Assembly: GCA_965248535.1 (NCBI GenBank)
Contig: CBDFJR010000002.1
Coordinates: 1,952,001-2,016,000, forward strand
Source: Phormidesmis sp.
GTDB lineage: Bacteria; Cyanobacteriota; Cyanobacteriia; Leptolyngbyales; Leptolyngbyaceae
Direction of reading: 5' to 3'
Length of the DNA: 64,000 bases
A program made the position numbers and the translations under genes. Below, in pieces: positions 1 through 64,000 of the stretch. The notes under the pieces were generated by a model. The model had not been told where the DNA came from. It saw only the letters and a program-made list of their open reading frames with translations, and searched no databases. The first letter of the stretch is position 1. Each line of letters opens with the position of its first letter.

Positions 1-1175
1 TTCGCCGTGGCCCGCAGATAGCAAACCTCACCGACGGCCAGCGTGGTATCAAGGGTGTAGCCTTTTTGATCTAAAAGCTGCCAGGTAGTGCGATCGACCT
101 CAATCTTGGTCAAAACGTTGTCATGGCCCTCCCCGCGTCGGGGATCGCCGTTGGTTTCTTCGATTAGCTCGCTGATGGTGGAGGTGCCATCGCCAGTGAC
201 GTGAGCCGGAATCCGCTCGGCAACGGCAACGACTTTGCCATTGATCACGAGAACGCGGTGATCGCGCCCTTCATAAAACCGCTCGACGATCACTGCTTTA
301 GACACTTCTTTGGCTGCGTCGTAGGCGGCCTCTGCCTGTTCCCACTCGTTGATGTTGATGGTGATGCCGCGGCCGTGGTTGCCGTTGAGCGGTTTGACCA
401 CGATCGGGTAGCCGCCCAGATCGGTGATCGCGTCTCTCAACTCGTCTAAGTAATTAATCACGGTGCCGCGAGGAACCGGAATGCCTGAGGCTCGCAAGAT
501 CTGCTTGGTGCCCTCTTTGTCGCAGGCCAGTTCTACGCCTAAAACGCTGGTACGATCGCTCAACGTTGCCTGAAGTTTCTTTTGATGAACGCCATACCCT
601 AGCTGAATCATGGCCCGCGTCCCTAACTCCATCCAGGGAATTCCACGGGCTTCGGCTTCTTTGACCAACGTCTCGGTGCTGGGGCCCAAAGCTGCATCTG
701 CCGCAAAGTCGCGCAGATCTTTCAGATCTTGCTCCAACTCTTCTTCCGAATAGGTTCCGGTAGCAATCACGCTTTCGCAGAGCCGCACAGCAGCCCGAGC
801 CGCATAGCGTCCCGCTTGCTCATTTTCATATTCAATCACCACCTGGTAGGTGCCGGGGGTCGCTGTCTCACGGGTGCGCCCAAACCCAACGGGCATCCCC
901 GCCAATTCTTGAAGCTCCAGCGCCACATGCTCAATGATGTGCCCCATCATGGTGCCTTCCAAAACCCGGCTTAGAAAGCCACCCCGGCAGCCAGGAGAGC
1001 AAAAATGCTCGACTAAACTAGGCAGCGTCGAGACTAAACCCTCATAAAAGCCAGGAATCTCACTGGAGGGCGATTCTGCTAAGTCTTCCAAATCTAGGCG
1101 CATGATCACGAGTTTGTGTCGTCGAATGCTCCAATAATTGGGGCCGCGTAGCGTCTGGATCTTGAGTATTTTCAT
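1..1175 (-). CDS. cphA: Cyanophycin synthetase (N-terminal part, runs off window edge)
   Basis: Manual translation from ATG at 1175: MKILKIQTLRGPNYWSIRRHKLVIMRLDL...HFCSPGCRGGFL...GHIIEHVALELQ...KPLNGNHGRG; lies next to cphB. Missing from the ORF track because it has no stop in the window. Confidence 0.95.
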   Translation of the reverse strand, partial: MKILKIQTLRGPNYWSIRRHKLVIMRLDLEDLAESPSSEIPGFYEGLVSTLPSLVEHFCSPGCRGGFLSRVLEGTMMGHIIEHVALELQELAGMPVGFGRTRETATPGTYQVVIEYENEQAGRYAARAAVRLCESVIATGTYSEEELEQDLKDLRDFAADAALGPSTETLVKEAEARGIPWMELGTRAMIQLGYGVHQKKLQATLSDRTSVLGVELACDKEGTKQILRASGIPVPRGTVINYLDELRDAITDLGGYPIVVKPLNGNHGRGITININEWEQAEAAYDAAKEVSKAVIVERFYEGRDHRVLVINGKVVAVAERIPAHVTGDGTSTISELIEETNGDPRRGEGHDNVLTKIEVDRTTWQLLDQKGYTLDTTLAVGEVCYLRATA

Positions 1176-1613
1176 AAGGCTAGGTTAAGAGATGAAAGGC
1201 TAACTGCAAACGTGCAGCCGATGACAAGCAGCTATCTAAGGAGATCAGGTAAAGAGTCGTCTAAGAGAAGCCATAGCTCAGTTTCGAGGGCCTAAAACTC
1301 TTGAACTGCTCACTGTGAACAGTTCACCCTAAGAGTTATCGCCAAATCATTCGATACGTTAAGCAATGGGATCAGCAAAGGAAGTCACTCAGGCATAGAT
1401 TCAATATTACAAAATGTAAGTGATAAATAATTTGTAATGCAGTCTATTAAAAGTTGTGAATTTGCTCTACGGGAAACTTACCACGACAGGTGCCTGAATT
1501 TAGAGATTAACTTGCAAATTTCTTTGGAAGCGAGGGGCAACGTTAAGAATAAAAAACAAATAAGATAGCCTTATCTAGCGTTCTTAGTTCTTAATCTTAC
1601 CGATCGACCGTTG

Positions 1614-2504
1614 TTATTGCGGAGAACGGGTCGAAAGTCGCTTGTTAAGATCATAGCGGCATCCCTGACTCAAGATATGAACTTTTAAGTTGCAGATGCA
1701 CAGCGGGTCAGCTAGAGCTACGGTAGCGCGATTGGTGTAGGTCATCTCGCCGGGGTCAATGATGGTGACTGTGCCTTTGCCTAAAACTTGGAGAGTGCCA
1801 TCTCCTTCAAACAGGGCGCAGGTGTCTTCGTCAATGCCAATCCCCAACCGATCGGGGTGAGCCGCGATCGCGCTCATCAGGCGAGCCATCCGATTGCGAT
1901 TGTGAAAGTGTTGATCGACAATCACTTCAGGAATAATTCCTAGCCCCAAGGTCATATCGACTAGAGAAGAATTGGGAGATTCACCGCTGCCGCCGCCTGC
2001 AATCATGTGATAACCCATCACCGCAGCCCCGGCACTGGTTCCGGCTAGGGTGACTGAGCCAGACTGAGCGCGGGCCAGCACGATCTCCATAATCGGCGTA
2101 TCTGACAGCAGCGCGCAAAGCCGTAGCTGATCGCCACCCGTCATAAAGATGCCCGTGCAATTGCGGACATATTCCTGCAAGATTGGATCATCGCACTGGA
2201 CGCGATCGCAGATGTTGAGAACCTCGATCGCTTTTGCGCCCATCTCAGTGAAAATTGCGCGATATCGCTCTCCGATCACGTCTGGCTCACGAGATGCACA
2301 AGGAAAAATGGCAATGCGAGCCTCTTCACCGCCAGCCCGCCAAAAAAAGCTGCGGAGGATATCGCGCCCATGCACTTTGTCTTCCGCTCCCCCAATGACC
2401 ATAATGGCGGTATTTGTGGGTTGAGGCATCTTTGATTTCAGGGATTGCAAGGCTAACTCTATCATGGGTGTCTCTGGGACGTGAAACACATCAATGGAGG
2501 ACAA
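1614..2504 (-). CDS. cphB: Cyanophycinase (true start probably a downstream ATG)
   Basis: IGGAEDK, TGGDQ, GTSAGA (catalytic Ser), DQHF and GIDEDT motifs; upstream of cphA. Confidence 0.95.
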   Translation of the reverse strand: MSSIDVFHVPETPMIELALQSLKSKMPQPTNTAIMVIGGAEDKVHGRDILRSFFWRAGGEEARIAIFPCASREPDVIGERYRAIFTEMGAKAIEVLNICDRVQCDDPILQEYVRNCTGIFMTGGDQLRLCALLSDTPIMEIVLARAQSGSVTLAGTSAGAAVMGYHMIAGGGSGESPNSSLVDMTLGLGIIPEVIVDQHFHNRNRMARLMSAIAAHPDRLGIGIDEDTCALFEGDGTLQVLGKGTVTIIDPGEMTYTNRATVALADPLCICNLKVHILSQGCRYDLNKRLSTRSPQ

Positions 2505-2691
2505 TCGAAAGGCTGGTTTTGATCCAATCTCATCGGCTGGACAAGCCAGCTAAAGGCATAACATTAAACTTTTGTTAATACGAATCATGCCAGATTATTA
2601 ACCATAAGTTAAGTAATTAAAAGACTTTTGTGTGTAAACTCCTGCCGATCGCTTGACCTGGCAATTTCCTTTATCCCCATTGCCTTCCTTT

Positions 2692-3402
2692 ATGCGCTTT
2701 GACATCGTAACCTTATTTCCCGACTTCTTCGCCTCCCCCCTCAGTTCAGGGTTGCTCGGAAAAGCCCTCGCTAAAGAAATCGCGACCGTCCATTTGATCA
2801 ACCCCCGTGAGTTTGCCCTCGACAAGCACCGCCGAGTCGATGACGAGCCTTATGGGGGCGGGGTGGGCATGTTGATTAAGCCAGAACCCGTTTTTGCTGC
2901 CGTCGAATCATTGCCGATATTGCCCCGACGGCAGGTGATTTTTATGACCCCCCAAGGCACCCCGATGACTCAACCGCTACTGAAAGAACTGGTTGTTGAT
3001 TATGATCAACTTGTCATCCTTTGTGGACATTATGAAGGCATTGATGAACGGGTGCTCAACTTGGTCGATCGCGAGATCTCTCTGGGCGATTTTGTGCTCA
3101 CCTGTGGAGAAATCCCAGCACTGGCCTTATTAAATGGCACGGTTAGGCTGCTGCCCGGCACGATCGGCAAAGAAGAGTCTCTAAAAACTGAAAGCTTTGA
3201 GGCCGGCTTGCTCGATTACCCTCAATACACCCGGCCGTTTGTGTTTAGGGAATGGGAAGTGCCAAACGTGTTGAGATCAGGGAACCATGCAGAAATCGAT
3301 CGCTGGCGCAAAGAGCAGCAGATCGAGCGAACCCGGATTCGTCGCCCCGATCTCTATCAGCAGTGGTTGGAAAAAGAAAATCAGGGAGCAGATGTCAGCT
3401 AA
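2692..3402 (+). CDS. trmD: tRNA (guanine37-N1)-methyltransferase
   Basis: MRFDIVTLFP, VDDEPYGGGVGM, CGHYEGIDER, SLGDFVL, LLDYPQYTRP, SGNH. Confidence 0.97.
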   Translation: MRFDIVTLFPDFFASPLSSGLLGKALAKEIATVHLINPREFALDKHRRVDDEPYGGGVGMLIKPEPVFAAVESLPILPRRQVIFMTPQGTPMTQPLLKELVVDYDQLVILCGHYEGIDERVLNLVDREISLGDFVLTCGEIPALALLNGTVRLLPGTIGKEESLKTESFEAGLLDYPQYTRPFVFREWEVPNVLRSGNHAEIDRWRKEQQIERTRIRRPDLYQQWLEKENQGADVS

Positions 3403-3422
3403 AGCGCCGTTGAGTCAACAAG

Positions 3423-4391
3423 ATGAATGCTATGAGAAGAGATTTCAAGCTTTTTTGCACCACCGTTGCCAGCTATGGTTTGCTGAGTTCCCTCAGTTTG
3501 CCGATCGTCTCGCTGCAAGGCAACGCCTTAGACTTCACAAACGCCGCCTACGCGAAAAGCAGTGGCGGACGCAGCAGTGGTGGCTCATTTCGCAGTTCGC
3601 CGTCTCGATCGAGCGGGTCGTCTAGCAACCCCAACAACTCTGGCGGCTATAGTGGCGGCGGCTATGTGCCCTACGGAGGTTCGTCTTATGGTTATGGATA
3701 TGGCGCGAACCCGATCGGCGGATTGGGTCTGCTGTTGGTGATGCTGCTGTTAGTAGGGGGCGGTGGATTTCTGATCTGGATGCTGATTTCTGCTAGAAAA
3801 GGTCTCGGCCCTAAGTCAGAACTAGAGAACGATAAAGTAACGGTCAGCAAACTCCAAGTGGCCCTATTGGCCGAAGGTCGCGCTCTTCAGCCGCAGCTAT
3901 CCGAAATTGTCCAGAACGCCGACACTGAGACATCCGAGGGGCTTCAGAGAGAACTCCAAGAAGTAGTTTTAGCGCTGTTGAGAATGCCAGAAAACTGGAG
4001 TCATGTGTCCGCCAGTTCGCAAACGGTCAAAACTCGCGAAGAGGCGGAGACATTATTTAATCAAGCCTCGATCGCCGAGCGCAGCAACTTCAGTGTTGAA
4101 ACCTTGACCAATGTCGGGGGCAAAGTCACCACCAAGACCTTTACGCCTGATCTGGACGAAGATCCTGCGTCTTATATTGTGGTGACGCTAATTGTCGGAA
4201 CGGCAGATGACAAGCCATTATTTAAAGATGTCCGCACCACGCAGGCCCTCAAAGAGACTCTAGAGAAGCTTGCGTCGATCAACGCCGACTATTTAATGGT
4301 GTTTGAATTGCTCTGGAGTCCCCAAGATGAGACCGATCGTCTCACCTATGACGAGTTGCTCACTGAATATTCAACCATGATGCAAATCTAA
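3423..4391 (+). CDS. DUF1517 family protein
   Basis: SGGRSSGGSF Gly/Ser-rich segment, one TM helix, VSKLQVALL, ELLWSPQ...LTYDELL. Confidence 0.85.
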   Translation: MNAMRRDFKLFCTTVASYGLLSSLSLPIVSLQGNALDFTNAAYAKSSGGRSSGGSFRSSPSRSSGSSSNPNNSGGYSGGGYVPYGGSSYGYGYGANPIGGLGLLLVMLLLVGGGGFLIWMLISARKGLGPKSELENDKVTVSKLQVALLAEGRALQPQLSEIVQNADTETSEGLQRELQEVVLALLRMPENWSHVSASSQTVKTREEAETLFNQASIAERSNFSVETLTNVGGKVTTKTFTPDLDEDPASYIVVTLIVGTADDKPLFKDVRTTQALKETLEKLASINADYLMVFELLWSPQDETDRLTYDELLTEYSTMMQI

Positions 4392-4405
4392 GCAAACTCA
4401 GAAGT

Positions 4406-4762
4406 CTATTCTGCCAGAGCAGAACCGTCGGGTTTGACTTGAGGCAAACCGAGGCTGTAGTTGAGCACGCGGCTGTTGAGGTTGTAGGAAATTTCGCCTT
4501 TGTTGAGCAACGATCGCACCAAATGCTCTAAGTCTGACCCAATGCGACGCAGATTATAATCGGTCAAATCAGCCCCGCTAGACGACTCGACTAACTCATC
4601 AAATTTGCGATAGATTTTTTGCAGGGCATCATCGTTCCAGTTCAATTCATTATCTGGGTCAACGTCTAGCGTCAAGACGTTTTCACTCGGAACAAGCTCA
4701 TTCTTTTCAACTTCAGCCGTAAAAATACGAATGTGGCGGGTGGTGGACTTCACTAAGGTCAT
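4406..4762 (-). CDS. ndhM: NDH-1 subunit M
   Basis: KSTTRHIRIFTAEV...LDVDPDNE...YNLRRIGSDLEH...YNLNSRVLNYSLGLP. Confidence 0.95.
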   Translation of the reverse strand: MTLVKSTTRHIRIFTAEVEKNELVPSENVLTLDVDPDNELNWNDDALQKIYRKFDELVESSSGADLTDYNLRRIGSDLEHLVRSLLNKGEISYNLNSRVLNYSLGLPQVKPDGSALAE

Positions 4763-4927
4763 AAAATTACTCGGCTGAACTGGGTATACAAAACTTGCTA
4801 CTGCAATTGTAATCGGACTTTAGCCCCAAACACTCTCAACCATTGGCGACATTCCAATAGAAGTTTTCAATGCTAGAACTTGAACAATACCAATGTCTAG
4901 CCCCCATTCCACTCGTTTGGTTTTACG

Positions 4928-5671
4928 ATGTCTAAAGTGCTCAAACTCCTGTTCATTCGTCACGCTCAATCGACTGGCAACCAGCAAAAACGGATGCAAG
5001 GACACGGAGATTTTGAGCTTTCTAGCACGGGCAAAATGCAGGCAGAGAAACTCGCGCACTATCTTTTGGCAGAATCCTGGCATCCGTCTCACGTCTATAG
5101 CAGCCCGCTTAAACGTGCGGCTCAAACCACAGAAATCTTGTTATCGTCCTTTCAATTAGCGCCGCTGCCTGCCACGGTGAGTGATTTGATCGATCCATCG
5201 GCCGAGTCTTCATCCACTGAGCTAGAGGCGAAGGATGCCGCGATCGCTATCCACTATGCTAACGAACTCAAAGAATTTCAAAACGGAATTCTCAAAGGGT
5301 TAACCTGGGCTGAGGCGCGCAGTCGCTATCCTGACCTGTGCCGCCGTCTAGAAGCCTCCCCCGACTGGATTCAGATTCCCGAAGCTGAGTCACTGCACGA
5401 TGCCCGCACTCGCGCCCGTCAATTTATCACGCAGTTGATTGAGCGCCACACCGACGGCGATCGGGTGTGGATTGTCAGCCATAGCTGGATCTTGCAGCAT
5501 CTCATCGCTGAATTGTTAGGCAGCGATCGCTCTTGGCGAGTCAGAGCCAGCAACACCGCCCTGTTTGAGTTTTGGATCGACCGATCGCGCTGGCACCAAA
5601 CCAGTCAAAACCGCTTTAACACTGACCTTTGGCAGATTCGTCGCTTCAACGATTCTCGTCACCTTAACTAG
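4928..5671 (+). CDS. Histidine phosphatase (phosphoglycerate mutase family)
   Basis: LLFIRHAQS, YSSPLKRA, VSH motifs. Confidence 0.9.
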   Translation: MSKVLKLLFIRHAQSTGNQQKRMQGHGDFELSSTGKMQAEKLAHYLLAESWHPSHVYSSPLKRAAQTTEILLSSFQLAPLPATVSDLIDPSAESSSTELEAKDAAIAIHYANELKEFQNGILKGLTWAEARSRYPDLCRRLEASPDWIQIPEAESLHDARTRARQFITQLIERHTDGDRVWIVSHSWILQHLIAELLGSDRSWRVRASNTALFEFWIDRSRWHQTSQNRFNTDLWQIRRFNDSRHLN

Positions 5672-5775
5672 GCAGACATCTACGAAGAAATTGATGATTC
5701 ATCTACCCATCTACAGATCTCCTGTTATCATGACTTCTTAATCAAGCCGATCGGGGTTCATTCCACACCAAACTG

Positions 5776-6615
5776 ATGAGCATGACAGTGGATTCGGTTA
5801 ACGATATCTTTCGACAGGCCCACCAGGGAAGCGTCGCAGCCATTATTCAAGTGCTGAACGACAAGCTTGCAGATTCTGGTGTCAGAACACGCGCTATCTT
5901 TGCCAACGGCATTTTGCAACTGCTTTGTGAGGCTCCGACCGAGGCGCAACTCGATCAAACGCTGCTGACCGATCGGGTGCGAAAAATCTTAGAAGCGATC
6001 GAGCCTCGCAGCGTGCGCCGGGTTAACATCAACAGCCGCATTGTCCGCGAACAGCAATTATTGTGGCTCGAAGAAATCAGCCGTGACCCCGATGGGCAGG
6101 TGCTTTGGTCAAAAGAAATCACGCTAGCGCGCAAAAATCCTCTCAAGCGATTTCTAACCGATTGGCGAACCGACCGCCTTGAAAGCCTCGATCGCCCCCG
6201 ATCGATCTCTCCTCACTTGATCCGTGAAAAACGCCAATTCACTAAAGGCATCGTCGGCGGATTGGGGTTAAGCGCCGGATTGCTATTAGCAGGTTGGGGA
6301 GTCTACACCTGGCAAACCGGACGATCGCTCCTAGTTCCAGCATCTCAGCCCAAAGATGCAGCCAGAGAATCGGAAAGCGTGATCAAGCCCGAACCGGACA
6401 ATTTTGCAACGGCAGTTCGCTTGGCAGAGCGGGCCTCCGAAATCGGCAAAACAGCGCAAACCCCCGACCAGTGGCGCAACTTAGCCGATACTTGGGGCAA
6501 AGCCTCAATATTAATGGGAACGGTTCCGGCTAGCGACAAGCGCTATGCGATCGCCCTCGATCGCACAGCCCTCTACCGCAGATACGAAGAGTCGGCCCTG
6601 CAAAAAGTGAAATAA
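5776..6615 (+). CDS. Hypothetical membrane-anchored protein
   Basis: 279-aa ORF with one central hydrophobic helix (IVGGLGLSAGLLLAGWGVY). Confidence 0.7.
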   Translation: MSMTVDSVNDIFRQAHQGSVAAIIQVLNDKLADSGVRTRAIFANGILQLLCEAPTEAQLDQTLLTDRVRKILEAIEPRSVRRVNINSRIVREQQLLWLEEISRDPDGQVLWSKEITLARKNPLKRFLTDWRTDRLESLDRPRSISPHLIREKRQFTKGIVGGLGLSAGLLLAGWGVYTWQTGRSLLVPASQPKDAARESESVIKPEPDNFATAVRLAERASEIGKTAQTPDQWRNLADTWGKASILMGTVPASDKRYAIALDRTALYRRYEESALQKVK

Positions 6616-6675
6616 CGGCTACGGCCCTTCAGGACAAACGCATCTTAAACCCAACTTTGACCTTCGGGTCTAACG

Positions 6676-6762
6676 AGCTAACGTTCCGGTTGAGTAGGTG
6701 CGAACATCCTCTGCATCCACACCAAAACATTGAGGCGGTCTGCTCCGACCAGATTGTTGGCT
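6676..6762 (-). repeat. attC-like integron recombination site
   Basis: Minus strand reads AGCCAAC-AATCT-GGTCGGAG...CTCAACC-GGAAC-GTTAGCT: R''/L''/L'/R' imperfect inverted repeat with one extra base in L''; begins 5 nt past the stop of the 6767-7180 ORF. Confidence 0.7.
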
Positions 6763-6766
6763 TGTG

Positions 6767-7180
6767 CTATCCATCGAACCATTTTCCATCTACGAACCAA
6801 TCTCCAATCGCCTCGCGATATGTCAATAGCCCTTTGAAACTTGTTAACACCTCAAGAGTTATGAAGTATTCGTCTAGATAGTCACACTCATAATCTGTCT
6901 CAAGACTCCATACTTCGACCCGGCGACAACAAGTTGCAGCTTCCTGCATTCGCAGATCGTTCGGGCTATCCCTTGCACCCTCTTGGTGCTCCTCTAACAC
7001 AGATGGCTCGTCCGCCAAACCAACTTCAAAATCCCAATCTCCCCAACAAACAGTGAATACCTTTTCACGGTAGTCCTTGATGGTAACGCTGGTCAGTGCC
7101 CCCAATTTTTTAGCGGCTGATTCCATCGAAAAATCGCTGTCATCTTTGATAAAGATAAACGTGTTGTAAGCGTTTGACAA
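6767..7180 (-). CDS. Hypothetical acidic protein, probable integron gene cassette
   Basis: ORF-track ORF 6767-7198; GGAGG RBS precedes TTG at 7180; followed immediately by the attC-like site. Confidence 0.7.
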   Translation of the reverse strand: MSNAYNTFIFIKDDSDFSMESAAKKLGALTSVTIKDYREKVFTVCWGDWDFEVGLADEPSVLEEHQEGARDSPNDLRMQEAATCCRRVEVWSLETDYECDYLDEYFITLEVLTSFKGLLTYREAIGDWFVDGKWFDG

Positions 7181-7379
7181 AGTTGCCTCCAATAGCACAA
7201 GACGTGGCTAAATCGAATGTAGGAAGATTAACCGTAATGACACAACCGCGATGGTACTAGTACTTCAGTCATTCCAACCTCATGCGAAGCTGGAGCGGCT
7301 TACTCCGAAAATGTACAAATGGAGCACCAGCTTTGATTGCTGCACTCAATTCTTGATGAAGTCATCTTGCTGCAACTCG

Positions 7380-9074
7380 CTAATCAATGCTTCGCCCTCG
7401 CACCGTTGGCACTCGTTTAGGAATAGCGATCGGGGCTTGCTCGATCGTCCGCTCTTGCACACGATGAGTCTGAAAGTGCTTCCGCCACTCTTCGGGCGCA
7501 TTCAGCGTTTCGCCCCCGTGCTTGGTGAGCCGTTGCCGCACTTTGCACAAAACCGGAGTGTTGACACACGCCCCAGATATAATCACCTGTCCTTTAGTCA
7601 GTGCAGGTAATTCTTTCAGCAAATCTCGACCTGCTGCCTCGACTCCATGCTTCAGGCTCTCCTGATCCACCGGATTCACAATCCGCATGATGAACTGACT
7701 CATACACTGCGACAGCACATCTGAGTCAATCTTGCCCGGACGCTGGGTAATCAGCCCGATGCCCACCCCAAATTTTCGACCCTCACTGAGAATAGTTCTC
7801 AGCACGGCTTTACAGCGAGACGGCTCGTGGGCTGGGGCAAAGCGATGCGCTTCCTCAATTAAAATGAACACGGGGTAGGGCAGATAATTTTCGTCGCTGC
7901 TTTCCGTCAGCCCGCGATGGGTGTTCATGCGCGCTTGGTTAGATTGTCGCAGCACCGCCGCACAGATCACCTGCTGCTCATCTTGACTAATCTCATTCAT
8001 TTGCAGCACCGTGACTTGCCCCGGCTCAAACAAATCTTTGGGGCTAACCGTGTGCTCAAAGGTGTGAAAATAGTCCGATCGCTCCAGTCGCTCTAGCTTC
8101 CACTCCAAGGCAGGAGCCGACGATCCCTGTTTGAGATTGCCTTCGTCGTCTTCCTGCACGTCTGCCTCCCGCACCGCCGCAATCAAATCTTGAATGCCCC
8201 AGCGATAGTCGCCTTTTTTATGCTTTTGCAGCAGTCTGTAGGCTTTGTTGAGAATCGACTGCTGGCGATCGCTCATCTCTGGCAGCAGCGTCAAAATATC
8301 TGAATAATCCAGCGAAGACACCCGAATCCGAATATCTTCTGGCTTCAACACCTTCACCTTGGGCGAATAACCATCAGGGTCTTGAAACGCAGGATGACCG
8401 CGCATTTCGGTTAGGGTGCCATATTCCCCGTGAGGGTCGAGAATCAGCACCGCCGCCCGATTGTGGGGCAACAGCAACTCTTCGACCAAAACGCCCGCCG
8501 TGTAGGATTTTCCCGATCCCGTCCCGGCCAAAATGGCCATGTGGGTGCTGACTAATTCTTTGACATCGAGCGCGATCGGCACGGCACCCGCTTCTCTCAG
8601 CAGCAGCGACCCGATGTGAGCCGACCCCATCTCTTGGGGCTGTTTGCGGTTGAGAATCAGCCTCAACATCCCATCGTCTGCCAGACAGACCTTCGCGCCA
8701 GGATTGGGACTCTTGCGGGGATTCATAAACCCCAACGATCGGTCAAAATAACCAATCACATCCACGCTAACTTCATAAATCTCAGGATTGTCATAGGTGA
8801 AACCCACCAGAGCCGCGATCGCTTCGGGGCTAATCTCCGTATCGGCAAAGATACGATCTGGCAAATGATCAATCAGCCGCCGCGCCGAAATTTTGCCTAA
8901 AATCTTAAACGCACTCTCGCCTTCTTGGACTTCGTAATAGACATATTCGCCAATCTTGACCGAGCGATTGTCAGACGTGATAAACACATACTGATTGCCG
9001 TTTTCGCCTGGGCCTTTGACCGTGCCAATCACCTTGGGAGGCATAGACGTTTGATTTAGGATCATGCTTGCCAA
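7380..9074 (-). CDS. HerA/FtsK-like ATPase (HAS barrel plus DUF87-type domain)
   Basis: HMAILAGTGSGKS, ILDPHGEY, ILIEEAHRF, SEGRKFGVG, TQRP motifs. Confidence 0.9.
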   Translation of the reverse strand: MASMILNQTSMPPKVIGTVKGPGENGNQYVFITSDNRSVKIGEYVYYEVQEGESAFKILGKISARRLIDHLPDRIFADTEISPEAIAALVGFTYDNPEIYEVSVDVIGYFDRSLGFMNPRKSPNPGAKVCLADDGMLRLILNRKQPQEMGSAHIGSLLLREAGAVPIALDVKELVSTHMAILAGTGSGKSYTAGVLVEELLLPHNRAAVLILDPHGEYGTLTEMRGHPAFQDPDGYSPKVKVLKPEDIRIRVSSLDYSDILTLLPEMSDRQQSILNKAYRLLQKHKKGDYRWGIQDLIAAVREADVQEDDEGNLKQGSSAPALEWKLERLERSDYFHTFEHTVSPKDLFEPGQVTVLQMNEISQDEQQVICAAVLRQSNQARMNTHRGLTESSDENYLPYPVFILIEEAHRFAPAHEPSRCKAVLRTILSEGRKFGVGIGLITQRPGKIDSDVLSQCMSQFIMRIVNPVDQESLKHGVEAAGRDLLKELPALTKGQVIISGACVNTPVLCKVRQRLTKHGGETLNAPEEWRKHFQTHRVQERTIEQAPIAIPKRVPTVRGRSID

Positions 9075-9570
9075 TCAACCGCTTTAGATTAAGGGTATGC
9101 GATCGTTTCATTGTCCGTTCAAGTGTACTATGTCAACTTCAAAAAGAGAGAAGAGTTTTAGGTTCAGCGTTAAACGGGTTTCCCATGAGGACTGCTTGGC
9201 TCCCTCAGTGCAACTCTAGAGGTTTTGAGACTGCCCCAAACAGATCGTAGGGAAATTACGGATACTGGATAATTCTTAGCACGTTAACCTGATAGCTGAC
9301 GATGCCAGTCAAATCGGTAGCTGGCAAAAACAAACCCCACTCGCACCCTAAAACAGCGCTAGCCTGCCGCCGAGTTATTTAGGTGAGGTCACTCTCCCAG
9401 TTAAGCAACTGCGAGCACGATCGCAGAATGCAACCAAAAGGTTTACATGGCTCCCCAGAGCCACAAAAAGTAGTCGGGCTGATCAACTCTGCCAACCCAG
9501 AGAAGAGCGCCTTGTCATCGCATCCGAGTGCAGATCTTCACTCTCCAACCGTCCAGGTGAAAGTGCTTTC

Positions 9571-11517
9571 GTGTATCAAAGTCATATCCAGCCCACTCAG
9601 CAAAGTTCAGAAGCGCTCCTGTGGCACAAGATGACTCAGGTAGTTGCTAATGTCCAACCAGAGGTTATTTTGTCTGAGATTGCTGCGATTTTAGGAGAAG
9701 AATTCAAGGTAGAAGGGTGTGTGATTTCAATCTGCCCTCAGCCCTCGGCTCAACACTCTGTTGCTAGCTGGTTTGGTAACCATTTGACGGCTGCCCAGCA
9801 AACCGGAATCTTGGCCACTTATTCAACCCTCGAAGCGGCCACCTTAGAGGCAGGTAGCCTGATTATTTCCGACTTACAGACCAGTGATCTGGTTCCTGCA
9901 TGGCGATCGTTCTCGATCGCATCTGTTTTATCAGTCGTCACTCGATTTCAAGGTCAAGTCAATGGAGCGATCAGTCTTATGCGATCCCAGTCTCATTCTT
10001 GGACAGAGCCAGAAGCAACCACCCTCACCACCGTGTCTGATCAGGTTGCTGCTACCGTTTCTCAACTTCTGCTTCAGCAACAAGTTTTTAAACAAGCTCA
10101 ATATCAATCACTGATTCGAGAGTTGACGATAGCCATCCAAAACTCAGTGGATTTGCCACAAATTCTCAAACTGGCCATTGACGGCACCGCCCAAGCTCTT
10201 CAGGTGGCTCAGGGTTCTGTGTTGCGCCTGAGATATTGGGACCCTCGCCATAATCTGCGTTCTCTAGACCGCATTCCTAAAGCCAGAGTGATCGTAGAAT
10301 GCCAGTGGCAACAGGAGCGTTTAACGGCGATCGCGCCAGAGCCACCCCAAAGCGCAAATCCTGCTAGCGAGACGCTTTTAAGTCAGTCTTTTTGGGTTTC
10401 AGAATGCGTCGTCTGTCAACACGCTGTCAATCACTCTGCCGAGCCGACGGTGTTTAGCGATCGTGGCGATTTTTCAACCCCGACAGAAACCACCGGAATC
10501 GCAGCTTTATTTGCACCTGAACGAATGCCGTCTCTATTGATGGTGCCTCTAGAGAGCAAAAATAAACTCCTAGGGTTCATCACCCTTCAGCACAATCAGC
10601 CTCGTGTCTGGCAACCTGACGAGATTGAGTTTGCAGAATTGGTGGGTGCTCAGATCAGCACTGCCATTATGCAAACTGAGACGCTGCGCCAGGTTGAGTC
10701 ACTCGTTGAAGAGCGCACGTCCCAGCTACAGCAGAGCTTAGAGCTTCAGGCAAAACTCTATGAGATCACCCGCCGCCAAATTGAAAAACTGCGAGAAATG
10801 AATCAACGCATGGATGAGTTTCTCAGCACGTTGAGCCATGAACTGCGAACGCCGCTGACCAGCATGATGCTAGCGATTCGGATGTTGCGTGAGGCAGATT
10901 TGCCGCCCGATCGTCGTGCTCAATATCTCAATATCCTAGAGCAGCAGTGTGTTCAGGAAACGAGTCTGATCAATGATTTGCTCGCCCTGCAAGAGCTAGA
11001 GAGCAAACAAGTCACGATTCAGCTTCAAAAAGTCGATGTGAAACAAGTGATCACTGACGTAAGTCAGTCTTTTTATCAGCGTTGGGCACCCAAAGAGCTA
11101 ACCTTAGAAATTGAGCTACCACCCCGATCGCCAGCGCTCAACACAGATCTAGCCAGTCTCAACCGAATTTTGTTAGAGCTATTGACCAACGCTGGAAAAT
11201 ATTCAGACCCCAACAGCACCGTTTTGGTCAAGGTTGCACCCCAAGCGGGACAGCAAATTGCGATCACTGTCTGCAACGATGGCCCTGGAATCTCAGCCGA
11301 AGAATTGCCCTACATTTTTGAGAAGTTTCGACGATGCCAAGGCATGACCCAAAATGCCGTGCCCGGAACGGGATTAGGACTGGCGCTCGTGAAGAGCTTA
11401 GTGCAGCACTTAAATGGCACGATCGAGGTCTCTAGTTTGCCGATCGCGGGCACCCAGTCGCTCGAAACTCGCTTTACGGTGACGCTGCCACAAAATCTTG
11501 AAATTGCCCTCACTTGA
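9571..11517 (+). CDS. GAF-GAF sensor histidine kinase
   Basis: Two GAF-like segments, SHELRTPL H-box, LLTNAGKY, GPGI, GTGLGL; N-terminus may extend further upstream. Confidence 0.9.
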   Translation: MYQSHIQPTQQSSEALLWHKMTQVVANVQPEVILSEIAAILGEEFKVEGCVISICPQPSAQHSVASWFGNHLTAAQQTGILATYSTLEAATLEAGSLIISDLQTSDLVPAWRSFSIASVLSVVTRFQGQVNGAISLMRSQSHSWTEPEATTLTTVSDQVAATVSQLLLQQQVFKQAQYQSLIRELTIAIQNSVDLPQILKLAIDGTAQALQVAQGSVLRLRYWDPRHNLRSLDRIPKARVIVECQWQQERLTAIAPEPPQSANPASETLLSQSFWVSECVVCQHAVNHSAEPTVFSDRGDFSTPTETTGIAALFAPERMPSLLMVPLESKNKLLGFITLQHNQPRVWQPDEIEFAELVGAQISTAIMQTETLRQVESLVEERTSQLQQSLELQAKLYEITRRQIEKLREMNQRMDEFLSTLSHELRTPLTSMMLAIRMLREADLPPDRRAQYLNILEQQCVQETSLINDLLALQELESKQVTIQLQKVDVKQVITDVSQSFYQRWAPKELTLEIELPPRSPALNTDLASLNRILLELLTNAGKYSDPNSTVLVKVAPQAGQQIAITVCNDGPGISAEELPYIFEKFRRCQGMTQNAVPGTGLGLALVKSLVQHLNGTIEVSSLPIAGTQSLETRFTVTLPQNLEIALT

Positions 11518-11688
11518 GTTCTGATTCGGATTCGATCGGTTGGAGGTTGTAGCTAATCTCTGCAAAAACTGGATTATATTTTGAGAGGAATTCTTTGAGA
11601 AGAATTCTCATGCCTCTTTGCAAATTCAGTGAGGGAATCGAGGCTTTCCAGATTCAAGCGGGAAGACTGGCTATAATAACCTGAAGCT

Positions 11689-13374
11689 ATGTTGCAAACC
11701 CTCTCACCCAAACCTCTGCGCTGGCAACAGCAAACCAAGTCTCCACTGGCGCGTCAAGTGGATGTTTCTCTGTCGGCTGCTCAGTTTGCTTTTTATCTGT
11801 GGTGGGACAGTCACATTGCAAACCGTTCTCCAGCCCGCCGCGATCGCCGCGCTCAATGGCTGGTTAGCACTTTACTCAATTTAGGCCCGACGTTTATCAA
11901 GATTGGGCAAGCGCTCTCGACTCGCGCAGATTTGCTGCCGATCGAATATGTCAAGGCGCTCTCACAGCTTCAAGATCGCGTCCCAGAATTTGGCGCTGAC
12001 CAAGCGATCGCCATTATTGAATCAGAACTGAATGGCCCCCTGCACACGCTTTATTGTGAGTTTGATCGGGTGCCTCTAGCTGCCGCGAGTTTAGGACAGG
12101 TTCATCGCGCCAGACTGCACACGGGCGAAGAAGTCGTGGTCAAAGTGCAGCGTCCTGGACTCGACCAATTATTTGACTTAGATCTCAAAGTTTTAGATCG
12201 CGTCGTTCGGTTGAGCACTCGATATTCGGCGATCGCCCGACAATACGATCTCGGTGCGATTTATCAAGAGTTTGCCGAAATTCTCTATAAAGAGGTCGAT
12301 TATGTTCAAGAAGCGATGAACGCCGATCGCTTTCGCCATAATTTCGTCGATCACCCTCGCATTGTGGTGCCCAAGATTTATCCGCGCTACACCACAAAGC
12401 GCGTGTTGACCATGGAGTATGTGCCCGGCATCAAAGTCAACGATCGTCGCAGCCTAGAAGCGATCGGCATCGATCCCAAAGATATCAATCATTTAGGCAT
12501 TTGTGCTTATCTGAAGCAGTTGCTGCAAGACGGCTTCTTTCAAGCTGATCCCCATCCCGGCAATATGGCAGTGACGATCGACGGACGGCTGATCTTCTAT
12601 GACTTTGGCATGATGGCAGAAGTGATGCCGATCAACCGCGATCAGATGGTCAAGACCTTCTTCGCCGTTTTAAAAAAAGACACCGACGAAGTGATTCACA
12701 CGCTGACTGATATGGGCTTAATTGAGCCAATGTCAGACATGACCCCTGTGCGGCGCGTCTTAGGGTTTTTAATCGATCGCTTCACCGATAAGCCCGTCGA
12801 ACTGCAAGCCTTTAAGAATTTGCGAAACGAGCTATACACCCTGTTTGAAAAGCAGCCCTTTCGACTGCCTGCCAAGATGACGTTTATCATCAAGGCGTTG
12901 ACAACGCTAGACGGGGTGGCTCGCGATTTAGATCCGCAATATAGCCTGCTGATTGCTGCAAAACCCTTTGTCAAGAGTCTGGTGACCACGGCCCCCAAAA
13001 ATCACGGCAGTGGGTTGGGTGAGTTGGTGCGCCAAGCTCAAAGTTTTCTGACCTATCAGATTCGCAAACCCAACTCGGCAGACCTGACGATTCAGCGACT
13101 CGAAGCGCGACTCGAACAAGGCGAATTTCAAATTCGAGTCCAATCAGAGAGCGATCGCCACCTCAAAACCCTACACTTGGCGGTGAAGTCCCTAATTTAC
13201 GCCTGCTTAACGGGGTTTTCGGGCTTGTCAGGAGTGGTGCTGCTCGTGGGGGCTTATCAAGGAGGTGCGATCGCGAGTTTTGTCGTCGCGGGCGTGTTTG
13301 GCGTTTTTCTAATCAAATCGCTGGTGCGACTCGCCTTGAGAGAACGGCTCGAATCACTGCGGAATCCCTCTTGA
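11689..13374 (+). CDS. ABC1/UbiB/AarF family atypical kinase
   Basis: LGPTFIKIGQ, AAASLGQVH, VVKVQRP, FFQADPHPGN, YDFGMM; C-terminal TM helices. Confidence 0.93.
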   Translation: MLQTLSPKPLRWQQQTKSPLARQVDVSLSAAQFAFYLWWDSHIANRSPARRDRRAQWLVSTLLNLGPTFIKIGQALSTRADLLPIEYVKALSQLQDRVPEFGADQAIAIIESELNGPLHTLYCEFDRVPLAAASLGQVHRARLHTGEEVVVKVQRPGLDQLFDLDLKVLDRVVRLSTRYSAIARQYDLGAIYQEFAEILYKEVDYVQEAMNADRFRHNFVDHPRIVVPKIYPRYTTKRVLTMEYVPGIKVNDRRSLEAIGIDPKDINHLGICAYLKQLLQDGFFQADPHPGNMAVTIDGRLIFYDFGMMAEVMPINRDQMVKTFFAVLKKDTDEVIHTLTDMGLIEPMSDMTPVRRVLGFLIDRFTDKPVELQAFKNLRNELYTLFEKQPFRLPAKMTFIIKALTTLDGVARDLDPQYSLLIAAKPFVKSLVTTAPKNHGSGLGELVRQAQSFLTYQIRKPNSADLTIQRLEARLEQGEFQIRVQSESDRHLKTLHLAVKSLIYACLTGFSGLSGVVLLVGAYQGGAIASFVVAGVFGVFLIKSLVRLALRERLESLRNPS

Positions 13375-13510
13375 CACTCCCACGGCTCCGCAAAGCTAAA
13401 GCCGTGGGATTCTTGATTCAATGAAACCACTTAACCTAGAGTCCTTGCGTCATCTAGACCAGAGGTGGGATTCTCCCCAAGCGTTAATTCGGGTATGCCC
13501 TACCCTATTT
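13371..13510 (-). ncRNA. Putative TnpB omegaRNA/reRNA scaffold
   Basis: GGGCATACCCGAATTAACGCTTGGGGAGAA...TTGAATCAAGAATCCCACGG...TCAA resembles tnpB 3'-end/right-end RNA scaffolds; 5' boundary uncertain. Confidence 0.6.
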
Positions 13511-13888
13511 GCGCTTCTTACTCAGTTGCCTGCGACGGGAAACTCGTCTTCAGCACTGAGCGCCGCAAGTCCTGTTTAAGTTTGAAGCAGATAGGCCTCA
13601 AAATGCTGTTTGTCTAGCTCCTCTGAATCTTTTACCTACTGCGAGGGGGAGTCTAGAAAAATGCAGTAGAACCGCATAGATTCAATTTTCAAGGTTCAGC
13701 GTGTCTCTCGACAGCAAGGTTTTTTAAGTGGTTGATTACCTTTCCACAAGTACAAAATTATCACAAATCGGAGTGCGATTTCATGAAGATTGCTGGACTC
13801 TGCCTGCTGCCGCAGGCGCGAGAACCCTCGCTACATCCCACGGCTGAAGCACGATGGGTTTTGCGGGTTCTCAGGCTCTCCCGTTTCT
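13371..13888 (-). mobile_element. Non-autonomous IS200/IS605-family element (no tnpA, tnpB deleted)
   Basis: Minus-strand right end AAGAATCCCACGGCT...AGCCGTGGGAGTGTCAA; left-end hairpin CCCATCGTGCTTCAGCCGTGGG; preceded by target TTAT; residual tnpB-like tail RVGHTRINAWGE; no terminal inverted repeats or target duplication. Confidence 0.85.
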
Positions 13889-14017
13889 ATAAAATCGCCG
13901 TGCTGATTAATTTGTCCCCCACAAAATCCGTCTAGGGTGTAGAAAGGATCAGGGATGTCGGTTGCCTCCCATCCATCCCAGTAGACTGTCCTTTCTAATC
14001 TCTCTGCACACGGCGCT

Positions 14018-15796
14018 ATGGTTTCTACGGTTTTCTCAAAAGATTTTCAGCGTTATTGGCTGTTGGTTTTGCTGGCGATCGTGACTGCGATCGCTCTCAG
14101 TGCCTGCAACCCTCAACTCTATCGAACGTCGGCCGCGCAAGTGCCCCAACTGGTTGACTCAACTCTCAGCGACCCTAAAAGCTTTAACTATGCGCTGATT
14201 AACGAAGACCCCAGCATCGCCACCCTGATGTATGAGGGGTTGATTACCGAAAATGGCTTAACCGGGGCCGTTGAGCCAGCCCTAGCCGAATCGTGGACGA
14301 TCTCCGAGGACAAAAAACGCATTCAGTTCACCCTGCGTCCGGGGTTGCAGTGGTCGGATGGAGAACCGCTCACCGTCGAGGATGTGCTGTTTACCTTCCA
14401 AGATATTTTTCTCAACCCAGCCATTCCAACCGACATTCAAGACGTGTTGCGGATTGGCAAAAGTCGCGTCTTTCCCACGGTGCGAAAAGTGGACGATCGC
14501 CGCATTGAGTTCACCACGCCAGAACCGTTTGCCCCGTTTTTAAGAGCCTTAGGGTTGGCAATTTTGCCTAAACACGTTTTGCAAGAGGTCGTCAAAACCA
14601 AAGGTCGCGACGGCAACCCTCTTTTTCTCTCGACTTGGGGCACCGGAACTGATCCCAAAAAGATCATTTGCAACGGCCCTTATTTGCTCGACGGCTACGC
14701 AACCAGTCAGCGGGTCATCTTTCGCCGCAACCCTTACTATTGGCGTAAAGATGCTCAAGGGAAGTCTCAACCCTATATTGAGCGCATTGTTTGGAGTGTT
14801 GTAGAAAATCAAAACACGAGTTTGCTGCAATTCCGATCGGGCGGACAAGATCTCTCAGAGCCAATTCGACCCGAAGATTTCACGCTCTTAAAGCAAGAAG
14901 AAAAGCGCGGCAAATTTACGCTAAAAATGGGCGGCCCGCGACCGATTACGACGTTTATGGCCTTTAACCTCAACCAGGGCCGCCGCAAAGGAAAACCCCT
15001 CGTTGACCCCATTAAAGCGAAGTGGTTTAACAACGTCAAATTTAGACAAGCTGTGGCCTACGCCATCGATCGCGACAAGATGAACAACAATATCTATCGC
15101 GGGCTAGGGGCTTTGGTCGAGTCGATCATCATGGAGCAAAGTCCTTATTATGTGCCGCCTCAGCCGGATAAAATTTATCGATTTGACCCCAAAAAATCTA
15201 AGCAACTGCTGACCGAAGCGGGCTTTAAATATGACGCAAACGGTCAGCTATCAGATGCAGGTGGGCATCGAGTCCGCTTTAACTTGATGACCAATGCGGG
15301 CAACACGATTAGAGAAGCCTCGATCGCGCAGATCAAACAAGACTTGGGCAAAATCGGGATGCAGGTTGATTTGAATCCGATCAATTTCAACACGATGATC
15401 GACAAGCTTGACAACACGCTAGATTGGGATGCTTATTTGATGGCAATGGGCAACTCGCGAGAGCCAAATTCGGGGTCTAATATTTGGTCGCCGGATGGGT
15501 CATCCCATAACTTTAATCAGCCATCGCTGCCCGGCAAGCCGATCGAAAATCGCGTCGTGGCTGAGTGGGAGGCAGAAATCGGTCGTCTATATATTGAGGG
15601 CGCGCAGGAGCTTGACGAAACCAAACGCAAAGCGATCTATGGCAAAATTCAGCAAATTGCCCATGAGAATTTGCCCTGGATCACCTTGATGAATGCACGA
15701 GTCATGGCGGCAGTGCGCGATCGGGTGCAAGGCATAAACTATCCTGAGTTGGGCAGCGCCTTGTGGAACATTCAAGACTTAAAAGTTGTGGATTGA
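14018..15796 (+). CDS. Peptide/nickel ABC transporter substrate-binding lipoprotein (family 5)
   Basis: Lipobox LSAC, EPALAESW, LQWSDGEPLT, FRQAVAYAIDR. Confidence 0.9.
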   Translation: MVSTVFSKDFQRYWLLVLLAIVTAIALSACNPQLYRTSAAQVPQLVDSTLSDPKSFNYALINEDPSIATLMYEGLITENGLTGAVEPALAESWTISEDKKRIQFTLRPGLQWSDGEPLTVEDVLFTFQDIFLNPAIPTDIQDVLRIGKSRVFPTVRKVDDRRIEFTTPEPFAPFLRALGLAILPKHVLQEVVKTKGRDGNPLFLSTWGTGTDPKKIICNGPYLLDGYATSQRVIFRRNPYYWRKDAQGKSQPYIERIVWSVVENQNTSLLQFRSGGQDLSEPIRPEDFTLLKQEEKRGKFTLKMGGPRPITTFMAFNLNQGRRKGKPLVDPIKAKWFNNVKFRQAVAYAIDRDKMNNNIYRGLGALVESIIMEQSPYYVPPQPDKIYRFDPKKSKQLLTEAGFKYDANGQLSDAGGHRVRFNLMTNAGNTIREASIAQIKQDLGKIGMQVDLNPINFNTMIDKLDNTLDWDAYLMAMGNSREPNSGSNIWSPDGSSHNFNQPSLPGKPIENRVVAEWEAEIGRLYIEGAQELDETKRKAIYGKIQQIAHENLPWITLMNARVMAAVRDRVQGINYPELGSALWNIQDLKVVD

Positions 15797-15821
15797 ACAT
15801 TTCTCTCTGGATTGAGAAAAG

Positions 15822-15851
15822 CTTAACAAAACCTTGATAGCTCGTTAATCA
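15822..15851 (+). promoter_or_regulatory. Putative Pho box (SphR site)
   Basis: CTTAACAA/CTTGATAG/GTTAATCA at 11-bp spacing, about 47 nt upstream of phoD. Confidence 0.65.
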
Positions 15852-15897
15852 CGGATTGGTAGGGTTCTGTTAACTACTGACATAACCCTATACCGTC

Positions 15898-17472
15898 ATG
15901 AATTGGTACGATTCTTCACGTCTATTCTCGGCAGACTTTAAACGACGCGATCTGCTCCGGGGGGCTGGTCTCTTGACAGGACTGGCGATCGCCACCCAGT
16001 TTCCGCAACAGGTGATTGCTCAACCTCGATTTTCGGGCTATCCGTTTACGTTGGGAGTTGCCTCTGGCGATCCTCTCGCCGATGGCATTGTGCTGTGGAC
16101 ACGGCTGGCACCCGATCCGCTCAATGGGGGCGGAATGCCGAACCACAGTGTGCCTGTGCGCTGGCAAATTGCCACCGACGAAGGGATGAGGCAAATTGTC
16201 AAATCTGGCACCGAACTGGCGATCGCCGAGTTTGCCCATTCTGTTCACGTCGATGTGCGCGGGCTGCAACCCGGTCGTCACTATTGGTATCGGTTTAAGG
16301 CAGGCAATGAAATTAGCCCGATCGGTCGCACCCGCACCGCGCCCGCGAGAGGTCAGCGATTAGATCGGCTGCGTTTTGCTCTGGTCAACTGTCAAGACTG
16401 GCAAAACGGCTACTACACCGCTTATAAGCACGTTGCTGAGGAAGATCTGGATCTGGTGGTGCACGTCGGGGACTATATCTATGAATATGGGCCTCAACCC
16501 GGCGGCCCGCGTCAGCACAATAGCCCTGAAATCATCACCCTCGCCGATTATCGCAACCGTTATGCTCTCTATAAAGGGGATGCCAATCTTCAGGCGGCTC
16601 ATGCAGCCTTTGCTTGGGCTGTCACCTGGGATGATCACGAAGTTGCCAACAATTACGCCAACGATATTTCTGAAAACAAAGACCCGATCGACCAATTCTT
16701 AATTCGCCGCGCCGCCGCTTATCAAGCCTATTATGAGCATATGCCGCTGCGTCGGTTGTCACTGCCCGATGGGGCTGACCTGCGCCTCTATCGCCGCTTG
16801 CAGTTTGGGGATCTGGCTCAGTTCCACATTTTAGACACTCGCCAATATCGCACCGATCAACCCTGTGGGGATGGTCTCAAACCGATCTGTGATGCCACCC
16901 TTGACCCCAACGCCACGCTGACCGGGCAGACCCAAGAGCGCTGGCTGTTTGAAGGATTGAAGCGATCGCCCGCTCGATGGAATGTGATCGCCCAGCAAGT
17001 TATGTTTTCGCAGTTTGACTTTGATCCGCGCCCAGAGGTGCAAGTGTTTAACATGGATCAGTGGGATGGCTATGTGGCAGCCCGCAATCGGGTGTTGGCG
17101 TTTCTCGATCGACAGCGCCCGTCTAACCCGATCGTGCTAGCGGGTGACATTCACTCTAGCTGGGTTCACAATATCAAGCGTGACTTTAATCAACCCGACT
17201 CGCCGACGATCGCGACCGAGTTTGTAGCTACCTCGATCACGTCTGACTTTCCGACTCAGTTTATTCAGCCTGTGACCCTAGCGCTGTCTAACAACCCTCA
17301 CACCAAATTCTTTAACGGGGCTTTGCGGGGCTATGTTCGCTGTGATCTCAACCGCAAGCAGTGGCAGAGTGATTATCGAGTCGTGTCTACCATTCGGCAA
17401 CCCGAAGCCACCATTAGCACACTGGCATCGTTTGTGGTCGAAAATGGTCAACCGGGCGCTCAACGGGCTTAA
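15898..17472 (+). CDS. phoD: Alkaline phosphatase D, Tat-exported
   Basis: RRDLL twin-arginine signal, GVASGDP, GDYIYE, WDDHEV, DTRQYR, DQWDGY, GDIH. Confidence 0.93.
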   Translation: MNWYDSSRLFSADFKRRDLLRGAGLLTGLAIATQFPQQVIAQPRFSGYPFTLGVASGDPLADGIVLWTRLAPDPLNGGGMPNHSVPVRWQIATDEGMRQIVKSGTELAIAEFAHSVHVDVRGLQPGRHYWYRFKAGNEISPIGRTRTAPARGQRLDRLRFALVNCQDWQNGYYTAYKHVAEEDLDLVVHVGDYIYEYGPQPGGPRQHNSPEIITLADYRNRYALYKGDANLQAAHAAFAWAVTWDDHEVANNYANDISENKDPIDQFLIRRAAAYQAYYEHMPLRRLSLPDGADLRLYRRLQFGDLAQFHILDTRQYRTDQPCGDGLKPICDATLDPNATLTGQTQERWLFEGLKRSPARWNVIAQQVMFSQFDFDPRPEVQVFNMDQWDGYVAARNRVLAFLDRQRPSNPIVLAGDIHSSWVHNIKRDFNQPDSPTIATEFVATSITSDFPTQFIQPVTLALSNNPHTKFFNGALRGYVRCDLNRKQWQSDYRVVSTIRQPEATISTLASFVVENGQPGAQRA

Positions 17473-17518
17473 CTCAGTCGGGGCGGACTAGATTGCGGAG
17501 GCTCAAGCCTTTAGTCAA

Positions 17519-17558
17519 GGTTGATCTCAGAGACTATTCGTGATATCTGAGATCAACC
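17519..17558. other. 13-bp perfect inverted repeat (hairpin; terminator or stabiliser)
   Basis: GGTTGATCTCAGA-N14-TCTGAGATCAACC between phoD and the second binding-protein gene. Confidence 0.55.
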
Positions 17559-17586
17559 CCTAGTCGCGCCTTTCATTCTTTGAGCG

Positions 17587-19401
17587 TTGCCCATGATTTT
17601 TAACTTGACGTTGCACATTCGTCGCTGGTTGCTCGGTTTAGGAGTGGCGATCGCTATCACGATCGGGCTATCGGGCTGCAATCCTCATTTGTTAAAAACT
17701 CAAGTAGCGCAGGTGCCGCAACTGATTCTCAGCACGCTTAACGACCCCAAAACCTTTAACCCGGCGCTGATTCAAGAGTTTCCTAATATCTCGCTGTTTT
17801 GTTTTGAAGGGTTGACCAAATCTGACGGATTGACGGGCGAGATTGTGCCAGCGTTGGCGGAGTCTTGGCAGATTTCTGACGATCGTCAGCGCGTCGTGTT
17901 TAAGCTGCGATCAGGGCTGAAATGGTCAGACGGTCAGCCGTTAACCGCCGATGATGTGGTGTTTACGTTTGAGACGATTTTTAACCCCAAGATTCCGACT
18001 GACTGGAAGGACGGCCTTAAAGTTGGGCTGCAAGGTGTGTTTCCGATCGTTAAAAAACTGGATAACTTACGCATTGAGTTTGCGCTGCCAGAGCCGTTTG
18101 CGCCGTTGTTAAATGCCTTGTCTGGCGCGCCCGATAATATTGTCATTTTGCCAAAACATATTCTCGGCGACTCGGTGAAGACGATCGGGCGTGACGGCAA
18201 TCCGCCTTTTCTCTCAACTTGGGGGACGGACACTGACCCGAAAACGCTGGTCGTGAATGGGGCTTATCAGATCGAAAGTTTTCTCGGCGGGCAGCGATTG
18301 GTCTATCGGCGCAACCCTTATTATTGGCGCAAAGATGCCCAGGGCAACCAGTTGCCCTATATCGATCGCATCATTTGGCAATTTATTGAAAATGTCGATA
18401 CGCAATTGCTGCGGTTTCGATCGGGCGATCTCGATGTGATGGGCGATGCGCGTCCTCTGCGACCCGAATATTTTTCTCTGCTAAAGAAAGAAGAACAGCG
18501 CGGAAATTTTAAGCTGCAAAACGGCGGCGCTTGGTCAGGCACGCTTTACATGGCGTTCAATCTCAATCAAGCGTCTAAAAATGGCAAGCCGATCGTAGAC
18601 CCGATCAAATCTCGCTGGTTCAATACGCTGGCGTTTCGTCAAGCCGTAGCCTACGCCATCGATCGCGATCGGATGAATAACAATATCTTTCGCGGCTTGG
18701 GCACGATTCAAAACTCGCCGATTACGGTGCAAAGTCCGTTTTTTCTGTCGCCCAAAGACGGTTTAAAGACCTACGACTATCAGCCGCAGCGATCGCGAGA
18801 ATTGCTCAAAGGTGCCGGATTCAAACTCAATAATCAAGGACAGTTATTGGATTCTGACGGTCATCGAGTCCGGTTTACGTTGATTACCAACGCGGGCAAC
18901 AAAGTCAGAGAAGCGATCGGGGCGCAAATCAAACAAGACCTAAGCAAAATTGGCATTCAGCTAGACTTCAACCCGATCAATTTCAACACCTTGATCGACA
19001 AAACTTCGACTTCACGAGAGTGGGATGCCCACATGATCGGCTTCACAGGCGGCGTTGAACCCCACAGCGCAGCCAATCTGTGGATGAGTGGTGGCGGCTC
19101 TCACTCATTTAATCTCAAGCAGCAGCCAGGGCAGCCGCCGATCCAAAACTGGGTCGCCAACGACTGGGAACAAGCCATCGATCGCTTATTTATTCAAGGC
19201 TCACGAGAACTCGACCCCGCAAAACGTCAAAAAATCTACGCTCAGTTTCAGCAAATTGTGCAAGAACAATTGCCTGTGATTCATCTCGTCAACGACTCGG
19301 CGCTGATGGTGACCCGCGATCGGGTTCAAGGTCTAAAATACTCCGGTCTACCCAGTTGGGGACTTTGGAACATCGACGAACTTAGAATTAGAAAAGAATG
19401 A
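17587..19401 (+). CDS. Peptide/nickel ABC transporter substrate-binding lipoprotein, paralog of 14018-15796
   Basis: Lipobox LSGC; shares NPYYWRKDAQG, FRQAVAYAIDRD and NPINFNT with the upstream paralog. Confidence 0.9.
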   Translation: MPMIFNLTLHIRRWLLGLGVAIAITIGLSGCNPHLLKTQVAQVPQLILSTLNDPKTFNPALIQEFPNISLFCFEGLTKSDGLTGEIVPALAESWQISDDRQRVVFKLRSGLKWSDGQPLTADDVVFTFETIFNPKIPTDWKDGLKVGLQGVFPIVKKLDNLRIEFALPEPFAPLLNALSGAPDNIVILPKHILGDSVKTIGRDGNPPFLSTWGTDTDPKTLVVNGAYQIESFLGGQRLVYRRNPYYWRKDAQGNQLPYIDRIIWQFIENVDTQLLRFRSGDLDVMGDARPLRPEYFSLLKKEEQRGNFKLQNGGAWSGTLYMAFNLNQASKNGKPIVDPIKSRWFNTLAFRQAVAYAIDRDRMNNNIFRGLGTIQNSPITVQSPFFLSPKDGLKTYDYQPQRSRELLKGAGFKLNNQGQLLDSDGHRVRFTLITNAGNKVREAIGAQIKQDLSKIGIQLDFNPINFNTLIDKTSTSREWDAHMIGFTGGVEPHSAANLWMSGGGSHSFNLKQQPGQPPIQNWVANDWEQAIDRLFIQGSRELDPAKRQKIYAQFQQIVQEQLPVIHLVNDSALMVTRDRVQGLKYSGLPSWGLWNIDELRIRKE

Positions 19402-19434
19402 CTTGACTGATTAAACTCCCTCTTCCTGCTCAAC

Positions 19435-20232
19435 ATGACTCAACCCGAAGCTCTCAAAACTCTCCTTAACTCTGTGGCGCTAGGAGACATTAGCCCAGAG
19501 GACGCGATCGCTAAACTCAAACATCTCTCCTATGAGCGCGTCGGAGACTTTGCCCACATCGATCACCATCGCGCCCTGCGGACAGGCTTCCCCGAAGTGA
19601 TTTGGGGGCCCGGAAAAACACCCCAGCAGATCGCCCAAATCATCGAAGCCATGCGAGACCGCACCTCGGTGATCATGGCAACTCGCATCGAGCCTGACGT
19701 TTACGCGGCGGTGAAAGCGATCGTGCCCGATGTCCACTACTACGCCACGGCTCGAATTTGTGCTTTAAAGTCTCCCGAAAACCTGACCCAAAGCAGTTCT
19801 CAGATCGGAGTGATCGGCATTCTCTCAGCCGGAACCGCAGACCTTCCTGTGGCCGAAGAAGCCGCCATCACCGCCGAGCTTTGTGGCTTTAAGGTGCAGC
19901 GCCTGTGGGATGTCGGAGTCGCCGGAATTCATCGACTTTTAAGCAACCTGCACGTCTTAAATGATGCCGATGTGCTGATTGTCGTGGCAGGCATGGAAGG
20001 CGCACTGCCCAGCGTAGTCGGGGGCTTGGCAGATTGCCCGATCGTCGCTGTGCCAACGAGTGTCGGCTATGGCGCGAGCTTTAACGGACTCGCACCCCTG
20101 TTGACCATGCTCAACTCCTGCGCTGCGGGGATCGGGGTCGTCAACATCGACAACGGGTTTGGAGCCGCCATCCTAGCCGGACAAATTCTGAGAACTGCCG
20201 CAAAGCTCAGAGCAAAGTCAGAAACCCCTTAG
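19435..20232 (+). CDS. larB: LarB/CpmA family (AIR-carboxylase-like) protein
   Basis: DHHRALRTGFPEV, AGTADLPVAEEA, DVGVAGIHRL, AGMEGALPSV, NIDNGFGAA. Confidence 0.9.
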   Translation: MTQPEALKTLLNSVALGDISPEDAIAKLKHLSYERVGDFAHIDHHRALRTGFPEVIWGPGKTPQQIAQIIEAMRDRTSVIMATRIEPDVYAAVKAIVPDVHYYATARICALKSPENLTQSSSQIGVIGILSAGTADLPVAEEAAITAELCGFKVQRLWDVGVAGIHRLLSNLHVLNDADVLIVVAGMEGALPSVVGGLADCPIVAVPTSVGYGASFNGLAPLLTMLNSCAAGIGVVNIDNGFGAAILAGQILRTAAKLRAKSETP

Positions 20233-20251
20233 AAGCTGACTCAATCCGACC

Positions 20252-21076
20252 CTAGCGACGGTCAGGAGCCGGGGATGGAGTTGACTTTTTACAGTCCTCG
20301 GCATACACCCGAAAATAGTCTATGTCCATCACCCTGGGCAATTTAGCCTTTGAGACATCGCCGCACCACCCGCCGCAGGTTTTGACCCCAACACCCGGAA
20401 AAAGGGCTTTGGTGGCGACCCCGATCGTCGTTCGCCATCGTTCTTGCCCATCAATATAAAAAACGAGTAAGTCCGGCCGCCAGCGCAGTCCGTAGGTGTG
20501 GTAGCGCCGACTCAACGCCACCGGACTCTCCCATGTCCCCTCGTTGGATTTGTTGTCAGCGTCGTAGTGATTGGTCATAAACACTTTGCGCTCTTGCTGC
20601 GGAATCTCAAACACGTCGATCTCTGGCGGCCAAGAGCGATCGACGGCCCCAAAATCAAAAAACGACAACAGCCCATCTCCTGACACAATCTTGGCCCGCA
20701 CCTCCCAATAGCCATAGGTTTGAGAAAATTTGCCATAGGTGTTGATCTGGGAACTCGCAAACGGCTTGCCCTCCACCGATCGCTTCTCAACTTTGATGTG
20801 CGCGGCTCCATTCTTGACCCACACATTGTCATCGGTGTAGTAGTTGAGAGACCCATCGTGAATGGTGCCGTCGCCCCACCAAAACCGAGTTGTCCACTTC
20901 GACCCATCCAGCGACTTGCCATCAAACTCGTCATGAAAGGTTTGCCTCAAGGTGCAAGATTCTCGCAGCGGGTCGGCAAAAACCGTCGATCGCGACACGC
21001 AGCCTAGACCCGTCAGGAGCACCGCAAAACAAAGAACTATTAACCTTAGCCCCGCCAGCTTGGTCTGTTTTTTCAT
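20252..21076 (-). CDS. Secreted glycoside hydrolase family 16
   Basis: Signal peptide, FHDEFDG, YGYWEVRAK, WPPEIDVFE catalytic motif, DYFRVY. Confidence 0.88.
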   Translation of the reverse strand: MKKQTKLAGLRLIVLCFAVLLTGLGCVSRSTVFADPLRESCTLRQTFHDEFDGKSLDGSKWTTRFWWGDGTIHDGSLNYYTDDNVWVKNGAAHIKVEKRSVEGKPFASSQINTYGKFSQTYGYWEVRAKIVSGDGLLSFFDFGAVDRSWPPEIDVFEIPQQERKVFMTNHYDADNKSNEGTWESPVALSRRYHTYGLRWRPDLLVFYIDGQERWRTTIGVATKALFPGVGVKTCGGWCGDVSKAKLPRVMDIDYFRVYAEDCKKSTPSPAPDRR

Positions 21077-21083
21077 GCGAGTT

Positions 21084-22166
21084 TTAGGATTTTAGGCTGC
21101 CTCGCTTTAGCTGTTCTTGCTCGATCGCTTCAAACAAGGCCCTAAAATTGCCCTCTCCAAACCCTTGAGCTTGATGCAAGCGATCGTTGACTTCATAAGT
21201 CTGGCGCTCGATCAACTCAAAAAAGAACGTCGGTTGCTCAAAAATGGGTTGAGTAAAGGTTTGCAGCAAAACCGCTTTAGGCAAGTCTGCTGACCAATCG
21301 ACCAAAATCTGCTGGGCCGCGATCGCCTCTAGCTCGGTCTCAGAGAGCGCACAATCAGGGCGCTGCCGCAACTGAGTGTAATAAGTGGCAGGCACATTCA
21401 AAAACGCAAGACCTGCCTGACGGAGTTGAGCGATCGCATCCACAATATTCTCGACATGAATCGCAATATGCTGCACCCCTGCGCCTCGATTCAGATCTAA
21501 AAATTCTTGAATCTGAGAACTATCGGAAGTCGGCTCATTGATCGGCACCTGCACCCGACCATTGGGATATCGCATCACCCGACTGCACAGCCCAGAGCGA
21601 TCGGTTTTAATCGCAAACATCTGCTGCGGCTCAAAGCCAAGAACGGCTTCATACCAGTCTACGGCTCGGTCTAAATCACCCAACGCCACATTGAGCACGA
21701 CATGATCAATCCGGCTAAAGGTGACCCTCGGAGCCGCCCCCAACGGCTGACCCAGGGGCAATGAAGAGGGAATCAACCGTTCAACCAGCGTGTGGTTTAA
21801 AGTTCCCCAAGCGGCAATCTGGGCCCATTTTAGGGTTTCTTGAGTTTGCAGAGGTTGCAGGACTTTGGCTCCCTGGTCGATCGCCCACTCCATCACCGTG
21901 TCTAGATCCTCTACTGCCAGAGCCACATCGACCACACCGGGAGGATGGGCGCGCAAAAAATCAGCGACCGGACTGGAATCGTTGAGCGGAGCCGAGAAGA
22001 CCAGATAGATCGAGCCATGGGCAACCACTTCAACTTGAGTGTGACCAGACGGGGCGATCGTAAAGCAAAACTCGTTTGGAATCGAGTAAAAGCCCATTTT
22101 TTGAATAAACCAGTCTCGCGATTGACCCGCGTCTTCTACATAAAAATGAATGTGATCGATTTGCAT
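21084..22166 (-). CDS. hppD: 4-hydroxyphenylpyruvate dioxygenase
   Basis: IDHVVLNV, PINEP, SQIQEFL, GVQHIA, FFFELIER, GFGEGNFRALF. Confidence 0.95.
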   Translation of the reverse strand: MQIDHIHFYVEDAGQSRDWFIQKMGFYSIPNEFCFTIAPSGHTQVEVVAHGSIYLVFSAPLNDSSPVADFLRAHPPGVVDVALAVEDLDTVMEWAIDQGAKVLQPLQTQETLKWAQIAAWGTLNHTLVERLIPSSLPLGQPLGAAPRVTFSRIDHVVLNVALGDLDRAVDWYEAVLGFEPQQMFAIKTDRSGLCSRVMRYPNGRVQVPINEPTSDSSQIQEFLDLNRGAGVQHIAIHVENIVDAIAQLRQAGLAFLNVPATYYTQLRQRPDCALSETELEAIAAQQILVDWSADLPKAVLLQTFTQPIFEQPTFFFELIERQTYEVNDRLHQAQGFGEGNFRALFEAIEQEQLKRGSLKS

Positions 22167-22399
22167 AAAAACCCGACTACTTCGCCCAATGACTCTGCCT
22201 GTAGATTTTGCCTTGATTATCGAATTTTAGGGTCGCTCTCAAGGAAGAATCCAGATCAGGGCGATGCGTGCCCCGTGGCATAGACCAAACCTTGCATCTC
22301 TACAATCAAGTTGTGGATCAATAGTTCTAGGAGTGATGCCCCGATCGTGTGATCGAGAGCAGATATCTGATATCGTGACAAAAAGCCACGGGAGGAGCA

Positions 22400-23230
22400 G
22401 TGGAGTATTCGGATTCATCAACACAGGCAGAGCAACTCAAAGCCATCGGGTCAAAACTGAGCCACGAGCGCGAAGTACGATCGGTGTCTTTAGAAGCGAT
22501 TGCGACCAAAACCTACATCCCCCTGCGTCTGCTCAGTGCGATCGAAGCAGGACGACTTGATCTATTGCCAGAACCCGTTTTTGTTCAGGGGTTTATTCGT
22601 CGCTATGCTGACACGCTGGGCTTAGATGGAACCGCCTTATCCAAGGAGTTTGCGATCGAGTCGCCTGTACCTAGATATGAGACCTTGCCCCCGCTAGAGC
22701 CAGTCGAGGTTTTGTCCGATTCCTCCTCTGAGCGTCCAGTCTGGCTTTATGCGCTTGCAGGCACGATCGGGCTAGGAGCGCTAGGGCTAATCGTCACCAG
22801 TCTGGTCAACCATGCCAAACCGACTGCCCCCCCCACCGCAAAACCCGTCACCTCTAACAGCGTCGCCCCTCAAAAAGCACCGCCCAAAGCGCCTGCACCA
22901 TCCCCTAGCTCCCCGTCAGCTTCGCCGAGTCCAATCGCCAGCGCTTCGCCCAGTCCGAGTGTTAGCCCTTCACCTGTGGCCACCGGCCCCGTGGCCATCA
23001 AGCTAAATGTGACCGACGAAAGCTGGGTCGAGGTGATGGTAGACGGCAAAGTAGAGTTTGAGGGCACCTTGCAAAAGGGCACGCAAAAAACCTGGGGTGG
23101 ACAAAAGCAAGTCACGATTAGCTCCGGCAACGCAGGCGGCATCTTGGTGTCTTACAACAATGGGGCGGCTAAACCTCTGGGCGCACCGGGCGATATCGTG
23201 CAAAACGTGAAATTTCCACCGACTCCCTAG
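22400..23230 (+). CDS. RodZ-like protein (HTH, TM helix, DUF4115-like domain)
   Basis: LPEPVFVQGFIRRYA, TM helix, Pro/Ser linker, SWVEV...GNAGG. Confidence 0.85.
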   Translation: MEYSDSSTQAEQLKAIGSKLSHEREVRSVSLEAIATKTYIPLRLLSAIEAGRLDLLPEPVFVQGFIRRYADTLGLDGTALSKEFAIESPVPRYETLPPLEPVEVLSDSSSERPVWLYALAGTIGLGALGLIVTSLVNHAKPTAPPTAKPVTSNSVAPQKAPPKAPAPSPSSPSASPSPIASASPSPSVSPSPVATGPVAIKLNVTDESWVEVMVDGKVEFEGTLQKGTQKTWGGQKQVTISSGNAGGILVSYNNGAAKPLGAPGDIVQNVKFPPTP

Positions 23231-23249
23231 GCGGGTTGAGGGCTAACGC

Positions 23250-24041
23250 TTAGGCTCGAACCAGCTTTTGGGCGATCGCGACTGCCCGATCGAGTCCCTG
23301 GGCTTGATATTGCCCCGCCGCGTAGTGATCAAGGTGTTGAAAGACCGCGATCGAGGGCACCGTGCAGCAGGTAAAAAACTCTAGCGCTGCTTTGCCATCG
23401 GGCAACAGCCGAATCTTAGGGGAGAGATCTTTCACTGCTTCGGTGCGCCACTGCCACTGCACCTGAGCCGGAAGCGCATCAATCAGCCGATGATTTGACC
23501 AGTTGCGAGCCGCGCCCAAGGCCCCAAACTCCTTGAGTTCTCGCCGCAGCACTGAGGCAATCACAAACGACATTGGGGAGCGATCGCCGATCACAGCTTC
23601 CATAAAATTAGCCAATCTCCCGGCTGGCGCTGGCGGATTTTCTAGCCCGTCACAGGTCTTTAAAGCCGCTTCTAAAAGGGCGGTGGTGCTCAATGGCTCT
23701 GGCAGCGCCCAAGTCACGCTCAGACCCTCTTCTTGAAAGCGATAGAGATAGCTCACAAGCCGAATGCCAGGTTTTAGCTTGAGTCCGGGTAGCTTGATGA
23801 GGGCAGCGCCTGGGTTGGCCGCACTGATAAACCACTTTCCCCCCAAGTTCGGCATATGCGCGGTGAGGTCTGGGGTGTCGCCTACTCGAAATAAATCTCC
23901 CAAACCTGCCAGAGAATCCGGCTCGGCGAGGTCAAGCGATCGGGCTTGGGGATGATTTTCTGATTCGGGCAACGCTAGCGCAATTTTCAGGTGTTGCCTA
24001 ATTTTCTGAAGCGCTTCTAAAGGGACTTTTTGAGTAGACAT
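23250..24041 (-). CDS. Hypothetical protein
   Basis: 263-aa ORF with ATG start filling the gap between flanking genes. Confidence 0.7.
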   Translation of the reverse strand: MSTQKVPLEALQKIRQHLKIALALPESENHPQARSLDLAEPDSLAGLGDLFRVGDTPDLTAHMPNLGGKWFISAANPGAALIKLPGLKLKPGIRLVSYLYRFQEEGLSVTWALPEPLSTTALLEAALKTCDGLENPPAPAGRLANFMEAVIGDRSPMSFVIASVLRRELKEFGALGAARNWSNHRLIDALPAQVQWQWRTEAVKDLSPKIRLLPDGKAALEFFTCCTVPSIAVFQHLDHYAAGQYQAQGLDRAVAIAQKLVRA

Positions 24042-24153
24042 AAGAGAGTTAGGAATCGCGCCTTTTTATTTAGAATTCCCAAATGCAAGCCAAGTACAGC
24101 GTTTTAATGGCTTCTCGACTCATAATGAGAACAGGACTTTACATTGCTTCATC

Positions 24154-25668
24154 ATGGCGAGAGATCTGCGAGGATTCATCAAACAGCTTGAGCAACGGGG
24201 GCAGTTGCGCCGCATTAGCGCCCCTGTTGACTCAGATTTAGAGATCGCTGAGATTGCAAACCGGATGTTGCAGCGGGGCGGGCCAGGGCTGCTGTTTGAA
24301 ACCGTCAAAGGCTCTCCCTACCCCGTCGCGATCAATCTTTTAGGAACCGTCGAGCGGGTTTGCTGGGCGATGAATATGGAGTCTCCGCAGGAGTTAGAGA
24401 CGTTGGGCAAAAAACTGGCGCTGCTCTATCAGCCCAGACCACCCAAAAAAGTATCTCAAGCGATCGACCTCGGCAAAGTCTTGTTTGATGTCTTGCGAGC
24501 AAAGCCCGATCGTGACCTGTTTCCGGTCTGTCAGCAGGTGGTGCTCAAAGGCGATGACGTAGATCTGACCACGCTGCCGATGCTGCGCGTTTATCCCGGT
24601 GATGCGGGCAAGGTGATGACGCTAGGATTGATGATCACCAAAGATCCCGAAACCAAGATTCCGAATGTGGGTGTCTATCGCTTGCAGTTGCAGTCCAAGA
24701 ATACGATGACCGTGCAGTGGCTCTCGGTGCGCGGCCCAACTCGACATTTGAGAAAGGCGGCCGCAATGGGACAGGATTTGGAAGTGGCGATCGCTCTAGG
24801 AGTCGATCCCCTCGTGATTTTGGCGGCTGCGACTCCCGTCCCGGTTGATCTGTCTGAGTGGCTGTTTGCCGGACTCTATGGCGGATCGGGCATTCATTTA
24901 GCTAAGTGCAAAACCGTTGATCTAGAGGTGCCCGCCACGTCTGAAATCGTCCTAGAAGGCACCGTCACGCCAGGCGACGTAGGCATAGATGGGCCAGCAG
25001 GCGATCACATGGGCTACTACGGCGGCGTAAATGAGAAAGCCCCCCTGTTTCGATTTCACTGCATGACTCACCGCAACGATCCGATTTATCTGACGACCTT
25101 TAGCGGTCGGCCGCCTAAAGAAGACGCGATGATGGCTCTAGCGCTCAACCGGGTCTACACGCCCATTCTCAGACAGCAAGTGCCCGAAATCATCGATTTC
25201 TTTTTGCCGATGGAGGCGTTGAGTTATAAAGCGGCCGTGATCTCGATCGACAAAGTGTATCCTGGGCACGCCCGCCGCGCTGCGCTGGCATTTTGGAGCG
25301 CCTTGCCGCAGTTTAGCTATACAAAATTTGTGATTGTGGTCGATAAAGACATCAACATTCGCGACCCTAGAGCCGTCGTTTGGGCCATTACTTCAAAAGT
25401 TGACCCCGCTAGAGATGTCTTTATTTTGCCCGATAACCCCTTTGACTCTCTGGATTTTGCCACTGAAAAACCCGGTTTAGGCAGCAAGATGGGCATTGAT
25501 GCGACGACGAAACTCTATCCAGAAACCGATCGCCCCTGGGCTGCGCCGTTGGTGTCTGACCCCGATGTGGCAGCCATGGTCGATCGGCGCTGGGCGCAAT
25601 ATGGGCTGGCAGATTTGGAGCTTGGCGAAGTCGATCCCAGTCTGTTTGGCTATGACATGAGCGTCTAG
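24154..25668 (+). CDS. ubiD: UbiD-family decarboxylase
   Basis: MARDLRGFI, NVGVYRLQ, EIVLEG, GDHMGYY, DSLDFA, SKMGIDAT. Confidence 0.92.
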   Translation: MARDLRGFIKQLEQRGQLRRISAPVDSDLEIAEIANRMLQRGGPGLLFETVKGSPYPVAINLLGTVERVCWAMNMESPQELETLGKKLALLYQPRPPKKVSQAIDLGKVLFDVLRAKPDRDLFPVCQQVVLKGDDVDLTTLPMLRVYPGDAGKVMTLGLMITKDPETKIPNVGVYRLQLQSKNTMTVQWLSVRGPTRHLRKAAAMGQDLEVAIALGVDPLVILAAATPVPVDLSEWLFAGLYGGSGIHLAKCKTVDLEVPATSEIVLEGTVTPGDVGIDGPAGDHMGYYGGVNEKAPLFRFHCMTHRNDPIYLTTFSGRPPKEDAMMALALNRVYTPILRQQVPEIIDFFLPMEALSYKAAVISIDKVYPGHARRAALAFWSALPQFSYTKFVIVVDKDINIRDPRAVVWAITSKVDPARDVFILPDNPFDSLDFATEKPGLGSKMGIDATTKLYPETDRPWAAPLVSDPDVAAMVDRRWAQYGLADLELGEVDPSLFGYDMSV

Positions 25669-25734
25669 ATCGGATATTCCTCTAAAAGGTCGTAGTTTCC
25701 CCCGATCGGAGTACACCTCTTTTTTCTTAAAAAC

Positions 25735-25750
25735 TGTATGATTGGATACA
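25735..25750. promoter_or_regulatory. NtcA binding site
   Basis: TGTA-TGATTGGA-TACA, a perfect GTA-N8-TAC, directly upstream of the riboswitch. Confidence 0.75.
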
Positions 25751-25760
25751 GAAGGAAAAA

Positions 25761-25822
25761 CGTTCATCCCCTCTAAAAACACAGACGGGGACGGAAGTAA
25801 GGACATTCCTGAAGGAACGCGC
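25761..25822 (+). ncRNA. Glutamine riboswitch (glnA RNA motif)
   Basis: CGTTCATCCCC...GGGGACGGAAGTAAGG...CCTGAAGGAACGCGC matches the glnA motif; upstream of a DUF4278 gene. Confidence 0.88.
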
Positions 25823-25863
25823 TTCTCTTCATCCCATAAAGCAACTTTTTGGAGAAGCGACTC

Positions 25864-26310
25864 ATGAAACTGATTTATCGTGGCAACACTTACGACTACG
25901 ACCCGACCCAATCTAGACCCACCAACGCCGGGCGACCCGTCAAGTCTGCACCCCGTCTTCAAGCACCCTACACCTTGATGTATCGTGGCGAAACCTATCA
26001 CGTCGATCCGACGGCTCCTCAAGCTCCAGCTTTCTCTCAGCCCAGAGCCTATGATCTGATCTACCGGGGCGAAACCTATCACGTCGATCGTGATGCTCAA
26101 GGAACCTTAACGGCCTTGACTCAAGCGACCCATTCCTCTCGATCAAAGCCCGTTGCGACTAGAGTGTCTCAGCGAGAACTGAATCGATTGCATCAAGCCA
26201 ACTTGTTGAGCAACCTACAGCGCCGCTTGCAAGCTGCTCAAGAACGGGGCGATCAAACGCTGCTTGACTTGCTAGAGGCAGAGCGCCAGCAAATCACAAC
26301 CAGCCACTAA
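25864..26310 (+). CDS. DUF4278-repeat protein with PirA-like C-terminus
   Basis: Three LxYRGxTY repeats; C-terminal HQANLLSNLQRRLQAAQERGDQTLLDLLEAE. Confidence 0.8.
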   Translation: MKLIYRGNTYDYDPTQSRPTNAGRPVKSAPRLQAPYTLMYRGETYHVDPTAPQAPAFSQPRAYDLIYRGETYHVDRDAQGTLTALTQATHSSRSKPVATRVSQRELNRLHQANLLSNLQRRLQAAQERGDQTLLDLLEAERQQITTSH

Positions 26311-26330
26311 ATCTTCTGTAGAGTTTTATC

Positions 26331-26370
26331 AAACGTAGGCGCTTTCTGTGGAGAGTGCCTACGTTTTTTT
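26331..26370 (+). terminator. Intrinsic terminator
   Basis: AAACGTAGGCGCTTTC-TGTG-GAGAGTGCCTACGTTTTTTT. Confidence 0.85.
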
Positions 26371-26606
26371 GTAGCAGTCCCGACGGCCAATCATCAGCCG
26401 GATTCTCATCGCAGCGCTAATGTCAAGGAAATTTGACGATCGAATCGGCGCTTAAATTAACTAGACTATAGAGATAGCCAGGGTTGTGGCGCGATCGTCA
26501 ATAATGAGTCTCGACAGGGATCGTAATCGGCACTACACTTGGTTTCTATCTATTGCATCTTTAGATACAAAAATTATCCACTTAGACGGTTTGGCGAGGT
26601 TCCTCA

Positions 26607-28441
26607 GTGCAATTGCAACGAGTGGCAGTACAGCGGGTGACGGGTGGCTTTGCGCTCATCGATAGCCTTAGACGGCACGGCGTTAAGCACATCTTTGGGT
26701 ATCCGGGCGGAGCGATTCTGCCCATCTATGACGAGCTTTATAAGGCAGAAGCGATCGGCGGCATCCAGCACATTTTAGTCAGACACGAGCAAGGGGCCGC
26801 CCACGCCGCCGATGGCTATGCCCGCGCCACTGGGCAAGTGGGCGTGTGTTTTGCCACCTCAGGCCCCGGTGCAACCAATCTGGTCACTGGCATCGCCACC
26901 GCGCATATGGATTCGATTCCGCTCGTCGTGATCACAGGGCAAGTGGCTAGAGCTTCGATCGGGAGTGATGCCTTCCAAGAGACCGACATTTACGGCATTA
27001 CGCTGCCGATCGTCAAACATTCCTACGTGGTGCGCGACCCTAAAGACATGGGGCGCATTATCGCAGAAGCGTTCTACATCGCCAGCACGGGCAGACCGGG
27101 GCCGGTATTAGTCGATATTCCCAAGGACGTGGGCACTGAGTTGTTTGACTATGAGCCAGTCGAGCCGGGGCTGTGCGGCTACCGGGCTATCGCCCCACCG
27201 TCAAAGGTCATCCCCATCAGATTGGGCAAGCCTTAAAGCTGATTCGGCACGCCAAACAGCCTCTGCTGTATGTGGGGGGTGGCGCGATCGCGGCCAATGC
27301 TCACGCCGAAGTTAAAGAACTGGCAGAGCGCTTTCAACTGCCCGTGACGACCACCTTGATGGGCATTGGGGCCTTTGATGAACATCACCCCCTCGCCGTA
27401 GGAATGTTGGGAATGCACGGCACCGCCTACGCCAACTTCTCGGTGACGGAGTGTGATTTGTTGATTGCAGTCGGAGCGAGATTTGACGATCGCGTCACGG
27501 GTAAACTAGATGAATTTGCCGCTCGTGCCAAAGTGATTCATATCGACATTGACCCCGCCGAAGTGGGCAAGACGCGAGTTCCTGAGGTGCCGATCGTGGG
27601 CGATGTGCGGCAGGTGTTGACTCATTTGCTCGATCGCAGTCACGAAGATGGCGACCCTGCAACCTCAGATCAGACCCGCGAGTGGCTAGCCCGCATCGAT
27701 CGCTGGCGCGAAGATTATCCCCTCGAAGTGCCTCACTACCCTGACAAACTTTCGCCCCAAGAAGTCATTGTCGAATTGGCGCAGCAGGCACCCCACGCCT
27801 TTTACACCACCGATGTCGGGCAGCATCAAATGTGGTCGGCGCAGTTCCTCAAAAACGGCCCGCGTCGCTGGATTTCGAGCGCGGGTTTGGGCACGATGGG
27901 CTTTGGGCTTCCAGCAGCGATGGGGGCTAAGGTGGCAGTTGGAGATGAACAAGTCATCTGCATTAGCGGTGACGCGAGCTTCCAGATGAATTTGCAGGAG
28001 TTGGGCACGCTGTCGCAGTATGGCATTGCCGCCAAAATTGTGATTATTAACAATGGCTGGCAGGGCATGGTGCGTCAGTGGCAAGAGGCGTTTTGGGAAG
28101 GTCGCTATTCGTCGTCTAACATGGAGCCGTCGATGCCCGATTTTGTGAAGCTGGCAGAGGCCTACGGCATTAAGGGCATGATGATTAGCACTCGCGACCA
28201 GTTGAGCGGCGCGGTGGCTGAGATGCTGGCTCACGATGGGCCGGTGCTGCTGGATGCGCGAGTCAATCGAGCCGAAAACTGCTATCCAATGGTGGCTCCG
28301 GGCAAGAGCAATGCTCAGATGTTGGGGTTGCCCGATCGTAAGAGTCTAGAGCGCGCCACTGAGCTAATTTATTGCAGCAGTTGCCGGGCTAAGAACGTCG
28401 CTAGCAACAAGTTCTGTCCTGAGTGTGGCACCAAACTGTAG
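26607..28441 (+). CDS. ilvB: Acetolactate synthase large subunit, split by a frameshift near 27167-27170 (sequencing error or pseudogene)
   Basis: [21 protein letters not shown] in ORF 26607-27236; [26 protein letters not shown] in ORF 27173-28441. Confidence 0.92.
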
Positions 28442-28549
28442 AGGATCTGGCGTTGAGTTGGGAAACCTGATCATCGGGTTTCCCTGCCCTTGGGCTGCTT
28501 TGGTCAAGATGGGTCAGAAAATTCCCCCAAGAGTGTGATCGAGCCTAGG

Positions 28550-30484
28550 CTAACTGTCGGCAACGTCAGCCGCGAAGGTTTGGACAGTCTCGATCGCCAG
28601 ATTCAGCACAGGCTCAGGCATAGGAATTTCGACTTCTGGCAATTCTTCTAAGGTTAAGCGCAGTTGACTCGACCCAGACAACCGTTTTAAGAGCTTAGGT
28701 TTGGGGTCATAGAGCAAATAAATTAAGCGATCGTCCACCTGCCATTCAGCCTCTGCGGGGGTGATTTGCAAAGAGCCACTGCGCTCGATCAGCAGGGGCA
28801 TTAAACTTCCGGCTTCGACTAGGGATCGTAGATGAGCCTGCTGCTCATCAAGTTTGCCTTCTTTAAAGGTCGTTTCACCGAGTTTTACCGATCCTTCGTT
28901 CAGATATTGGTTCCAAACCTTGAGCAAGATTTGAGAGCTAAACGCTTGTTGAACGCGATTATTTGAGACGCTGACCTGGGAATCACGAGGAAATATGGCT
29001 AAAACTCTGGGGGGACTGAATTCTTCGATCGCCCGCTGCGCCACCACCAGATTGACTTCTCCATTATTTGTCATGGCTAAAAATGTGCCCACTTTAGAAA
29101 GCCCCGCTTCTTCTAACACATCGGTGTCGAGGGCGCTGCTAATAAACACTTTTAGACGCGGCTGAAACTCTGACGGTTGAGAATCAGGATCGGTATCAAT
29201 CAGGGCAACGAGTTCGTCACGCTCTAGAAACAGTCGAGCGATTAACAAACTTAATGGACTGCACCCTACAATGACAGCGCCTGTAGCATCTTTGGACGTA
29301 ATCTGAAGTAGATTGGCCACCCATTGAGCCGTTAATGCCTGAATAACAACGGTTAAGATAATGGTCAAAAACACGAGCGCCTTAATAGAATCACCGCCGT
29401 TAATGCCACGCTGAGTTAATAGAATGGCAAACAGGGAAGCAACGGAAGCTGCAATGATGCCTCTGGGCGCAATCCATCCTAAAAAAATCTTTTGTTGCCA
29501 CGTTAAATCACTATTCCAAGTGCAAATCCAAACGCTGAGAGGACGAACCACGATCATCAGCGCTAACACCGTGAATAATCCACCCCAGCCCAAGGCAAAA
29601 ACGCCCGCGATCGACAAATCTGCCGACAATAAAATAAACAGCACCGACGTTGACAGCACAGTGAGTTGCCCTTTAAAGCGCCTGAGCATCCGTTCTTCGG
29701 GCAGGGCCGAGGCTCTGAGAACAATGCCTGCAATCACCGTTGCCATCAGACCCGCTTCACTGCGAATCATCTGCGCCAACCCAAACAAGCCCCACAAGCC
29801 AGCCAGCACCACCAAATTTCTCAAGTCTTCTGATAAAAACGTGGCGCGTTTGAGAATGAAGCCGAGCAGCCAGCCACCGCCTGCCCCGATCGCGGTGCCG
29901 CTGCCCAATCGGATGCCGAGATCGCTGGCTACCGTCCACAGGTCAGGGTTGCCGTTTAATAAAACATTGAGCACCACGACGGCTAGAATTGCCCCTACCG
30001 GATCGATCAAGACCCCTTCGCCTTCTAGCAGGGTGGCAACTTGGCGATCGACGTTGACCTGCCGCAGCAGCGAATTGATCACCACTGGCCCCGTCACCAC
30101 AATCAGAGAGCCATAGAGAAATGCTAGCGCCCAAGGAAATTCACTCAGCCAGTGGGCCGCCATGCCGCCGCCTACCAGGGTGATCAACGTGCCGATCGTG
30201 ACTAAATTCCGCAGGCTGCCCGACACTCGATCTAAATCTCGCAGTTGTAGATTAAAGCCCCCTTCAAATAAAATCACCGCCACCAGCAGCCCAACCAATA
30301 CGTCTAAACCATTGCCCAAGCGATCGGGATGCAGCACCCCAAACGCACTCGGCCCCAGCAGAATGCCAAAAATCAGCAAAAAGACGATGCCAGGAATTTT
30401 GACAAACTCCGCCAGCACTTGAGCACCAATTCCTGCAATCACAGTGATGACGATTTGCAGAGTTAGATCGAGGGAGGCATCCAT
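28550..30484 (-). CDS. NhaP-type cation:proton antiporter with C-terminal TrkA-N-like domain
   Basis: Many TM helices, ILFEGG, VTGPVVI, EGEGVLIDP, IAPRGIIAA. Confidence 0.88.
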   Translation of the reverse strand: MDASLDLTLQIVITVIAGIGAQVLAEFVKIPGIVFLLIFGILLGPSAFGVLHPDRLGNGLDVLVGLLVAVILFEGGFNLQLRDLDRVSGSLRNLVTIGTLITLVGGGMAAHWLSEFPWALAFLYGSLIVVTGPVVINSLLRQVNVDRQVATLLEGEGVLIDPVGAILAVVVLNVLLNGNPDLWTVASDLGIRLGSGTAIGAGGGWLLGFILKRATFLSEDLRNLVVLAGLWGLFGLAQMIRSEAGLMATVIAGIVLRASALPEERMLRRFKGQLTVLSTSVLFILLSADLSIAGVFALGWGGLFTVLALMIVVRPLSVWICTWNSDLTWQQKIFLGWIAPRGIIAASVASLFAILLTQRGINGGDSIKALVFLTIILTVVIQALTAQWVANLLQITSKDATGAVIVGCSPLSLLIARLFLERDELVALIDTDPDSQPSEFQPRLKVFISSALDTDVLEEAGLSKVGTFLAMTNNGEVNLVVAQRAIEEFSPPRVLAIFPRDSQVSVSNNRVQQAFSSQILLKVWNQYLNEGSVKLGETTFKEGKLDEQQAHLRSLVEAGSLMPLLIERSGSLQITPAEAEWQVDDRLIYLLYDPKPKLLKRLSGSSQLRLTLEELPEVEIPMPEPVLNLAIETVQTFAADVADS

Positions 30485-30510
30485 AGGTGATCAGGGTTCA
30501 AGCGTTGGAG

Positions 30511-31236
30511 TTAGACTTCGTTGGGATCAATGCCCATCTGACGCAGCCGTTCAGCGAGCCGATCCGCTCGTTGCTTTTCTCGTTCTGCTCGTTCGTCGCC
30601 CGTTGACAGCAGATTGCCTTCACCATCCCACCAGCGCAGCCAGGGGAGCGCCATTGATTCATAGTCTCCCTGCCAAATGCCTAGCTCAATGCCCATCGGC
30701 GGAATGGGATAATGTCCACGGTGGTTGGCAGTTATAGGCTGATAGCGGCCTTCGACCAGATGATATAGCTCGATCGTGCCTTTACTGCACTCATAAATGC
30801 CATAAAACGGGATGCGAATGGCCTGTTCATAGACCCAAAACTTTCCGGTGACGGGAGTACAATCGCGCTCTTCGCTGCCGTCTCCAGACGCAAATTCTAG
30901 GACGATTAGGGGCGCAACATATTCTTGCCACAGCACATACGATCGGCGAAACACTCCCTTGAGCAGAGGAGGAACGTTAGGCACATAAAACCAATCGGGA
31001 GCCTCGGCTCCTTTTTCGAGGGGATCGGTCAACCGCCAATAGATGCCGCAATCTTGACCAATGCAATACTGTCCATCGGGGTGAAGTTGCTGCAACATGG
31101 GGCGAAGGGAGTCAGTCAAGAGGCTGCTTTGGGGGTGTTCTTGAAAATTTTTCACAAAGGTGCCGTCTGACTCTGGAAGCTGCGTGTGATCAGGAAGCGT
31201 CTGGGTCGTAAACTCAGAAAATTGGGTTGCTGTCAT
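30511..31236 (-). CDS. Uma2 (DUF820) family endonuclease-fold protein
   Basis: LPDHTQLPESDG, APDWFYV, EFASG, WLRWWD, RLAERLRQMGIDP. Confidence 0.88.
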   Translation of the reverse strand: MTATQFSEFTTQTLPDHTQLPESDGTFVKNFQEHPQSSLLTDSLRPMLQQLHPDGQYCIGQDCGIYWRLTDPLEKGAEAPDWFYVPNVPPLLKGVFRRSYVLWQEYVAPLIVLEFASGDGSEERDCTPVTGKFWVYEQAIRIPFYGIYECSKGTIELYHLVEGRYQPITANHRGHYPIPPMGIELGIWQGDYESMALPWLRWWDGEGNLLSTGDERAEREKQRADRLAERLRQMGIDPNEV

Positions 31237-31302
31237 AACAAATGCCCTTCACCGTTGGGAGCTTGAGTCCATTGTAGGGATTTTGGGGGCTGAACTCGTC
31301 AT

Positions 31303-32487
31303 CTATTTCAGCAGCAGATAATAAAGCTGTCCGGTGGCGTTGACCAGTCCGGCGCGATCGCCCGCCGCCTTTCCAGTGCCCATAAAAATATCGACTCGAC
31401 CCGCGCCAATAATCGCACCGCCCGTATCTTGATCCAACACAAATCGACTGACGGGGCGTTGTTCTAACGATTGGTTCGCCGTTAAAACTGGCATTTGAGT
31501 TTGCATCAGCGCGATCGCGCCTGCTGGCATTAAAAACTTATCTGTGGCGATCGAGCGTTCTGCCGTCACCGGAACGCCTAAACTCCCCATAGCAGGTGCA
31601 CCGTGAGTATTTTGAAAGAACACAAACCGCCGATTGCGAGGCAAATAAACATCCAACTCGTCGGGGTGCTGCTGAAAATAGTGCACCACATTGGGAAGAT
31701 TTAAATCTTCGAGATGAAGTTTGCCATCTTTGACCAATTCTCGCCCGATACCCGTGTAGGGTTGATTGGTGTGAGCCGCAACCCCGATCGCCATCGTGGT
31801 GCCATCGGTAAGTTGCAGTCGCGCCGAGCCTTGCACCTGCACGAGAAAGGCTTCTAAGCGATCGGGCAACCACACCAACTCCAATCCTCGCAAAAGTCCT
31901 TTATTGGCTTGCAACCCGTCTTTGCCTTCTAGCTCAAGGCGGGTGGGATGAGGGGTTTTCAATCCGGGCGCTCGATAAAGTGGATAGCGATAGTCTGCGG
32001 TGCGAACTCGACTCGCTTTGTGGACTGGCTCAAAATATCCGGTAAACGACACCGTGCCCTGATTGTCTTTGCCTGTGGCTTGGTAAAAGACAAATTCTCG
32101 CCCGATCGCTGCTTGCAGTTCTTGAGCAGAGTCAGCCGTGAGCAGAAGTTGCCTAAATCGTCTGAGACTGCGATCGACGCGATCGCGCGTCACGCCTTTG
32201 ACCGGATAGTTTTGATAAGCCCGCACTGCCTGATCGGTTTGCAAATAGCGCAAGCTATGGTTAATCGCGACCAGCAACGCATTGAGATCGCTAGAACGCT
32301 CCCCCAGTGAGTCGTCAAGGGCGTTGGGCGGCTGAGTCGCAGGTCTAAGAGGAAGGGTCGGAGCCGCGACGGAACTGGGAGTAACCGCCGGACTTGGAGT
32401 TGGCAGCGATCGCGCCGACCTGATTCCTATCCCCAATGTCACTAGGGTCAGAAAGCCAGTGACTCCAGCGATTCGCAAATTTCTCAT
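31303..32487 (-). CDS. mltA: Membrane-bound lytic murein transglycosylase A
   Basis: FTGYFEP, QVQGSARL, RSIATD, DQDTGGAI, GRVDIFMG. Confidence 0.9.
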   Translation of the reverse strand: MRNLRIAGVTGFLTLVTLGIGIRSARSLPTPSPAVTPSSVAAPTLPLRPATQPPNALDDSLGERSSDLNALLVAINHSLRYLQTDQAVRAYQNYPVKGVTRDRVDRSLRRFRQLLLTADSAQELQAAIGREFVFYQATGKDNQGTVSFTGYFEPVHKASRVRTADYRYPLYRAPGLKTPHPTRLELEGKDGLQANKGLLRGLELVWLPDRLEAFLVQVQGSARLQLTDGTTMAIGVAAHTNQPYTGIGRELVKDGKLHLEDLNLPNVVHYFQQHPDELDVYLPRNRRFVFFQNTHGAPAMGSLGVPVTAERSIATDKFLMPAGAIALMQTQMPVLTANQSLEQRPVSRFVLDQDTGGAIIGAGRVDIFMGTGKAAGDRAGLVNATGQLYYLLLK

Positions 32488-32545
32488 TCTGTCTAAGCAC
32501 TCATCTAAGCTAGAAGCCGGACGAATCCAGCCTTTCTAAGTTCCC

Positions 32546-32815
32546 TCAATAGCGATCGACGCTGCCTGAATAGAGCGGTTCGACTCGAATGCCGAGCACT
32601 TTTGCCGGACGCACCACCATATATTCGCCTTGAATATTTTTGATGGGCACGCTGATAAAATCGTTGGAAGCCGCTTTGGGCACCAGTTCGCCGCTATACC
32701 ACTTTTGAAAGTCTTGAATAGTGGCAAACCGCACTTCTTCGCGATGGCCGCCTTCTAACAAGAGATAGACAGCAAACTCACTCGGCGTTCTAGGCATTTT
32801 ATTTGTCTCAACCAC
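32546..32815 (-). CDS. Small hypothetical protein
   Basis: 89-aa ORF co-oriented with its neighbours. Confidence 0.7.
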   Translation of the reverse strand: MVETNKMPRTPSEFAVYLLLEGGHREEVRFATIQDFQKWYSGELVPKAASNDFISVPIKNIQGEYMVVRPAKVLGIRVEPLYSGSVDRY

Positions 32816-32883
32816 GACGACCCTATTATGGTCTGGAAGTGGCTGGAAATCACGCTCTCTTGGCGGCAGTTCTCAATTTATCT

Positions 32884-33652
32884 CTAAGAGATTAAATTAA
32901 AGCGCTGTAGCTGGGTTTCGACCGCTTTAGGCAAGAGCTTTTTGAGTTGAGCTTTGTCTTTGAAACACCAGACGGTTTTGACTCGGCAAATCAAAGGGAA
33001 ACTGTCCGGGTAGATCCGATCGCTCCATCTGAGTGAGTAAAAGTTGCTCCGATCGCTTGCTTTGTAGAGCATAGCCCATCTCGACGCAAACCTTAGGGCT
33101 AGGAATCAGCAGCACAGGTGAGCCAGAAATCTGCGCGATCGAGGTGCCATCAGCGATAAATAAAAGGCACTGGCGAATCGATCGCATCAGCGCACTAGTG
33201 AGACGAACCGGGCCATCAGTGAGGCGATGAGATTCTTGCAGAGTGATGGGGAGGCGCGATCGCCCATTGATCGATTCAATAATCTTGTCTAATTCTTCTC
33301 GCAGCAGCTCACTCGACTCAGAATATTCAGTTTGATAGCACAAAAAAATCGTTGGCTCTAAGTGCGCCATCACTTCTTGCTTTGAAAAATAAATCTCGTG
33401 ACTTCGCAAATCGATGTTAGAAATCGCGTAGCCGCCACTGCCCTCAATATAAAACTCGACCGTTTCGCCCTCTAGATAGCGCTGAAACCAGAGAGACGTT
33501 TTCACCTCTTCGCTGTCTTCTAAAAAATCTGCCCGCAGGCCAGACTTTAACAAGCTATTTTTGCTCAATCGCAGATCATGAGGACGTTTTTCAAGATCTC
33601 GAATCGGCTCATATTCCTGAAGATACCAAGCTTTGAGGGCAATAATTGACAT
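32884..33652 (-). CDS. Hypothetical protein with probable frameshift near 32963-32965
   Basis: ORF 32927-33652; an overlapping frame supplies FKDKAQLKKLLPKAVETQLQRFNLIS ending at 32884. Confidence 0.7.
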
Positions 33653-33893
33653 GCCGTAATCTGCCTTTAATAATTGAATCCAACAGCACTCAAGTCTCTT
33701 ATTCCCTGAGTTATTTTCTCTTGGGGTTTATTGTATATAGAGATAAACAGGTTGATCATCTTATTATGGGTGACTTTTAATCAGACGAGGAGTGAAGTCG
33801 CCCGATTTAGCTTTTTAGAAAGCTTATTCAATTTCCCATTATTATAGTACAAATGTTTTAACTGCGCCAGTCCCTTTTTAGGGTCAGCGATCG

Positions 33894-34493
33894 TCAGCTT
33901 TGACCAACGACCTGACTGCCATGACCGCGAGGGTCAGCAGCGCTTTCTTTGGTTTCAACAGGGGTCGAAAAGGCAGAGGTTTGTCCAGTAGTTTGGGCAT
34001 GGGGCAGACTATTGCCTTCAGACAGCGCCACTAAATTAGCGTCGAGAATGGGGCGGGGCTGCTCTCCGATCGCTTGCCCGATCGCCGCACCTCCCGACTT
34101 CATATAGACAAAATGCGGAATGCCATCAACGCGATAGCTGAGAATTTCGGGGAGCCATTTCTCGTTATCGACGTTGAGCATCACAAAATTAACGCGATCG
34201 CCATAGGTCTGTTTGAGCGATTGCAGCATCGGAGCCATTGCCTGACAACTGGTGCACCAATCGGCATAAAACTCCATCAACGTCGGTTTGCCATTGGCGA
34301 GGGCCACCTCGATCGGCACGGCTGCTTTTGCCATCGCACTCAGAGAAACGGCAGTGGTTTGGGTCTTCAGTCCTAAAGAAATGGCCACGGTGAGCGCGAT
34401 CGCCGCCAGCACAATCAAAAAGTTTTTCAACTGCGTAGCGGTGGTTGACTTTTCTGAAAGGGCAGCATTGGAGCTAGGTGGAGTCGTCGCCAT
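33894..34493 (-). CDS. txlA: TxlA-like thiol:disulfide interchange thioredoxin
   Basis: N-terminal TM helix, EFYADWCTSC, NFVMLNVDN, VDGIPHF, DPRGHG tail. Confidence 0.85.
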   Translation of the reverse strand: MATTPPSSNAALSEKSTTATQLKNFLIVLAAIALTVAISLGLKTQTTAVSLSAMAKAAVPIEVALANGKPTLMEFYADWCTSCQAMAPMLQSLKQTYGDRVNFVMLNVDNEKWLPEILSYRVDGIPHFVYMKSGGAAIGQAIGEQPRPILDANLVALSEGNSLPHAQTTGQTSAFSTPVETKESAADPRGHGSQVVGQS

Positions 34494-34723
34494 GGGTAGG
34501 TCACCAGTCGTTACCCCTAAATTTTAGTGGATTCGGGGAAGGCTAGAGTTTTTACGACAGGTCTTGTGTGAACTTTCTGTAAATGTAATCAATACCTCTA
34601 TGAAAGTAAGTAAGTCTAGGTAAGAATGACACTCAGTGAGCCTAATTAATTGGGTGAACTTACTGGGGCATCTCCAAGAGGGGTCTACCAAACCACTTCA
34701 CCTTTATGGAGATCATTCAACTC

Positions 34724-35329
34724 ATGACGACTTTGAGCAACGTAAAAAAACTGTCTGTCATTGCCGCGGGCGCTACCTGCCTCACCTTGGGCGCACTAAA
34801 CCCGGCTCAAGCAATGAACCTGGTAACCAACGGCGGCTTTGAGACAGGCAATTTCTCAGGCTGGACTCAATCAGGCAACCTTGGTTTTACAGGTGTTGAC
34901 TCCACTTCTGCCAACAGTGGCAAATTTGGAGCTTTTTTGGGTTCGATCGGGTCTAAAGGCTTTTTGTCACAGGCGCTGACAACCATTGTGGGTCAAACCT
35001 ACAATCTCAGCTACTTCTTAAAGAATGATGGCGGAAACCCAAACAACTTTTCCGTTTCGGTTGGCTCAACTACCTTCTCTCTGCCAAACAATTATCCAGC
35101 TTTGCCGTTTTTAGAGTACGGTGCTAGCTTTGTTGCAACCGCAACTTCGACTCCGTTGACCTTCGCCTTTCAGCAAGATCCAGCTTATTTCAGACTGGAT
35201 GACGTGTCTGTGACCTCTACCTCTACCGCCATTCCGACTCCTGCACTCTTGCCAGGGTTGATTGGTTTAGGGTTTGGGGTGCTTCGCAAGCGTAAAGCTG
35301 CGGCAATGTCTGTAAAAGCCGAGAGCTAA
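34724..35329 (+). CDS. PTPA-CTERM (PEP-CTERM variant) surface protein with carbohydrate-binding-like domain
   Basis: Signal peptide, NLVTNGGFETG...LDDVSV, C-terminal IPTPALLPGLIGLGFGVLRKRK. Confidence 0.85.
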   Translation: MTTLSNVKKLSVIAAGATCLTLGALNPAQAMNLVTNGGFETGNFSGWTQSGNLGFTGVDSTSANSGKFGAFLGSIGSKGFLSQALTTIVGQTYNLSYFLKNDGGNPNNFSVSVGSTTFSLPNNYPALPFLEYGASFVATATSTPLTFAFQQDPAYFRLDDVSVTSTSTAIPTPALLPGLIGLGFGVLRKRKAAAMSVKAES

Positions 35330-35388
35330 TATCGCTATTGATAGAGATTAACGATCGTGACTCAACAGCGATCGTCTCTCTAACTTCA

Positions 35389-35436
35389 CAAAAAAAGGCC
35401 AAGGGTAAAGGAAGGTTTACTCTTGGCCTTTTGTGT
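35389..35436. terminator. Bidirectional intrinsic terminator
   Basis: AAAAGGCCAAGGGTAAA...TTTACTCTTGGCCTTTT between convergent genes. Confidence 0.8.
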
Positions 35437-35512
35437 TTTGATCAGAAAGCTGATGTCACCCTAGAAATCTGCCATCCCTCTAACAAAGTAGGACAGGTTC
35501 GAGAGTCACTGA

Positions 35513-36232
35513 TTAAGCTTCACTGCTGCCAGTCGCCTCAGTTTTGCGCTTTCGCAAGATCCCCAGACCCAACCCAATCAACCCTGGCAACAAAGCAGGT
35601 GTAGGAATTGCAGTGCCCCCAGTGGTGTTGAAGGAAACCTTATTAATTCCAAAGTCTTGGGGAGAATTTTGGCTGTCTTGAACATTGAGCAGTAGTTTAG
35701 CAATATCAGAATTGTCACTGAGAACCCCGATGAATATGGCTGAGTTATTGCCAGCACTGGTGGAATCGCCAGGTAGCGTAAAACTGCCGAGGCTAGTTCC
35801 GCTACTGTTAAACGCCTCAATTACCGCCGTGAACGAGCCAAAAGAATCTTGTTGAATCTGCGTTCCGAACCCGCGTATCGCTTGAGAGAAATTTAACTGC
35901 AATGGCCCCGGATTGTTGTTTGTCCACAAAACGGCATCACCGGGCGCAAAATTCCCATTCCATCCGCTGCCTTGGTCAAGTCTTTGAAGGGAGTTATTAT
36001 AGGGAATGCTACCCGTTATGGTGTTGCCACCTGTAGAACTAACTGTGAATGGGCTGGAAACCGAACTCAACGATGAACCAAGAACGCTCCAATCTAGAGT
36101 GTCATTCTCTCCCAGGTCAGAACGGCTCGTGACTAAGGAGAGAGCTTGAGAGGCGTTTGCAGTGCTAAGAGCAGCAACCACCGCACCTGCAACGGCCAGC
36201 AGAAAATTTTTGCGAATAGATAAAGCGGTCAT
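35513..36232 (-). CDS. PTPA-CTERM surface protein
   Basis: Signal peptide; C-terminal IPTPALLPGLIGLGLGILRKRK. Confidence 0.85.
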   Translation of the reverse strand: MTALSIRKNFLLAVAGAVVAALSTANASQALSLVTSRSDLGENDTLDWSVLGSSLSSVSSPFTVSSTGGNTITGSIPYNNSLQRLDQGSGWNGNFAPGDAVLWTNNNPGPLQLNFSQAIRGFGTQIQQDSFGSFTAVIEAFNSSGTSLGSFTLPGDSTSAGNNSAIFIGVLSDNSDIAKLLLNVQDSQNSPQDFGINKVSFNTTGGTAIPTPALLPGLIGLGLGILRKRKTEATGSSEA

Positions 36233-36558
36233 CAGACAATTTACTCCATGAAGTTTGAGGTGTTTGGTAGGTTCCCCTGGAGTACGATCGACAAAATCAC
36301 TATTGGTAGAATCAACAAAGCAATCTGATATATGCCAGTGGCATAGCCCAGAAGCCCTAGAGTTTGGTGCACAGCTTAGTTTGCTATGACGTTCACACCA
36401 CTACTAGGGTATTTACTTAATCTTTATACAAAGGGAACATAATGGACACAAATCATTCAGTAGTCCTCACATAGAGACTTCTGGGGTGTAACGATTTGAT
36501 TTCCCCCGATCTAGACTCACTCTATACAATAAGCAGAGGACTTGCCAACTTACTCACT

Positions 36559-36963
36559 GTGAAAAAACGAGTCACGCTTACGTTTCCGAAGCGATCGGTG
36601 CAGATGCCCGTCACCTACCGATTGGCAAAAGATTATAATGTCGCCGCCAATATTATTCGCGCCCAGGTTGCCCCCAATCAAATTGGCAAGCTCGTTGTGG
36701 AATTATCCGGAGATATTGATCAGCTAGATGCCGCGATCGAGTGGATGCGATCGCAAGATATTGGCGTGTCGTTTGCGAGTCGCGAAATCATGATCGATGA
36801 AGTCGCCTGTGTCGATTGTGGCTTGTGTACCGGAGTCTGCCCCACGGAGGCGCTGACGCTCGATCCACAGTCGTTTAAATTGACGTTTACGCGATCTCGC
36901 TGCATTGTCTGCGAACAGTGCATTCCCACCTGCCCCGTGCAGGCGATTTCAACAAATTTCTGA
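36559..36963 (+). CDS. NIL-domain 4Fe-4S ferredoxin
   Basis: NIL-like N-terminus (NIIRAQV); CVDCGLCTGVCP and CIVCEQCIPTCP. Confidence 0.88.
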   Translation: MKKRVTLTFPKRSVQMPVTYRLAKDYNVAANIIRAQVAPNQIGKLVVELSGDIDQLDAAIEWMRSQDIGVSFASREIMIDEVACVDCGLCTGVCPTEALTLDPQSFKLTFTRSRCIVCEQCIPTCPVQAISTNF

Positions 36964-37030
36964 GTGATTGAGCGCATGAGGGAGCGATCGCTGCAAAATA
37001 GGAGATGAATCCTATCCGCAATATTGTTCT

Positions 37031-37573
37031 GTGCAGACTTCTCCTTCTCAGTCACCCTTTCTCGAAGTGGGCAAAATTGTCTCGACTCAAGGCTTAAAGG
37101 GCGAGGTGCGGGTTTATCCCGATTCAGACTTTCCGCAGCGATTTATAGAGCCAGGCAAACGCTGGATTCTGCGATCGCACGCCGCCCAGCCCGAAGAAAT
37201 CCAACTCGTCAAAGGTCGCTATCTCGATGGCAAAGGCTTATATATCGTCCAGTTTGCCGGGGTCGAAACCTGCGAACAGGCAGAGGCTCTGCGAGGCAGC
37301 AAAATTTTGGTCTTGGCCAGCGATCGCCCAGAATTAGAATTCGGTGAGTTTCATGTGGCTGATTTGATCGGGCTGCAAGTGTTTGATCAAGCGACACAAA
37401 AACGAGTCGGAACGGTGGTCGATATCTTGTCAGCCGGAAATGATTTGCTAGAAGTGCAGCGAGAAGACTCAAAAAGCCGAGTTTTGATTCCGTTTGTGAT
37501 GGCCATTGTGCCGATCGTAGACCTCAAACAAAACCGGATAGAGATCACGCCTCCACCCGGCTTAATTGAGTAA
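37031..37573 (+). CDS. rimM: Ribosome maturation factor RimM
   Basis: VGKIVSTQGLKGEVRV, DLIGLQV, GNDLLEV, LIPFV, PPPGLI. Confidence 0.95.
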   Translation: MQTSPSQSPFLEVGKIVSTQGLKGEVRVYPDSDFPQRFIEPGKRWILRSHAAQPEEIQLVKGRYLDGKGLYIVQFAGVETCEQAEALRGSKILVLASDRPELEFGEFHVADLIGLQVFDQATQKRVGTVVDILSAGNDLLEVQREDSKSRVLIPFVMAIVPIVDLKQNRIEITPPPGLIE

Positions 37574-37590
37574 AACTTTTCGCAAAAAGA

Positions 37591-38931
37591 CTATTCGCCT
37601 GTAATCGATAATTCGTCTACCCAGACTCTAGGCGCAACCCCAGACCCCGTAAACTCTAGCTCCTTCTCGACATAGATAATCGACTTCAGCAGTTCACGAA
37701 TGTCGCCTGCCACCGTCGCCGACTCAACGCTAGTGCGCTTGCCGTCTTGCACTAGCCAACCATCAAACGGCAGCGAGAATGATCCCTGAGTCGCCTGCAC
37801 GCCAGCATGAAGAGCACTCAAATCATCAATCAAAATCACGTTATCCGCCGTGTCTAGACTATAGTCTTGCTGGGCTGCATCGCCCGCAAAAATGTGATAA
37901 AAGTGAGGACTCACCGTGATCTTAGACCCCATATTCGCGTGTCCCGTAGGTTGCGCGTCAAAGCGTTTAGCCGTGCCTGCACTGTGCAAAAAGCCCGACA
38001 ACACGCCGTTGGTGATCAACGGAACGCGACGAGTTGGGGTGCCTTCTCCGTCAAAGGTTTCTGCGCCCACGTTTTGAGGATGGAGCGCATCATCGCAGAG
38101 ACAGAGCAAGGGTGATGCAATCTGAGTTCCTAGGGATTCGGGAGTCGAAAGACTTTGGTTGTCGAGAATGCTCTGAGCGTTAAATAAGTTAGAAAACGCG
38201 CCAATCAAGCTGAGAATGGCTTCGGGCGAGAAGACGACCCGATATTTGCCCGTTTTCACCTTGTCGTAATTCAGATGACTGATGGTTTTCTCAGCCGCTT
38301 CTTTGAGACAGCCGTTGATATCTAACTCATTTAGCCCGTGACTGACCCGAAACGCCCCGGCGCTGCGCGGCTTTCTGCCCTCCTCCTCAGTTTTGGTATA
38401 AAGATAGAGAGAAGCGTAAGAGTGACCCTCTTGGCGCACGGCTCCGTCGCTGTTGAGATAGAAGCGATCGAGGTCTCGCTGCGCCAACCCATTATAGGGA
38501 ACGCCTTTAATCGCGGGGTGGGCTGCCAGCAGTTCTTTCTCTGCGCCGACGAGGGTTTCGAGCAGTTTAGCAACGGGCACTTGAAGATTTTTGACCTCAG
38601 CATGGGCTGCGGTGGGAGCCGTCGCTTCAGGACTGAATTCTGGCACGTTTTCTTTTACGCCAAAAAAGCTGGCTTCGTGAGCCGTTTTGAGGGCGAGTTC
38701 TAGCCCGATCGGGTCAACATCGGTCGTCGAAGTCACCCCAACTGAGTGCTCATCGTTCCAAACCCGAACGGTGACGCTCGATCGCTGCGAGGCTTTCATC
38801 TGCTGCGGTTCACCTTGATCGACCTGAACACTGGTCTCGTCGATCGCTGACCCATAAATATCGTATTTTTTGATGCCCAACTTGTGAGCCGAGTCTTTGG
38901 CGTAGGATGCAATGTCGTCAATTTTAGGCAT
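37591..38931 (-). CDS. TldE/PmbA family protein
   Basis: FDGEGTPT, GSFSLP, TVAGD; follows tldD. Confidence 0.88.
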   Translation of the reverse strand: MPKIDDIASYAKDSAHKLGIKKYDIYGSAIDETSVQVDQGEPQQMKASQRSSVTVRVWNDEHSVGVTSTTDVDPIGLELALKTAHEASFFGVKENVPEFSPEATAPTAAHAEVKNLQVPVAKLLETLVGAEKELLAAHPAIKGVPYNGLAQRDLDRFYLNSDGAVRQEGHSYASLYLYTKTEEEGRKPRSAGAFRVSHGLNELDINGCLKEAAEKTISHLNYDKVKTGKYRVVFSPEAILSLIGAFSNLFNAQSILDNQSLSTPESLGTQIASPLLCLCDDALHPQNVGAETFDGEGTPTRRVPLITNGVLSGFLHSAGTAKRFDAQPTGHANMGSKITVSPHFYHIFAGDAAQQDYSLDTADNVILIDDLSALHAGVQATQGSFSLPFDGWLVQDGKRTSVESATVAGDIRELLKSIIYVEKELEFTGSGVAPRVWVDELSITGE

Positions 38932-39005
38932 GGGAGTTCTTTACGTTAAAAAGAGTTGCGTAGAAACCTTCCACACAAAAGGTCTCTGTCGAAGAATGCA
39001 AGACG

Positions 39006-40478
39006 TTATCGACCGCCAACCGTGATCGAATCGACTTTAATATGAGGCTGTCCGACCGTGACGTAAATGCTGCCGCTCACAGAGCCACAGAACCCAGCCG
39101 CTAGCCCTAAATCGTTAGAACACATGGAAATCTTGTTCATGATTTCGGTGGCTTCACCAATCAGAGTTGCACCTTTAAGCGGCTTGGTGAGTTTGCCATT
39201 TTCGATTAAGTAAGCTTCGTCTACCGCAAAGTTGAACTGTCCCGTTGCGCCGACGCTGCCGCCGCCCATTTTTTTGCAATAGATGCCTTTGTCGATCGAG
39301 GCAAACAATTCGTCAACGGAGTAGTTGCCCGGCGCGATGTAGGTGTTCCGCATTCGGCTAGCCGCTGCGTGAGTATAGCTTTGACGACGACCGCTGCCCG
39401 TGCGGGGGTTTCCCGTGCGAACTGAACCCGCACGATCGGCGATGAAGTTCTTCAAAATCCCGTTTTCAATCAGCAGAGTGCGCTGGGCGGGCATTCCTTC
39501 GTCGTCCATGTCGATCGTGCCAAAGGCATCGCTGGTTAGTCCTTCATCCCAAGCGGTGAGATTTTCGTGGGCAATCTTTTCGCCTTTCTTCTCGGCAAAG
39601 GGCGTAGTTTTGCGCTCGATTTGCGTCGTTTCGAGCAAGTGACCGCAGGCTTCGTGGAAGATCACGCCGCCAAACTCATTAGCCATGACGATCGGGTAGT
39701 TGCCCGACTCTACATAGTCCGCATAGAGCATCTTTGAGGCAGAATCAGCTACTTCTTCGGCATCTTTGCCATAGTTCCAGGTTCTCAAGAAACCGGGTTC
39801 GCTGGTGCTGCCAACTCGCTTATTAATCGACGATCGTTGAGCGCCATCGGCACACAGCAGACTATAGCCTACCGACTGCGAGAGGCGAATATCTCGCGCA
39901 AAGGTGCCATCGCTAGAGGCGACTAAAACTTCTTGCCAATCGCGGAAGTAGACTGCCCGCCGAGACTGCACAAACTGGGCTTGGGTCGCTAACTGACCGT
40001 TTGCCGCTAGCAAGACATCGCCCATTTCCCGCATAGAGCTACAGTCAGCCAACCAGGAATCTTTGCCCTTTTTAACGGCATAGTCTCTGAGTAATTCTAG
40101 GTTGGTTTCTGGCACATAGGAATTGGGAGCCGGAAGCTGCAATCCCATGATGGACAGGCCTTTTTCAAGGGCAGTCTTTAGCCCATTGAACGAGAGATCG
40201 TTGGTGCTGACATAGCAATCGGCTTTGCCGCGAAACACCCGCACCCCGGCACCCGTCGAGAGACGGGGCGAAATGCTGGTGATCGTGTCGTCTTCGGCCA
40301 TGCAGCTAATATAGTTGACGCGCTCTAGAAAAAACTCAATAAAGTCGGCACCTGCGGCACGCCCCAACCCCAAAAGCGTCGATAGCGGAGCCTCCCACGT
40401 TTCATCGAAGCGATCGGGCGTAGACTGATAGGTCAAACTTGGCAGTTCTTTGGAGATTAACAAGGTGGGAGATTGCAT
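39006..40478 (-). CDS. tldD: TldD metalloprotease
   Basis: [31 protein letters not shown]. Confidence 0.92.
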
Positions 40479-40594
40479 GAAAAGCCTCTCTGCTAGGACT
40501 GTTGAGACGGTAGTTCACCTATTGTAACTTGCAGGGCTGAGAGGGGTGAGGCGGAATGCCGTATCTGGAATCTCAAAAAATCTTTTGGGGAGGG

Positions 40595-40648
40595 TGCATA
40601 ACCCGATCGTGCCATCCCTATTCAGAGAGTGTAAGAGGTTCACACCTC
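40595..40648 (+). promoter_or_regulatory. Shared upstream motif, copy 1 (putative alternative-sigma promoter)
   Basis: TGCATAA-N13-TCCCTAT-N7-GTGTAAG plus hairpin GAGGT-TCAC-ACCTC; same spacing as copy 2. Confidence 0.65.
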
Positions 40649-40678
40649 ACAAACACACTCACCTAAAGGATCACTACA

Positions 40679-41365
40679 ATGAAACTCGTCAAACTCTCTA
40701 GCTCTTTGGTTCTCGCTTCGGCTTTGTTCACGTCTTTGTTGCCTGTTAGCGCCGTTCGTGCAGATGACAATTCGGCTCTATTTGGTCAACTGGCGGGCAA
40801 GATTCAGTGTAGCGATGTGGGGTTAGGCTCTAACACCCAAAACAACCACGGTAGCTCTAGCTCGGCTCGCAACAACTCTAGCGCTAACAGCAGTTCAGCG
40901 TCGGGCAAAAATGCCAGCAGCCAGTCGAGCAACAGCAGCAACAAAGATGGCGGTGGCGGTGGCTTCAACATTCTTGGCATCTTTGGTGCCAGTGGTGGGG
41001 GTCAAGCTCAGAGCAATGATTCTAGCAATTCTAGCAATTCTAGCTCTTACAATCGGGGGAACTCGTCTAAGCAAGCTAGCTCGTCGCGTCAATCCAGTTC
41101 TTACAATCGCGATTCTTCAACAGTCGTGGTTGGCAAGGATTGCGATTCCAACAACGCTGCGGCGGCGGTGGTGATTACAACACTGGACACCAACAAAACG
41201 GCAAAAGAGATGAACTCTGAGAACAACACCACCTCACGCTATGGAATTGATGCTCAAATCAAAATCAATGACAGCAACAACAAGACGGCGGTTGATTTGT
41301 TTAACGCTCAACGACGATCGGGGGCTGTTAACAACCTGACTCAGTGGTATACACCCCAGCACTAA
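40679..41365 (+). CDS. Secreted Ser/Asn-rich hypothetical protein
   Basis: AAGGA RBS, signal peptide ending VRA, two Cys bracketing a low-complexity region. Confidence 0.8.
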   Translation: MKLVKLSSSLVLASALFTSLLPVSAVRADDNSALFGQLAGKIQCSDVGLGSNTQNNHGSSSSARNNSSANSSSASGKNASSQSSNSSNKDGGGGGFNILGIFGASGGGQAQSNDSSNSSNSSSYNRGNSSKQASSSRQSSSYNRDSSTVVVGKDCDSNNAAAAVVITTLDTNKTAKEMNSENNTTSRYGIDAQIKINDSNNKTAVDLFNAQRRSGAVNNLTQWYTPQH

Positions 41366-41410
41366 CCTAAGTTTGAGAGTCTTGTCTCGATCGCTGTTCA
41401 CTGAGTTTGC

Positions 41411-41447
41411 AAGTAGGAGTCCTTAATTGGGTGCTCCTACTTTTTTT
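41411..41447 (+). terminator. Intrinsic terminator
   Basis: AAGTAGGAG...CTCCTACTTTTTTT. Confidence 0.75.
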
Positions 41448-41539
41448 GTGGATGGGGTACTGGGTTCGGTCTGGTTGGGCGATTGCGGGGGGCGGTGGTT
41501 GGGAGGGATTTGAGGGGACGGTGGTTGGGGCGACGCGAG

Positions 41540-41564
41540 GGGGCATGGCGTGCCATGCCCCTAC
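41540..41564 (-). repeat. GTAG-family REP-like palindrome
   Basis: Minus strand GTAG-GGGCATGGC-AC-GCCATGCCC. Confidence 0.6.
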
Positions 41565-41598
41565 GGGGATGCGCGATCGGGGGAGATTTTGCATCTCT

Positions 41599-41650
41599 TG
41601 CATAAATCTTGAATGTGCTCCCTATGGATGAGGTGTAAGGGTTACAACCC
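41599..41650 (+). promoter_or_regulatory. Shared upstream motif, copy 2
   Basis: TGCATAA-N13-TCCCTAT-N7-GTGTAAG plus hairpin GGGTT-AC-AACCC. Confidence 0.65.
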
Positions 41651-41674
41651 ATTTCAACCAAAGGAGACACTTCC

Positions 41675-42595
41675 ATGAACGTTCGCACTCTGTTAAATCT
41701 GGCTTTGTTGCTCTCGGTTTCTGCTCCGGTTGTTCTGCCTGCGGCGGCGGCTGAGGTCATGGTCACCACTTCCACAACGACGACGACAACCACTCGCCAA
41801 GGCGCGATGATTCCTCAGACGGCGGGCGTAGTGATCAAGCTTCCGGCGGCGATCGCGGTAGATGTAGGACAAAAGCAAGATTATCCGATGACGGTGCCTC
41901 TCGCGCAGCCGTTGATGGATTCACAGGGCAATGAAGTCGTGCCGATGAATACGCCTGTCACCATCAAGTTCAAGCCTGAAAACGGCGGCGCAAAAATTGT
42001 GGCAGAATCCATTGTGGTAAGAGGTCAAATTGTGGCAATTCAAGCCATGAGTGCAGTGATTCCAGGAAACACGATTACTCAGCAGAGCGGGGCCGATCGG
42101 GCCCGTGAAAATAGCGGCATGTTGGGAAATCTGTTTGGAGCGGTGATGGGAGCGACGGCGGGCGAATCACACAAAGCCTCGGCGTTTGATCAAGGTGGCA
42201 TGATTGGGGGCGCGATCGGCATTCTCAGCGGCATGACCTCGCCTAAAAATATTCGGATTGTGCAGCTTCCTGCCGATAGTGTGTATGTGTTGACGCTGCA
42301 AGCGCCGATCTCACTGCCGACGATCGCTGTTACTCCCCAAGCCGACTCTGTTCAAGCTAGCGCTAATCAGCCTCAATTCAATTTTCACAACATTACGGAC
42401 TATAGCAAAGGACTAGAGCAGGTGATCAGTGGGTTTAAACAAGGGCAACTTTCTCAAGTCGATGCTCGTCGAGTTGTCGTCAGCGCTGACCAATATGCGA
42501 CGACTCAGCTAACGTCAAAACTTTATCCTCCGGCGGGTCTGCGTCGTCAAGTTGCTCAATTGTTTGACTACACTTACGGCATCGATCGTAAATAA
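41675..42595 (+). CDS. Secreted hypothetical protein with glycine-zipper-like segment
   Basis: AAGGAG RBS, signal peptide, beta-rich core, GMLGNLFGAVMG...GGMIGGAIGILSG. Confidence 0.8.
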   Translation: MNVRTLLNLALLLSVSAPVVLPAAAAEVMVTTSTTTTTTTRQGAMIPQTAGVVIKLPAAIAVDVGQKQDYPMTVPLAQPLMDSQGNEVVPMNTPVTIKFKPENGGAKIVAESIVVRGQIVAIQAMSAVIPGNTITQQSGADRARENSGMLGNLFGAVMGATAGESHKASAFDQGGMIGGAIGILSGMTSPKNIRIVQLPADSVYVLTLQAPISLPTIAVTPQADSVQASANQPQFNFHNITDYSKGLEQVISGFKQGQLSQVDARRVVVSADQYATTQLTSKLYPPAGLRRQVAQLFDYTYGIDRK

Positions 42596-42624
42596 ATTCC
42601 ACCTTTATCCTCACCCCGCCGACT

Positions 42625-45600
42625 ATGCCCCGCGCTATTAGCCGACCCACTCTTCCCCTCGAAACTGGCAAAGCCAAACTGTGGATTTTGCTGGTCGGGG
42701 TCAATCACTACCAAGATACTCATCTGCCTTCGCTGCACTATCCTGCCCTCGACTGTCAGGGGTTAGCTGACGCGCTCACCGAGGCGACTCAAGAGTTTCC
42801 TCAGCGAGAAATTCGCACTCATCATGACTTTGGGGCAGCGGTGCCTGATTTAGCATCGGTGCGGCAAACGCTTCAGCAGATGGTCACAGACGCGCAGCCT
42901 CAAGACACGGTTCTGGTCTACTTTTCGGGGCATGGTGTGCTGGACGATCGCACTCAACAAGCGGTGTTGTGTTTAGCCGATACTCAAAAAGACAACTTGT
43001 TAGAAACCGGGTTAGGGGTTGCAGAATTGTTGGAGTTGTTGGGGCAGTGTGCAGCCCGTCAGCAGGTGATTTGGCTCGATGCTTGTCACAGTGGCAGCAT
43101 GACGCTGCGAAGCGCAAAAGGAGCCTCGATCGAGTTGCCCAATCCCACGGCCCAAATGATGAATGTGTTAGGACAACGCGCTGCCCAAAGTCAAGGATTT
43201 TATGCCCTGCTGTCGTGCGATCGTGCTCAACAATCCTGGGAGTTTCCTGAACTAGGGCATGGGGTGTTTACCTACTTTCTGATGCGGGGTTTGCGGGGTG
43301 AGGCCGCAGACGCTCAGGGCACGATCGAAGCAGACGGACTTTATAAATATGTCTATCACCAAACCCTGCAATACATCGACAAAACCAATCAGCAGTTGCG
43401 ATTAATCAATCAACAAAAGCGCAGTCGCGGCAACACTCAGCTTCAAACTGAGTATCCCATGCAAACGCCAAAACGCATTGTTGAGGGCATTGGTGAATTG
43501 ATTTTGGGCGTGCGATCGACGACAAATTCTCCTCAAAATCCCCGCCAGGCGCTGGTGATTGCCGGGCTTCCGAGCCAGCAAACGACGCTGAGTTTGAGCA
43601 AGGTGCTGCATCAGGCAGGCGGCTTTGATTTAGACTACTATCCGCAATCGGGCAAAGATTGGTCAGCCGTGCGCGAGGCTATTCAAACCTGTCTGCGATC
43701 GGCAGAGCCTCATCCCAGCCTCGCTCCTACGGCCCTCCTCTATCTGCGCGGACGGATTGAAGAAACAGCCGCAGGCGATTCCTGGCTGATCTTGGGAGAG
43801 ACTCGCATCGCCCGATCGTGGCTGCGCCAAGCCTTGCGTCACTCGCAAATGACCCAGCAAATTATCGTTTTAGACTGCCCCGGCGCGACCACTTTATCAG
43901 AGTGGATTGAAGAATTGCAGCTTGGCAACGATCAGGGACAATGCCTGATTGCGGCAGCATCTCCGACGACAGAATCTGAAAAATTTGCTCAAATCTTGCT
44001 AGAAACCTTAAAAGTGGGCGATCGTCCCGTCGGTCTGCCAGCCGCAGGCTGGATCGCACAACTGCAAATAGCATTAGCGGGAGAATTGCCGCTTCACGTT
44101 TGGCTATCAGGGGCCCAAGGCGTGATCGAAGTGTTGCCCGGACGAGTCGGATCGCGCCGCCCTGACACCGCAGGCTTTGACCTAGGATTCTGCCCCTATA
44201 TGGGGCTGAGAGCCTTTTCAGAAGAGGATTCTAGCTATTTTTATGGGCGAGAAGGGCTGACTCGCCAATTGATTCAGGCAGTCAGTCATCAAGCCTGTTT
44301 AGCGGTGGTGGGCGCATCAGGAAGCGGCAAATCTTCGATCGTGCAAGCCGGATTGATCGCGCAACTGCGACAAGGACAGCAAGTGCCGGGCAGTCAACAG
44401 TGGTGGATTGGGCACATGCGTCCGGGCGATCGCCCCTTAGAAGCCCTGGCTCGCCGACTAGTAGACCCTGGCAGCGACTCAGAGCAGTCCAGACAACAGC
44501 AGCAAATTGAAGGCATTTTGCACCAGGGCGCAGAAGGCTTTGTCTATTGGCTGCGATCGCGCCCCGAACCTGTTGTTATGCTCGTGATCGATCAATTTGA
44601 GGAATTATTTACCCTAGCAGCCACCGACGATCGCCAACAATTCCTAGCGCTGATTTTGGGGGCAGTGAACTATGCCAGCGATCGCTTTAAGTTAATCCTT
44701 ACGCTTCGCGCCGACTTCATTTCGCCCTGTTTAGAAGTTCCCGAACTGGCGACGATTTTGCAGCGATCGAGCGTTTTGGTGCCGCCTTATTTGACCGAAA
44801 ATGACTATCGCGACGTGATTCTTCGCCCAGCCGAACAAGTCGGATTGCAGGTCGAATCGGGGTTAGTCGAAGTGCTTTTGCAAGAACTCGACCACAGCGC
44901 CGGAGACTTGCCTTTATTAGAATTTGTCTTAGAACAACTGTGGCAACAGCGGCGATCGGGAGTGCTGACCCTGCACGCCTATCAACAACAAATTGGCGGA
45001 TTGCGGGGTGCCTTAGAGCGCAAAGCTGAGGCCGTTTATGACAGTTTAGACCCTGACGCTCAAGCCTGTGCTCGTTGGATCTTCTTATCGCTCACTCAGC
45101 TAGGAGAAGGCACCGAAGATACGCGCCGTCGAGTCTCTAAATCCGATTTGGTGGTGAAAAAATATCCGGCAGCGTTGGTCGATCGCACCCTTCAAGCCCT
45201 CGCGATCGCCAAACTGATTGTGATCGGAGTAGATGAACCAAACGCACACAGCAAGGGAGCACCACAGACTTCTGATTTTAGGCTCGATGCTTCCGCCACC
45301 GACGTTTCGATCGAGGTGGCCCACGAAATTTTGATTCGCTATTGGTCTACGCTGCGCTGGTGGTTAGAAGAAAATCGCAATCGCCTACGATCGCAGCGGC
45401 AGATCGAGCAAGCCGCCCTGCACTGGAAGCAGAGCGATCGTCAGTCCGATTTTTTATTGCGCGGCATTCGACTAGCCCAAGCTGAGGAACTCTATGTTAA
45501 CTACACCGACGAGTTGCCAACAGACACCCAGCGATTTATTGAAGCCTGCTTTAAAGAACGCCAGCGCGAACAAACAGAAGTCAAACGCAGACTCCGCAGA

Positions 45601-47736
45601 GCGCAGATGACCGCGATCGTGATCGGAGCGCTAGGCATCGCAGCATCGGGATTAGCAGGCTTTTCCTATTGGCAGCAGCGCAATGCCCAACTTCGCACGA
45701 TCGAAGCCTTAGCAGCTTCTTCTGAGGCGCTGTTATCGTCTAATCATCAGCTAGAAGCCTTGATAGCAGGAGTCAAAGCAGGACAGCAGATCAAAAAAAT
45801 GGCTCAGGTCTGGAATCCGATCGCGATGACTTCTCGCATGGGAACAATTGCTACTCTCCAACAGGCGCTCGATCTCACTCAAGAACTCAACCGATTAGAA
45901 AAACACAGTCAAAAAGTCAATGATATTAATATAAATAATAATGGAACCTTAATCGCTACGGTCAGTGACGATAAAACAATTCAGCTATGGAAAAATGACG
46001 GCACTTGGATTAGAGAAATAAAAACTCAGGAGCGCCTCAACGCCGTTACATTTAGTCCGGTTAATAACACGTTAGCAACCGCCAGCGCCGACAAAACCAT
46101 CAAACTGTGGAATCAAGACGGAACCCTCTTAAAAACCTTAACCGGACATCAAGACTGGACAACCGATGTGCAGTTTAGCCCCGATGGTCAAAGGTTAGCC
46201 AGCGCCAGTCGAGACGGCACGATTAAACTTTGGCGGCTCGATCGCAACACCCCCATGCAAACATTTCAAGGTCACAAAGGCTGGGTAAACAGCATTCGCT
46301 TTAGCCCTGATGGCAAAACTTTAGTGTCTGCTGGGGAAGACGGCACCATCAAATTTTGGCCAACTGACGGCAAAAATAGCCGATCGCTGAAGAGTTTTGT
46401 AGGACACCGCGATCGGATCACTGCCCTCAGCTTCAGTCCCGATGGCACCCTGATCGCATCTGCCAGCGCCGATAAAACCGCAAAACTTTGGTCACTCACG
46501 GGGCAGTTAGTGCAAACCTTTGCCGGGCACACCGATCAGGTAAATGATAGCCGCTTTCATCCCCAGGGCAAAACGCTAGCGACGGCGGGGGCTGATGGCA
46601 CCATCAAACTTTGGAGCTTAAATGGAGAACTGCTGCACACGATTAGCGCCTCGCGCACCACCGAAGCAGCCGCGGCCCACTCAGCCGAGATTACCCGCGT
46701 TCGATTTAGCCCAGATGGAGCCGTTTTGATGACTGCCAGCGCCGACAAAACCGCCAGACTGTGGCGAGTGCCCGACCTCACGCCACCTAATAGTGGGCTG
46801 TCGATCGCCAGTCTTAGCCCCGACGGTCAGACGATCGCCGCCGTCAATGACAAAACCATTCAGCTTTGGCGACGAAATCACGGAACCATCCAACCCTTAG
46901 CGATCGCGTTTAAGGGACACACCGCCCCGATTACAGCCTTAGAATTCAGTCCCGATGGCACCCTGATTGCGTCTGCCAGCACCGACAAAACCATCAAACT
47001 TTGGAACGTGACCACCGGATCGCAACTCAGAACCTTAACCGGACATCGCGATCGCGTCACCGCTCTCAGCTTTCGCCCCGATGGCAAACTTCTCGCATCC
47101 GGCAGCGCCGACAAAACCATCAAACTCTGGAACGTGTCCACCGGATCGCAACTCAGAACCTTAACCGGGCCCACCGACGAAATTACCGCCGTGCGCTTTA
47201 GCCCCGATGGGCGACTTCTCGCATCGGGCGGCTATGACAACACCCTCAGACTTTGGGTAGGTGACAGCCCTGCGTCGATTGTCGTTGGACGGCATCAACT
47301 CGCGATCGCGGCCATCGCCTTTAGCCCCGACGGTCACTCGATCGCGTCTGGCAGTTGGGACAACACCCTCAAACTTTGGACGCTTCACGATGCCACACCC
47401 AGCCCAGAAGTCACTCTCAGCCAGACCTTTAGCGGACACAGTGATGCAGTAACCAGCCTCAGCTTTAGCTCAGATAGTCAAATGCTTGCCTCAGGCAGCG
47501 CCGACACGACCCTAAAGCTTTGGGATGTCAAAACGGGTTTGCTCAAAACCCTCAGCGGCAGCCGCGATCGCCCTCAAAGTGTCAACTTCAGCGCAGACGG
47601 CAAAACGCTAGTCAGCAGCAGCGATCGTCAAGGCGTGGCAGTGTGGAACCTGGATTTAGACGACCTCTTAAAGCAAGGCTGCGATCGACTGCAACCCTAT
47701 TTGCAAAGCCACCCCGATCGTGAGGTGTGCCCTTAA
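42625..47736 (+). CDS. Caspase-like protease + degenerate caspase + STAND (nSTAND1-like) NTPase + TM helix + WD40 repeats
   Basis: YFSGHG and LDACHSG dyad; CPYMGLRAF, GASGSGKSS, VIDQFEELF, EVAHE; TM helix IVIGALGIAASGLAGFSYW; about 14 WD40 repeats. Confidence 0.9.
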   Translation: MPRAISRPTLPLETGKAKLWILLVGVNHYQDTHLPSLHYPALDCQGLADALTEATQEFPQREIRTHHDFGAAVPDLASVRQTLQQMVTDAQPQDTVLVYFSGHGVLDDRTQQAVLCLADTQKDNLLETGLGVAELLELLGQCAARQQVIWLDACHSGSMTLRSAKGASIELPNPTAQMMNVLGQRAAQSQGFYALLSCDRAQQSWEFPELGHGVFTYFLMRGLRGEAADAQGTIEADGLYKYVYHQTLQYIDKTNQQLRLINQQKRSRGNTQLQTEYPMQTPKRIVEGIGELILGVRSTTNSPQNPRQALVIAGLPSQQTTLSLSKVLHQAGGFDLDYYPQSGKDWSAVREAIQTCLRSAEPHPSLAPTALLYLRGRIEETAAGDSWLILGETRIARSWLRQALRHSQMTQQIIVLDCPGATTLSEWIEELQLGNDQGQCLIAAASPTTESEKFAQILLETLKVGDRPVGLPAAGWIAQLQIALAGELPLHVWLSGAQGVIEVLPGRVGSRRPDTAGFDLGFCPYMGLRAFSEEDSSYFYGREGLTRQLIQAVSHQACLAVVGASGSGKSSIVQAGLIAQLRQGQQVPGSQQWWIGHMRPGDRPLEALARRLVDPGSDSEQSRQQQQIEGILHQGAEGFVYWLRSRPEPVVMLVIDQFEELFTLAATDDRQQFLALILGAVNYASDRFKLILTLRADFISPCLEVPELATILQRSSVLVPPYLTENDYRDVILRPAEQVGLQVESGLVEVLLQELDHSAGDLPLLEFVLEQLWQQRRSGVLTLHAYQQQIGGLRGALERKAEAVYDSLDPDAQACARWIFLSLTQLGEGTEDTRRRVSKSDLVVKKYPAALVDRTLQALAIAKLIVIGVDEPNAHSKGAPQTSDFRLDASATDVSIEVAHEILIRYWSTLRWWLEENRNRLRSQRQIEQAALHWKQSDRQSDFLLRGIRLAQAEELYVNYTDELPTDTQRFIEACFKERQREQTEVKRRLRRAQMTAIVIGALGIAASGLAGFSYWQQRNAQLRTIEALAASSEALLSSNHQLEALIAGVKAGQQIKKMAQVWNPIAMTSRMGTIATLQQALDLTQELNRLEKHSQKVNDININNNGTLIATVSDDKTIQLWKNDGTWIREIKTQERLNAVTFSPVNNTLATASADKTIKLWNQDGTLLKTLTGHQDWTTDVQFSPDGQRLASASRDGTIKLWRLDRNTPMQTFQGHKGWVNSIRFSPDGKTLVSAGEDGTIKFWPTDGKNSRSLKSFVGHRDRITALSFSPDGTLIASASADKTAKLWSLTGQLVQTFAGHTDQVNDSRFHPQGKTLATAGADGTIKLWSLNGELLHTISASRTTEAAAAHSAEITRVRFSPDGAVLMTASADKTARLWRVPDLTPPNSGLSIASLSPDGQTIAAVNDKTIQLWRRNHGTIQPLAIAFKGHTAPITALEFSPDGTLIASASTDKTIKLWNVTTGSQLRTLTGHRDRVTALSFRPDGKLLASGSADKTIKLWNVSTGSQLRTLTGPTDEITAVRFSPDGRLLASGGYDNTLRLWVGDSPASIVVGRHQLAIAAIAFSPDGHSIASGSWDNTLKLWTLHDATPSPEVTLSQTFSGHSDAVTSLSFSSDSQMLASGSADTTLKLWDVKTGLLKTLSGSRDRPQSVNFSADGKTLVSSSDRQGVAVWNLDLDDLLKQGCDRLQPYLQSHPDREVCP

Positions 47737-47757
47737 TGTTCAGCAGAAGATCGATCG

Positions 47758-49179
47758 CTATCTAAAATGGGCAAGTCGCGCTTCCGGTTTTGAGGTCGCC
47801 TCGATCGGGAGTTTTTCCCAATTCCAATCCGCGATCGCTAACAGCGCAAACCAGTAAAAAAACAGCGTCGTATGGCTCCAAATATTTTCGGTTAACATGC
47901 CCACCATCGCAGCGAGCAAAAAGGCAACCAACACAGAACAAAATCGTTTCTGTGAAAGAGTCGTAAAAGGAGACCGGATCAGTTGGAACAATCGAACAAA
48001 CTGTACTCCAAAAAATGATAGATAGAGAGCCAGCCCGGTAAAGCCTTCTTCAACCAGCACCCTAATATAGTCATTGTGCGCCCAAGCAAACATCGGCCCA
48101 AACGAATTACTAGTTTGCAGCCCATAGCCCAGCACCGGAGCATGTTGCCAATGGCCAACTAGTGAAGTCCACTGAGCAATTCGCCAGTTAAAACTATTGT
48201 TGTCTGATGCCGCCAACAAGACCGCACGAGACGCATCAATCTGTGAATTGAACAAGGGAGTTTCAGCGATCGAGGCCAATCGTCCCCTGCCAAACTCAGT
48301 GCTCGAAAACAGACCAAACATTAACGAAATCAACACCAGCGCCGCAACTAGATTGGCAAAATTGAGTCGAGGCAACACTAGAGCCGCGATCAGCACAACC
48401 AGCATCGCAATGCCAATCAGCACCTTTGTGCTCACTAGAAAGAACACAAGGAGAATCATCAACATGACCCAAGGGAGACGCTGTTTGGTATTGGTGATCT
48501 TCCAATAAGTTAACCCAATAAAAAAAATCAGAAACGTTGCAAATGTATTGGACAAGCCCAGGGTGCCGTTGATTCGCGAATCCTGTTGTCCTTGATTAAC
48601 AGCCAAAAATGACGGCAGAAAGTGAGCCGGAATGATCAGTTGAAGCAGCGCTGCTGTCAAAGGAACAATCAGAGCTAGAAAGAGCCGATTGATAAACTTC
48701 TCTGGAGGGAGGCGATCTTTTAGCTGCAAGGTGAGCAGATAACACATAACCCAGCTAGAGACTCGCACCCACTCCCGCATGGCTTCAGGCAGGCGCTCAA
48801 CTCCCAACTCTGAGCCACCCAACGGCAGCAAGATCACCCACACTCCCTGAAGGGCAACCCAGCCTGCAAAAAACCACCAGAAGCCGTCAATTTCTACCTT
48901 CTGTTTTGCCAGCAGGCGAGTCACGACATAGATGATTGTTAAAGCAGAAAGCCCGATCGCAAACGCACCCGTCACACCTTTTTCAGAAAACGGATCGAGG
49001 GCACTTCTTAAAATTAAAAGTCCGAGTACGGCTATCTCAAAACTGTTGAAGAAAAAAGCGATCAGGACAGGAGCCACCAAAAACAGACCGACATAGAGAG
49101 GCTTGGTTCCAGTCTGAAAGCCCACTACAATGCCGATTAAGACTCCAAAAATCCCAACTAAGCGCCCTAAATTGATCAT
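47758..49179 (-). CDS. O-antigen ligase/Wzy-type polymerase
   Basis: Multi-TM; RINGT, NSFNWR, GYGL, AHNDY. Confidence 0.85.
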   Translation of the reverse strand: MINLGRLVGIFGVLIGIVVGFQTGTKPLYVGLFLVAPVLIAFFFNSFEIAVLGLLILRSALDPFSEKGVTGAFAIGLSALTIIYVVTRLLAKQKVEIDGFWWFFAGWVALQGVWVILLPLGGSELGVERLPEAMREWVRVSSWVMCYLLTLQLKDRLPPEKFINRLFLALIVPLTAALLQLIIPAHFLPSFLAVNQGQQDSRINGTLGLSNTFATFLIFFIGLTYWKITNTKQRLPWVMLMILLVFFLVSTKVLIGIAMLVVLIAALVLPRLNFANLVAALVLISLMFGLFSSTEFGRGRLASIAETPLFNSQIDASRAVLLAASDNNSFNWRIAQWTSLVGHWQHAPVLGYGLQTSNSFGPMFAWAHNDYIRVLVEEGFTGLALYLSFFGVQFVRLFQLIRSPFTTLSQKRFCSVLVAFLLAAMVGMLTENIWSHTTLFFYWFALLAIADWNWEKLPIEATSKPEARLAHFR

Positions 49180-49285
49180 GAAATTTCTCTGATGATGTTC
49201 TCTCTAATTCACGGCATCTTAAGTCGTGAATTGAATCAATTTTTGACACTCTCCACCACCTAGGTGAACGGTGTATTCTGCAAAC

Positions 49286-49732
49286 TTAGATAAACTTAAA
49301 ATCTTTAGAGCCATTGCATCCCGGCATCCGCGATTGTCGCCGCGTGAATTCACCAACCGAAGGGTTGCCATTGGGGTCAAGAACGCCCTGGGCCTGCCGC
49401 CAAAGCTCTGTGGGTGGAATAGACAACTGATAGGAGCGAGGCCCTGTTTTGTGTACATGATACCACTGAGTTTTGTGGCACTCTTGGCACCAAAATGCTT
49501 CTAGCCACTCTCCATCTAGGGAGACGGTTGATCGATTAGACATCAGCAGCAGAGCGCTTTTGCGACTGACTCCGCGGGCTTGCAGTTGCTCAGAGAGATC
49601 GGCAAACAGCGAATGTTTGGGGCTGACGCTATCCAGGTGGTTTCCGTCGATCGGGCAAAAAATTGCGCGTCTTTTTGAGCGTTTCCGGCTGCGATCGCAG
49701 CGTCGCAACACTTCGGTTTTTTCATCTAGCAC
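49286..49732 (-). CDS. Hypothetical Cys-containing protein in EPS locus
   Basis: 148-aa ORF with FCP and EAFWCQEC motifs; start codon uncertain. Confidence 0.7.
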   Translation of the reverse strand: MLDEKTEVLRRCDRSRKRSKRRAIFCPIDGNHLDSVSPKHSLFADLSEQLQARGVSRKSALLLMSNRSTVSLDGEWLEAFWCQECHKTQWYHVHKTGPRSYQLSIPPTELWRQAQGVLDPNGNPSVGEFTRRQSRMPGCNGSKDFKFI

Positions 49733-49986
49733 AATATCAACTGAGTAAGATTTGCAGGAACAAACTAAGTCTTGACGAAGCTCTTGAAAACCCAGATGTC
49801 AAGTCAGAACATGGATTGAGTCAACCGTCAAAACTACATTAGTAGTCTCAACCAGTTATCTCACACGAGACTTAGATAGATCAGTATTTTCAACTAGCTT
49901 AATCAAGCCTTCACTACTGCTTTACAAAATCTTTTTTATCGAAACAACTAATTCAGCCAAGAGTAGAGTCTAGAAATCAGGGTGAT

Positions 49987-51144
49987 CTATTTAAGCAAGT
50001 TCAGAATGGTAGTAATGGGATAAAACGGAATCAAAACTCGACCTAGCGTATCAAAAAACTTACTAGATCCCGTTTTTTTGACCACAATTAAGTCACCATT
50101 TCTCAGCGAAACAGAGGGCTTATCAAAGTCAAAGGTCTGACGCTCTAGCTGCCCATCAGGAGACATCCGAAATAGATCGATCGAGCGTTTGTCGGCTTTA
50201 TCAGTCGGGCCACCTGCCGCCGCGATCGTCTCAGCCACCCTAGCATTAGGTGCAACGTCGGTTTGCCCCGGCCGATTTACCTCTCCCGTCACCTGCACCG
50301 TAATTTTGGTGGGCGCGATCGTCGAAGTCAACAGCGCTTGCTGATCAGGGGTGCTGAGTTGGGCAGGCGGAACAATAATCTCATCCCCATCATAGATTCG
50401 GGCATCTGCCGTCAGATCGCCACTCTTCACCGCTTTCCACAGATCTACTTTGATCTCAGTTCTCACTAGTGTTGGAGACGAAGAAGGCGGCAAAGACAGA
50501 GAAGACGGGGGAAACGGCGAAGAGAGCGACGACGGGGCAAAGTTTGCAGCAATGCGATTATTGGGAACAAGCCGACGAATAATGATGTTGCGGAGGTCTG
50601 CGGTCGGCGTGATGCCCCCTGCCAAAATCAGCGCATCGCTGGCTGTCACGGGGCTGCTGCTCTGAGAGCCACCCACCGACGTTCGATTGAGTTGATTTTG
50701 TTGAACAAACGGATTTAACAACCGCGGCCCAGGTTGCAGCACTTCGCCCGTGACGCTAACCCGCAGGGGGCTGAGGCTCAACAGCGACAAGGCGACTTGC
50801 GGGCGACGCACATAAGGGCGCAGAGACTCAGTTACTAGAGTCGCCGCCTGCACCGGAGTCAGTCGGGCAACCCTGATTAACCCAGCCAACGGTAGCTGAA
50901 TCGTTCCATCCGACAAAATGATCTGATCACCCGACAGATCAGGAAACCCAGCCACCGTTAAACGCAGTTGATCACCTGCTTTAAGCGGAGTCGTGGCCTG
51001 CACATCAGCAGGCAGATCTAGCCCTTGAGTTTGAGCCAATCCAGGGTGGGCGGTCATGCCTAGGGCGATCGCACCCGACAGAGCAGTGCAAACGAGAAGT
51101 CCAGTAGTTTTCATGGTTTGAGCTTTAAGAAGATAAACCGTCAT
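49987..51144 (-). CDS. wza: Polysaccharide export protein (Wza/SLBB family)
   Basis: GDQL, DGTIQLPLAG, GEVLQPG, GEVNRPG, AAGG. Confidence 0.85.
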   Translation of the reverse strand: MTVYLLKAQTMKTTGLLVCTALSGAIALGMTAHPGLAQTQGLDLPADVQATTPLKAGDQLRLTVAGFPDLSGDQIILSDGTIQLPLAGLIRVARLTPVQAATLVTESLRPYVRRPQVALSLLSLSPLRVSVTGEVLQPGPRLLNPFVQQNQLNRTSVGGSQSSSPVTASDALILAGGITPTADLRNIIIRRLVPNNRIAANFAPSSLSSPFPPSSLSLPPSSSPTLVRTEIKVDLWKAVKSGDLTADARIYDGDEIIVPPAQLSTPDQQALLTSTIAPTKITVQVTGEVNRPGQTDVAPNARVAETIAAAGGPTDKADKRSIDLFRMSPDGQLERQTFDFDKPSVSLRNGDLIVVKKTGSSKFFDTLGRVLIPFYPITTILNLLK

Positions 51145-51157
51145 GGAGAGAGAGCGC

Positions 51158-53293
51158 TCAGACCGTAGAGCCTAGCGGGTTTCGACGTGAGAAATCTTTG
51201 GTCGGCAGTTGAGGAGTGTTAGAGGGATTTGAACGATCGTTGGCAGCGGGGTCTGGGGTCGCAGTCACTACCGTTCCCAAGACTGAGGAACCACTTTTTT
51301 GCAGATCTGCGGTGGTCTGAAGCGCGATCGCTTTGGGCGTAAACTCTGGGCGCACCACTAAAACCATGCCATCGGTATATTCGTTGAGCGTCATCGCATC
51401 TGCATATCGGCTCACAGGCGAAGTGTCAATAATCACCAAATCGTATTGAGCCATCGCTTGGGTCATCAAGGTTTTCATCGCTGAAGCTTCTAGCACCTGC
51501 GCCGGACGGTTAAACCACTGACCGTGGGGCAACAGACTTAAATGCTCGATCGCCGTTGGCAGCACCACCGACTGCAACGGCAGATTCTCACTGACCGCAT
51601 CGGTCAAACCAGGTTGGTCAGGCACATCAAAAAACTGATGCTGTAAGGGATGGCTCAAGTCAGCATCGATCAACAGCGTGCGTCGAGACAGCATGGCCGC
51701 CACCATCGCTAGCCGTGCCGCCACATTTGATTTCCCTTCGCCAGCCACGCTGCTAGTGATTAAGACTGACTTCAACGGGTCGCTGCTGTTAAGCTCTAGG
51801 GTTTTGAGCAGTCTCCGGTAGGGTTCGACCGCCGCCGGGTTGTTTAAGAAGCGCTCAAGCTGGCCCGCTTTGAGAGCAGGCAAGCGATCGGTGAGCACGC
51901 CCAACACAGGAAGCTTAAGTTGAGATTCGGCTTCGGCGGCGCTGCCAATTTTGGTATTGAGCAACTCGCCGATGAGAATCACCCCGATCGCCAGCACGGC
52001 CCCAGCAGCACTGCCTAACATTAGCCCTAGAAACGGTTTGGGGCTGGCGGGCGCAGCAGGAACTGACGCTAGTCCAACAATGCGAACATTGCTCACCAGT
52101 TGCGCCTCTGCAACGCGAGCTTCTTCAAGCTTGTTTTGCAAGAGCTTGAGGGTAGCAGCTTCTTGCTCGCGTCGTCGCATTAAGTTAGACAACACACGTT
52201 GCTTGGCCGGAAGCGTCGATAGGCGATCGCGCAAAGGCTGCTGTTGTTGGGTGACCGTGTTGAGCTTGTCTTGCAAAGCACTGCGTTCGACTTCACCCGT
52301 GATGTAGTTAGAAATTAAGGCTCGACTCAAGTCATCTGCCGCGACTTTGCCAGAGGCTAGCCCCTGTTGACCTGGCACAATGCGGCCCAGACTTTGAGTA
52401 TAGAGCGATCGCGTCTCATCTCGCTTTTGAATCAGCGCCAGCAGATCGGGATGTTGATCTCCTAAGCGAGACCGGGCATCAATGACTTGAGCTTCGAGGT
52501 CGGTGAGTTTGCCCCTCAAGGTCTTTAGCTCATCGTCTTGCCCCGCACGCGAGGCTAGATAGGCAGTTTGCACATTGTTGACTCCGATCACTCCTTGCAG
52601 CAGCCCACTTTTTCGCTGAGACTCTGCGAGTTGGGCAGAGAGGGTGCGGCCCTGGTCTTCTATGGTGGCAAGACTGTTCACCAGACTGGTGTCCTGCGCG
52701 TCGAGGGCGACAATGCCATTGGCTTCTTTAAAGCGACTTTCGGCGAGTTCAGCCTGCTCTAGGTTTGCTTGCTGCTGCGGCACTCGTGTTTCTACGAATT
52801 CTCTGACTGATGACGCTTGTTGACGAATTGACTCTCCACTTTCTTGAACAGCAGCCTGCGAGACGGCGTTTAGCACCTCTGATGCCAATTTAGGATCTGG
52901 GTTTTTGTAGCTCAGTTCAAGAATGCTGGTAGCAGGCACAATTTTGACCCTGATCGCCCCACTTAGCTCACCCACCGACGGCAGAGGCTTCTCTGAGGCG
53001 CTTCTAGGCTCAAGCATCCCCACGGCTCGCTTCAAGACACGCTCTGAGGTGATCAATTCGGCTTGAGTCGCGATCGGGCTAGCATTTCCAGCCGTAGAGT
53101 TAGCCGCTAGTGCCTGCCCTAACTCAGAAACGCTGACCCGCCGTTCGTCTAAAATCAGGCGAGCCGAGCTTTCATAAACAGGAGGTGTGACGCGCAGATA
53201 TAAGGCTGAGGCCCCGATAACAGCGGCAAAGGTGGCAAATGCATTCCAAAAATTACGTTTTAGTACGGGCGTGAGCGATGGCATCCCATTCAT
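51158..53293 (-). CDS. wzc: Polysaccharide copolymerase (Wzc/GumC family)
   Basis: Two TM helices, PVYES, coiled coil with HPD, LPVLG, GEGKS, LLIDADL, DTSP. Confidence 0.88.
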   Translation of the reverse strand: MNGMPSLTPVLKRNFWNAFATFAAVIGASALYLRVTPPVYESSARLILDERRVSVSELGQALAANSTAGNASPIATQAELITSERVLKRAVGMLEPRSASEKPLPSVGELSGAIRVKIVPATSILELSYKNPDPKLASEVLNAVSQAAVQESGESIRQQASSVREFVETRVPQQQANLEQAELAESRFKEANGIVALDAQDTSLVNSLATIEDQGRTLSAQLAESQRKSGLLQGVIGVNNVQTAYLASRAGQDDELKTLRGKLTDLEAQVIDARSRLGDQHPDLLALIQKRDETRSLYTQSLGRIVPGQQGLASGKVAADDLSRALISNYITGEVERSALQDKLNTVTQQQQPLRDRLSTLPAKQRVLSNLMRRREQEAATLKLLQNKLEEARVAEAQLVSNVRIVGLASVPAAPASPKPFLGLMLGSAAGAVLAIGVILIGELLNTKIGSAAEAESQLKLPVLGVLTDRLPALKAGQLERFLNNPAAVEPYRRLLKTLELNSSDPLKSVLITSSVAGEGKSNVAARLAMVAAMLSRRTLLIDADLSHPLQHQFFDVPDQPGLTDAVSENLPLQSVVLPTAIEHLSLLPHGQWFNRPAQVLEASAMKTLMTQAMAQYDLVIIDTSPVSRYADAMTLNEYTDGMVLVVRPEFTPKAIALQTTADLQKSGSSVLGTVVTATPDPAANDRSNPSNTPQLPTKDFSRRNPLGSTV

Positions 53294-53364
53294 GAGGCAA
53301 ATCCAGTTGGAGAATATTAATTGGCTGGTTAACTTAACAAGGCGCTGCGTGGGGCATTTCAGGC

Positions 53365-54705
53365 CTAATATTCAGGTGAATTTGAGGTTGGGTTTGTCGG
53401 TCGTGAGGGCATGAGTGGATTAGGGGGCGGCGTAGCTGCTTTAGGCAATAGGACAGGCTGAGTTTCTTCAGCGGTGCTGTCACTATCGACATATTTGAAC
53501 CGCGTAGTTGCCTCGATCGATAACGTAGATTGACCCTGATTTAGCTGAACCGCGACTGGATTGTTGACGAGTGCCGGACGAGGTTGAGCCAGTACATTTT
53601 CGTACAGGTTCAAAAAGGTCGCTGTGATCTGCTCCCAGTTATAGCTTGATCGTACGTAGATTTTCGCCCGATCGGCGATCAGTTTAAGATCTGGCCCATT
53701 ACAGATTGCCCACTCTATCTTCTGAATACAGGAGGCTAAATCGCCTCTCCGGAAAAGCACGCCTCGGTTGTTGCCAAGCAAATGTCGGTGCGGAGGGATA
53801 TCGCTAGCCACGATCGGAATGCCTTCTGACATGGCTTCTAACATCACCATCGGTAGTCCTTCTACGTCCGAAGGTAGCACACATAACCCGGCTCCCCTCA
53901 CAATTTCTGCAAGCCGCGTGCCCAAAAGCTCTCCACCAAACAGGATATCGGGGTGGCTGTCTGCCAGTTCTAGCAGCCGCGCTTTGTAGGCAGACGAGGA
54001 ATCACTGCCAATTAAAACTAGTTTCCAGCCCGGTAGTTTGAGGGCTTGAAAGGCTTGAATCACTAGATCTGGGCACTTTTCAGGAACCATTCGACCTAAA
54101 AATAAAATATAGCGTTTTGGCGTTAACCCTAACGAGCGGCCCCAGGCAAAATCAGGGTCTGAAGCCGCATAAGTTGCCGGAGCATTGGGAACATAAACCG
54201 AGGTGCGATCGTAGGTTTTTGAGAAGTAAGATTGCAGCGATTCTGATACAACCGCAATCTCATGAGCGCATGAAGCGGCTACTTTTTCACCTAGAAGAAT
54301 TGAAGAACTTGCAAGCTTTCCCCACTTGGCTCGTTGCCAATCTAACCCGTGGCAAGTCACCACCACTTTGGCAGACGAGAACAACCGAGGAATCCAGCTA
54401 AATAGAGCCGGCCCTAAAGCGTGAAAATGAACAATATCGTAATCTCCCCCAATCGTTAAAACAGCCCCTAAAAATGAACTAATCAAGGCATCTAAACCAC
54501 CCGTTTTAGGACAGGGTAAAGAGATGATTTGCACTCCTTTAAAATCATGGCGGGCAAATCCAGGAGTGCCCGTATAGAACGATCGAGCAAATAGATCAAC
54601 CGAGTGACCTTGTGCCACCAAGCGCGGATAGATTTCTGCACAATGATGTTCGATGCCACCCTGTTTTGGGGGCAATCCCTTTGCGCCGATGACAGCTATC
54701 TTCAT
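53365..54705 (-). CDS. Glycosyltransferase family 4
   Basis: GGIE, GRMVPEK, EGLPMVMLEAM. Confidence 0.9.
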   Translation of the reverse strand: MKIAVIGAKGLPPKQGGIEHHCAEIYPRLVAQGHSVDLFARSFYTGTPGFARHDFKGVQIISLPCPKTGGLDALISSFLGAVLTIGGDYDIVHFHALGPALFSWIPRLFSSAKVVVTCHGLDWQRAKWGKLASSSILLGEKVAASCAHEIAVVSESLQSYFSKTYDRTSVYVPNAPATYAASDPDFAWGRSLGLTPKRYILFLGRMVPEKCPDLVIQAFQALKLPGWKLVLIGSDSSSAYKARLLELADSHPDILFGGELLGTRLAEIVRGAGLCVLPSDVEGLPMVMLEAMSEGIPIVASDIPPHRHLLGNNRGVLFRRGDLASCIQKIEWAICNGPDLKLIADRAKIYVRSSYNWEQITATFLNLYENVLAQPRPALVNNPVAVQLNQGQSTLSIEATTRFKYVDSDSTAEETQPVLLPKAATPPPNPLMPSRPTNPTSNSPEY

Positions 54706-54864
54706 GTTGTGTTCCTAAAGTTCGGGAGCGTGAAAGGCAATTGAGAAGCTACAGATAAGGGATTGACACACTAAAAAACAGCATAGAAATCTACGCTGTC
54801 AGCAGGATTTAGCAGAAGTTAGGATTCAGGGAGCGTTCCCGAATTCGTGCAGGAGGTCTAATGA

Positions 54865-55818
54865 CTAGGTGACGGAGCCACTGTTCAGAGCTTGAATTTG
54901 CTGATCGGCCAGTTCTTTAGCTTCTTTCGTCGCTAGCATACACTTGCGCTCTAGCGGTTTCATGATGAACGTGTTGTAGAAAAAGAGGCGAATTTTGCGC
55001 CGCAAAGACGACCCCTCTTCGACTTCAGGAACCCCCCTTAAATAGTGCATAATCTTCATTGAGTAAACAATGCCTTTGAGGATTTTGAGCAGATACTCTT
55101 CAGTAAGGCGACTCGCAGGAATGATGTGAGTCAGCTTTAATCGAGCGAACTTTCCAATTCCCAGCCCAATGTCTAGCGCCGATAAAGCCATATCTGTGTC
55201 TTCATTGCTAGCCAATATTTTGCCTGTTTTACCTTTGCGCCCCAGCAGCAAGCGGCGGTTATCGGTTTCAAGCAGATGCACATACTGCTGTCCGACTTCG
55301 TTACGAAGACACATTCCTGCCCCGACAGGCATCGTTTCGATCGTGTCAATGTTTGACCAAACATCTTTATCAAACTGATCGAGAGCCAGCAAGTTCCACA
55401 TCGGACGAGTCCATTCTTCCGGGGTTCCTCCGATAAAATCTGGAACAATCTGACCGCTCCAAGCGCCGATCATGGGGCAAGTTTCGCTGATTTCTAACGC
55501 AAGCCGGAGATAGTCTGAGTCGAGAACATTGTCATCATCGACAAAAACACACAGCTTGCCTTGGGTTTCTTTGAGCGATCGTAGCCGCGCATTCACCAGC
55601 CCTAGCTGTTCTTCAAAGATATGCCGAGCCGCCGGATGCCAACTGAGGTCAATTCGGTCTGCCAAAGGCTGCTGGCTAGCATTGTCAATGAGGAGCAGTT
55701 CCCATTGGTCTAGGGCTAAGGTTTGGGATTTGAGCGCGTCTAAAACTCGATTGAAATAAGCAGCCGTGGGGTTGTGGCTACAAATAATGACGCTAACCGG
55801 ATATTTCATAGAAGTCAC
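54865..55818 (-). CDS. Glycosyltransferase family 2
   Basis: VSVIICSHN, IDNAS, FVDDD, ED motif. Confidence 0.9.
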   Translation of the reverse strand: MTSMKYPVSVIICSHNPTAAYFNRVLDALKSQTLALDQWELLLIDNASQQPLADRIDLSWHPAARHIFEEQLGLVNARLRSLKETQGKLCVFVDDDNVLDSDYLRLALEISETCPMIGAWSGQIVPDFIGGTPEEWTRPMWNLLALDQFDKDVWSNIDTIETMPVGAGMCLRNEVGQQYVHLLETDNRRLLLGRKGKTGKILASNEDTDMALSALDIGLGIGKFARLKLTHIIPASRLTEEYLLKILKGIVYSMKIMHYLRGVPEVEEGSSLRRKIRLFFYNTFIMKPLERKCMLATKEAKELADQQIQALNSGSVT

Positions 55819-55840
55819 TGTTTACGGTTTCTTCGATTGA

Positions 55841-56866
55841 CTAGTCAGGGGTGACACAAGGGGCTTCTGGGCTACTTTCGGGGTTCAATGATTGTCGTTC
55901 CCAGCCGGGTAGGGTCTTTCTGGGTTCAAACTTGAGTTTGCTCCAGATCTTTTTGAGGAAGTAGTCCAGAATAAACAGCGATCGCTTCACGCTCCAACTG
56001 ACTCTGCCTAAATAATTGGGAGAACCTGGAATAATTCCTCCTGTGACAATGCTGAATTCAGACGGTAGAGACTCCATCGGAGGCATATAAAAATAGAACA
56101 AGTAGAATAACTTGGCTTTAACCAAGTGAAAATATAGGAATTCTTTTTGGGTGATCGCATCGAAAAACACGCCATCTCGATAAGTAAAGTTAAACGGAGG
56201 TTCTTCTCGAACCATCGAATTCATATAGACATTGAGACTATATTTCTCTCGCGAATTCATCACCAGATCATAGATAGAAGCCAGTTGAGACGTTTCTCTT
56301 AACTCTTCAAAAGAGAGCGGCTTTCCGTAGAATCTTCGGCAGGATTCATCAAAGTTATAGTACTGACCATTGTCGGTGAATATTTTGATGTAGTCGTCTG
56401 TTTGGCGAAACAAGTTGTTGACCGTTTCGTTGTTGCGAAACATTGTAAAGTGACCAACCAACTGCACTTCAGACGCAGTGATAACATCGTAAGTGGTCAA
56501 AACTTCGTCAGTGATGAAGTGACTAATTTTGCCAAGAATGATGTCTGGATCGCAATATCCCCAAAAATCATAGTCCTTCAGATAATCTTCAAAGATGATC
56601 CCAAACGCAGGTCTAAATTCACTGATTTTGTATCCCCAATCTGTAGTAATGGGTATCCCCAATTTTTGAGAGGCAAGCTCATTGAATTGTTTTAACGTCA
56701 ACGGAATCTTTTTCAAGTTTCCAGAGATATCGGGTTGAGATAAACAGTCATTGAACAGATAGACATCAACGTTATCATCTTGGTTGCGAGCAAACGATTC
56801 CTCAAAATAACGGAAGTATCCTGGTAAACGACCTGCATAAAAAATAATCAGTGCAATCCGGCTCAT
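55841..56866 (-). CDS. DUF6625-like putative glycosyltransferase
   Basis: YAGRLPGYF, YKISEFRPAFG, DFWGYCDPDIILG, GHFT, FDE. Confidence 0.7.
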   Translation of the reverse strand: MSRIALIIFYAGRLPGYFRYFEESFARNQDDNVDVYLFNDCLSQPDISGNLKKIPLTLKQFNELASQKLGIPITTDWGYKISEFRPAFGIIFEDYLKDYDFWGYCDPDIILGKISHFITDEVLTTYDVITASEVQLVGHFTMFRNNETVNNLFRQTDDYIKIFTDNGQYYNFDESCRRFYGKPLSFEELRETSQLASIYDLVMNSREKYSLNVYMNSMVREEPPFNFTYRDGVFFDAITQKEFLYFHLVKAKLFYLFYFYMPPMESLPSEFSIVTGGIIPGSPNYLGRVSWSVKRSLFILDYFLKKIWSKLKFEPRKTLPGWERQSLNPESSPEAPCVTPD

Positions 56867-56932
56867 AGTCTCAATCTCCCTAGGTCAAGTCAATCTGAAT
56901 GGGTCAGTCTCAATAGTCTTAGTCAACTCCCG

Positions 56933-58465
56933 TTAGGGGGCTACGATCGCGCTCCTGTTTTGACTCAATAAATCGGCAGCCCGCATGGCAATCGCCATCG
57001 CTGTCAGCGTTGGATTCTTCTCAACACAGGTCGTAAAGCAACTCGCGTCAATTACGAAAATATTTGGAATCTCGTGCATGGCATTGTGAGCATTGAGAAC
57101 CCCAAATTTTGGATCGTCGTGCATCCTAATCGTTCCTCCAAAGTGAACAGAAGTTCCGGGTGGCTCGATCGCCATGCTCTTGGGTGTAAACTGCCAACCT
57201 GCCCGCTCTAGCAGTTCTTCAGTCGCACGGCGACCCTCATTCAGGGTTTCAAGATCGTCTGGGTCTTGGTGAGTGCTAACTCTCAGCAGCGGCAGCCCAT
57301 ATTCATCTTTAGCGCTGGGATGAAGCGCGACAAACCTAGATTCATTAGGAATCTGAGTGCCAAAACAGGCGAATAAAAGCGGAAATCCTTCATCTTTAGA
57401 AGGTCGTGAACTGAATCCTAAACTCGTTCGCAGGTTAGCGATCGGTCTCTGACTCAGCGCCCCCGCATAGACCTGAAAGCCAGTCGTGCGGAGCGGTGTG
57501 CCGATCGCATAATCTGGCCGAGTCAGATAGGAGGACACCGCTTTTTTAGGAGCGGGACGATCGACTTGGTAATGATAAGCAGCATACATATTGTCATGGA
57601 GATATCGACCCAGCAAACCGTGGGCGTTGTCGATGCCATTGGCACCAGGGCTAGAGCAGGAATTCAAAAGAAGGTGAGTCGAGCCGAGTTGTCCGGCAGC
57701 CAGCATGACGGCTTTACCCCCTAGAAAGCAGAGTTCTCTAGTCTGGCGATCGAGATATTCAACCCCGATCGCTAACGCTTTTGTCTTGTGAAACTGCAAG
57801 CGCGTGACATGGGCGTTACTGATCAACCTAAAGTTCTTGTGCTGTCGGAGTTGATAGAGCAACCGGACTCCAATATTAGTAGGGGACGGAACTTGACTGA
57901 GGATCGTTGATTTGCCATAGACATGACTGGCTGGAAGTAGCCAACGATGCAGCTTTTGAGCGGCGTGAGCTAAGTCAGAAAATTCTGCTGGAACCTCCAA
58001 GACACGGCTAACTTGACAGGCTGGGAGAACGGGGACTGAGGTTGGGGTGCCCCTCACGCCGATCAGTTGTTCGACCCGATCGTAATAAGGCTCCAGATCG
58101 TCATAACGAATGGGCCAACGCAACCGCTCTGAAATAGCTTCACCTTGAGTAAAGTCTTCTGGGGCAAACCGCAAAACCACGCCTCCCCAAAAATTTCCTA
58201 GCCCCCCCAATAAGTGAGCTTTAAACCATCGCGTTAGGGTGTCGTCTAAATTCTCAAAGTGAGGATAGGTGATGTGATCTCTGATTTCTAAAGCATAGGG
58301 TTGGCGAATTTCTTGTCCTCGAAGGCGGATGTGCAGACTTTTGGGGAAACTGCACCCTGATTCTAAGAGCGTGACTTTAAAGCCAGCTTTGACAAGAGTC
58401 CACGCGGCAACTGTGCCCGTCGGACCGCTTCCGACAATAATTACTTGGTCATCTGACATAGCCAT
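56933..58465 (-). CDS. GMC-family FAD oxidoreductase
   Basis: IVGSGPTG, WPIRYDDLEPYY, LGRYLHD, HFGGT, NPTLTAMA. Confidence 0.88.
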   Translation of the reverse strand: MAMSDDQVIIVGSGPTGTVAAWTLVKAGFKVTLLESGCSFPKSLHIRLRGQEIRQPYALEIRDHITYPHFENLDDTLTRWFKAHLLGGLGNFWGGVVLRFAPEDFTQGEAISERLRWPIRYDDLEPYYDRVEQLIGVRGTPTSVPVLPACQVSRVLEVPAEFSDLAHAAQKLHRWLLPASHVYGKSTILSQVPSPTNIGVRLLYQLRQHKNFRLISNAHVTRLQFHKTKALAIGVEYLDRQTRELCFLGGKAVMLAAGQLGSTHLLLNSCSSPGANGIDNAHGLLGRYLHDNMYAAYHYQVDRPAPKKAVSSYLTRPDYAIGTPLRTTGFQVYAGALSQRPIANLRTSLGFSSRPSKDEGFPLLFACFGTQIPNESRFVALHPSAKDEYGLPLLRVSTHQDPDDLETLNEGRRATEELLERAGWQFTPKSMAIEPPGTSVHFGGTIRMHDDPKFGVLNAHNAMHEIPNIFVIDASCFTTCVEKNPTLTAMAIAMRAADLLSQNRSAIVAP

Positions 58466-59530
58466 TTATAGGGTTTCTGCGGGTTGTTGACCCCACCATT
58501 CGCGAATTCTCTCCATTCCCGTTTGCAGCGAGATTTCTGGCTGAAAGTTTAAGCGATCGCGGGACTTTTGATTAGAAAAGATCGGTTGAGCCACCAGTGT
58601 CCTAAATTCATCTGGCGATAAATAGTGAATCGATTTGCCGTAGAGGGCCTTAGCGATCGCGATCGTGGCATCCATCACTTTTCTTTTTTTAAGCATCTTA
58701 GAGACAAATTCTCGAACTAAGGGCATCGAGTCTTGAGGATCGCAACAATAATCAATAGGCAAATCAATCAACGTTTTCTCACTCAAAATAGCCTCATAAC
58801 CAGAGAGAAACTCCTTCCAGCTAATCGGCTGTTGGTGACTGATAATAAAGCGGTGGCGATGAAGATGGGGAACCTCACACGCCCGAATAATAGCCGTGAT
58901 GGCATCATCAATGTAAATTGGATTGCAATAACCCGTTCCACCCCTCGCTAAAGGCATAAATGCTGCCTTCATTTGGCTAAGGGTTTGAGCCGTTTCACCG
59001 GGGTTTCCAGGGCCATAAATCCTCCCCATCTGAAGCACAATCACTTCAGTGTCGCCTGTTTCTGTTTCTAGAACGATTTTTTCGGTCGCTTGCTTAATAG
59101 AGGTTTGAGGTTTGAGCGATGCCAGGCAAGGCGACTCTTCGGTGATCACCCCTGACGCAGGATCTCCATAAACAGCCGTTGAACTGATGTGAACAAACTT
59201 TTTAACCTGAGCCTCTACACAGGCTTGAAGCAGAGTTTGAGTAGAGCGGATGGCAAGCCCAAATTGCTCCCATTGAGTCGCTTGATATTGGGAATGGGCA
59301 AGATGCACGACGCAATCACAACTAGAAAGATGTTGCCGTAATGCTGGCTGATCGCACAGGTCTACTTTCAGATTAGACAGATTGGATTGCTCTGAGACAA
59401 AACTCGATGGAGCCGCAGCCAACGGATCACAGACAGCGATGATGTGATGCCCTTGCTCAAGCAGTTTGACGATCAGCGATCGCCCGATGAATCCGCTGGC
59501 ATCTGTGATGAAAAATTTTAATGCGGTCAT
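58466..59530 (-). CDS. NAD-dependent epimerase/dehydratase-like protein
   Basis: ITDASGFIG, HISSTAVYG, IYGPG; start chosen at ATG 59530. Confidence 0.8.
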   Translation of the reverse strand: MTALKFFITDASGFIGRSLIVKLLEQGHHIIAVCDPLAAAPSSFVSEQSNLSNLKVDLCDQPALRQHLSSCDCVVHLAHSQYQATQWEQFGLAIRSTQTLLQACVEAQVKKFVHISSTAVYGDPASGVITEESPCLASLKPQTSIKQATEKIVLETETGDTEVIVLQMGRIYGPGNPGETAQTLSQMKAAFMPLARGGTGYCNPIYIDDAITAIIRACEVPHLHRHRFIISHQQPISWKEFLSGYEAILSEKTLIDLPIDYCCDPQDSMPLVREFVSKMLKKRKVMDATIAIAKALYGKSIHYLSPDEFRTLVAQPIFSNQKSRDRLNFQPEISLQTGMERIREWWGQQPAETL

Positions 59531-59636
59531 AGAGTCTATCTGAACATTGAGAAATCGGCGATCGTCACAAGATCGAGTCTGCAAGAGCTTAAAGATTTCT
59601 AAACCCTGAGAGTTTTGAGAATCTAAGCTGCAAGTT

Positions 59637-60572
59637 TTATGCGCGTAAAGCCGCTTCCTTGATTGGCTGATATGGAGAATTGCTGAAGGTCATTCCTGAT
59701 GTATCGACATACTGCATATCGCTCCCTTTTCCGCCTGCATAGTGCAGAAAATAGTTGTTCAAGAACGTCGCTGTCATACATTGCGAAATTAGTTCAGATC
59801 GTGAATCTCGCCCAAGTTTTTTCAAGATTCGTTCTGACACAGTAGATTTTGAGTCGAGGAAAGGATACATCAGCGCTTTGAGAATCACCCACGTCATATT
59901 AAATTTTGTAGGCATCCAAAATTCTTTCTGCTGCGTCAGAATTTCGTAACCCAAGGGTCGCTGCTCATAGTTCCACTCTGGCCCTTTGTCTTCATAGTCA
60001 TAATAGACGTGCTCTAAAAGCTCTTGATGATAGCGTCGCGACAAAACCATCACGCCCGTTTGCACGATCGATTCAAACTCCCCCGCTAGTCCAAAGTCAT
60101 TGTAATAAGCGGAAGGATTGAACGCATAGTTCAGATACTCCACCATCGCCTGACTGGGGGCTTCTCCGGGGGCAGCAGAAGCTTTGGTCGCGTCAGGATA
60201 AAAGTAGTCGTGGAATCTTTCTAAGTAAAGCTTGAGGTCATCTTTGCTGGGAGTGGCGGCTTCATCGACGACTCCGATTTTTTCAAGCGGAACTCCCACC
60301 GTGACATCAGGACTGTTTGGGTTGATCAAAATATCAGTGTCGATCCAGACCACTTGGTCATAGTGCTGAACTCTGGGGTCTGAAAAAATCAAGCATTTTT
60401 GCCAGGCAGGGGTTCTAGATTGTGCTCTGGGAGTGCGATCGAGAGGGTCTGTAATCACAATCAGGTCAAAGTTGTGTTTCTTTGCATACAAAGACCACAA
60501 GGATTGGCAATTTTTCTCGAACATCTCCTCATAGGGCTTGCCGATCGCGAGGGTAACAATGGCTTTCTTCAT
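59637..60572 (-). CDS. Putative GT-A glycosyltransferase
   Basis: PAWQK, VWIDTD (DxD), QTGV, EQ, FLHYAG. Confidence 0.7.
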   Translation of the reverse strand: MKKAIVTLAIGKPYEEMFEKNCQSLWSLYAKKHNFDLIVITDPLDRTPRAQSRTPAWQKCLIFSDPRVQHYDQVVWIDTDILINPNSPDVTVGVPLEKIGVVDEAATPSKDDLKLYLERFHDYFYPDATKASAAPGEAPSQAMVEYLNYAFNPSAYYNDFGLAGEFESIVQTGVMVLSRRYHQELLEHVYYDYEDKGPEWNYEQRPLGYEILTQQKEFWMPTKFNMTWVILKALMYPFLDSKSTVSERILKKLGRDSRSELISQCMTATFLNNYFLHYAGGKGSDMQYVDTSGMTFSNSPYQPIKEAALRA

Positions 60573-60662
60573 TTTGTGACCTGCTTTACTTTTAATACCA
60601 AAATGTGGAAATACACTACTTCAGTTTTTTCAATCGCCCAGTTTGAAATAGGGTTCGTTGCT

Positions 60663-61871
60663 CTACTCTTTGATTTGCTCTATCCACAGCTTGGCGACAT
60701 TAGTCCACGTCTCGGTCTCGGCGATTTGCCTGAATTGTTGACTTAATTCATCCAGTTTGGCTCGATTCTTCAACAGTTCCACAACTTGATATGCGATCGC
60801 TGCTTGCGTGCTCTCATCATTTGGGTTACCAGAACTTTTTAGACAATATTCCTTCTCTGACAATGCGGCATAATCGGTAGACACAGGCAAACAGCCAACC
60901 ATTGCTGATTCCTTCAGGGATATCGCATCAATTTCTTCAAAGTTGGTTGCATAGTAGTGAATCACCGCATTTGCTTTTTCTCTAATTAATTCGCTCTGAC
61001 CAATTCTTCCATGCTCTACTAAACCTGGTTGATTCAACAATCCAACCATTTTATCTTTCCAGCCTAAATATTCTAGATTCTCTCCATACATTAGATCTGT
61101 AAACTCCCATCCATAATAAATATGGAGAACTGCTTCTGGAATTTCTTTTTTAATAATTGACCATCCATAAACCAGCATGAGTTCAAGTCCACGCTGATAG
61201 TTAGAAGCATAGATTAGCTTATAGGGATTCTTGCAGGTCAAATCAAGCTTGAGCAGCGATTGATCCACTCCATTGGGGATGATTACAACCTGATTTTCAT
61301 CGACTTGAGGAATCATCTTTCGCTGATAGTTAGACTTGAAAAATATAGTGTGGATGTTCTTTAGGTTCCGGTCATTAAATTGGTCTTTGTAAAGGACATC
61401 ATGCACGTCATACCAAACGCGATTGGCGTTATATGAGACGTTGAGAAAATCTAACCGTCGCCAAAGAATCAACGTATCAAACTGATCAAATCGATTGAAT
61501 TCAGTATAGTGACGATAATTTACTCCATCATAAACCCCTACTTTGTCACCAAAGTTGCCATAAACCGTTACGGCATAGCCTAACTTAGTCCATTCTTTAG
61601 CGAGGTTAATGATAGCCGTTTCAGAACCGCCAATTCCTGTTTTTAAACTGTCTGGAGACCACTCATAGATAGTGTGACCCGCACAATAGACGATCGACTT
61701 TTTAGCCCATTTTTTAGCCGTCATCTGGTCTTTTAGCTCAAACACTCTGTCTTTTAGATCACGTCCTCGTTTGAGGTACTTGATAATCCAAGACATTTTG
61801 CTCTGCTTAATTTGTTCTTTGATCGTCTGAACGTTCATATTGAAGCCTTTTTGAAGATGCGTCGAAATCAA
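60663..61871 (-). CDS. Putative GT-B glycosyltransferase
   Basis: GGSE, IPNGVD, YASNYQRGL, EEIDAISLKE. Confidence 0.75.
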   Translation of the reverse strand: MISTHLQKGFNMNVQTIKEQIKQSKMSWIIKYLKRGRDLKDRVFELKDQMTAKKWAKKSIVYCAGHTIYEWSPDSLKTGIGGSETAIINLAKEWTKLGYAVTVYGNFGDKVGVYDGVNYRHYTEFNRFDQFDTLILWRRLDFLNVSYNANRVWYDVHDVLYKDQFNDRNLKNIHTIFFKSNYQRKMIPQVDENQVVIIPNGVDQSLLKLDLTCKNPYKLIYASNYQRGLELMLVYGWSIIKKEIPEAVLHIYYGWEFTDLMYGENLEYLGWKDKMVGLLNQPGLVEHGRIGQSELIREKANAVIHYYATNFEEIDAISLKESAMVGCLPVSTDYAALSEKEYCLKSSGNPNDESTQAAIAYQVVELLKNRAKLDELSQQFRQIAETETWTNVAKLWIEQIKE

Positions 61872-61889
61872 TTTTTGGCGGGAAGTTGT

Positions 61890-63209
61890 CTACTGTTTGA
61901 CCAACGGAGGAACCACAAAAAGCTTTTGCGTTTTCACGATCGACAAAATTTCAGCATCGACTGCATCCACTCCACCATAAGGCGCAAATTCCGCTCCGCT
62001 AAAATTGCCCTTTATATCGAAATCTCGCACTCCCGTGTCATCCATATACCAGCCATAAGTTTGAATCGCTTCGAGGATGCGACGAGCAGGCAGCGATAGT
62101 TTGATCTTTGTCAAATCTAAGCTCGGATCGAGTTGAACCAAGAACCCGTAGCCCAGCAAGCCTCGGTTATTTTTGTCGATCGAGTTATCTACATTGTTCG
62201 CAGGATAGACGATCGCTCTCCAGGCATTTTTAACCGGGCCAGTCAGCGCATGAGGAATCGGCTGATGGGGATTAATCGCTTCCCCCGGACGAATTAATGC
62301 CACTAAGTCTGACTTTGCCGCCGCATTAATTCCCCCCTGATCACCCAGGTTTGGCAACGTTTCTTTCGGGGTGACCGCTTCCCCAGACCAGTTTCCTAGC
62401 TTGGTTCCTAGATCCGGGCGATCGCAGTCTGGCGACGAAATCCAGGTGGCGACGATCGTGTTGTCTGAGCTATCCAGCCAAATCACCGTTCTGTCAGACG
62501 AGTCATAAGGGACACCCTCTCCAGTCCCTTTGAGCAAAACATTGGCGCTGTTGCGAAGATGAGTCGTGGTGTTATAGCCCTTAAACGGGTTGTGCTGGGG
62601 GCAAACTCCCGGTTTAGCGTAGGCTCCATTGGCTAGCGATAGTTGCCGAACCGGGTCAGTCGCCTTTGAAATCACAAGTCCAATGCCAAACCCGTCAGAC
62701 CCATCTTTAGGAGCGCCCAGCGTCGAGATATGACCGCTTTGAACATACCCGATCGGGAGTTGAACTCGCGCCGAATTTGAGGAAATTTTGTGGTAGAACG
62801 GCGCATCGACCGAGTAGGGCTGGGCATAGCTGCCATTCAGGGGCTGAGGCGTACTTTTAGACCAGTTAGCGGGTCTGAGTTTGCGTAATTCCTCCTTCTC
62901 TAACGACAGATCAATACCAGACGCTTGATACATACGAATGATTTCTTTGCGCTTGGCAATGTAGTCTGGCGGCAGCGTAATGCCAGGGGTTGCGGTGCGA
63001 TCGTAGATCTCGTCTACAGTTCGTGAACGAGCGGTTGAATGAGGCAAATATTGACTAAGCTGGGCGCTAAAAGCTAGAGAGGAAGCAACCGTGGGTTGAG
63101 CAGTGGTGATGGGGGTTTTGCCGATCGTGCAACTGCCAGCCATCGCAATCAGGGCGATCACCACCAGCCCCAAGGAAGTTCGCTTCAGCTTTTTGAAAAA
63201 TAATTGCAT
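61890..63209 (-). CDS. Hypothetical exported protein or lipoprotein in EPS locus
   Basis: N-terminal hydrophobic signal ending AGSC; IPHAL...AIQTYGWYMDDTG. Confidence 0.7.
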   Translation of the reverse strand: MQLFFKKLKRTSLGLVVIALIAMAGSCTIGKTPITTAQPTVASSLAFSAQLSQYLPHSTARSRTVDEIYDRTATPGITLPPDYIAKRKEIIRMYQASGIDLSLEKEELRKLRPANWSKSTPQPLNGSYAQPYSVDAPFYHKISSNSARVQLPIGYVQSGHISTLGAPKDGSDGFGIGLVISKATDPVRQLSLANGAYAKPGVCPQHNPFKGYNTTTHLRNSANVLLKGTGEGVPYDSSDRTVIWLDSSDNTIVATWISSPDCDRPDLGTKLGNWSGEAVTPKETLPNLGDQGGINAAAKSDLVALIRPGEAINPHQPIPHALTGPVKNAWRAIVYPANNVDNSIDKNNRGLLGYGFLVQLDPSLDLTKIKLSLPARRILEAIQTYGWYMDDTGVRDFDIKGNFSGAEFAPYGGVDAVDAEILSIVKTQKLFVVPPLVKQ

Positions 63210-63251
63210 CCTGTACGCTCAACTCTAAGGAGTAGATTGATTGCCGCCCCA

Positions 63252-64000
63252 TCACCCCACTGGCAGCGACTGCACATTATGGAACGACCAATAAGTGCCC
63301 TTATTTTTGAGTAGCTGCTCGTGTCTACCAGACTCGATAATTCGACCCTTCTCCATGACAACAATGCAGTCGGCGCTGCGGATGGTGGATAAACGGTGCG
63401 CGATGACAATGACCGTGCGATTTTGGCGCAGTCGCTCCAGGGCATCCTGCACCAAACGCTCAGACTGAGAATCGAGAGCGCTCGTTGCCTCGTCCAAAAT
63501 GAGAATGTCGGGGTTGCGTAAAATAGCTCGTGCGATCGAGATGCGTTGACGCTGCCCACCCGATAGCTGGACTCCCCGATCGCCGACTAGCGTAGAGTAG
63601 CCTTCAGATAGCTGTTGAATAAATTCATCCGCGTTGGCAAACCGGGCAGCCTCGACCACCTGTTCATCGCTGACATTCTCTAGACCGTAGGCAATATTGT
63701 CACGAATTGACGTATTGAAAATATAGGTATCTTGGCTGACTGTGCCGATGCGCTGTCTCAGAGAGGTCAAATCATAGTCGCGAACATCTTGACCGTCGAT
63801 CTCGATCGTGCCACTCGTCACGTCATAAAATCGGGGCATCAGCACAGCCACCGTTGATTTCCCCGCACCCGAAGCACCCACTAAAGCGACCGTCTCACCA
63901 CAGGGAATCTCTAAATTAAAGTCTTCGATCACCTTAGAGCGATTGTTGTAAGCAAAACTGACATTCCGAAAGGTAATGCCCTTTTGCAATCGGGTAAACT
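63252..64000 (-). CDS. ABC exporter ATP-binding domain (MsbA/HepA-like), partial
   Basis: GASGAGKS, LSGGQRQR, ILDEATSALD, IAHRLST. Confidence 0.9.
   Translation of the reverse strand, partial: FTRLQKGITFRNVSFAYNNRSKVIEDFNLEIPCGETVALVGASGAGKSTVAVLMPRFYDVTSGTIEIDGQDVRDYDLTSLRQRIGTVSQDTYIFNTSIRDNIAYGLENVSDEQVVEAARFANADEFIQQLSEGYSTLVGDRGVQLSGGQRQRISIARAILRNPDILILDEATSALDSQSERLVQDALERLRQNRTVIVIAHRLSTIRSADCIVVMEKGRIIESGRHEQLLKNKGTYWSFHNVQSLPVG

What the first reader, a model, noticed from the sequence alone, without database searches (positions are those of the whole stretch)
13371..13888. Protein-less IS200/IS605 mini-element that retains a TnpB omegaRNA end
Seen: a 518-bp element on the minus strand, bounded by target TTAT at the left end and ...GTGTCAA at the right end, with both subterminal CCCACGGCT-type hairpins. 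It has no tnpA or tnpB ORF, only the tail RVGHTRINAWGE. The interior (13510-13760) is not obviously decayed coding sequence but a run of hairpins (CTCAGT...ACTGAG, GACGGG-AAA-CTCGTC, TCTAG...CTAGA) downstream of a TGnGATAAT -10-like box (13757-13765). Known: TnpB guide RNAs derive from the tnpB 3' end and right end, with the guide taken from flanking DNA. Inference: a mobile stand-alone guide-RNA cassette with an extended structured 5' domain, served in trans by TnpA/TnpB.
Basis: partly seen in the sequence, partly recalled or inferred. Interest (0 to 1): 0.8.

Follow-up and report, generated by a model that had tools for sequence, protein, structure and literature searches.

The report
Gene-less transposon carrying large guide RNA
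This is a 518-base jumping element with no genes that carries its own promoter and a large folded RNA whose end matches the guide RNA of the DNA-cutting enzyme TnpB; guide-only elements of this kind are known, but the extra RNA domain conserved here across cyanobacteria appears not to have been described.

Summary
Window 13371-13888 (minus strand) is a precisely bounded, recently inserted, protein-less IS200/IS605 element (a PATE). It has 3 full copies in this cyanobacterial genome, and the site is empty in 7 of 7 same-genus genomes. It sits 3' of TTAT, at the stop codon of an ABC1-kinase gene.

It is a chimera:
- The left end is 96% identical to a resident tnpA-tnpB element.
- A promoter-like box follows.
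- Then comes an RNA gene of about 380 nt that ends at the right end.

The last ~140 nt of that RNA are homologous to the tnpB 3' end plus right end of the partner TnpB clade, which is the omegaRNA position. The preceding ~140-nt core matches no tnpB or tnpA sequence, holds no conserved ORF and hits no Rfam family. It covaries strongly, including a pseudoknot at the 5' terminus.

The two-domain RNA module occurs without tnpB in at least 23 of 401 sampled cyanobacterial genomes (12 families). Relatives are deep in four metatranscriptome libraries. Intact copies persist in complete genomes that lack the cognate TnpB.

OmegaRNA-bearing PATEs are already in print, so this is a new variant of a known kind. 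TnpB use in trans and the role of the 5' domain are inferred, not shown.

The parts
13889..13892 (-). TTAT target / transposon-adjacent motif next to the left end. On the + strand it reads ATAA and holds the original TAA stop of the ABC1-kinase gene.
   Evidence: TTAT precedes all 3 full copies. Empty sites in congeners read ...TCG TAA... at this point.
13796..13888 (-). Left end, shared with the resident autonomous tnpA-tnpB element.
   Evidence: 96% identity over 93-97 nt to G000:C2:2302811-2302907. Similarity stops at the tnpA stop codon of that element.
13837..13858 (-). Left-end subterminal imperfect hairpin; its 3' arm is identical to that of the right-end hairpin.
   Evidence: Read. The 8-nt arm GCCGTGGG is found 474-476 nt upstream of the right end in the 3 full copies.
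13757..13784 (-). Promoter-like site: ATGAAA, 16 nt, GATAAT with an upstream TG.
   Evidence: A comparable TG-n-TAnnnT box lies a few bases before the first stem in most related copies (judged by eye).
13717..13748 (-). 5'-terminal H-type pseudoknot: stem 1 GTGG/CCAC, stem 2 AGGT/ACCT, A-rich third loop.
   Evidence: Stem 1 appears as four covarying types and stem 2 switches A-U/G-C across 26 copies. Stem 2 pair 11-36 is GC in 9 and AU in 7.
13610..13746 (-). 5' domain core, specific to the gene-less element: pseudoknot, tetraloop hairpin, two nested long helices and a second pseudoknot.
   Evidence: An nhmmer profile of this domain hits only the 5 module copies in the genome and no tnpB 3' region. 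Helices 1, 2 and 4-7 covary.
13514..13563 (-). Nested 50-nt hairpin repeat inserted in the apical loop of a linker helix. It is a separate small repeat family.
   Evidence: Absent from most related copies. One solo copy at G000:C5:460120-460169. Many copies in relatives, in both orientations.
13371..13510 (-). 3' domain: omegaRNA-type scaffold, homologous to the tnpB 3' end plus right end of the partner TnpB clade.
   Evidence: nhmmer positions 182-327 of the module profile match 9 of 10 tnpB-linked 3' regions, E 1e-12 to 2.5e-31. Alignment. Sub-threshold RAGATH-18 resemblance.
13471..13509 (-). Remnant of the TnpB C-terminal coding tail (RVGHTRINAWGE). It overlaps a covarying hairpin with a GGGCA loop.
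   Evidence: tblastn. Helix 10 has changes on both sides in 5 of 5 pairs.
13379..13408 (-). Right-end subterminal hairpin.
   Evidence: The arms covary among relatives, often with a bulged T in the 5' arm.
13371..13379 (-). Right-end terminus GAGTGTCAA. Its complement supplies T+TGA, a new stop for the ABC1-kinase gene.
   Evidence: Near-invariant in the related copies (one reads GAGTGCCAA, one truncated copy ends ...GTCAT) and present in the tnpB-linked elements aligned to their end. Protein end ...LRNPS is unchanged against congeners.
13351..13370 (-). Predicted guide: flank read out of the right end, antisense to the last codons of the ABC1-kinase gene.
   Evidence: Inference from position. 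No second genomic site with a TTAT or TTAC motif matches it.

Best explanation
The feature is a non-autonomous IS200/IS605 element (a PATE). It entered this lineage recently and inserted 3' of TTAT, exactly at the stop codon of an ABC1-kinase gene. The insertion left the protein unchanged, because the right end supplies T+TGA.

It is a chimera. Its left end comes from the resident tnpA-tnpB element. The rest is a promoter-driven structured RNA gene of about 330-380 nt that ends at the right-end boundary.

Shown here:
- the boundaries, the copies and the empty sites;
- the partner element;
- homology of the last ~140 nt to the omegaRNA-encoding tnpB 3' end plus right end;
- strong covariation through both RNA domains;
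- wide spread of the two-domain module, without tnpB beside it, in cyanobacteria.

Inferred:
- transcription starts at the conserved -10 box, runs through the right end and picks up flank as a guide;
- TnpA from the partner element moves the element;
- TnpB from one of the five partner-clade tnpB loci loads the RNA in trans and cuts the vacated TTAT+guide joint, which restores the element by recombination.

The 5' domain is specific to the gene-less form. Its core is ~140 nt, with a 5'-terminal pseudoknot and a second pseudoknotted core. I take it to be an accessory module that replaces the tnpB mRNA context. It would give a defined, protected 5' end and a stable fold, so that the RNA accumulates and competes for TnpB. 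This last step is the weakest.
For: Copies and ends. Empty site in 7 of 7 congeners, with the silent stop-codon junction.

Partner: Y1 TnpA and TnpB (Pfam Y1_Tnp, OrfB_IS605, Cas12f1-like_TNB). Left end 96% identical over 97 nt; right end 74% over 62 nt with the same terminus.

3' domain homology. No match of the 5' domain to tnpB or tnpA.

Structure: RNAalifold gives 66 pairs, 41 with compensatory changes. My 79-pair structure with pseudoknots is 96.3% paired against 84.1% in shuffles (0 of 500 reach it). 46 pairs change on both sides against 26.2 (0 of 500). Slid controls give 31-45% paired and 6-16 such pairs. G-U cells number 117 against 26 A-C cells, which favours this strand. There is no conserved ORF.

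Expression hint: contigs of 4 of 4 RNA libraries from 4 studies cover only 13406-13512 and 13598-13747. Summed depths run from tens to 3110, and contigs join the two domains.

Association with the nuclease: partner-clade TnpB (E<=1e-90) is in 16 of 23 module-bearing genomes and in 81 of 378 others (my cross-tabulation).
Against: No strand-specific reads, RNA ends or TnpB binding data. Logan contigs cannot prove transcription.

The window copy's scaffold is only distantly like the resident TnpBs' own scaffolds: 56.1 bits for the partner, against 99 bits for a tnpB-linked scaffold from another genome. Resident TnpBs may therefore not accept it.

7 of 23 module-bearing genomes lack the cognate TnpB clade, three of them complete genomes (G376, G400, G044). 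Their copies are as intact as the others: 233-313 bits over the full profile.

Short sister elements with the 3' domain but no 5' domain are multi-copy in relatives. The 5' domain is therefore not needed for spread.

Kin are not independent, so the association figures overstate.
Confidence: 0.65

Rival explanations
1. The RNA module works independently of TnpB. On this reading it is a large structured non-coding RNA that began as an omegaRNA and is now kept for another role. Two candidate roles: an antisense or regulatory RNA reading into the 3' end of the convergent gene, or a ligand-sensing RNA, given the pseudoknot at its 5' terminus.
For: Intact full-length copies occur in genomes without the cognate TnpB clade, and with only distant TnpA, 23-39% identical.
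- In G376 three copies are ~85% alike and differ by compensatory changes.
- In G044 the cognate tnpB survives only as fragments while the module is intact.
- High depth in RNA libraries.
- Several insertions abut the stop of a convergent gene: 5 of 33 loci have an open frame ending at the element end.
Against: - The terminal hairpins keep the form expected of TnpA-recognised ends and change together with the left ends.
- The family is enriched in genomes with the cognate TnpB (16/23 against 81/378).
- No conserved genomic neighbourhood.
- No second-site target with a TAM for any of the 5 guides in this genome.
- The PreQ1 family did not match.
- Insertion at stop codons follows from the TTAT/TTAC target, which contains the complement of TAA.
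Confidence: 0.2
2. It is a plain miniature transposon with no functional RNA. The interior is passenger DNA that looks conserved only because the copies are young.
For: The 3 full copies in this genome are 97-100% identical, so on their own they say nothing about selection.
Against: The module is found at 65-94% identity in 12 cyanobacterial families. It keeps a promoter-like box, and 46 of 79 pairs show changes on both sides, well above shuffled and slid controls.
Confidence: 0.05
3. The interior is decayed tnpB (or tnpA) coding sequence left by an internal deletion.
For: The last ~40 nt before the scaffold core still read as a TnpB C-terminal tail. Both the module and the tnpB DRD-coding region contain CTAGAC (seen; too short to count).
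Against: - tblastn finds nothing upstream of the tail.
- nhmmer at maximum sensitivity matches only profile positions 182-327 in 9 of 10 tnpB 3' regions; the two 5'-side hits have E 1.3 and 6.5.
- No frame is open throughout the family.
Confidence: 0.03
4. It is an IStron-like element: a self-splicing group I intron fused to an IS200/IS605 element.
For: It inserts next to a gene end without harming the gene, and it holds a large pseudoknotted RNA.
Against: There is no Intron_gpI match at E<=10 in the element or at E<=5 in 20 related loci; the one group I match in L063 lies outside the module. The RNA has its own promoter downstream of the left end. RNA-library contigs of relatives do not cover the window's left end, though their left ends differ, so that is weak.
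Confidence: 0.02

Closest known systems
PATEs (palindrome-associated transposable elements) of IS200/IS605 that encode omegaRNAs, as noted for Geobacillus stearothermophilus (Meers et al., preprint PMC10055086; passages read)
   Same: No protein genes. Both ends are kept, with subterminal hairpins. The element inserts next to a fixed short motif. A guide-RNA scaffold sits at the right end and would have to be used by a TnpB encoded elsewhere.
   Different: This element has its own conserved promoter-like box and a 5' RNA domain (~140-nt core) with two pseudoknots that tnpB-linked scaffolds lack. The module is conserved across at least 12 cyanobacterial families and is swapped between different end types. 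I saw no such domain in the passages read. The paper's figures and supplements were not seen.
tnpB-linked omegaRNA of IS200/IS605 TnpB (the partner clade in this genome; general model recalled from the ISDra2 work)
   Same: The last ~140 nt share sequence and helices with the tnpB 3' end plus right end and finish at the same terminus.
   Different: There is no overlapping tnpB ORF. The upstream part is replaced by unrelated structured RNA. The apical loop of the main hairpin differs from the tnpB-linked versions.
RAGATH-18-derived guide RNAs of IS607 TnpB (Ren et al. 2024, PMC11061315; abstract and passages read)
   Same: A TnpB guide-RNA core. The paper places 64% of RAGATH-18 RNAs next to a TnpB, so many are not. 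The 3' domain resembles the model weakly.
   Different: Scores are below the family threshold: 27.4 and 23.9 bits against 44.9. The partner here is an IS605-type element with a Y1 transposase, not IS607.
Guide RNAs of TldR, the nuclease-dead TnpB-derived repressors (recalled; a 2026 preprint seen only in a search listing)
   Same: A TnpB-type guide RNA with its own promoter, no longer tied to a nuclease ORF in cis.
   Different: TldR guides sit beside the tldR gene and target host promoters. Here no TnpB-like gene is within 1.5 kb, the ends still look transposable, and no second-site target was found.
preQ1-I riboswitch aptamer (resemblance recalled, not tested beyond Rfam)
   Same: The 5'-terminal pseudoknot has the same order and similar sizes of parts: a 5-bp stem, a short loop, a 4-nt second-stem strand, an A-rich third loop.
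   Different: No PreQ1 match at E<=10 in the window region or at E<=5 in 20 related loci. It lies at the 5' end of a ~330-nt RNA rather than in an mRNA leader.

Membership tests
IS200/IS605 non-autonomous element (PATE) | Insertion 3' of a fixed short motif, with no target duplication and no terminal inverted repeats | tested here: met
   TTAT precedes 3 of 3 full copies. Empty sites in 7 of 7 congeners show a clean junction with no duplication.
IS200/IS605 non-autonomous element (PATE) | Subterminal imperfect hairpins at both ends with matching arms | tested here: met
   Left-end hairpin 13837-13858 and right-end hairpin 13379-13408 share the arm GCCGTGGG.
IS200/IS605 non-autonomous element (PATE) | No transposase or nuclease gene inside the element | tested here: met
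   tblastn with the partner TnpA and TnpB gives only a 13-aa tail match. No conserved ORF in the family.
IS200/IS605 non-autonomous element (PATE) | An autonomous relative with a Y1 transposase and matching ends in the same genome | tested here: met
   G000:C2:2302811-2304574 carries Y1_Tnp and OrfB_IS605/TNB proteins. Left end 96% identical; same right-end terminus and hairpin arms.
IS200/IS605 non-autonomous element (PATE) | Excision and insertion catalysed by TnpA | not testable with these tools
   Only indirect: three 97-100% identical copies and empty sites in congeners.
TnpB omegaRNA (guide RNA) | Scaffold ends at the right-end boundary, so that the flank can serve as the guide | tested here: met
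   Homology and conserved structure run to ...GAGTGTCAA and the flanks diverge immediately after it.
TnpB omegaRNA (guide RNA) | Sequence homology to scaffolds encoded at tnpB 3' ends | tested here: met
   nhmmer: 9 of 10 tnpB-linked regions match profile positions 182-327. In the own genome, 5 tnpB-linked hits.
TnpB omegaRNA (guide RNA) | Conserved secondary structure supported by covariation | tested here: met
   Helices 9-15 of the 3' part: 28 of 39 pairs change on both sides.
TnpB omegaRNA (guide RNA) | Transcribed from the element strand, with a 3' end beyond the right end | tested here: inconclusive
   Relatives are covered by contigs of 4 RNA libraries, but contigs give no strand or ends and DNA carry-over cannot be excluded.
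TnpB omegaRNA (guide RNA) | Bound by TnpB and directing DNA cleavage | not testable with these tools
   No experiment was possible. The cognate clade is absent from 7 of 23 module-bearing genomes.
Rfam RAGATH-18 (IS607 TnpB guide RNA core) | Score at or above the family's gathering threshold | tested here: not met
   27.4 bits (tnpB-linked L071) and 23.9 bits (module L047) against 44.9. No hit on the window copy.
preQ1-I riboswitch | Match to the Rfam PreQ1 covariance model | tested here: not met
   No match at E<=10 in window 13300-13950 or at E<=5 in 20 related loci.
IStron (group I intron fused to IS200/IS605) | Group I intron core | tested here: not met
   No Intron_gpI match inside any module.
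Nezha and other classical cyanobacterial MITEs | Terminal inverted repeats and flanking direct repeats | tested here: not met
   The element has neither. Nezha's features were taken from passages of PMC3184786.

The most novel reading that the evidence does not exclude
The two-domain RNA is a new class of large structured RNA derived from a TnpB guide RNA. On this reading its pseudoknotted 5' domain is a functional add-on. It might gate or boost guide activity, for instance by sensing a ligand through the 5'-terminal pseudoknot or by capturing non-cognate TnpBs. Alternatively it might give the RNA a role of its own that keeps it intact in cyanobacteria that have lost the cognate nuclease.
Probability: 0.2. 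Interest if true: 0.85.

Novelty: new variant of a known kind. Interest (0 to 1): 0.6.

Why it matters
Gene-less IS200/IS605 elements that keep a guide RNA are thought to live off TnpB made by other elements. What such parasites of a parasite need in order to succeed is unknown.

Here a whole family, spread over at least 12 cyanobacterial families, has added a promoter and a conserved, pseudoknotted RNA domain to the guide scaffold. The nuclease-linked scaffolds lack that domain. The RNA appears abundant in environmental RNA libraries.

That gives a concrete, testable case of a guide RNA evolving accessory structure outside the protein-coding context. It bears on two questions: how omegaRNAs compete for TnpB, and how guide RNAs become independent genes, which is the route towards tracrRNA-like or TldR-type systems. 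If the 5' domain raises RNA stability or loading, it could also be of use for TnpB-based editing tools.

The persistence of intact copies in complete genomes without the cognate TnpB is unexplained and deserves an experiment.

Tried and rejected
1. Interior as decayed coding sequence. tblastn and nhmmer --max found nothing upstream of the tail. Rejected.

2. Known RNA families. Rfam at gathering threshold over the window. Rfam in E-value mode on the element, on 20 related loci and on 5 tnpB-linked loci. Only sub-threshold RAGATH-18 matches appeared.

3. A long-range pairing that I saw by eye, between AACCACTTAA at the 5' end and TTAAGTGGTT in the 3' domain. Copies that change the 5' stretch to CCTGT keep AAGTGG. 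Rejected in favour of the local 5' pseudoknot.

4. 'Left-end-less, domesticated copies'. I first read copy E and most related copies as lacking a left end.
   - Copy E has a left-end hairpin 574 nt upstream.
   - Many relatives have a short left end after TTAT or TTAC.
   - 5'-domain-only hits L061 and L087 are 3'-truncated relics.
   - For several copies (the group of L048-L055) I found no convincing left end, so this stays open.

5. Second-site targets of the five guides in this genome: none with a TAM.

6. Nezha MITE. My recollection that it is IS200/IS605-derived was wrong: it has inverted and direct repeats.

7. Earlier notes of this scan, searched by place and by sequence: nothing.

8. 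Literature searches for a cyanobacterial omegaRNA or stand-alone guide family returned no paper describing this module. That is not proof that none exists.

9. Parts of the window without cover (left end, flanks). Those runs hold other organisms, so this is no evidence.

10. The genome search does not take DNA alignments, so I used single DNA queries.
Full report
**What is at the coordinates**

Read on the minus strand, window 13371-13888 starts right after TTAT and ends ...GGAGTGTCAA. The window is G000:C2:1952001-2016000. The genome is a cyanobacterium: kaiABC genes are present and the class-level relatives fit.

The genome holds ten matches to the element:
- three full copies (100, 98 and 97% identity), all preceded by TTAT and all ending at the same base, with unrelated flanks;
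- two copies that begin about 140-150 nt into the element (95%);
- three left-end-only matches;
- one solo copy of a 50-nt hairpin;
- one inverted self-match.

In 7 of 7 same-genus genomes the two flanks of the window copy are adjacent. The junction shows that the element split the last sense codon in front of the TAA stop of an ABC1-kinase gene (Pfam ABC1). The complement of the right-end terminus supplies T+TGA, so the protein still ends ...LRNPS as in its relatives.

**The partner**

One left-end match (96% over 97 nt) belongs to a complete element at G000:C2:2302811-2304574.
- It carries a divergent 134-aa Y1 transposase and a 385-aa TnpB. Pfam assigns Y1_Tnp, OrfB_IS605 and Cas12f1-like_TNB.
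- Its right end is 74% identical to the mini-element's over 62 nt, with the same terminus and the same hairpin arms.
- The genome has about 25 tnpB-like loci. Five belong to this clade (62-100% identity), and one of those is split.

**What the interior is not**

- tblastn with the partner TnpB and TnpA finds only the C-terminal tail, element 402-440 to TnpB residues 362-374.
- A profile of the whole RNA module was searched with nhmmer at maximum sensitivity against ten tnpB 3' regions. It matches nine of them, but only over profile positions 182-327. The two hits further upstream have E 1.3 and 6.5.
- No reading frame stays open across the family.
- No Rfam family matches the element or 20 related loci.
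- The only near-hit is RAGATH-18, the core of IS607 TnpB guide RNAs (Ren et al. 2024, passages read). It scores 27.4 bits on a tnpB-linked scaffold and 23.9 bits on a module copy, against a threshold of 44.9.

**What the interior is**

Related genomes carry the stretch from about 140 nt into the element to its right end, without tnpB nearby.
- 0 of 9 such loci had tnpB.
- In one search, TnpB appeared in 5 of the 43 loci scanned, and each of those had been fetched through a left-end or hairpin-repeat match.
- In one search, TnpB appeared only in the 3 loci of L046-L075 that match the 3' domain alone.

In a sample of 401 genomes of the class, 87 have some match. By my reading of the rows, at least 23 genomes in 12 families have both domains. 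Only two candidates per genome were scored, so this is a lower bound.

Aligned copies share three features:
- a TG-n-TAnnnT box a few bases before the first stem (judged by eye; the window's own box is);
- a conserved RNA-like body;
- a terminal hairpin whose arms differ from copy to copy but always pair, followed by the near-invariant GAGTGTCAA (one aligned copy reads GAGTGCCAA).

**Structure**

I aligned 20 copies from 19 genomes (A1). Left out were:
- the near-identical or truncated copies B, C and D;
- two copies with large insertions (L034, L056);
- three copies of a variant class (L068, L069, L075);
- five copies for which the script found no 5' anchor (L012, L014, L024, L025, L051); L051 later proved full-length.

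RNAalifold predicts 66 pairs, 41 with compensatory changes. I added two pseudoknot helices and one invariant loop-strand contact, giving 79 pairs:

| Measure | Observed | Shuffled | Slid partners |
|---|---|---|---|
| Cells paired | 96.3% | 84.1% (0 of 500 reach it) | 31-45% |
| Pairs changed on both sides | 46 | 26.2 (0 of 500) | 6-16 |

The 5'-terminal stem could not be scored on A1 because of alignment gaps. Counted separately on 26 copies, it appears as GTGG/CCAC, CAGG/CCTG, GCGG/CCGC and GAGG/CCTC. It interleaves with a second stem that switches AGGT/ACCT to GGGT/ACCC, forming an H-type pseudoknot with an A-rich loop.

G-U cells outnumber A-C cells 117 to 26, which favours the element strand. 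The 5' domain alone gives a weaker 39 to 20, and the structure was derived on this strand. The window copy folds with z = -2.64.

It sits in an apical loop and is absent from most relatives.

**Two domains**

The 3' domain (window 13371-13510) is homologous to tnpB-linked scaffolds. The 5' domain core (13610-13746) occurs in this genome only in the five module copies. Elsewhere it occurs only with the 3' domain or as truncated relics. Short sister elements consisting of a left end plus the 3' domain are multi-copy in relatives, so the 5' domain is not needed for spread.

**Mobility and modularity**

I first thought most copies lacked a left end. That was wrong for many.
- Copy E has a left-end hairpin matching its own right-end hairpin 574 nt upstream.
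- A group of relatives has a short left end directly after TTAT or TTAC.
- Others have a left end like the window's.

Copies W and E share a 95% identical module but have different end hairpins. The window type carries the partner element's left end and hairpin arms. The RNA module is therefore exchanged between end types. For some copies I found no left end.

**Expression**

Only Logan contigs were available. Four RNA libraries from four studies (freshwater, mat, soil, biocrust) were laid at 80% likeness or more. They cover only 13406-13512 and 13598-13747, with summed depths from tens to 3110. Some contigs join the two domains while skipping the nested repeat. These are relatives from other organisms. 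Contigs show neither strand nor ends, and DNA carry-over cannot be excluded.

**Link to TnpB**

Partner-clade TnpB (E<=1e-90) is present in 16 of 23 module-bearing genomes and in 81 of the other 378. Kin are not independent.

Searches with all candidates scored confirm that five module-bearing genomes lack it:

| Genome | Best TnpB match to the partner |
|---|---|
| G376 | 38% |
| G400 | 36% |
| G059 | 34% |
| G166 | fragments only |
| G044 | fragments of the clade only |

G376, G400 and G044 are assemblies of 1-4 contigs. These five genomes have only distant TnpA, 23-39% identical. Scored with a profile built only from TnpB-positive genomes, their modules reach 233-313 bits over the full length, like the controls. 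In G376 three copies about 85% alike differ by compensatory changes. In G400 three of the four copies look near-identical in the alignment (no identity figure was computed), and the fourth has a degenerate right-end hairpin.

None of the five guides in this genome has a second site with a TAM.

**Reading**

The element is an omegaRNA-bearing PATE. [quoted passage not shown] Earlier notes of this scan on other genomes reach the same filing.

Three things go beyond that:
- a conserved promoter plus a pseudoknotted 5' domain that nuclease-linked scaffolds lack;
- the breadth of the family;
- intact copies where the cognate nuclease is missing.

I commit to homing support by trans TnpB as the main function. 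I take the 5' domain to be a stabilising or competitive accessory, and that step is inference only. I hold at 0.2 the rival that the RNA has a TnpB-independent role.

Noticed in passing
G000:C5:~1702650-1703243 (locus L005 ~1283-1878): A sister element (~590 bp; same RNA module at 95%, different end hairpins) sits between kaiB and kaiC of the kaiABC clock cluster, antisense to them. Its right end is 24 nt from the kaiB stop. In 5 of the 6 same-genus genomes with a match the kaiB-kaiC spacer is about 22-45 nt; one has 197 nt and one incomplete genome had no match.
   Followed up: partly
window 13514-13563; also G000:C5:460120-460169: A 50-nt GC-rich hairpin repeat is nested in an apical loop of the RNA. 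It is a separate small repeat family, found solo once in this genome and many times in related genomes, in both orientations. In two relatives it lies just after a distant tnpB.
   Followed up: partly
window 13371-13374 and 13889-13892: The TTAT target is the complement of A+TAA, and the right-end terminus supplies T+TGA. Insertion at a TAA stop therefore leaves the host protein unchanged. In 5 of 33 related loci an open frame on the other strand ends exactly at the element end.
   Followed up: partly
G000:C5:1479175-1479206: In one full copy the 12-nt loop of the right-end hairpin is inverted (reverse-complemented) relative to the other copies, while the arms are unchanged.
   Followed up: no
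G000:C2:933288-933757: Another gene-less element of about 470 bp has a left end 89-90% like the window element's and a matching right end, but it lacks the two-domain RNA module.
   Followed up: no
G014, G002, G004 (e.g. L025:1501-1634): A short sister form (left end plus the 3' scaffold only, about 220 bp) is multi-copy in related genomes and often sits at contig ends.
   Followed up: partly
window 25759-25823 (+): Glutamine riboswitch (glnA leader type), 58.7 bits against a threshold of 35.
   Followed up: no
L075:2079-2188 and L063:1961-2219: In two relatives the module lies a few hundred bases from CRISPR repeats (one of the two scores just under the family threshold) and from a group I intron, respectively. 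This is probably coincidence.
   Followed up: no

Follow-up and report, generated by a model that had tools for sequence, protein, structure and literature searches.

Architecture of the locus

What links a caspase-like receptor to two neighbouring genes for exported proteins that share an upstream sequence? The question is raised by the window, a stretch of 64,000 nucleotides from Phormidesmis sp. (genome G000), in which the same motif precedes two genes for putative secreted proteins (genes A and B) and the second of these is followed by a gene encoding a caspase-STAND-WD40 protein (Table 1). The original prediction was an undescribed module for signalling or defence, in which an outward-facing WD40 sensor activates a caspase that switches on a dedicated sigma regulon of secreted proteins. 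Our analysis favours, at a probability of roughly 60%, a reading in which the motif is the promoter of a 394-aa sigma factor, a DUF1822 protein holds this sigma off, and the membrane caspase frees it by cutting DUF1822.

Table 1. Features of the caspase locus, in window coordinates.
Feature	Positions	Strand	Evidence or remark
Promoter A core, TGCATA (predicted -35), 16 nt, CCTA (predicted -10)	40595..40620	+	Putative sigma assignment
GTGTAAG at predicted start site, promoter A	40629..40635	+	Sequence comparison of promoters
Gene A, 228-aa Ser/Asn-rich protein, signal-peptide-like N-terminus	40679..41365	+	
Terminator-like hairpin with T-run, 3' of gene A	41411..41447	+	z -3.06 (41385-41455)
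Promoter B core, TGCATA-N16-CCTA, head of gene B-caspase unit	41599..41624	+	
GTGTAAG, predicted start-site region of promoter B	41633..41639	+	
Gene B, 306-aa protein, signal-peptide-like N-terminus	41675..42595	+	
Caspase-fold protease domain, residues 1-297	42625..43515	+	His103, Cys154, invariant Asp43/Asp152
Second caspase-like domain, degenerate, with Arg in place of the catalytic His	43534..44145	+	hhalign
nSTAND1 NTPase, residues 524-941	44194..45447	+	PF20703, 416.6 bits
Single predicted transmembrane helix, residues 995-1013	45607..45663	+	Hydropathy only
WD40 repeats, 12 stretches pass, predicted outside the cytoplasm	45883..47736	+	PF00400, 468.6 bits

All parts of the predicted receptor are present. 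PF00656 matched the first domain at 60 bits (cut-off 21.4), and structure comparison with metacaspase 4 gave Z 23.1 and an rmsd of 2.6 over 221 aligned residues. His103 and Cys154 were invariant (10/10), and of 81 homologue ORFs, 75 could be parsed with both motifs. The invariant Asp43 and Asp152 presumably fit the acidic S1 pocket of metacaspases, with cleavage after Arg or Lys predicted. The second caspase-like domain had no Pfam match, and hhalign, the one source of its fold assignment, gave a probability of 80% (E 1.3e-5, 64 columns). The nSTAND1 domain has a Walker A motif (GASGSGKSS) at 563 and a Walker B motif (IDQFEE) at 655. The topology predicted from hydropathy supports the outward-facing WD40 part. 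With its His-Cys dyad, STAND NTPase and WD40 repeats, the protein fits the cyanobacterial orthocaspase-STAND-WD40 proteins (Peptidase_C14). It lacks the N-terminal EACC2 domain of the EACC2-caspases, as the caspase fold starts at residue 17-20 and leaves no room for one.

The gene A product matched no Pfam or NCBIfam family, its matches being cyanobacterial hypothetical clusters only, and that of gene B gave a weak glycine-zipper match below cut-off. Atlas searches with both returned hypothetical clusters only, apart from a TrbI-like cluster for gene B (score 0.88) that serves as a lead only. AAGGA ribosome-binding sites precede both genes (40666-40670 and 41661-41666), and the caspase ATG (42625) starts 30 nt beyond the last base of gene B (42595), both as originally described. 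The three genes do not, however, make up the single module that had been proposed. Gene A is a separate unit, split from genes B-caspase by the terminator-like hairpin (which a simple terminator scan did not list), and among the 9 genomes, relatives plus this one, that carry both A and either a full-length caspase orthologue or B, just 3 have it next to B and the caspase. The three-gene arrangement is thus a local one.

A conserved two-box motif and probable promoter

The exact three-box motif (TGCATAA-N13-TCCCTAT-N7-GTGTAAG) occurs in two copies with identical spacing, at 40595-40635 and 41599-41639, as predicted, where 100 shuffles gave 0 expected. These are the only copies in the 5.03-Mb genome, with none at 1-4 mismatches. 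The alignable part of the A and B leaders runs from box 1 as far as the signal peptide (score 82, against 49 for the best of 300 shuffles), so the two window copies may have a common origin and do not count as independent evidence. This alignment, together with the absence of the three-box form elsewhere in the genome, would also fit leftovers of a duplicated 5' cassette with no regulatory meaning, but we consider this very improbable, as spacers and flanks have diverged while the boxes and their spacing are fixed across genera and stand before unrelated genes.

The motif is real and ECF-like, but its conserved core consists of two boxes, TGCATA-N16-CCTA, and not of three. With only two copies, the three-box form was dropped as the mark of a genome-wide regulon. 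This core lies ahead of 17/17 gene A/B homologue loci from four genera, and promoter B is the top-scoring site of the genome under a matrix built from other genera. GTGTAAG is exact in 7 of the 17 homologous promoters, all from the same genus (TGT is kept in 16), and the region shows no conservation in 39 wider sites; judged by sequence, it is likely an addition confined to the genus, placed where transcription probably starts. Across 80 caspase loci (1.33 Mb) there were 59 matches at spacer 16, 50 of them intergenic and upstream of a gene, against 10 at spacer 17 and at most 4 at any other spacer. Of 74 parsed loci, 39 have the core at the head of the caspase transcription unit (36/70 excluding the same genus), compared with 0-1 head-of-unit matches at spacers 13-15 and 17-19, counts that overstate independence because the genomes are related. 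No exact site stands at the unit head in the other 35 loci, and CGTA/CGTG is found instead in 6 of the 74.

Within G000, the relaxed core occurs 7 times, no more often than in shuffled sequence (4-7), so that only position and conservation mark true sites; one site, C5:1838876, was dropped because it lies inside coding DNA with no gene downstream. No sigma-70 housekeeping promoter was found on the + strand between 40300 and 43000. The short hairpins said to follow the motif are weak (z -1.85 and -0.04, not significant), and they were rejected as a riboswitch-like element. A Fischerella start-site table of selected genes holds 20 rows with GCATAA and 11 with TGCATA, but in no row does CCTA follow at spacer 16, and searches of the open literature for the motif listed no paper that its title or abstract showed to be relevant. 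We consider it highly probable that TGCATA-N16-CCTA is a sigma-type promoter.

A candidate sigma factor and its DUF1822 partner

Sigma and anti-sigma genes are absent from the window, as noted originally, and candidates for the proposed dedicated regulon were found elsewhere in the genome. At C2:1302960-1304144 of G000, 0.69 Mb from the locus, lies a gene for a 394-aa sigma-70-type protein, followed by a DUF1822 gene that is frameshifted in this assembly. The sigma matched TIGR02937 at 110.5 bits (cut-off 42.9) and exceeded the cut-offs of PF04545 and PF08281, with PF04542 below its cut-off (19.3 against 24 bits); the sigma-2 region was identified, as was that of sigma-4. The Foldseek matches listed for its structural model were sigma-70 factors or their polymerase complexes, with a best E of 2.2e-6 and a low TM-score (0.2).

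The motif precedes the gene divergent from this sigma in 8/8 orthologous loci. A further site lies inside the 3' end of the sigma gene, where CAT is the His codon in 27/27 His-bearing rows (background 52%) and the -10 codon ends in A in 28 of 29 sigmas outside the CHAT clade (background 15%). This internal -10 deviates (TGTA, GGTA, CATA, CGTA-type or more) in 10 of 18 caspase-adjacent sigmas. When the neighbourhoods of caspase homologues were checked for sigma and anti-sigma genes, as the original prediction had suggested, an ECF sigma with DUF1822 was scored near the caspase in 16 of the 80 loci, and 64 had no sigma within the DNA examined around them. Sigmas near the caspase in 15 of the loci are all closer to the 394-aa sigma than to its paralogue.

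At the level of whole genomes, the DUF1822 subtype was found in 20/20 genomes with this caspase and in 5/131 others (151 genomes). Motif density was 0.66 per Mb in the 25 subtype genomes and 0.21 in the other 126, while a reversed-motif control gave 0.22 and 0.19. G004 and G006 have a single DUF1822, beside the 394-aa sigma, and five sites each. G023 (84% complete) has three sites, and the 394-aa sigma was not found there; G140 and G150 have the system with no exact TGCATAA-N15-CCTA. In G001 (99% complete), gene A has a stop at codon 62, gene B is a relic, and sigma, DUF1822 and caspase orthologue were not found with these queries.

We are fairly confident that the 394-aa sigma reads TGCATA-N16-CCTA. 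The boxes might instead serve an ordinary activator or repressor as its operator, or be read by another sigma, such as the 404-aa paralogue, a DUF1822-linked protein of 478 aa or a protein related to HetZ, and the link of the 394-aa sigma to the motif would then be one of neighbourhood only. The 394-aa sigma and its paralogues have the sigma-4 recognition helix QYTVSRRL in common, which probably lets all of them read TGCATA; in G021 the motif heads an operon of a different, 512-aa sigma with DUF1822 and caspase, so the code is not exclusive; and G000 has two HetZ-related genes. A different reader nevertheless seems improbable to us, as the motif is non-palindromic with a single tolerated spacing, G003, G004 and G006 keep their sites without the 404-aa paralogue (G004 and G006 also without a second DUF1822), and the loci of CHAT-linked paralogues, 185 kb in all, contain five upstream sites with CGTG/CGTA but none with CCTA. 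HetZ, moreover, reads TCCGGA/TGnA (PMC13342950). The 394-aa sigma is not itself a HetZ: NF037964 finds other G000 genes, hhalign against a HetZ-related protein gave a probability of 7%, and the motif differs.

Proposed mechanism

In the scheme that we favour, an extracytoplasmic ligand would bind the WD40 propellers, the signal being most likely envelope- or neighbour-derived, and the nSTAND1 domain would oligomerise and activate the caspase. The caspase would cut DUF1822, which would hold the 394-aa sigma off until then, after the conserved Arg of an exposed linker (G-A-R-G-S). The freed sigma would transcribe a few exported-protein genes, namely A, B, the gene divergent from sigma and probably C5:2122383. 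It would also transcribe the receptor gene, a positive feedback, and drive DUF1822 from the site inside its own 3' end, a negative one. The positions of the motif support the small set of exported-protein targets and, with a copy at the head of the caspase unit, the feedback on the receptor that had been predicted. That DUF1822 is both the anti-sigma and the substrate of the caspase is a step towards which we lean.

The caspase could alternatively be only a target of the regulon, a sigma-induced effector of cell death or proteolysis, with the sigma freed by some other input. NLR/apoptosome effectors have an architecture like that of caspase-STAND-WD40 proteins. The usual view of orthocaspases is that of death proteases (PMC8283722, PMC2853523), and the motif ahead of the caspase unit in 39/74 loci would be expected of a pure target too. 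We judge this reading unlikely, because the other targets vary freely between lineages whereas the caspase tracks the DUF1822 subtype in 20/20 genomes, because sigma-DUF1822 pairs adjoin one or the other kind of caspase-fold protease with matching sigma clades (quick tree for the sigmas, FastTree for DUF1822), and because a basic residue is kept in the exposed DUF1822 linker. The sigma model of the original prediction is largely borne out, with release of the sigma by the caspase a putative step and defence no more than a possible role.

Relation to known systems

Catalogues of cyanobacterial WD40 metacaspases go back to 2010, and these proteins have mostly been taken for enzymes of programmed cell death, with no substrate or output. 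Our reading offers one large subfamily a candidate substrate, DUF1822 with its linker Arg, along with a specific sigma, a promoter of defined sequence and a set of targets. The protein in the window is a member of the beta-family metacaspases/orthocaspases with WD40(13-15), sharing their Peptidase_C14 His-Cys dyad, NTPase and WD40 repeats (PMC2853523, PMC8283722). These proteins are only catalogued there: "sigma" and "promoter" occur 0 times in PMC2853523, and the sole "sigma" in PMC8283722 is a statistics symbol.

The logic of a sigma freed by a protease is already known from HetF-PatU3-HetZ and predicted for EACC2-CHAT loci. In Anabaena PCC 7120, a membrane caspase-fold protease, HetF, cuts the inhibitor PatU3 after Arg; PatU3 keeps an enlarged sigma of the ECF type blocked, and this sigma also drives the inhibitor gene (PMC9457339, PMC13342950). 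The HetZ promoter, a 6-mer and a 4-mer separated by 16-17 nt, has an identical 6+16+4 geometry (PMC13342950), but its boxes differ from those in the window, and HetF, as described in the relevant passages, is a CHAT-TM-TPR protein with no STAND switch. In the type III-E CRISPR Csx29/Csx30/CASP-sigma system (PMC10028731) and in Myxococcus DdvA/DdvS (PMC11506125), a caspase-fold cut of an anti-sigma likewise releases an ECF sigma that has an autoregulated motif. Csx29 is triggered by target RNA, however, the protease domain of DdvA lies within the membrane anti-sigma, and neither system has a STAND-WD40 receptor in the parts that describe it. No CRISPR genes were seen in the mapped loci.

Also close are the EACC2-caspase neighbourhoods, for which Kaur, Iyer, Burroughs and Aravind (2021, PMC8195603) proposed a sequence of sensing, proteolysis and transcription from a caspase-fold protease with a variable sensor, an ECF-like sigma and DUF1822. 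Because of that prediction, the term "undescribed" holds for the present pairing and its promoter and not for the idea of protease, sigma and DUF1822. The passages of PMC8195603 on these loci name no promoter and describe DUF1822 as a TPR protein rather than as an anti-sigma; this was the only paper returned by open-literature searches for DUF1822 with sigma and for EACC2. Unlike the EACC2-caspases described in those passages, the window protease begins with Peptidase_C14, no EACC2 domain standing at its N-terminus, and a second caspase domain, a degenerate one, follows. It is paired with a sigma/DUF1822 subtype of its own, in most cases in trans, and goes with a CCTA instead of a CGTG/CGTA box. 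If our reading is true, a STAND-gated receptor in cyanobacteria with and without heterocysts would follow the HetF-PatU3-HetZ logic, DUF1822 would gain a function and an orthogonal sigma-promoter pair would become available.

Possible paralogous circuits

The paralogous sigmas linked to CHAT proteases form a separate clade in the quick tree and go with CGTG/CGTA. Against the favoured reading, no site was seen upstream in five loci whose DUF1822 is of the matching type (68 kb, one locus ambiguous). It seems to us an even chance that cyanobacterial orthocaspase-STAND-WD40 proteins are, more generally, NLR-like transmembrane receptors that drive transcription and not death executors, each releasing its dedicated sigma by a cut in a DUF1822 anti-sigma. 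Paralogous circuits in one cell would then have the TGCATA -35 in common and be insulated by a -10 code of one to two bases (CCTA for the C14-caspase, CGTG/CGTA for EACC2-CHAT); exported proteins and peptidoglycan hydrolases would be among their outputs. G000 itself carries a gene of the second kind, a CHAT-CHASE2 protein encoded beside the 404-aa sigma.

A conserved probable promoter core in the window and at caspase loci

Gene A (228 aa), gene B (306 aa), and the caspase gene (1703 aa) lie in the order originally described, and the motif TGCATAA-N13-TCCCTAT-N7-GTGTAAG stands before both exported-type genes, where shuffling gives an expectation of zero. The leaders of A and B align mutually as far as the signal peptide, so the pair of copies alone is little proof, and no third copy of this three-box form was found in the Phormidesmis sp. 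genome (G000), either exactly or with up to four mismatches. A terminator-like hairpin at the end of gene A points to two units, A and B-caspase. In all 17 homologous A or B loci from other genomes of four genera (one further B locus, whose sequence started within the gene, was omitted), TGCATAA and CCTA are invariant at a single spacing, while GTGTAAG is exact in only seven, all from the same genus. Both copies of the motif originally described are real, but only two of its boxes are conserved, and we refer to TGCATA-N16-CCTA as the core. In G003, G006, G011, and G020, where gene A is remote from B and the caspase, the site still accompanies gene A. According to the available part of one report, the HetZ promoter shares this geometry, in which 16 nt separate a 6-mer from a 4-mer (PMC13342950), and because of this likeness transcription would be expected to start about GTGTAAG, matching the original prediction.

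Among named organisms, Phormidesmis priestleyi has the nearest relative of the caspase (92% across residues 1-520), so the host is taken to be a filamentous cyanobacterium of this sort. Among the loci of the best 80 of 581 confirmed homologues, all from named cyanobacterial genomes, the core has 59 matches, of which 50, spread over 42 loci, are intergenic and precede a gene, compared to 10 at a spacer of 17 and at most four at each other spacer. In 39 of the 74 loci that could be parsed, the core stands at the head of the caspase unit, in 25 of them directly before the caspase; excluding the same genus, the figure is 36 of 70, as against zero or one at six other spacings. The third box is not conserved across these 39 sites. 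However, the exact site is absent from about half of the caspase loci, and 6/74 carry CGTA or CGTG instead of CCTA.

A sigma factor and DUF1822 protein beside the core

A relaxed scan placed the core before an exported-type gene of 205 aa. Divergent from it is a gene for a 394-aa sigma factor, with DUF1822, a candidate anti-sigma, 3' of the sigma. Four of the seven relaxed matches in G000 are intergenic and upstream of genes with signal-peptide-like starts (by eye), and one of 14 at the other 15 spacings is upstream of a gene; as shuffled genomes give 4-7 matches, the raw count of seven is not above chance. With a matrix built from other genera, promoter B is the top-ranked site, followed by the one beside the sigma, and promoter A is under the threshold used. 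The sigma is above the TIGR02937 cut-off, its predicted structure (pLDDT 80.4, pTM 0.44) matches sigma-70 factors, and the adjacent site is present in 8/8 orthologous loci. A second site lies inside the 3' end of the sigma gene, 5' of DUF1822. In the 29 sigmas that fall outside the CHAT clade, this site has CAT as the His codon in 27/27 His-bearing rows (52% elsewhere in these genes) and a -10 codon ending in A in 28/29 (15% elsewhere), with complete CCTA in its own clade and two others only. In the G000 assembly, one additional base interrupts DUF1822; because five genomes of the same genus have the gene intact and contigs covering that place from runs X1 and X2 (one study) lack the base, this is likely an assembly error or strain-specific change. 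A comparable split occurs in G015 (L069, 222 + 185 aa).

A probable link between the caspase and the sigma-DUF1822 pair

The proposed search of homologue neighbourhoods recovered a sigma in 16/80 caspase loci. Fifteen score higher against the 394-aa sigma than against its 404-aa paralogue, which lies beside CHAT proteases; none shows the reverse preference, and one is of another type. DUF1822 matches in 14/80 loci (two weak or partial) are all closer to the 394-aa sigma's partner. Caspase homologues that share both N-terminal domains are found within or next to sigma-DUF1822 operons in G009, in G011, and at two places in G038. A quick tree of 45 sigmas (excluding those under 330 aa, weak matches, and 500-aa types) puts all 13 CHAT-adjacent sigmas in one clade with the 404-aa paralogue (SH-aLRT 98) and joins the 394-aa clade to 13 sigmas adjacent to the caspase (90). 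Of 151 genomes surveyed in the class, all 20 with the second caspase domain have a matching DUF1822 C-terminus, vs 5/131 others. This co-occurrence is patchy within families (2/11, 2/12, and 4/11 in three of them), which lessens the problem of kinship without removing it. The 25 genomes carrying that DUF1822 have three times the motif density of the others (0.66 vs 0.21 per Mb; for the reversed motif, 0.22 vs 0.19). In G001 (99% complete), our queries found no orthologue of the 394-aa sigma, DUF1822, or caspase; there, gene A is interrupted by a stop at codon 62, and a promoter survives before what is now a relic of gene B.

Several results count against this link. Most caspase loci lack an adjacent sigma, two genomes (G140 and G150) have the system with no exact motif match, G023 (84% complete) has sites without the 394-aa sigma, the motif of G021 precedes a different sigma class, and no upstream site was seen at five matching-type DUF1822 loci.

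Caspase residues 1-297 have a metacaspase/paracaspase fold with an invariant dyad, and the stretch at about residues 305-505 resembles a further caspase domain that lacks the catalytic His. nSTAND1, one hydrophobic helix, and WD40 repeats follow. As the lone helix stands between nSTAND1 and WD40, the protease and NTPase are predicted to be inside and the propellers outside. No hydrophobic helix is present in DUF1822, whose G-A-R-G-S-like linker retains a basic residue. In the accessible literature, orthocaspases are described as cleaving after basic residues, and HetF cuts PatU3 after Arg117 (PMC9457339); DUF1822 may be the caspase substrate.

The feature is real. From the available portions of the cited papers, the receptor family is already catalogued (PMC2853523, PMC8283722), sigma release by proteolysis has been shown for HetF-PatU3-HetZ (PMC9457339, PMC13342950) and CRISPR Csx29-Csx30 (PMC10028731), and caspase, ECF sigma, and DUF1822 were predicted together for EACC2-caspases (PMC8195603), a type to which the window caspase does not belong. 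The literature searched contained no report of this promoter or of a tie between C14 caspase-WD40 proteins and a sigma, which we take to be the new part; supplements of PMC8195603 and PMC13342950 may list such loci.

Candidate outputs and related circuits

Neither gene A nor gene B could be assigned to a family. A gene B homologue occurs in 10/80 caspase loci and gene A in 2/80, so the three-gene module, though real in the window, is local; the sigma model is largely supported. Hydrophobic N-termini occur in 17/28 non-caspase genes behind sites in the 80 loci vs 246/870 in the background, but nine of the 17 are B homologues and two are A. Others encode a phage-type lysozyme, M15 peptidase, further peptidoglycan-binding protein, RTX-repeat protein, and Rieske oxygenase; genes behind sites in G020 and G003 encode a VWD protein, AAA_35 protein, and four-region sigma. 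Such genes fit an envelope or neighbour-directed response.

Thirteen CHAT-type paralogue loci (185 kb) have five upstream sites, a small number, all CGTG or CGTA and none CCTA; the similar G000 sites are candidate targets of the 404-aa sigma. The second G000 circuit (L053) is of the type predicted in the accessible part of PMC8195603. In L094-L097, a longer sigma class (512-580 aa) occurs in sigma-DUF1822-caspase operons whose caspases lack the second domain; the CCTA motif lies at the operon head in L094 and, in L096, 10 kb upstream, ahead of a run of genes on the same strand. Short caspases (700-880 aa) without STAND-WD40 (L088, L089, L125, L160, L169, L172, L190) recurrently have a Tll0287-HAMP and/or phosphonate-binding-like gene beside the sigma pair, which suggests a split sensor. 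Gene A adjoins tldD in G001 too, so the newcomers at this place in the window are probably B and the caspase.

Coordinates of sites and neighbouring features (G, genome; C, contig; L, homologous locus)
Position	Strand	Feature
Window 34706-35329; 35513-36232	+; -	Convergent exported proteins; common tail at the C-terminus, AIPTPALLPGLIGLG..RKRK, resembling a protein-sorting signal
Window 37591-40478	-	tldD and PmbA-like gene, divergent from gene A
Window 40595; 41599		Three-box motif, promoters A and B
Window 47758-54705	-	Exopolysaccharide-type genes (O-antigen ligase, export-like and chain-length-like proteins, glycosyltransferase), convergent with caspase gene
G000:C2:1302338-1302378 (L052:3349)		Extra base in DUF1822
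G000:C2:1304174		Core before 205-aa gene
G000:C2:1569313; 1569496; C5:1488301		Intergenic TGCATAA-N15-CGTG/CGTA; first two tandem, 183 nt apart
G000:C2:1952001-2016000		The window
G000:C5:767125-772836		DUF1822 behind 237-aa gene, between CHAT genes
G000:C5:2122325-2124495 (L056)		Near-consensus CGCATA-N16-CCTA 34 nt before 369-aa exported-type gene; 3' of it, gene with weak outer-membrane barrel matches
G000:C5:2354186-2356359		Truncated 246-aa DUF1822 behind 478-aa sigma-like gene
G000:C5:2366137-2372982 (L053)		CHAT, 404-aa sigma, DUF1822, CHAT-CHASE2, DUF928
L122:3058-5514; L137:7451-9803; L167:8444-9394		Two or three motif copies beside caspase, before peptidoglycan-binding, M15 peptidase or lysozyme genes and small hydrophobic gene
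G002:C28:79744; C30:401212; C50:6608; C62:85583; G001:C16:83824		Motif matches sharing near-identical TACTCCGCCCTCA-like spacer; probably a dispersed repeat containing the motif
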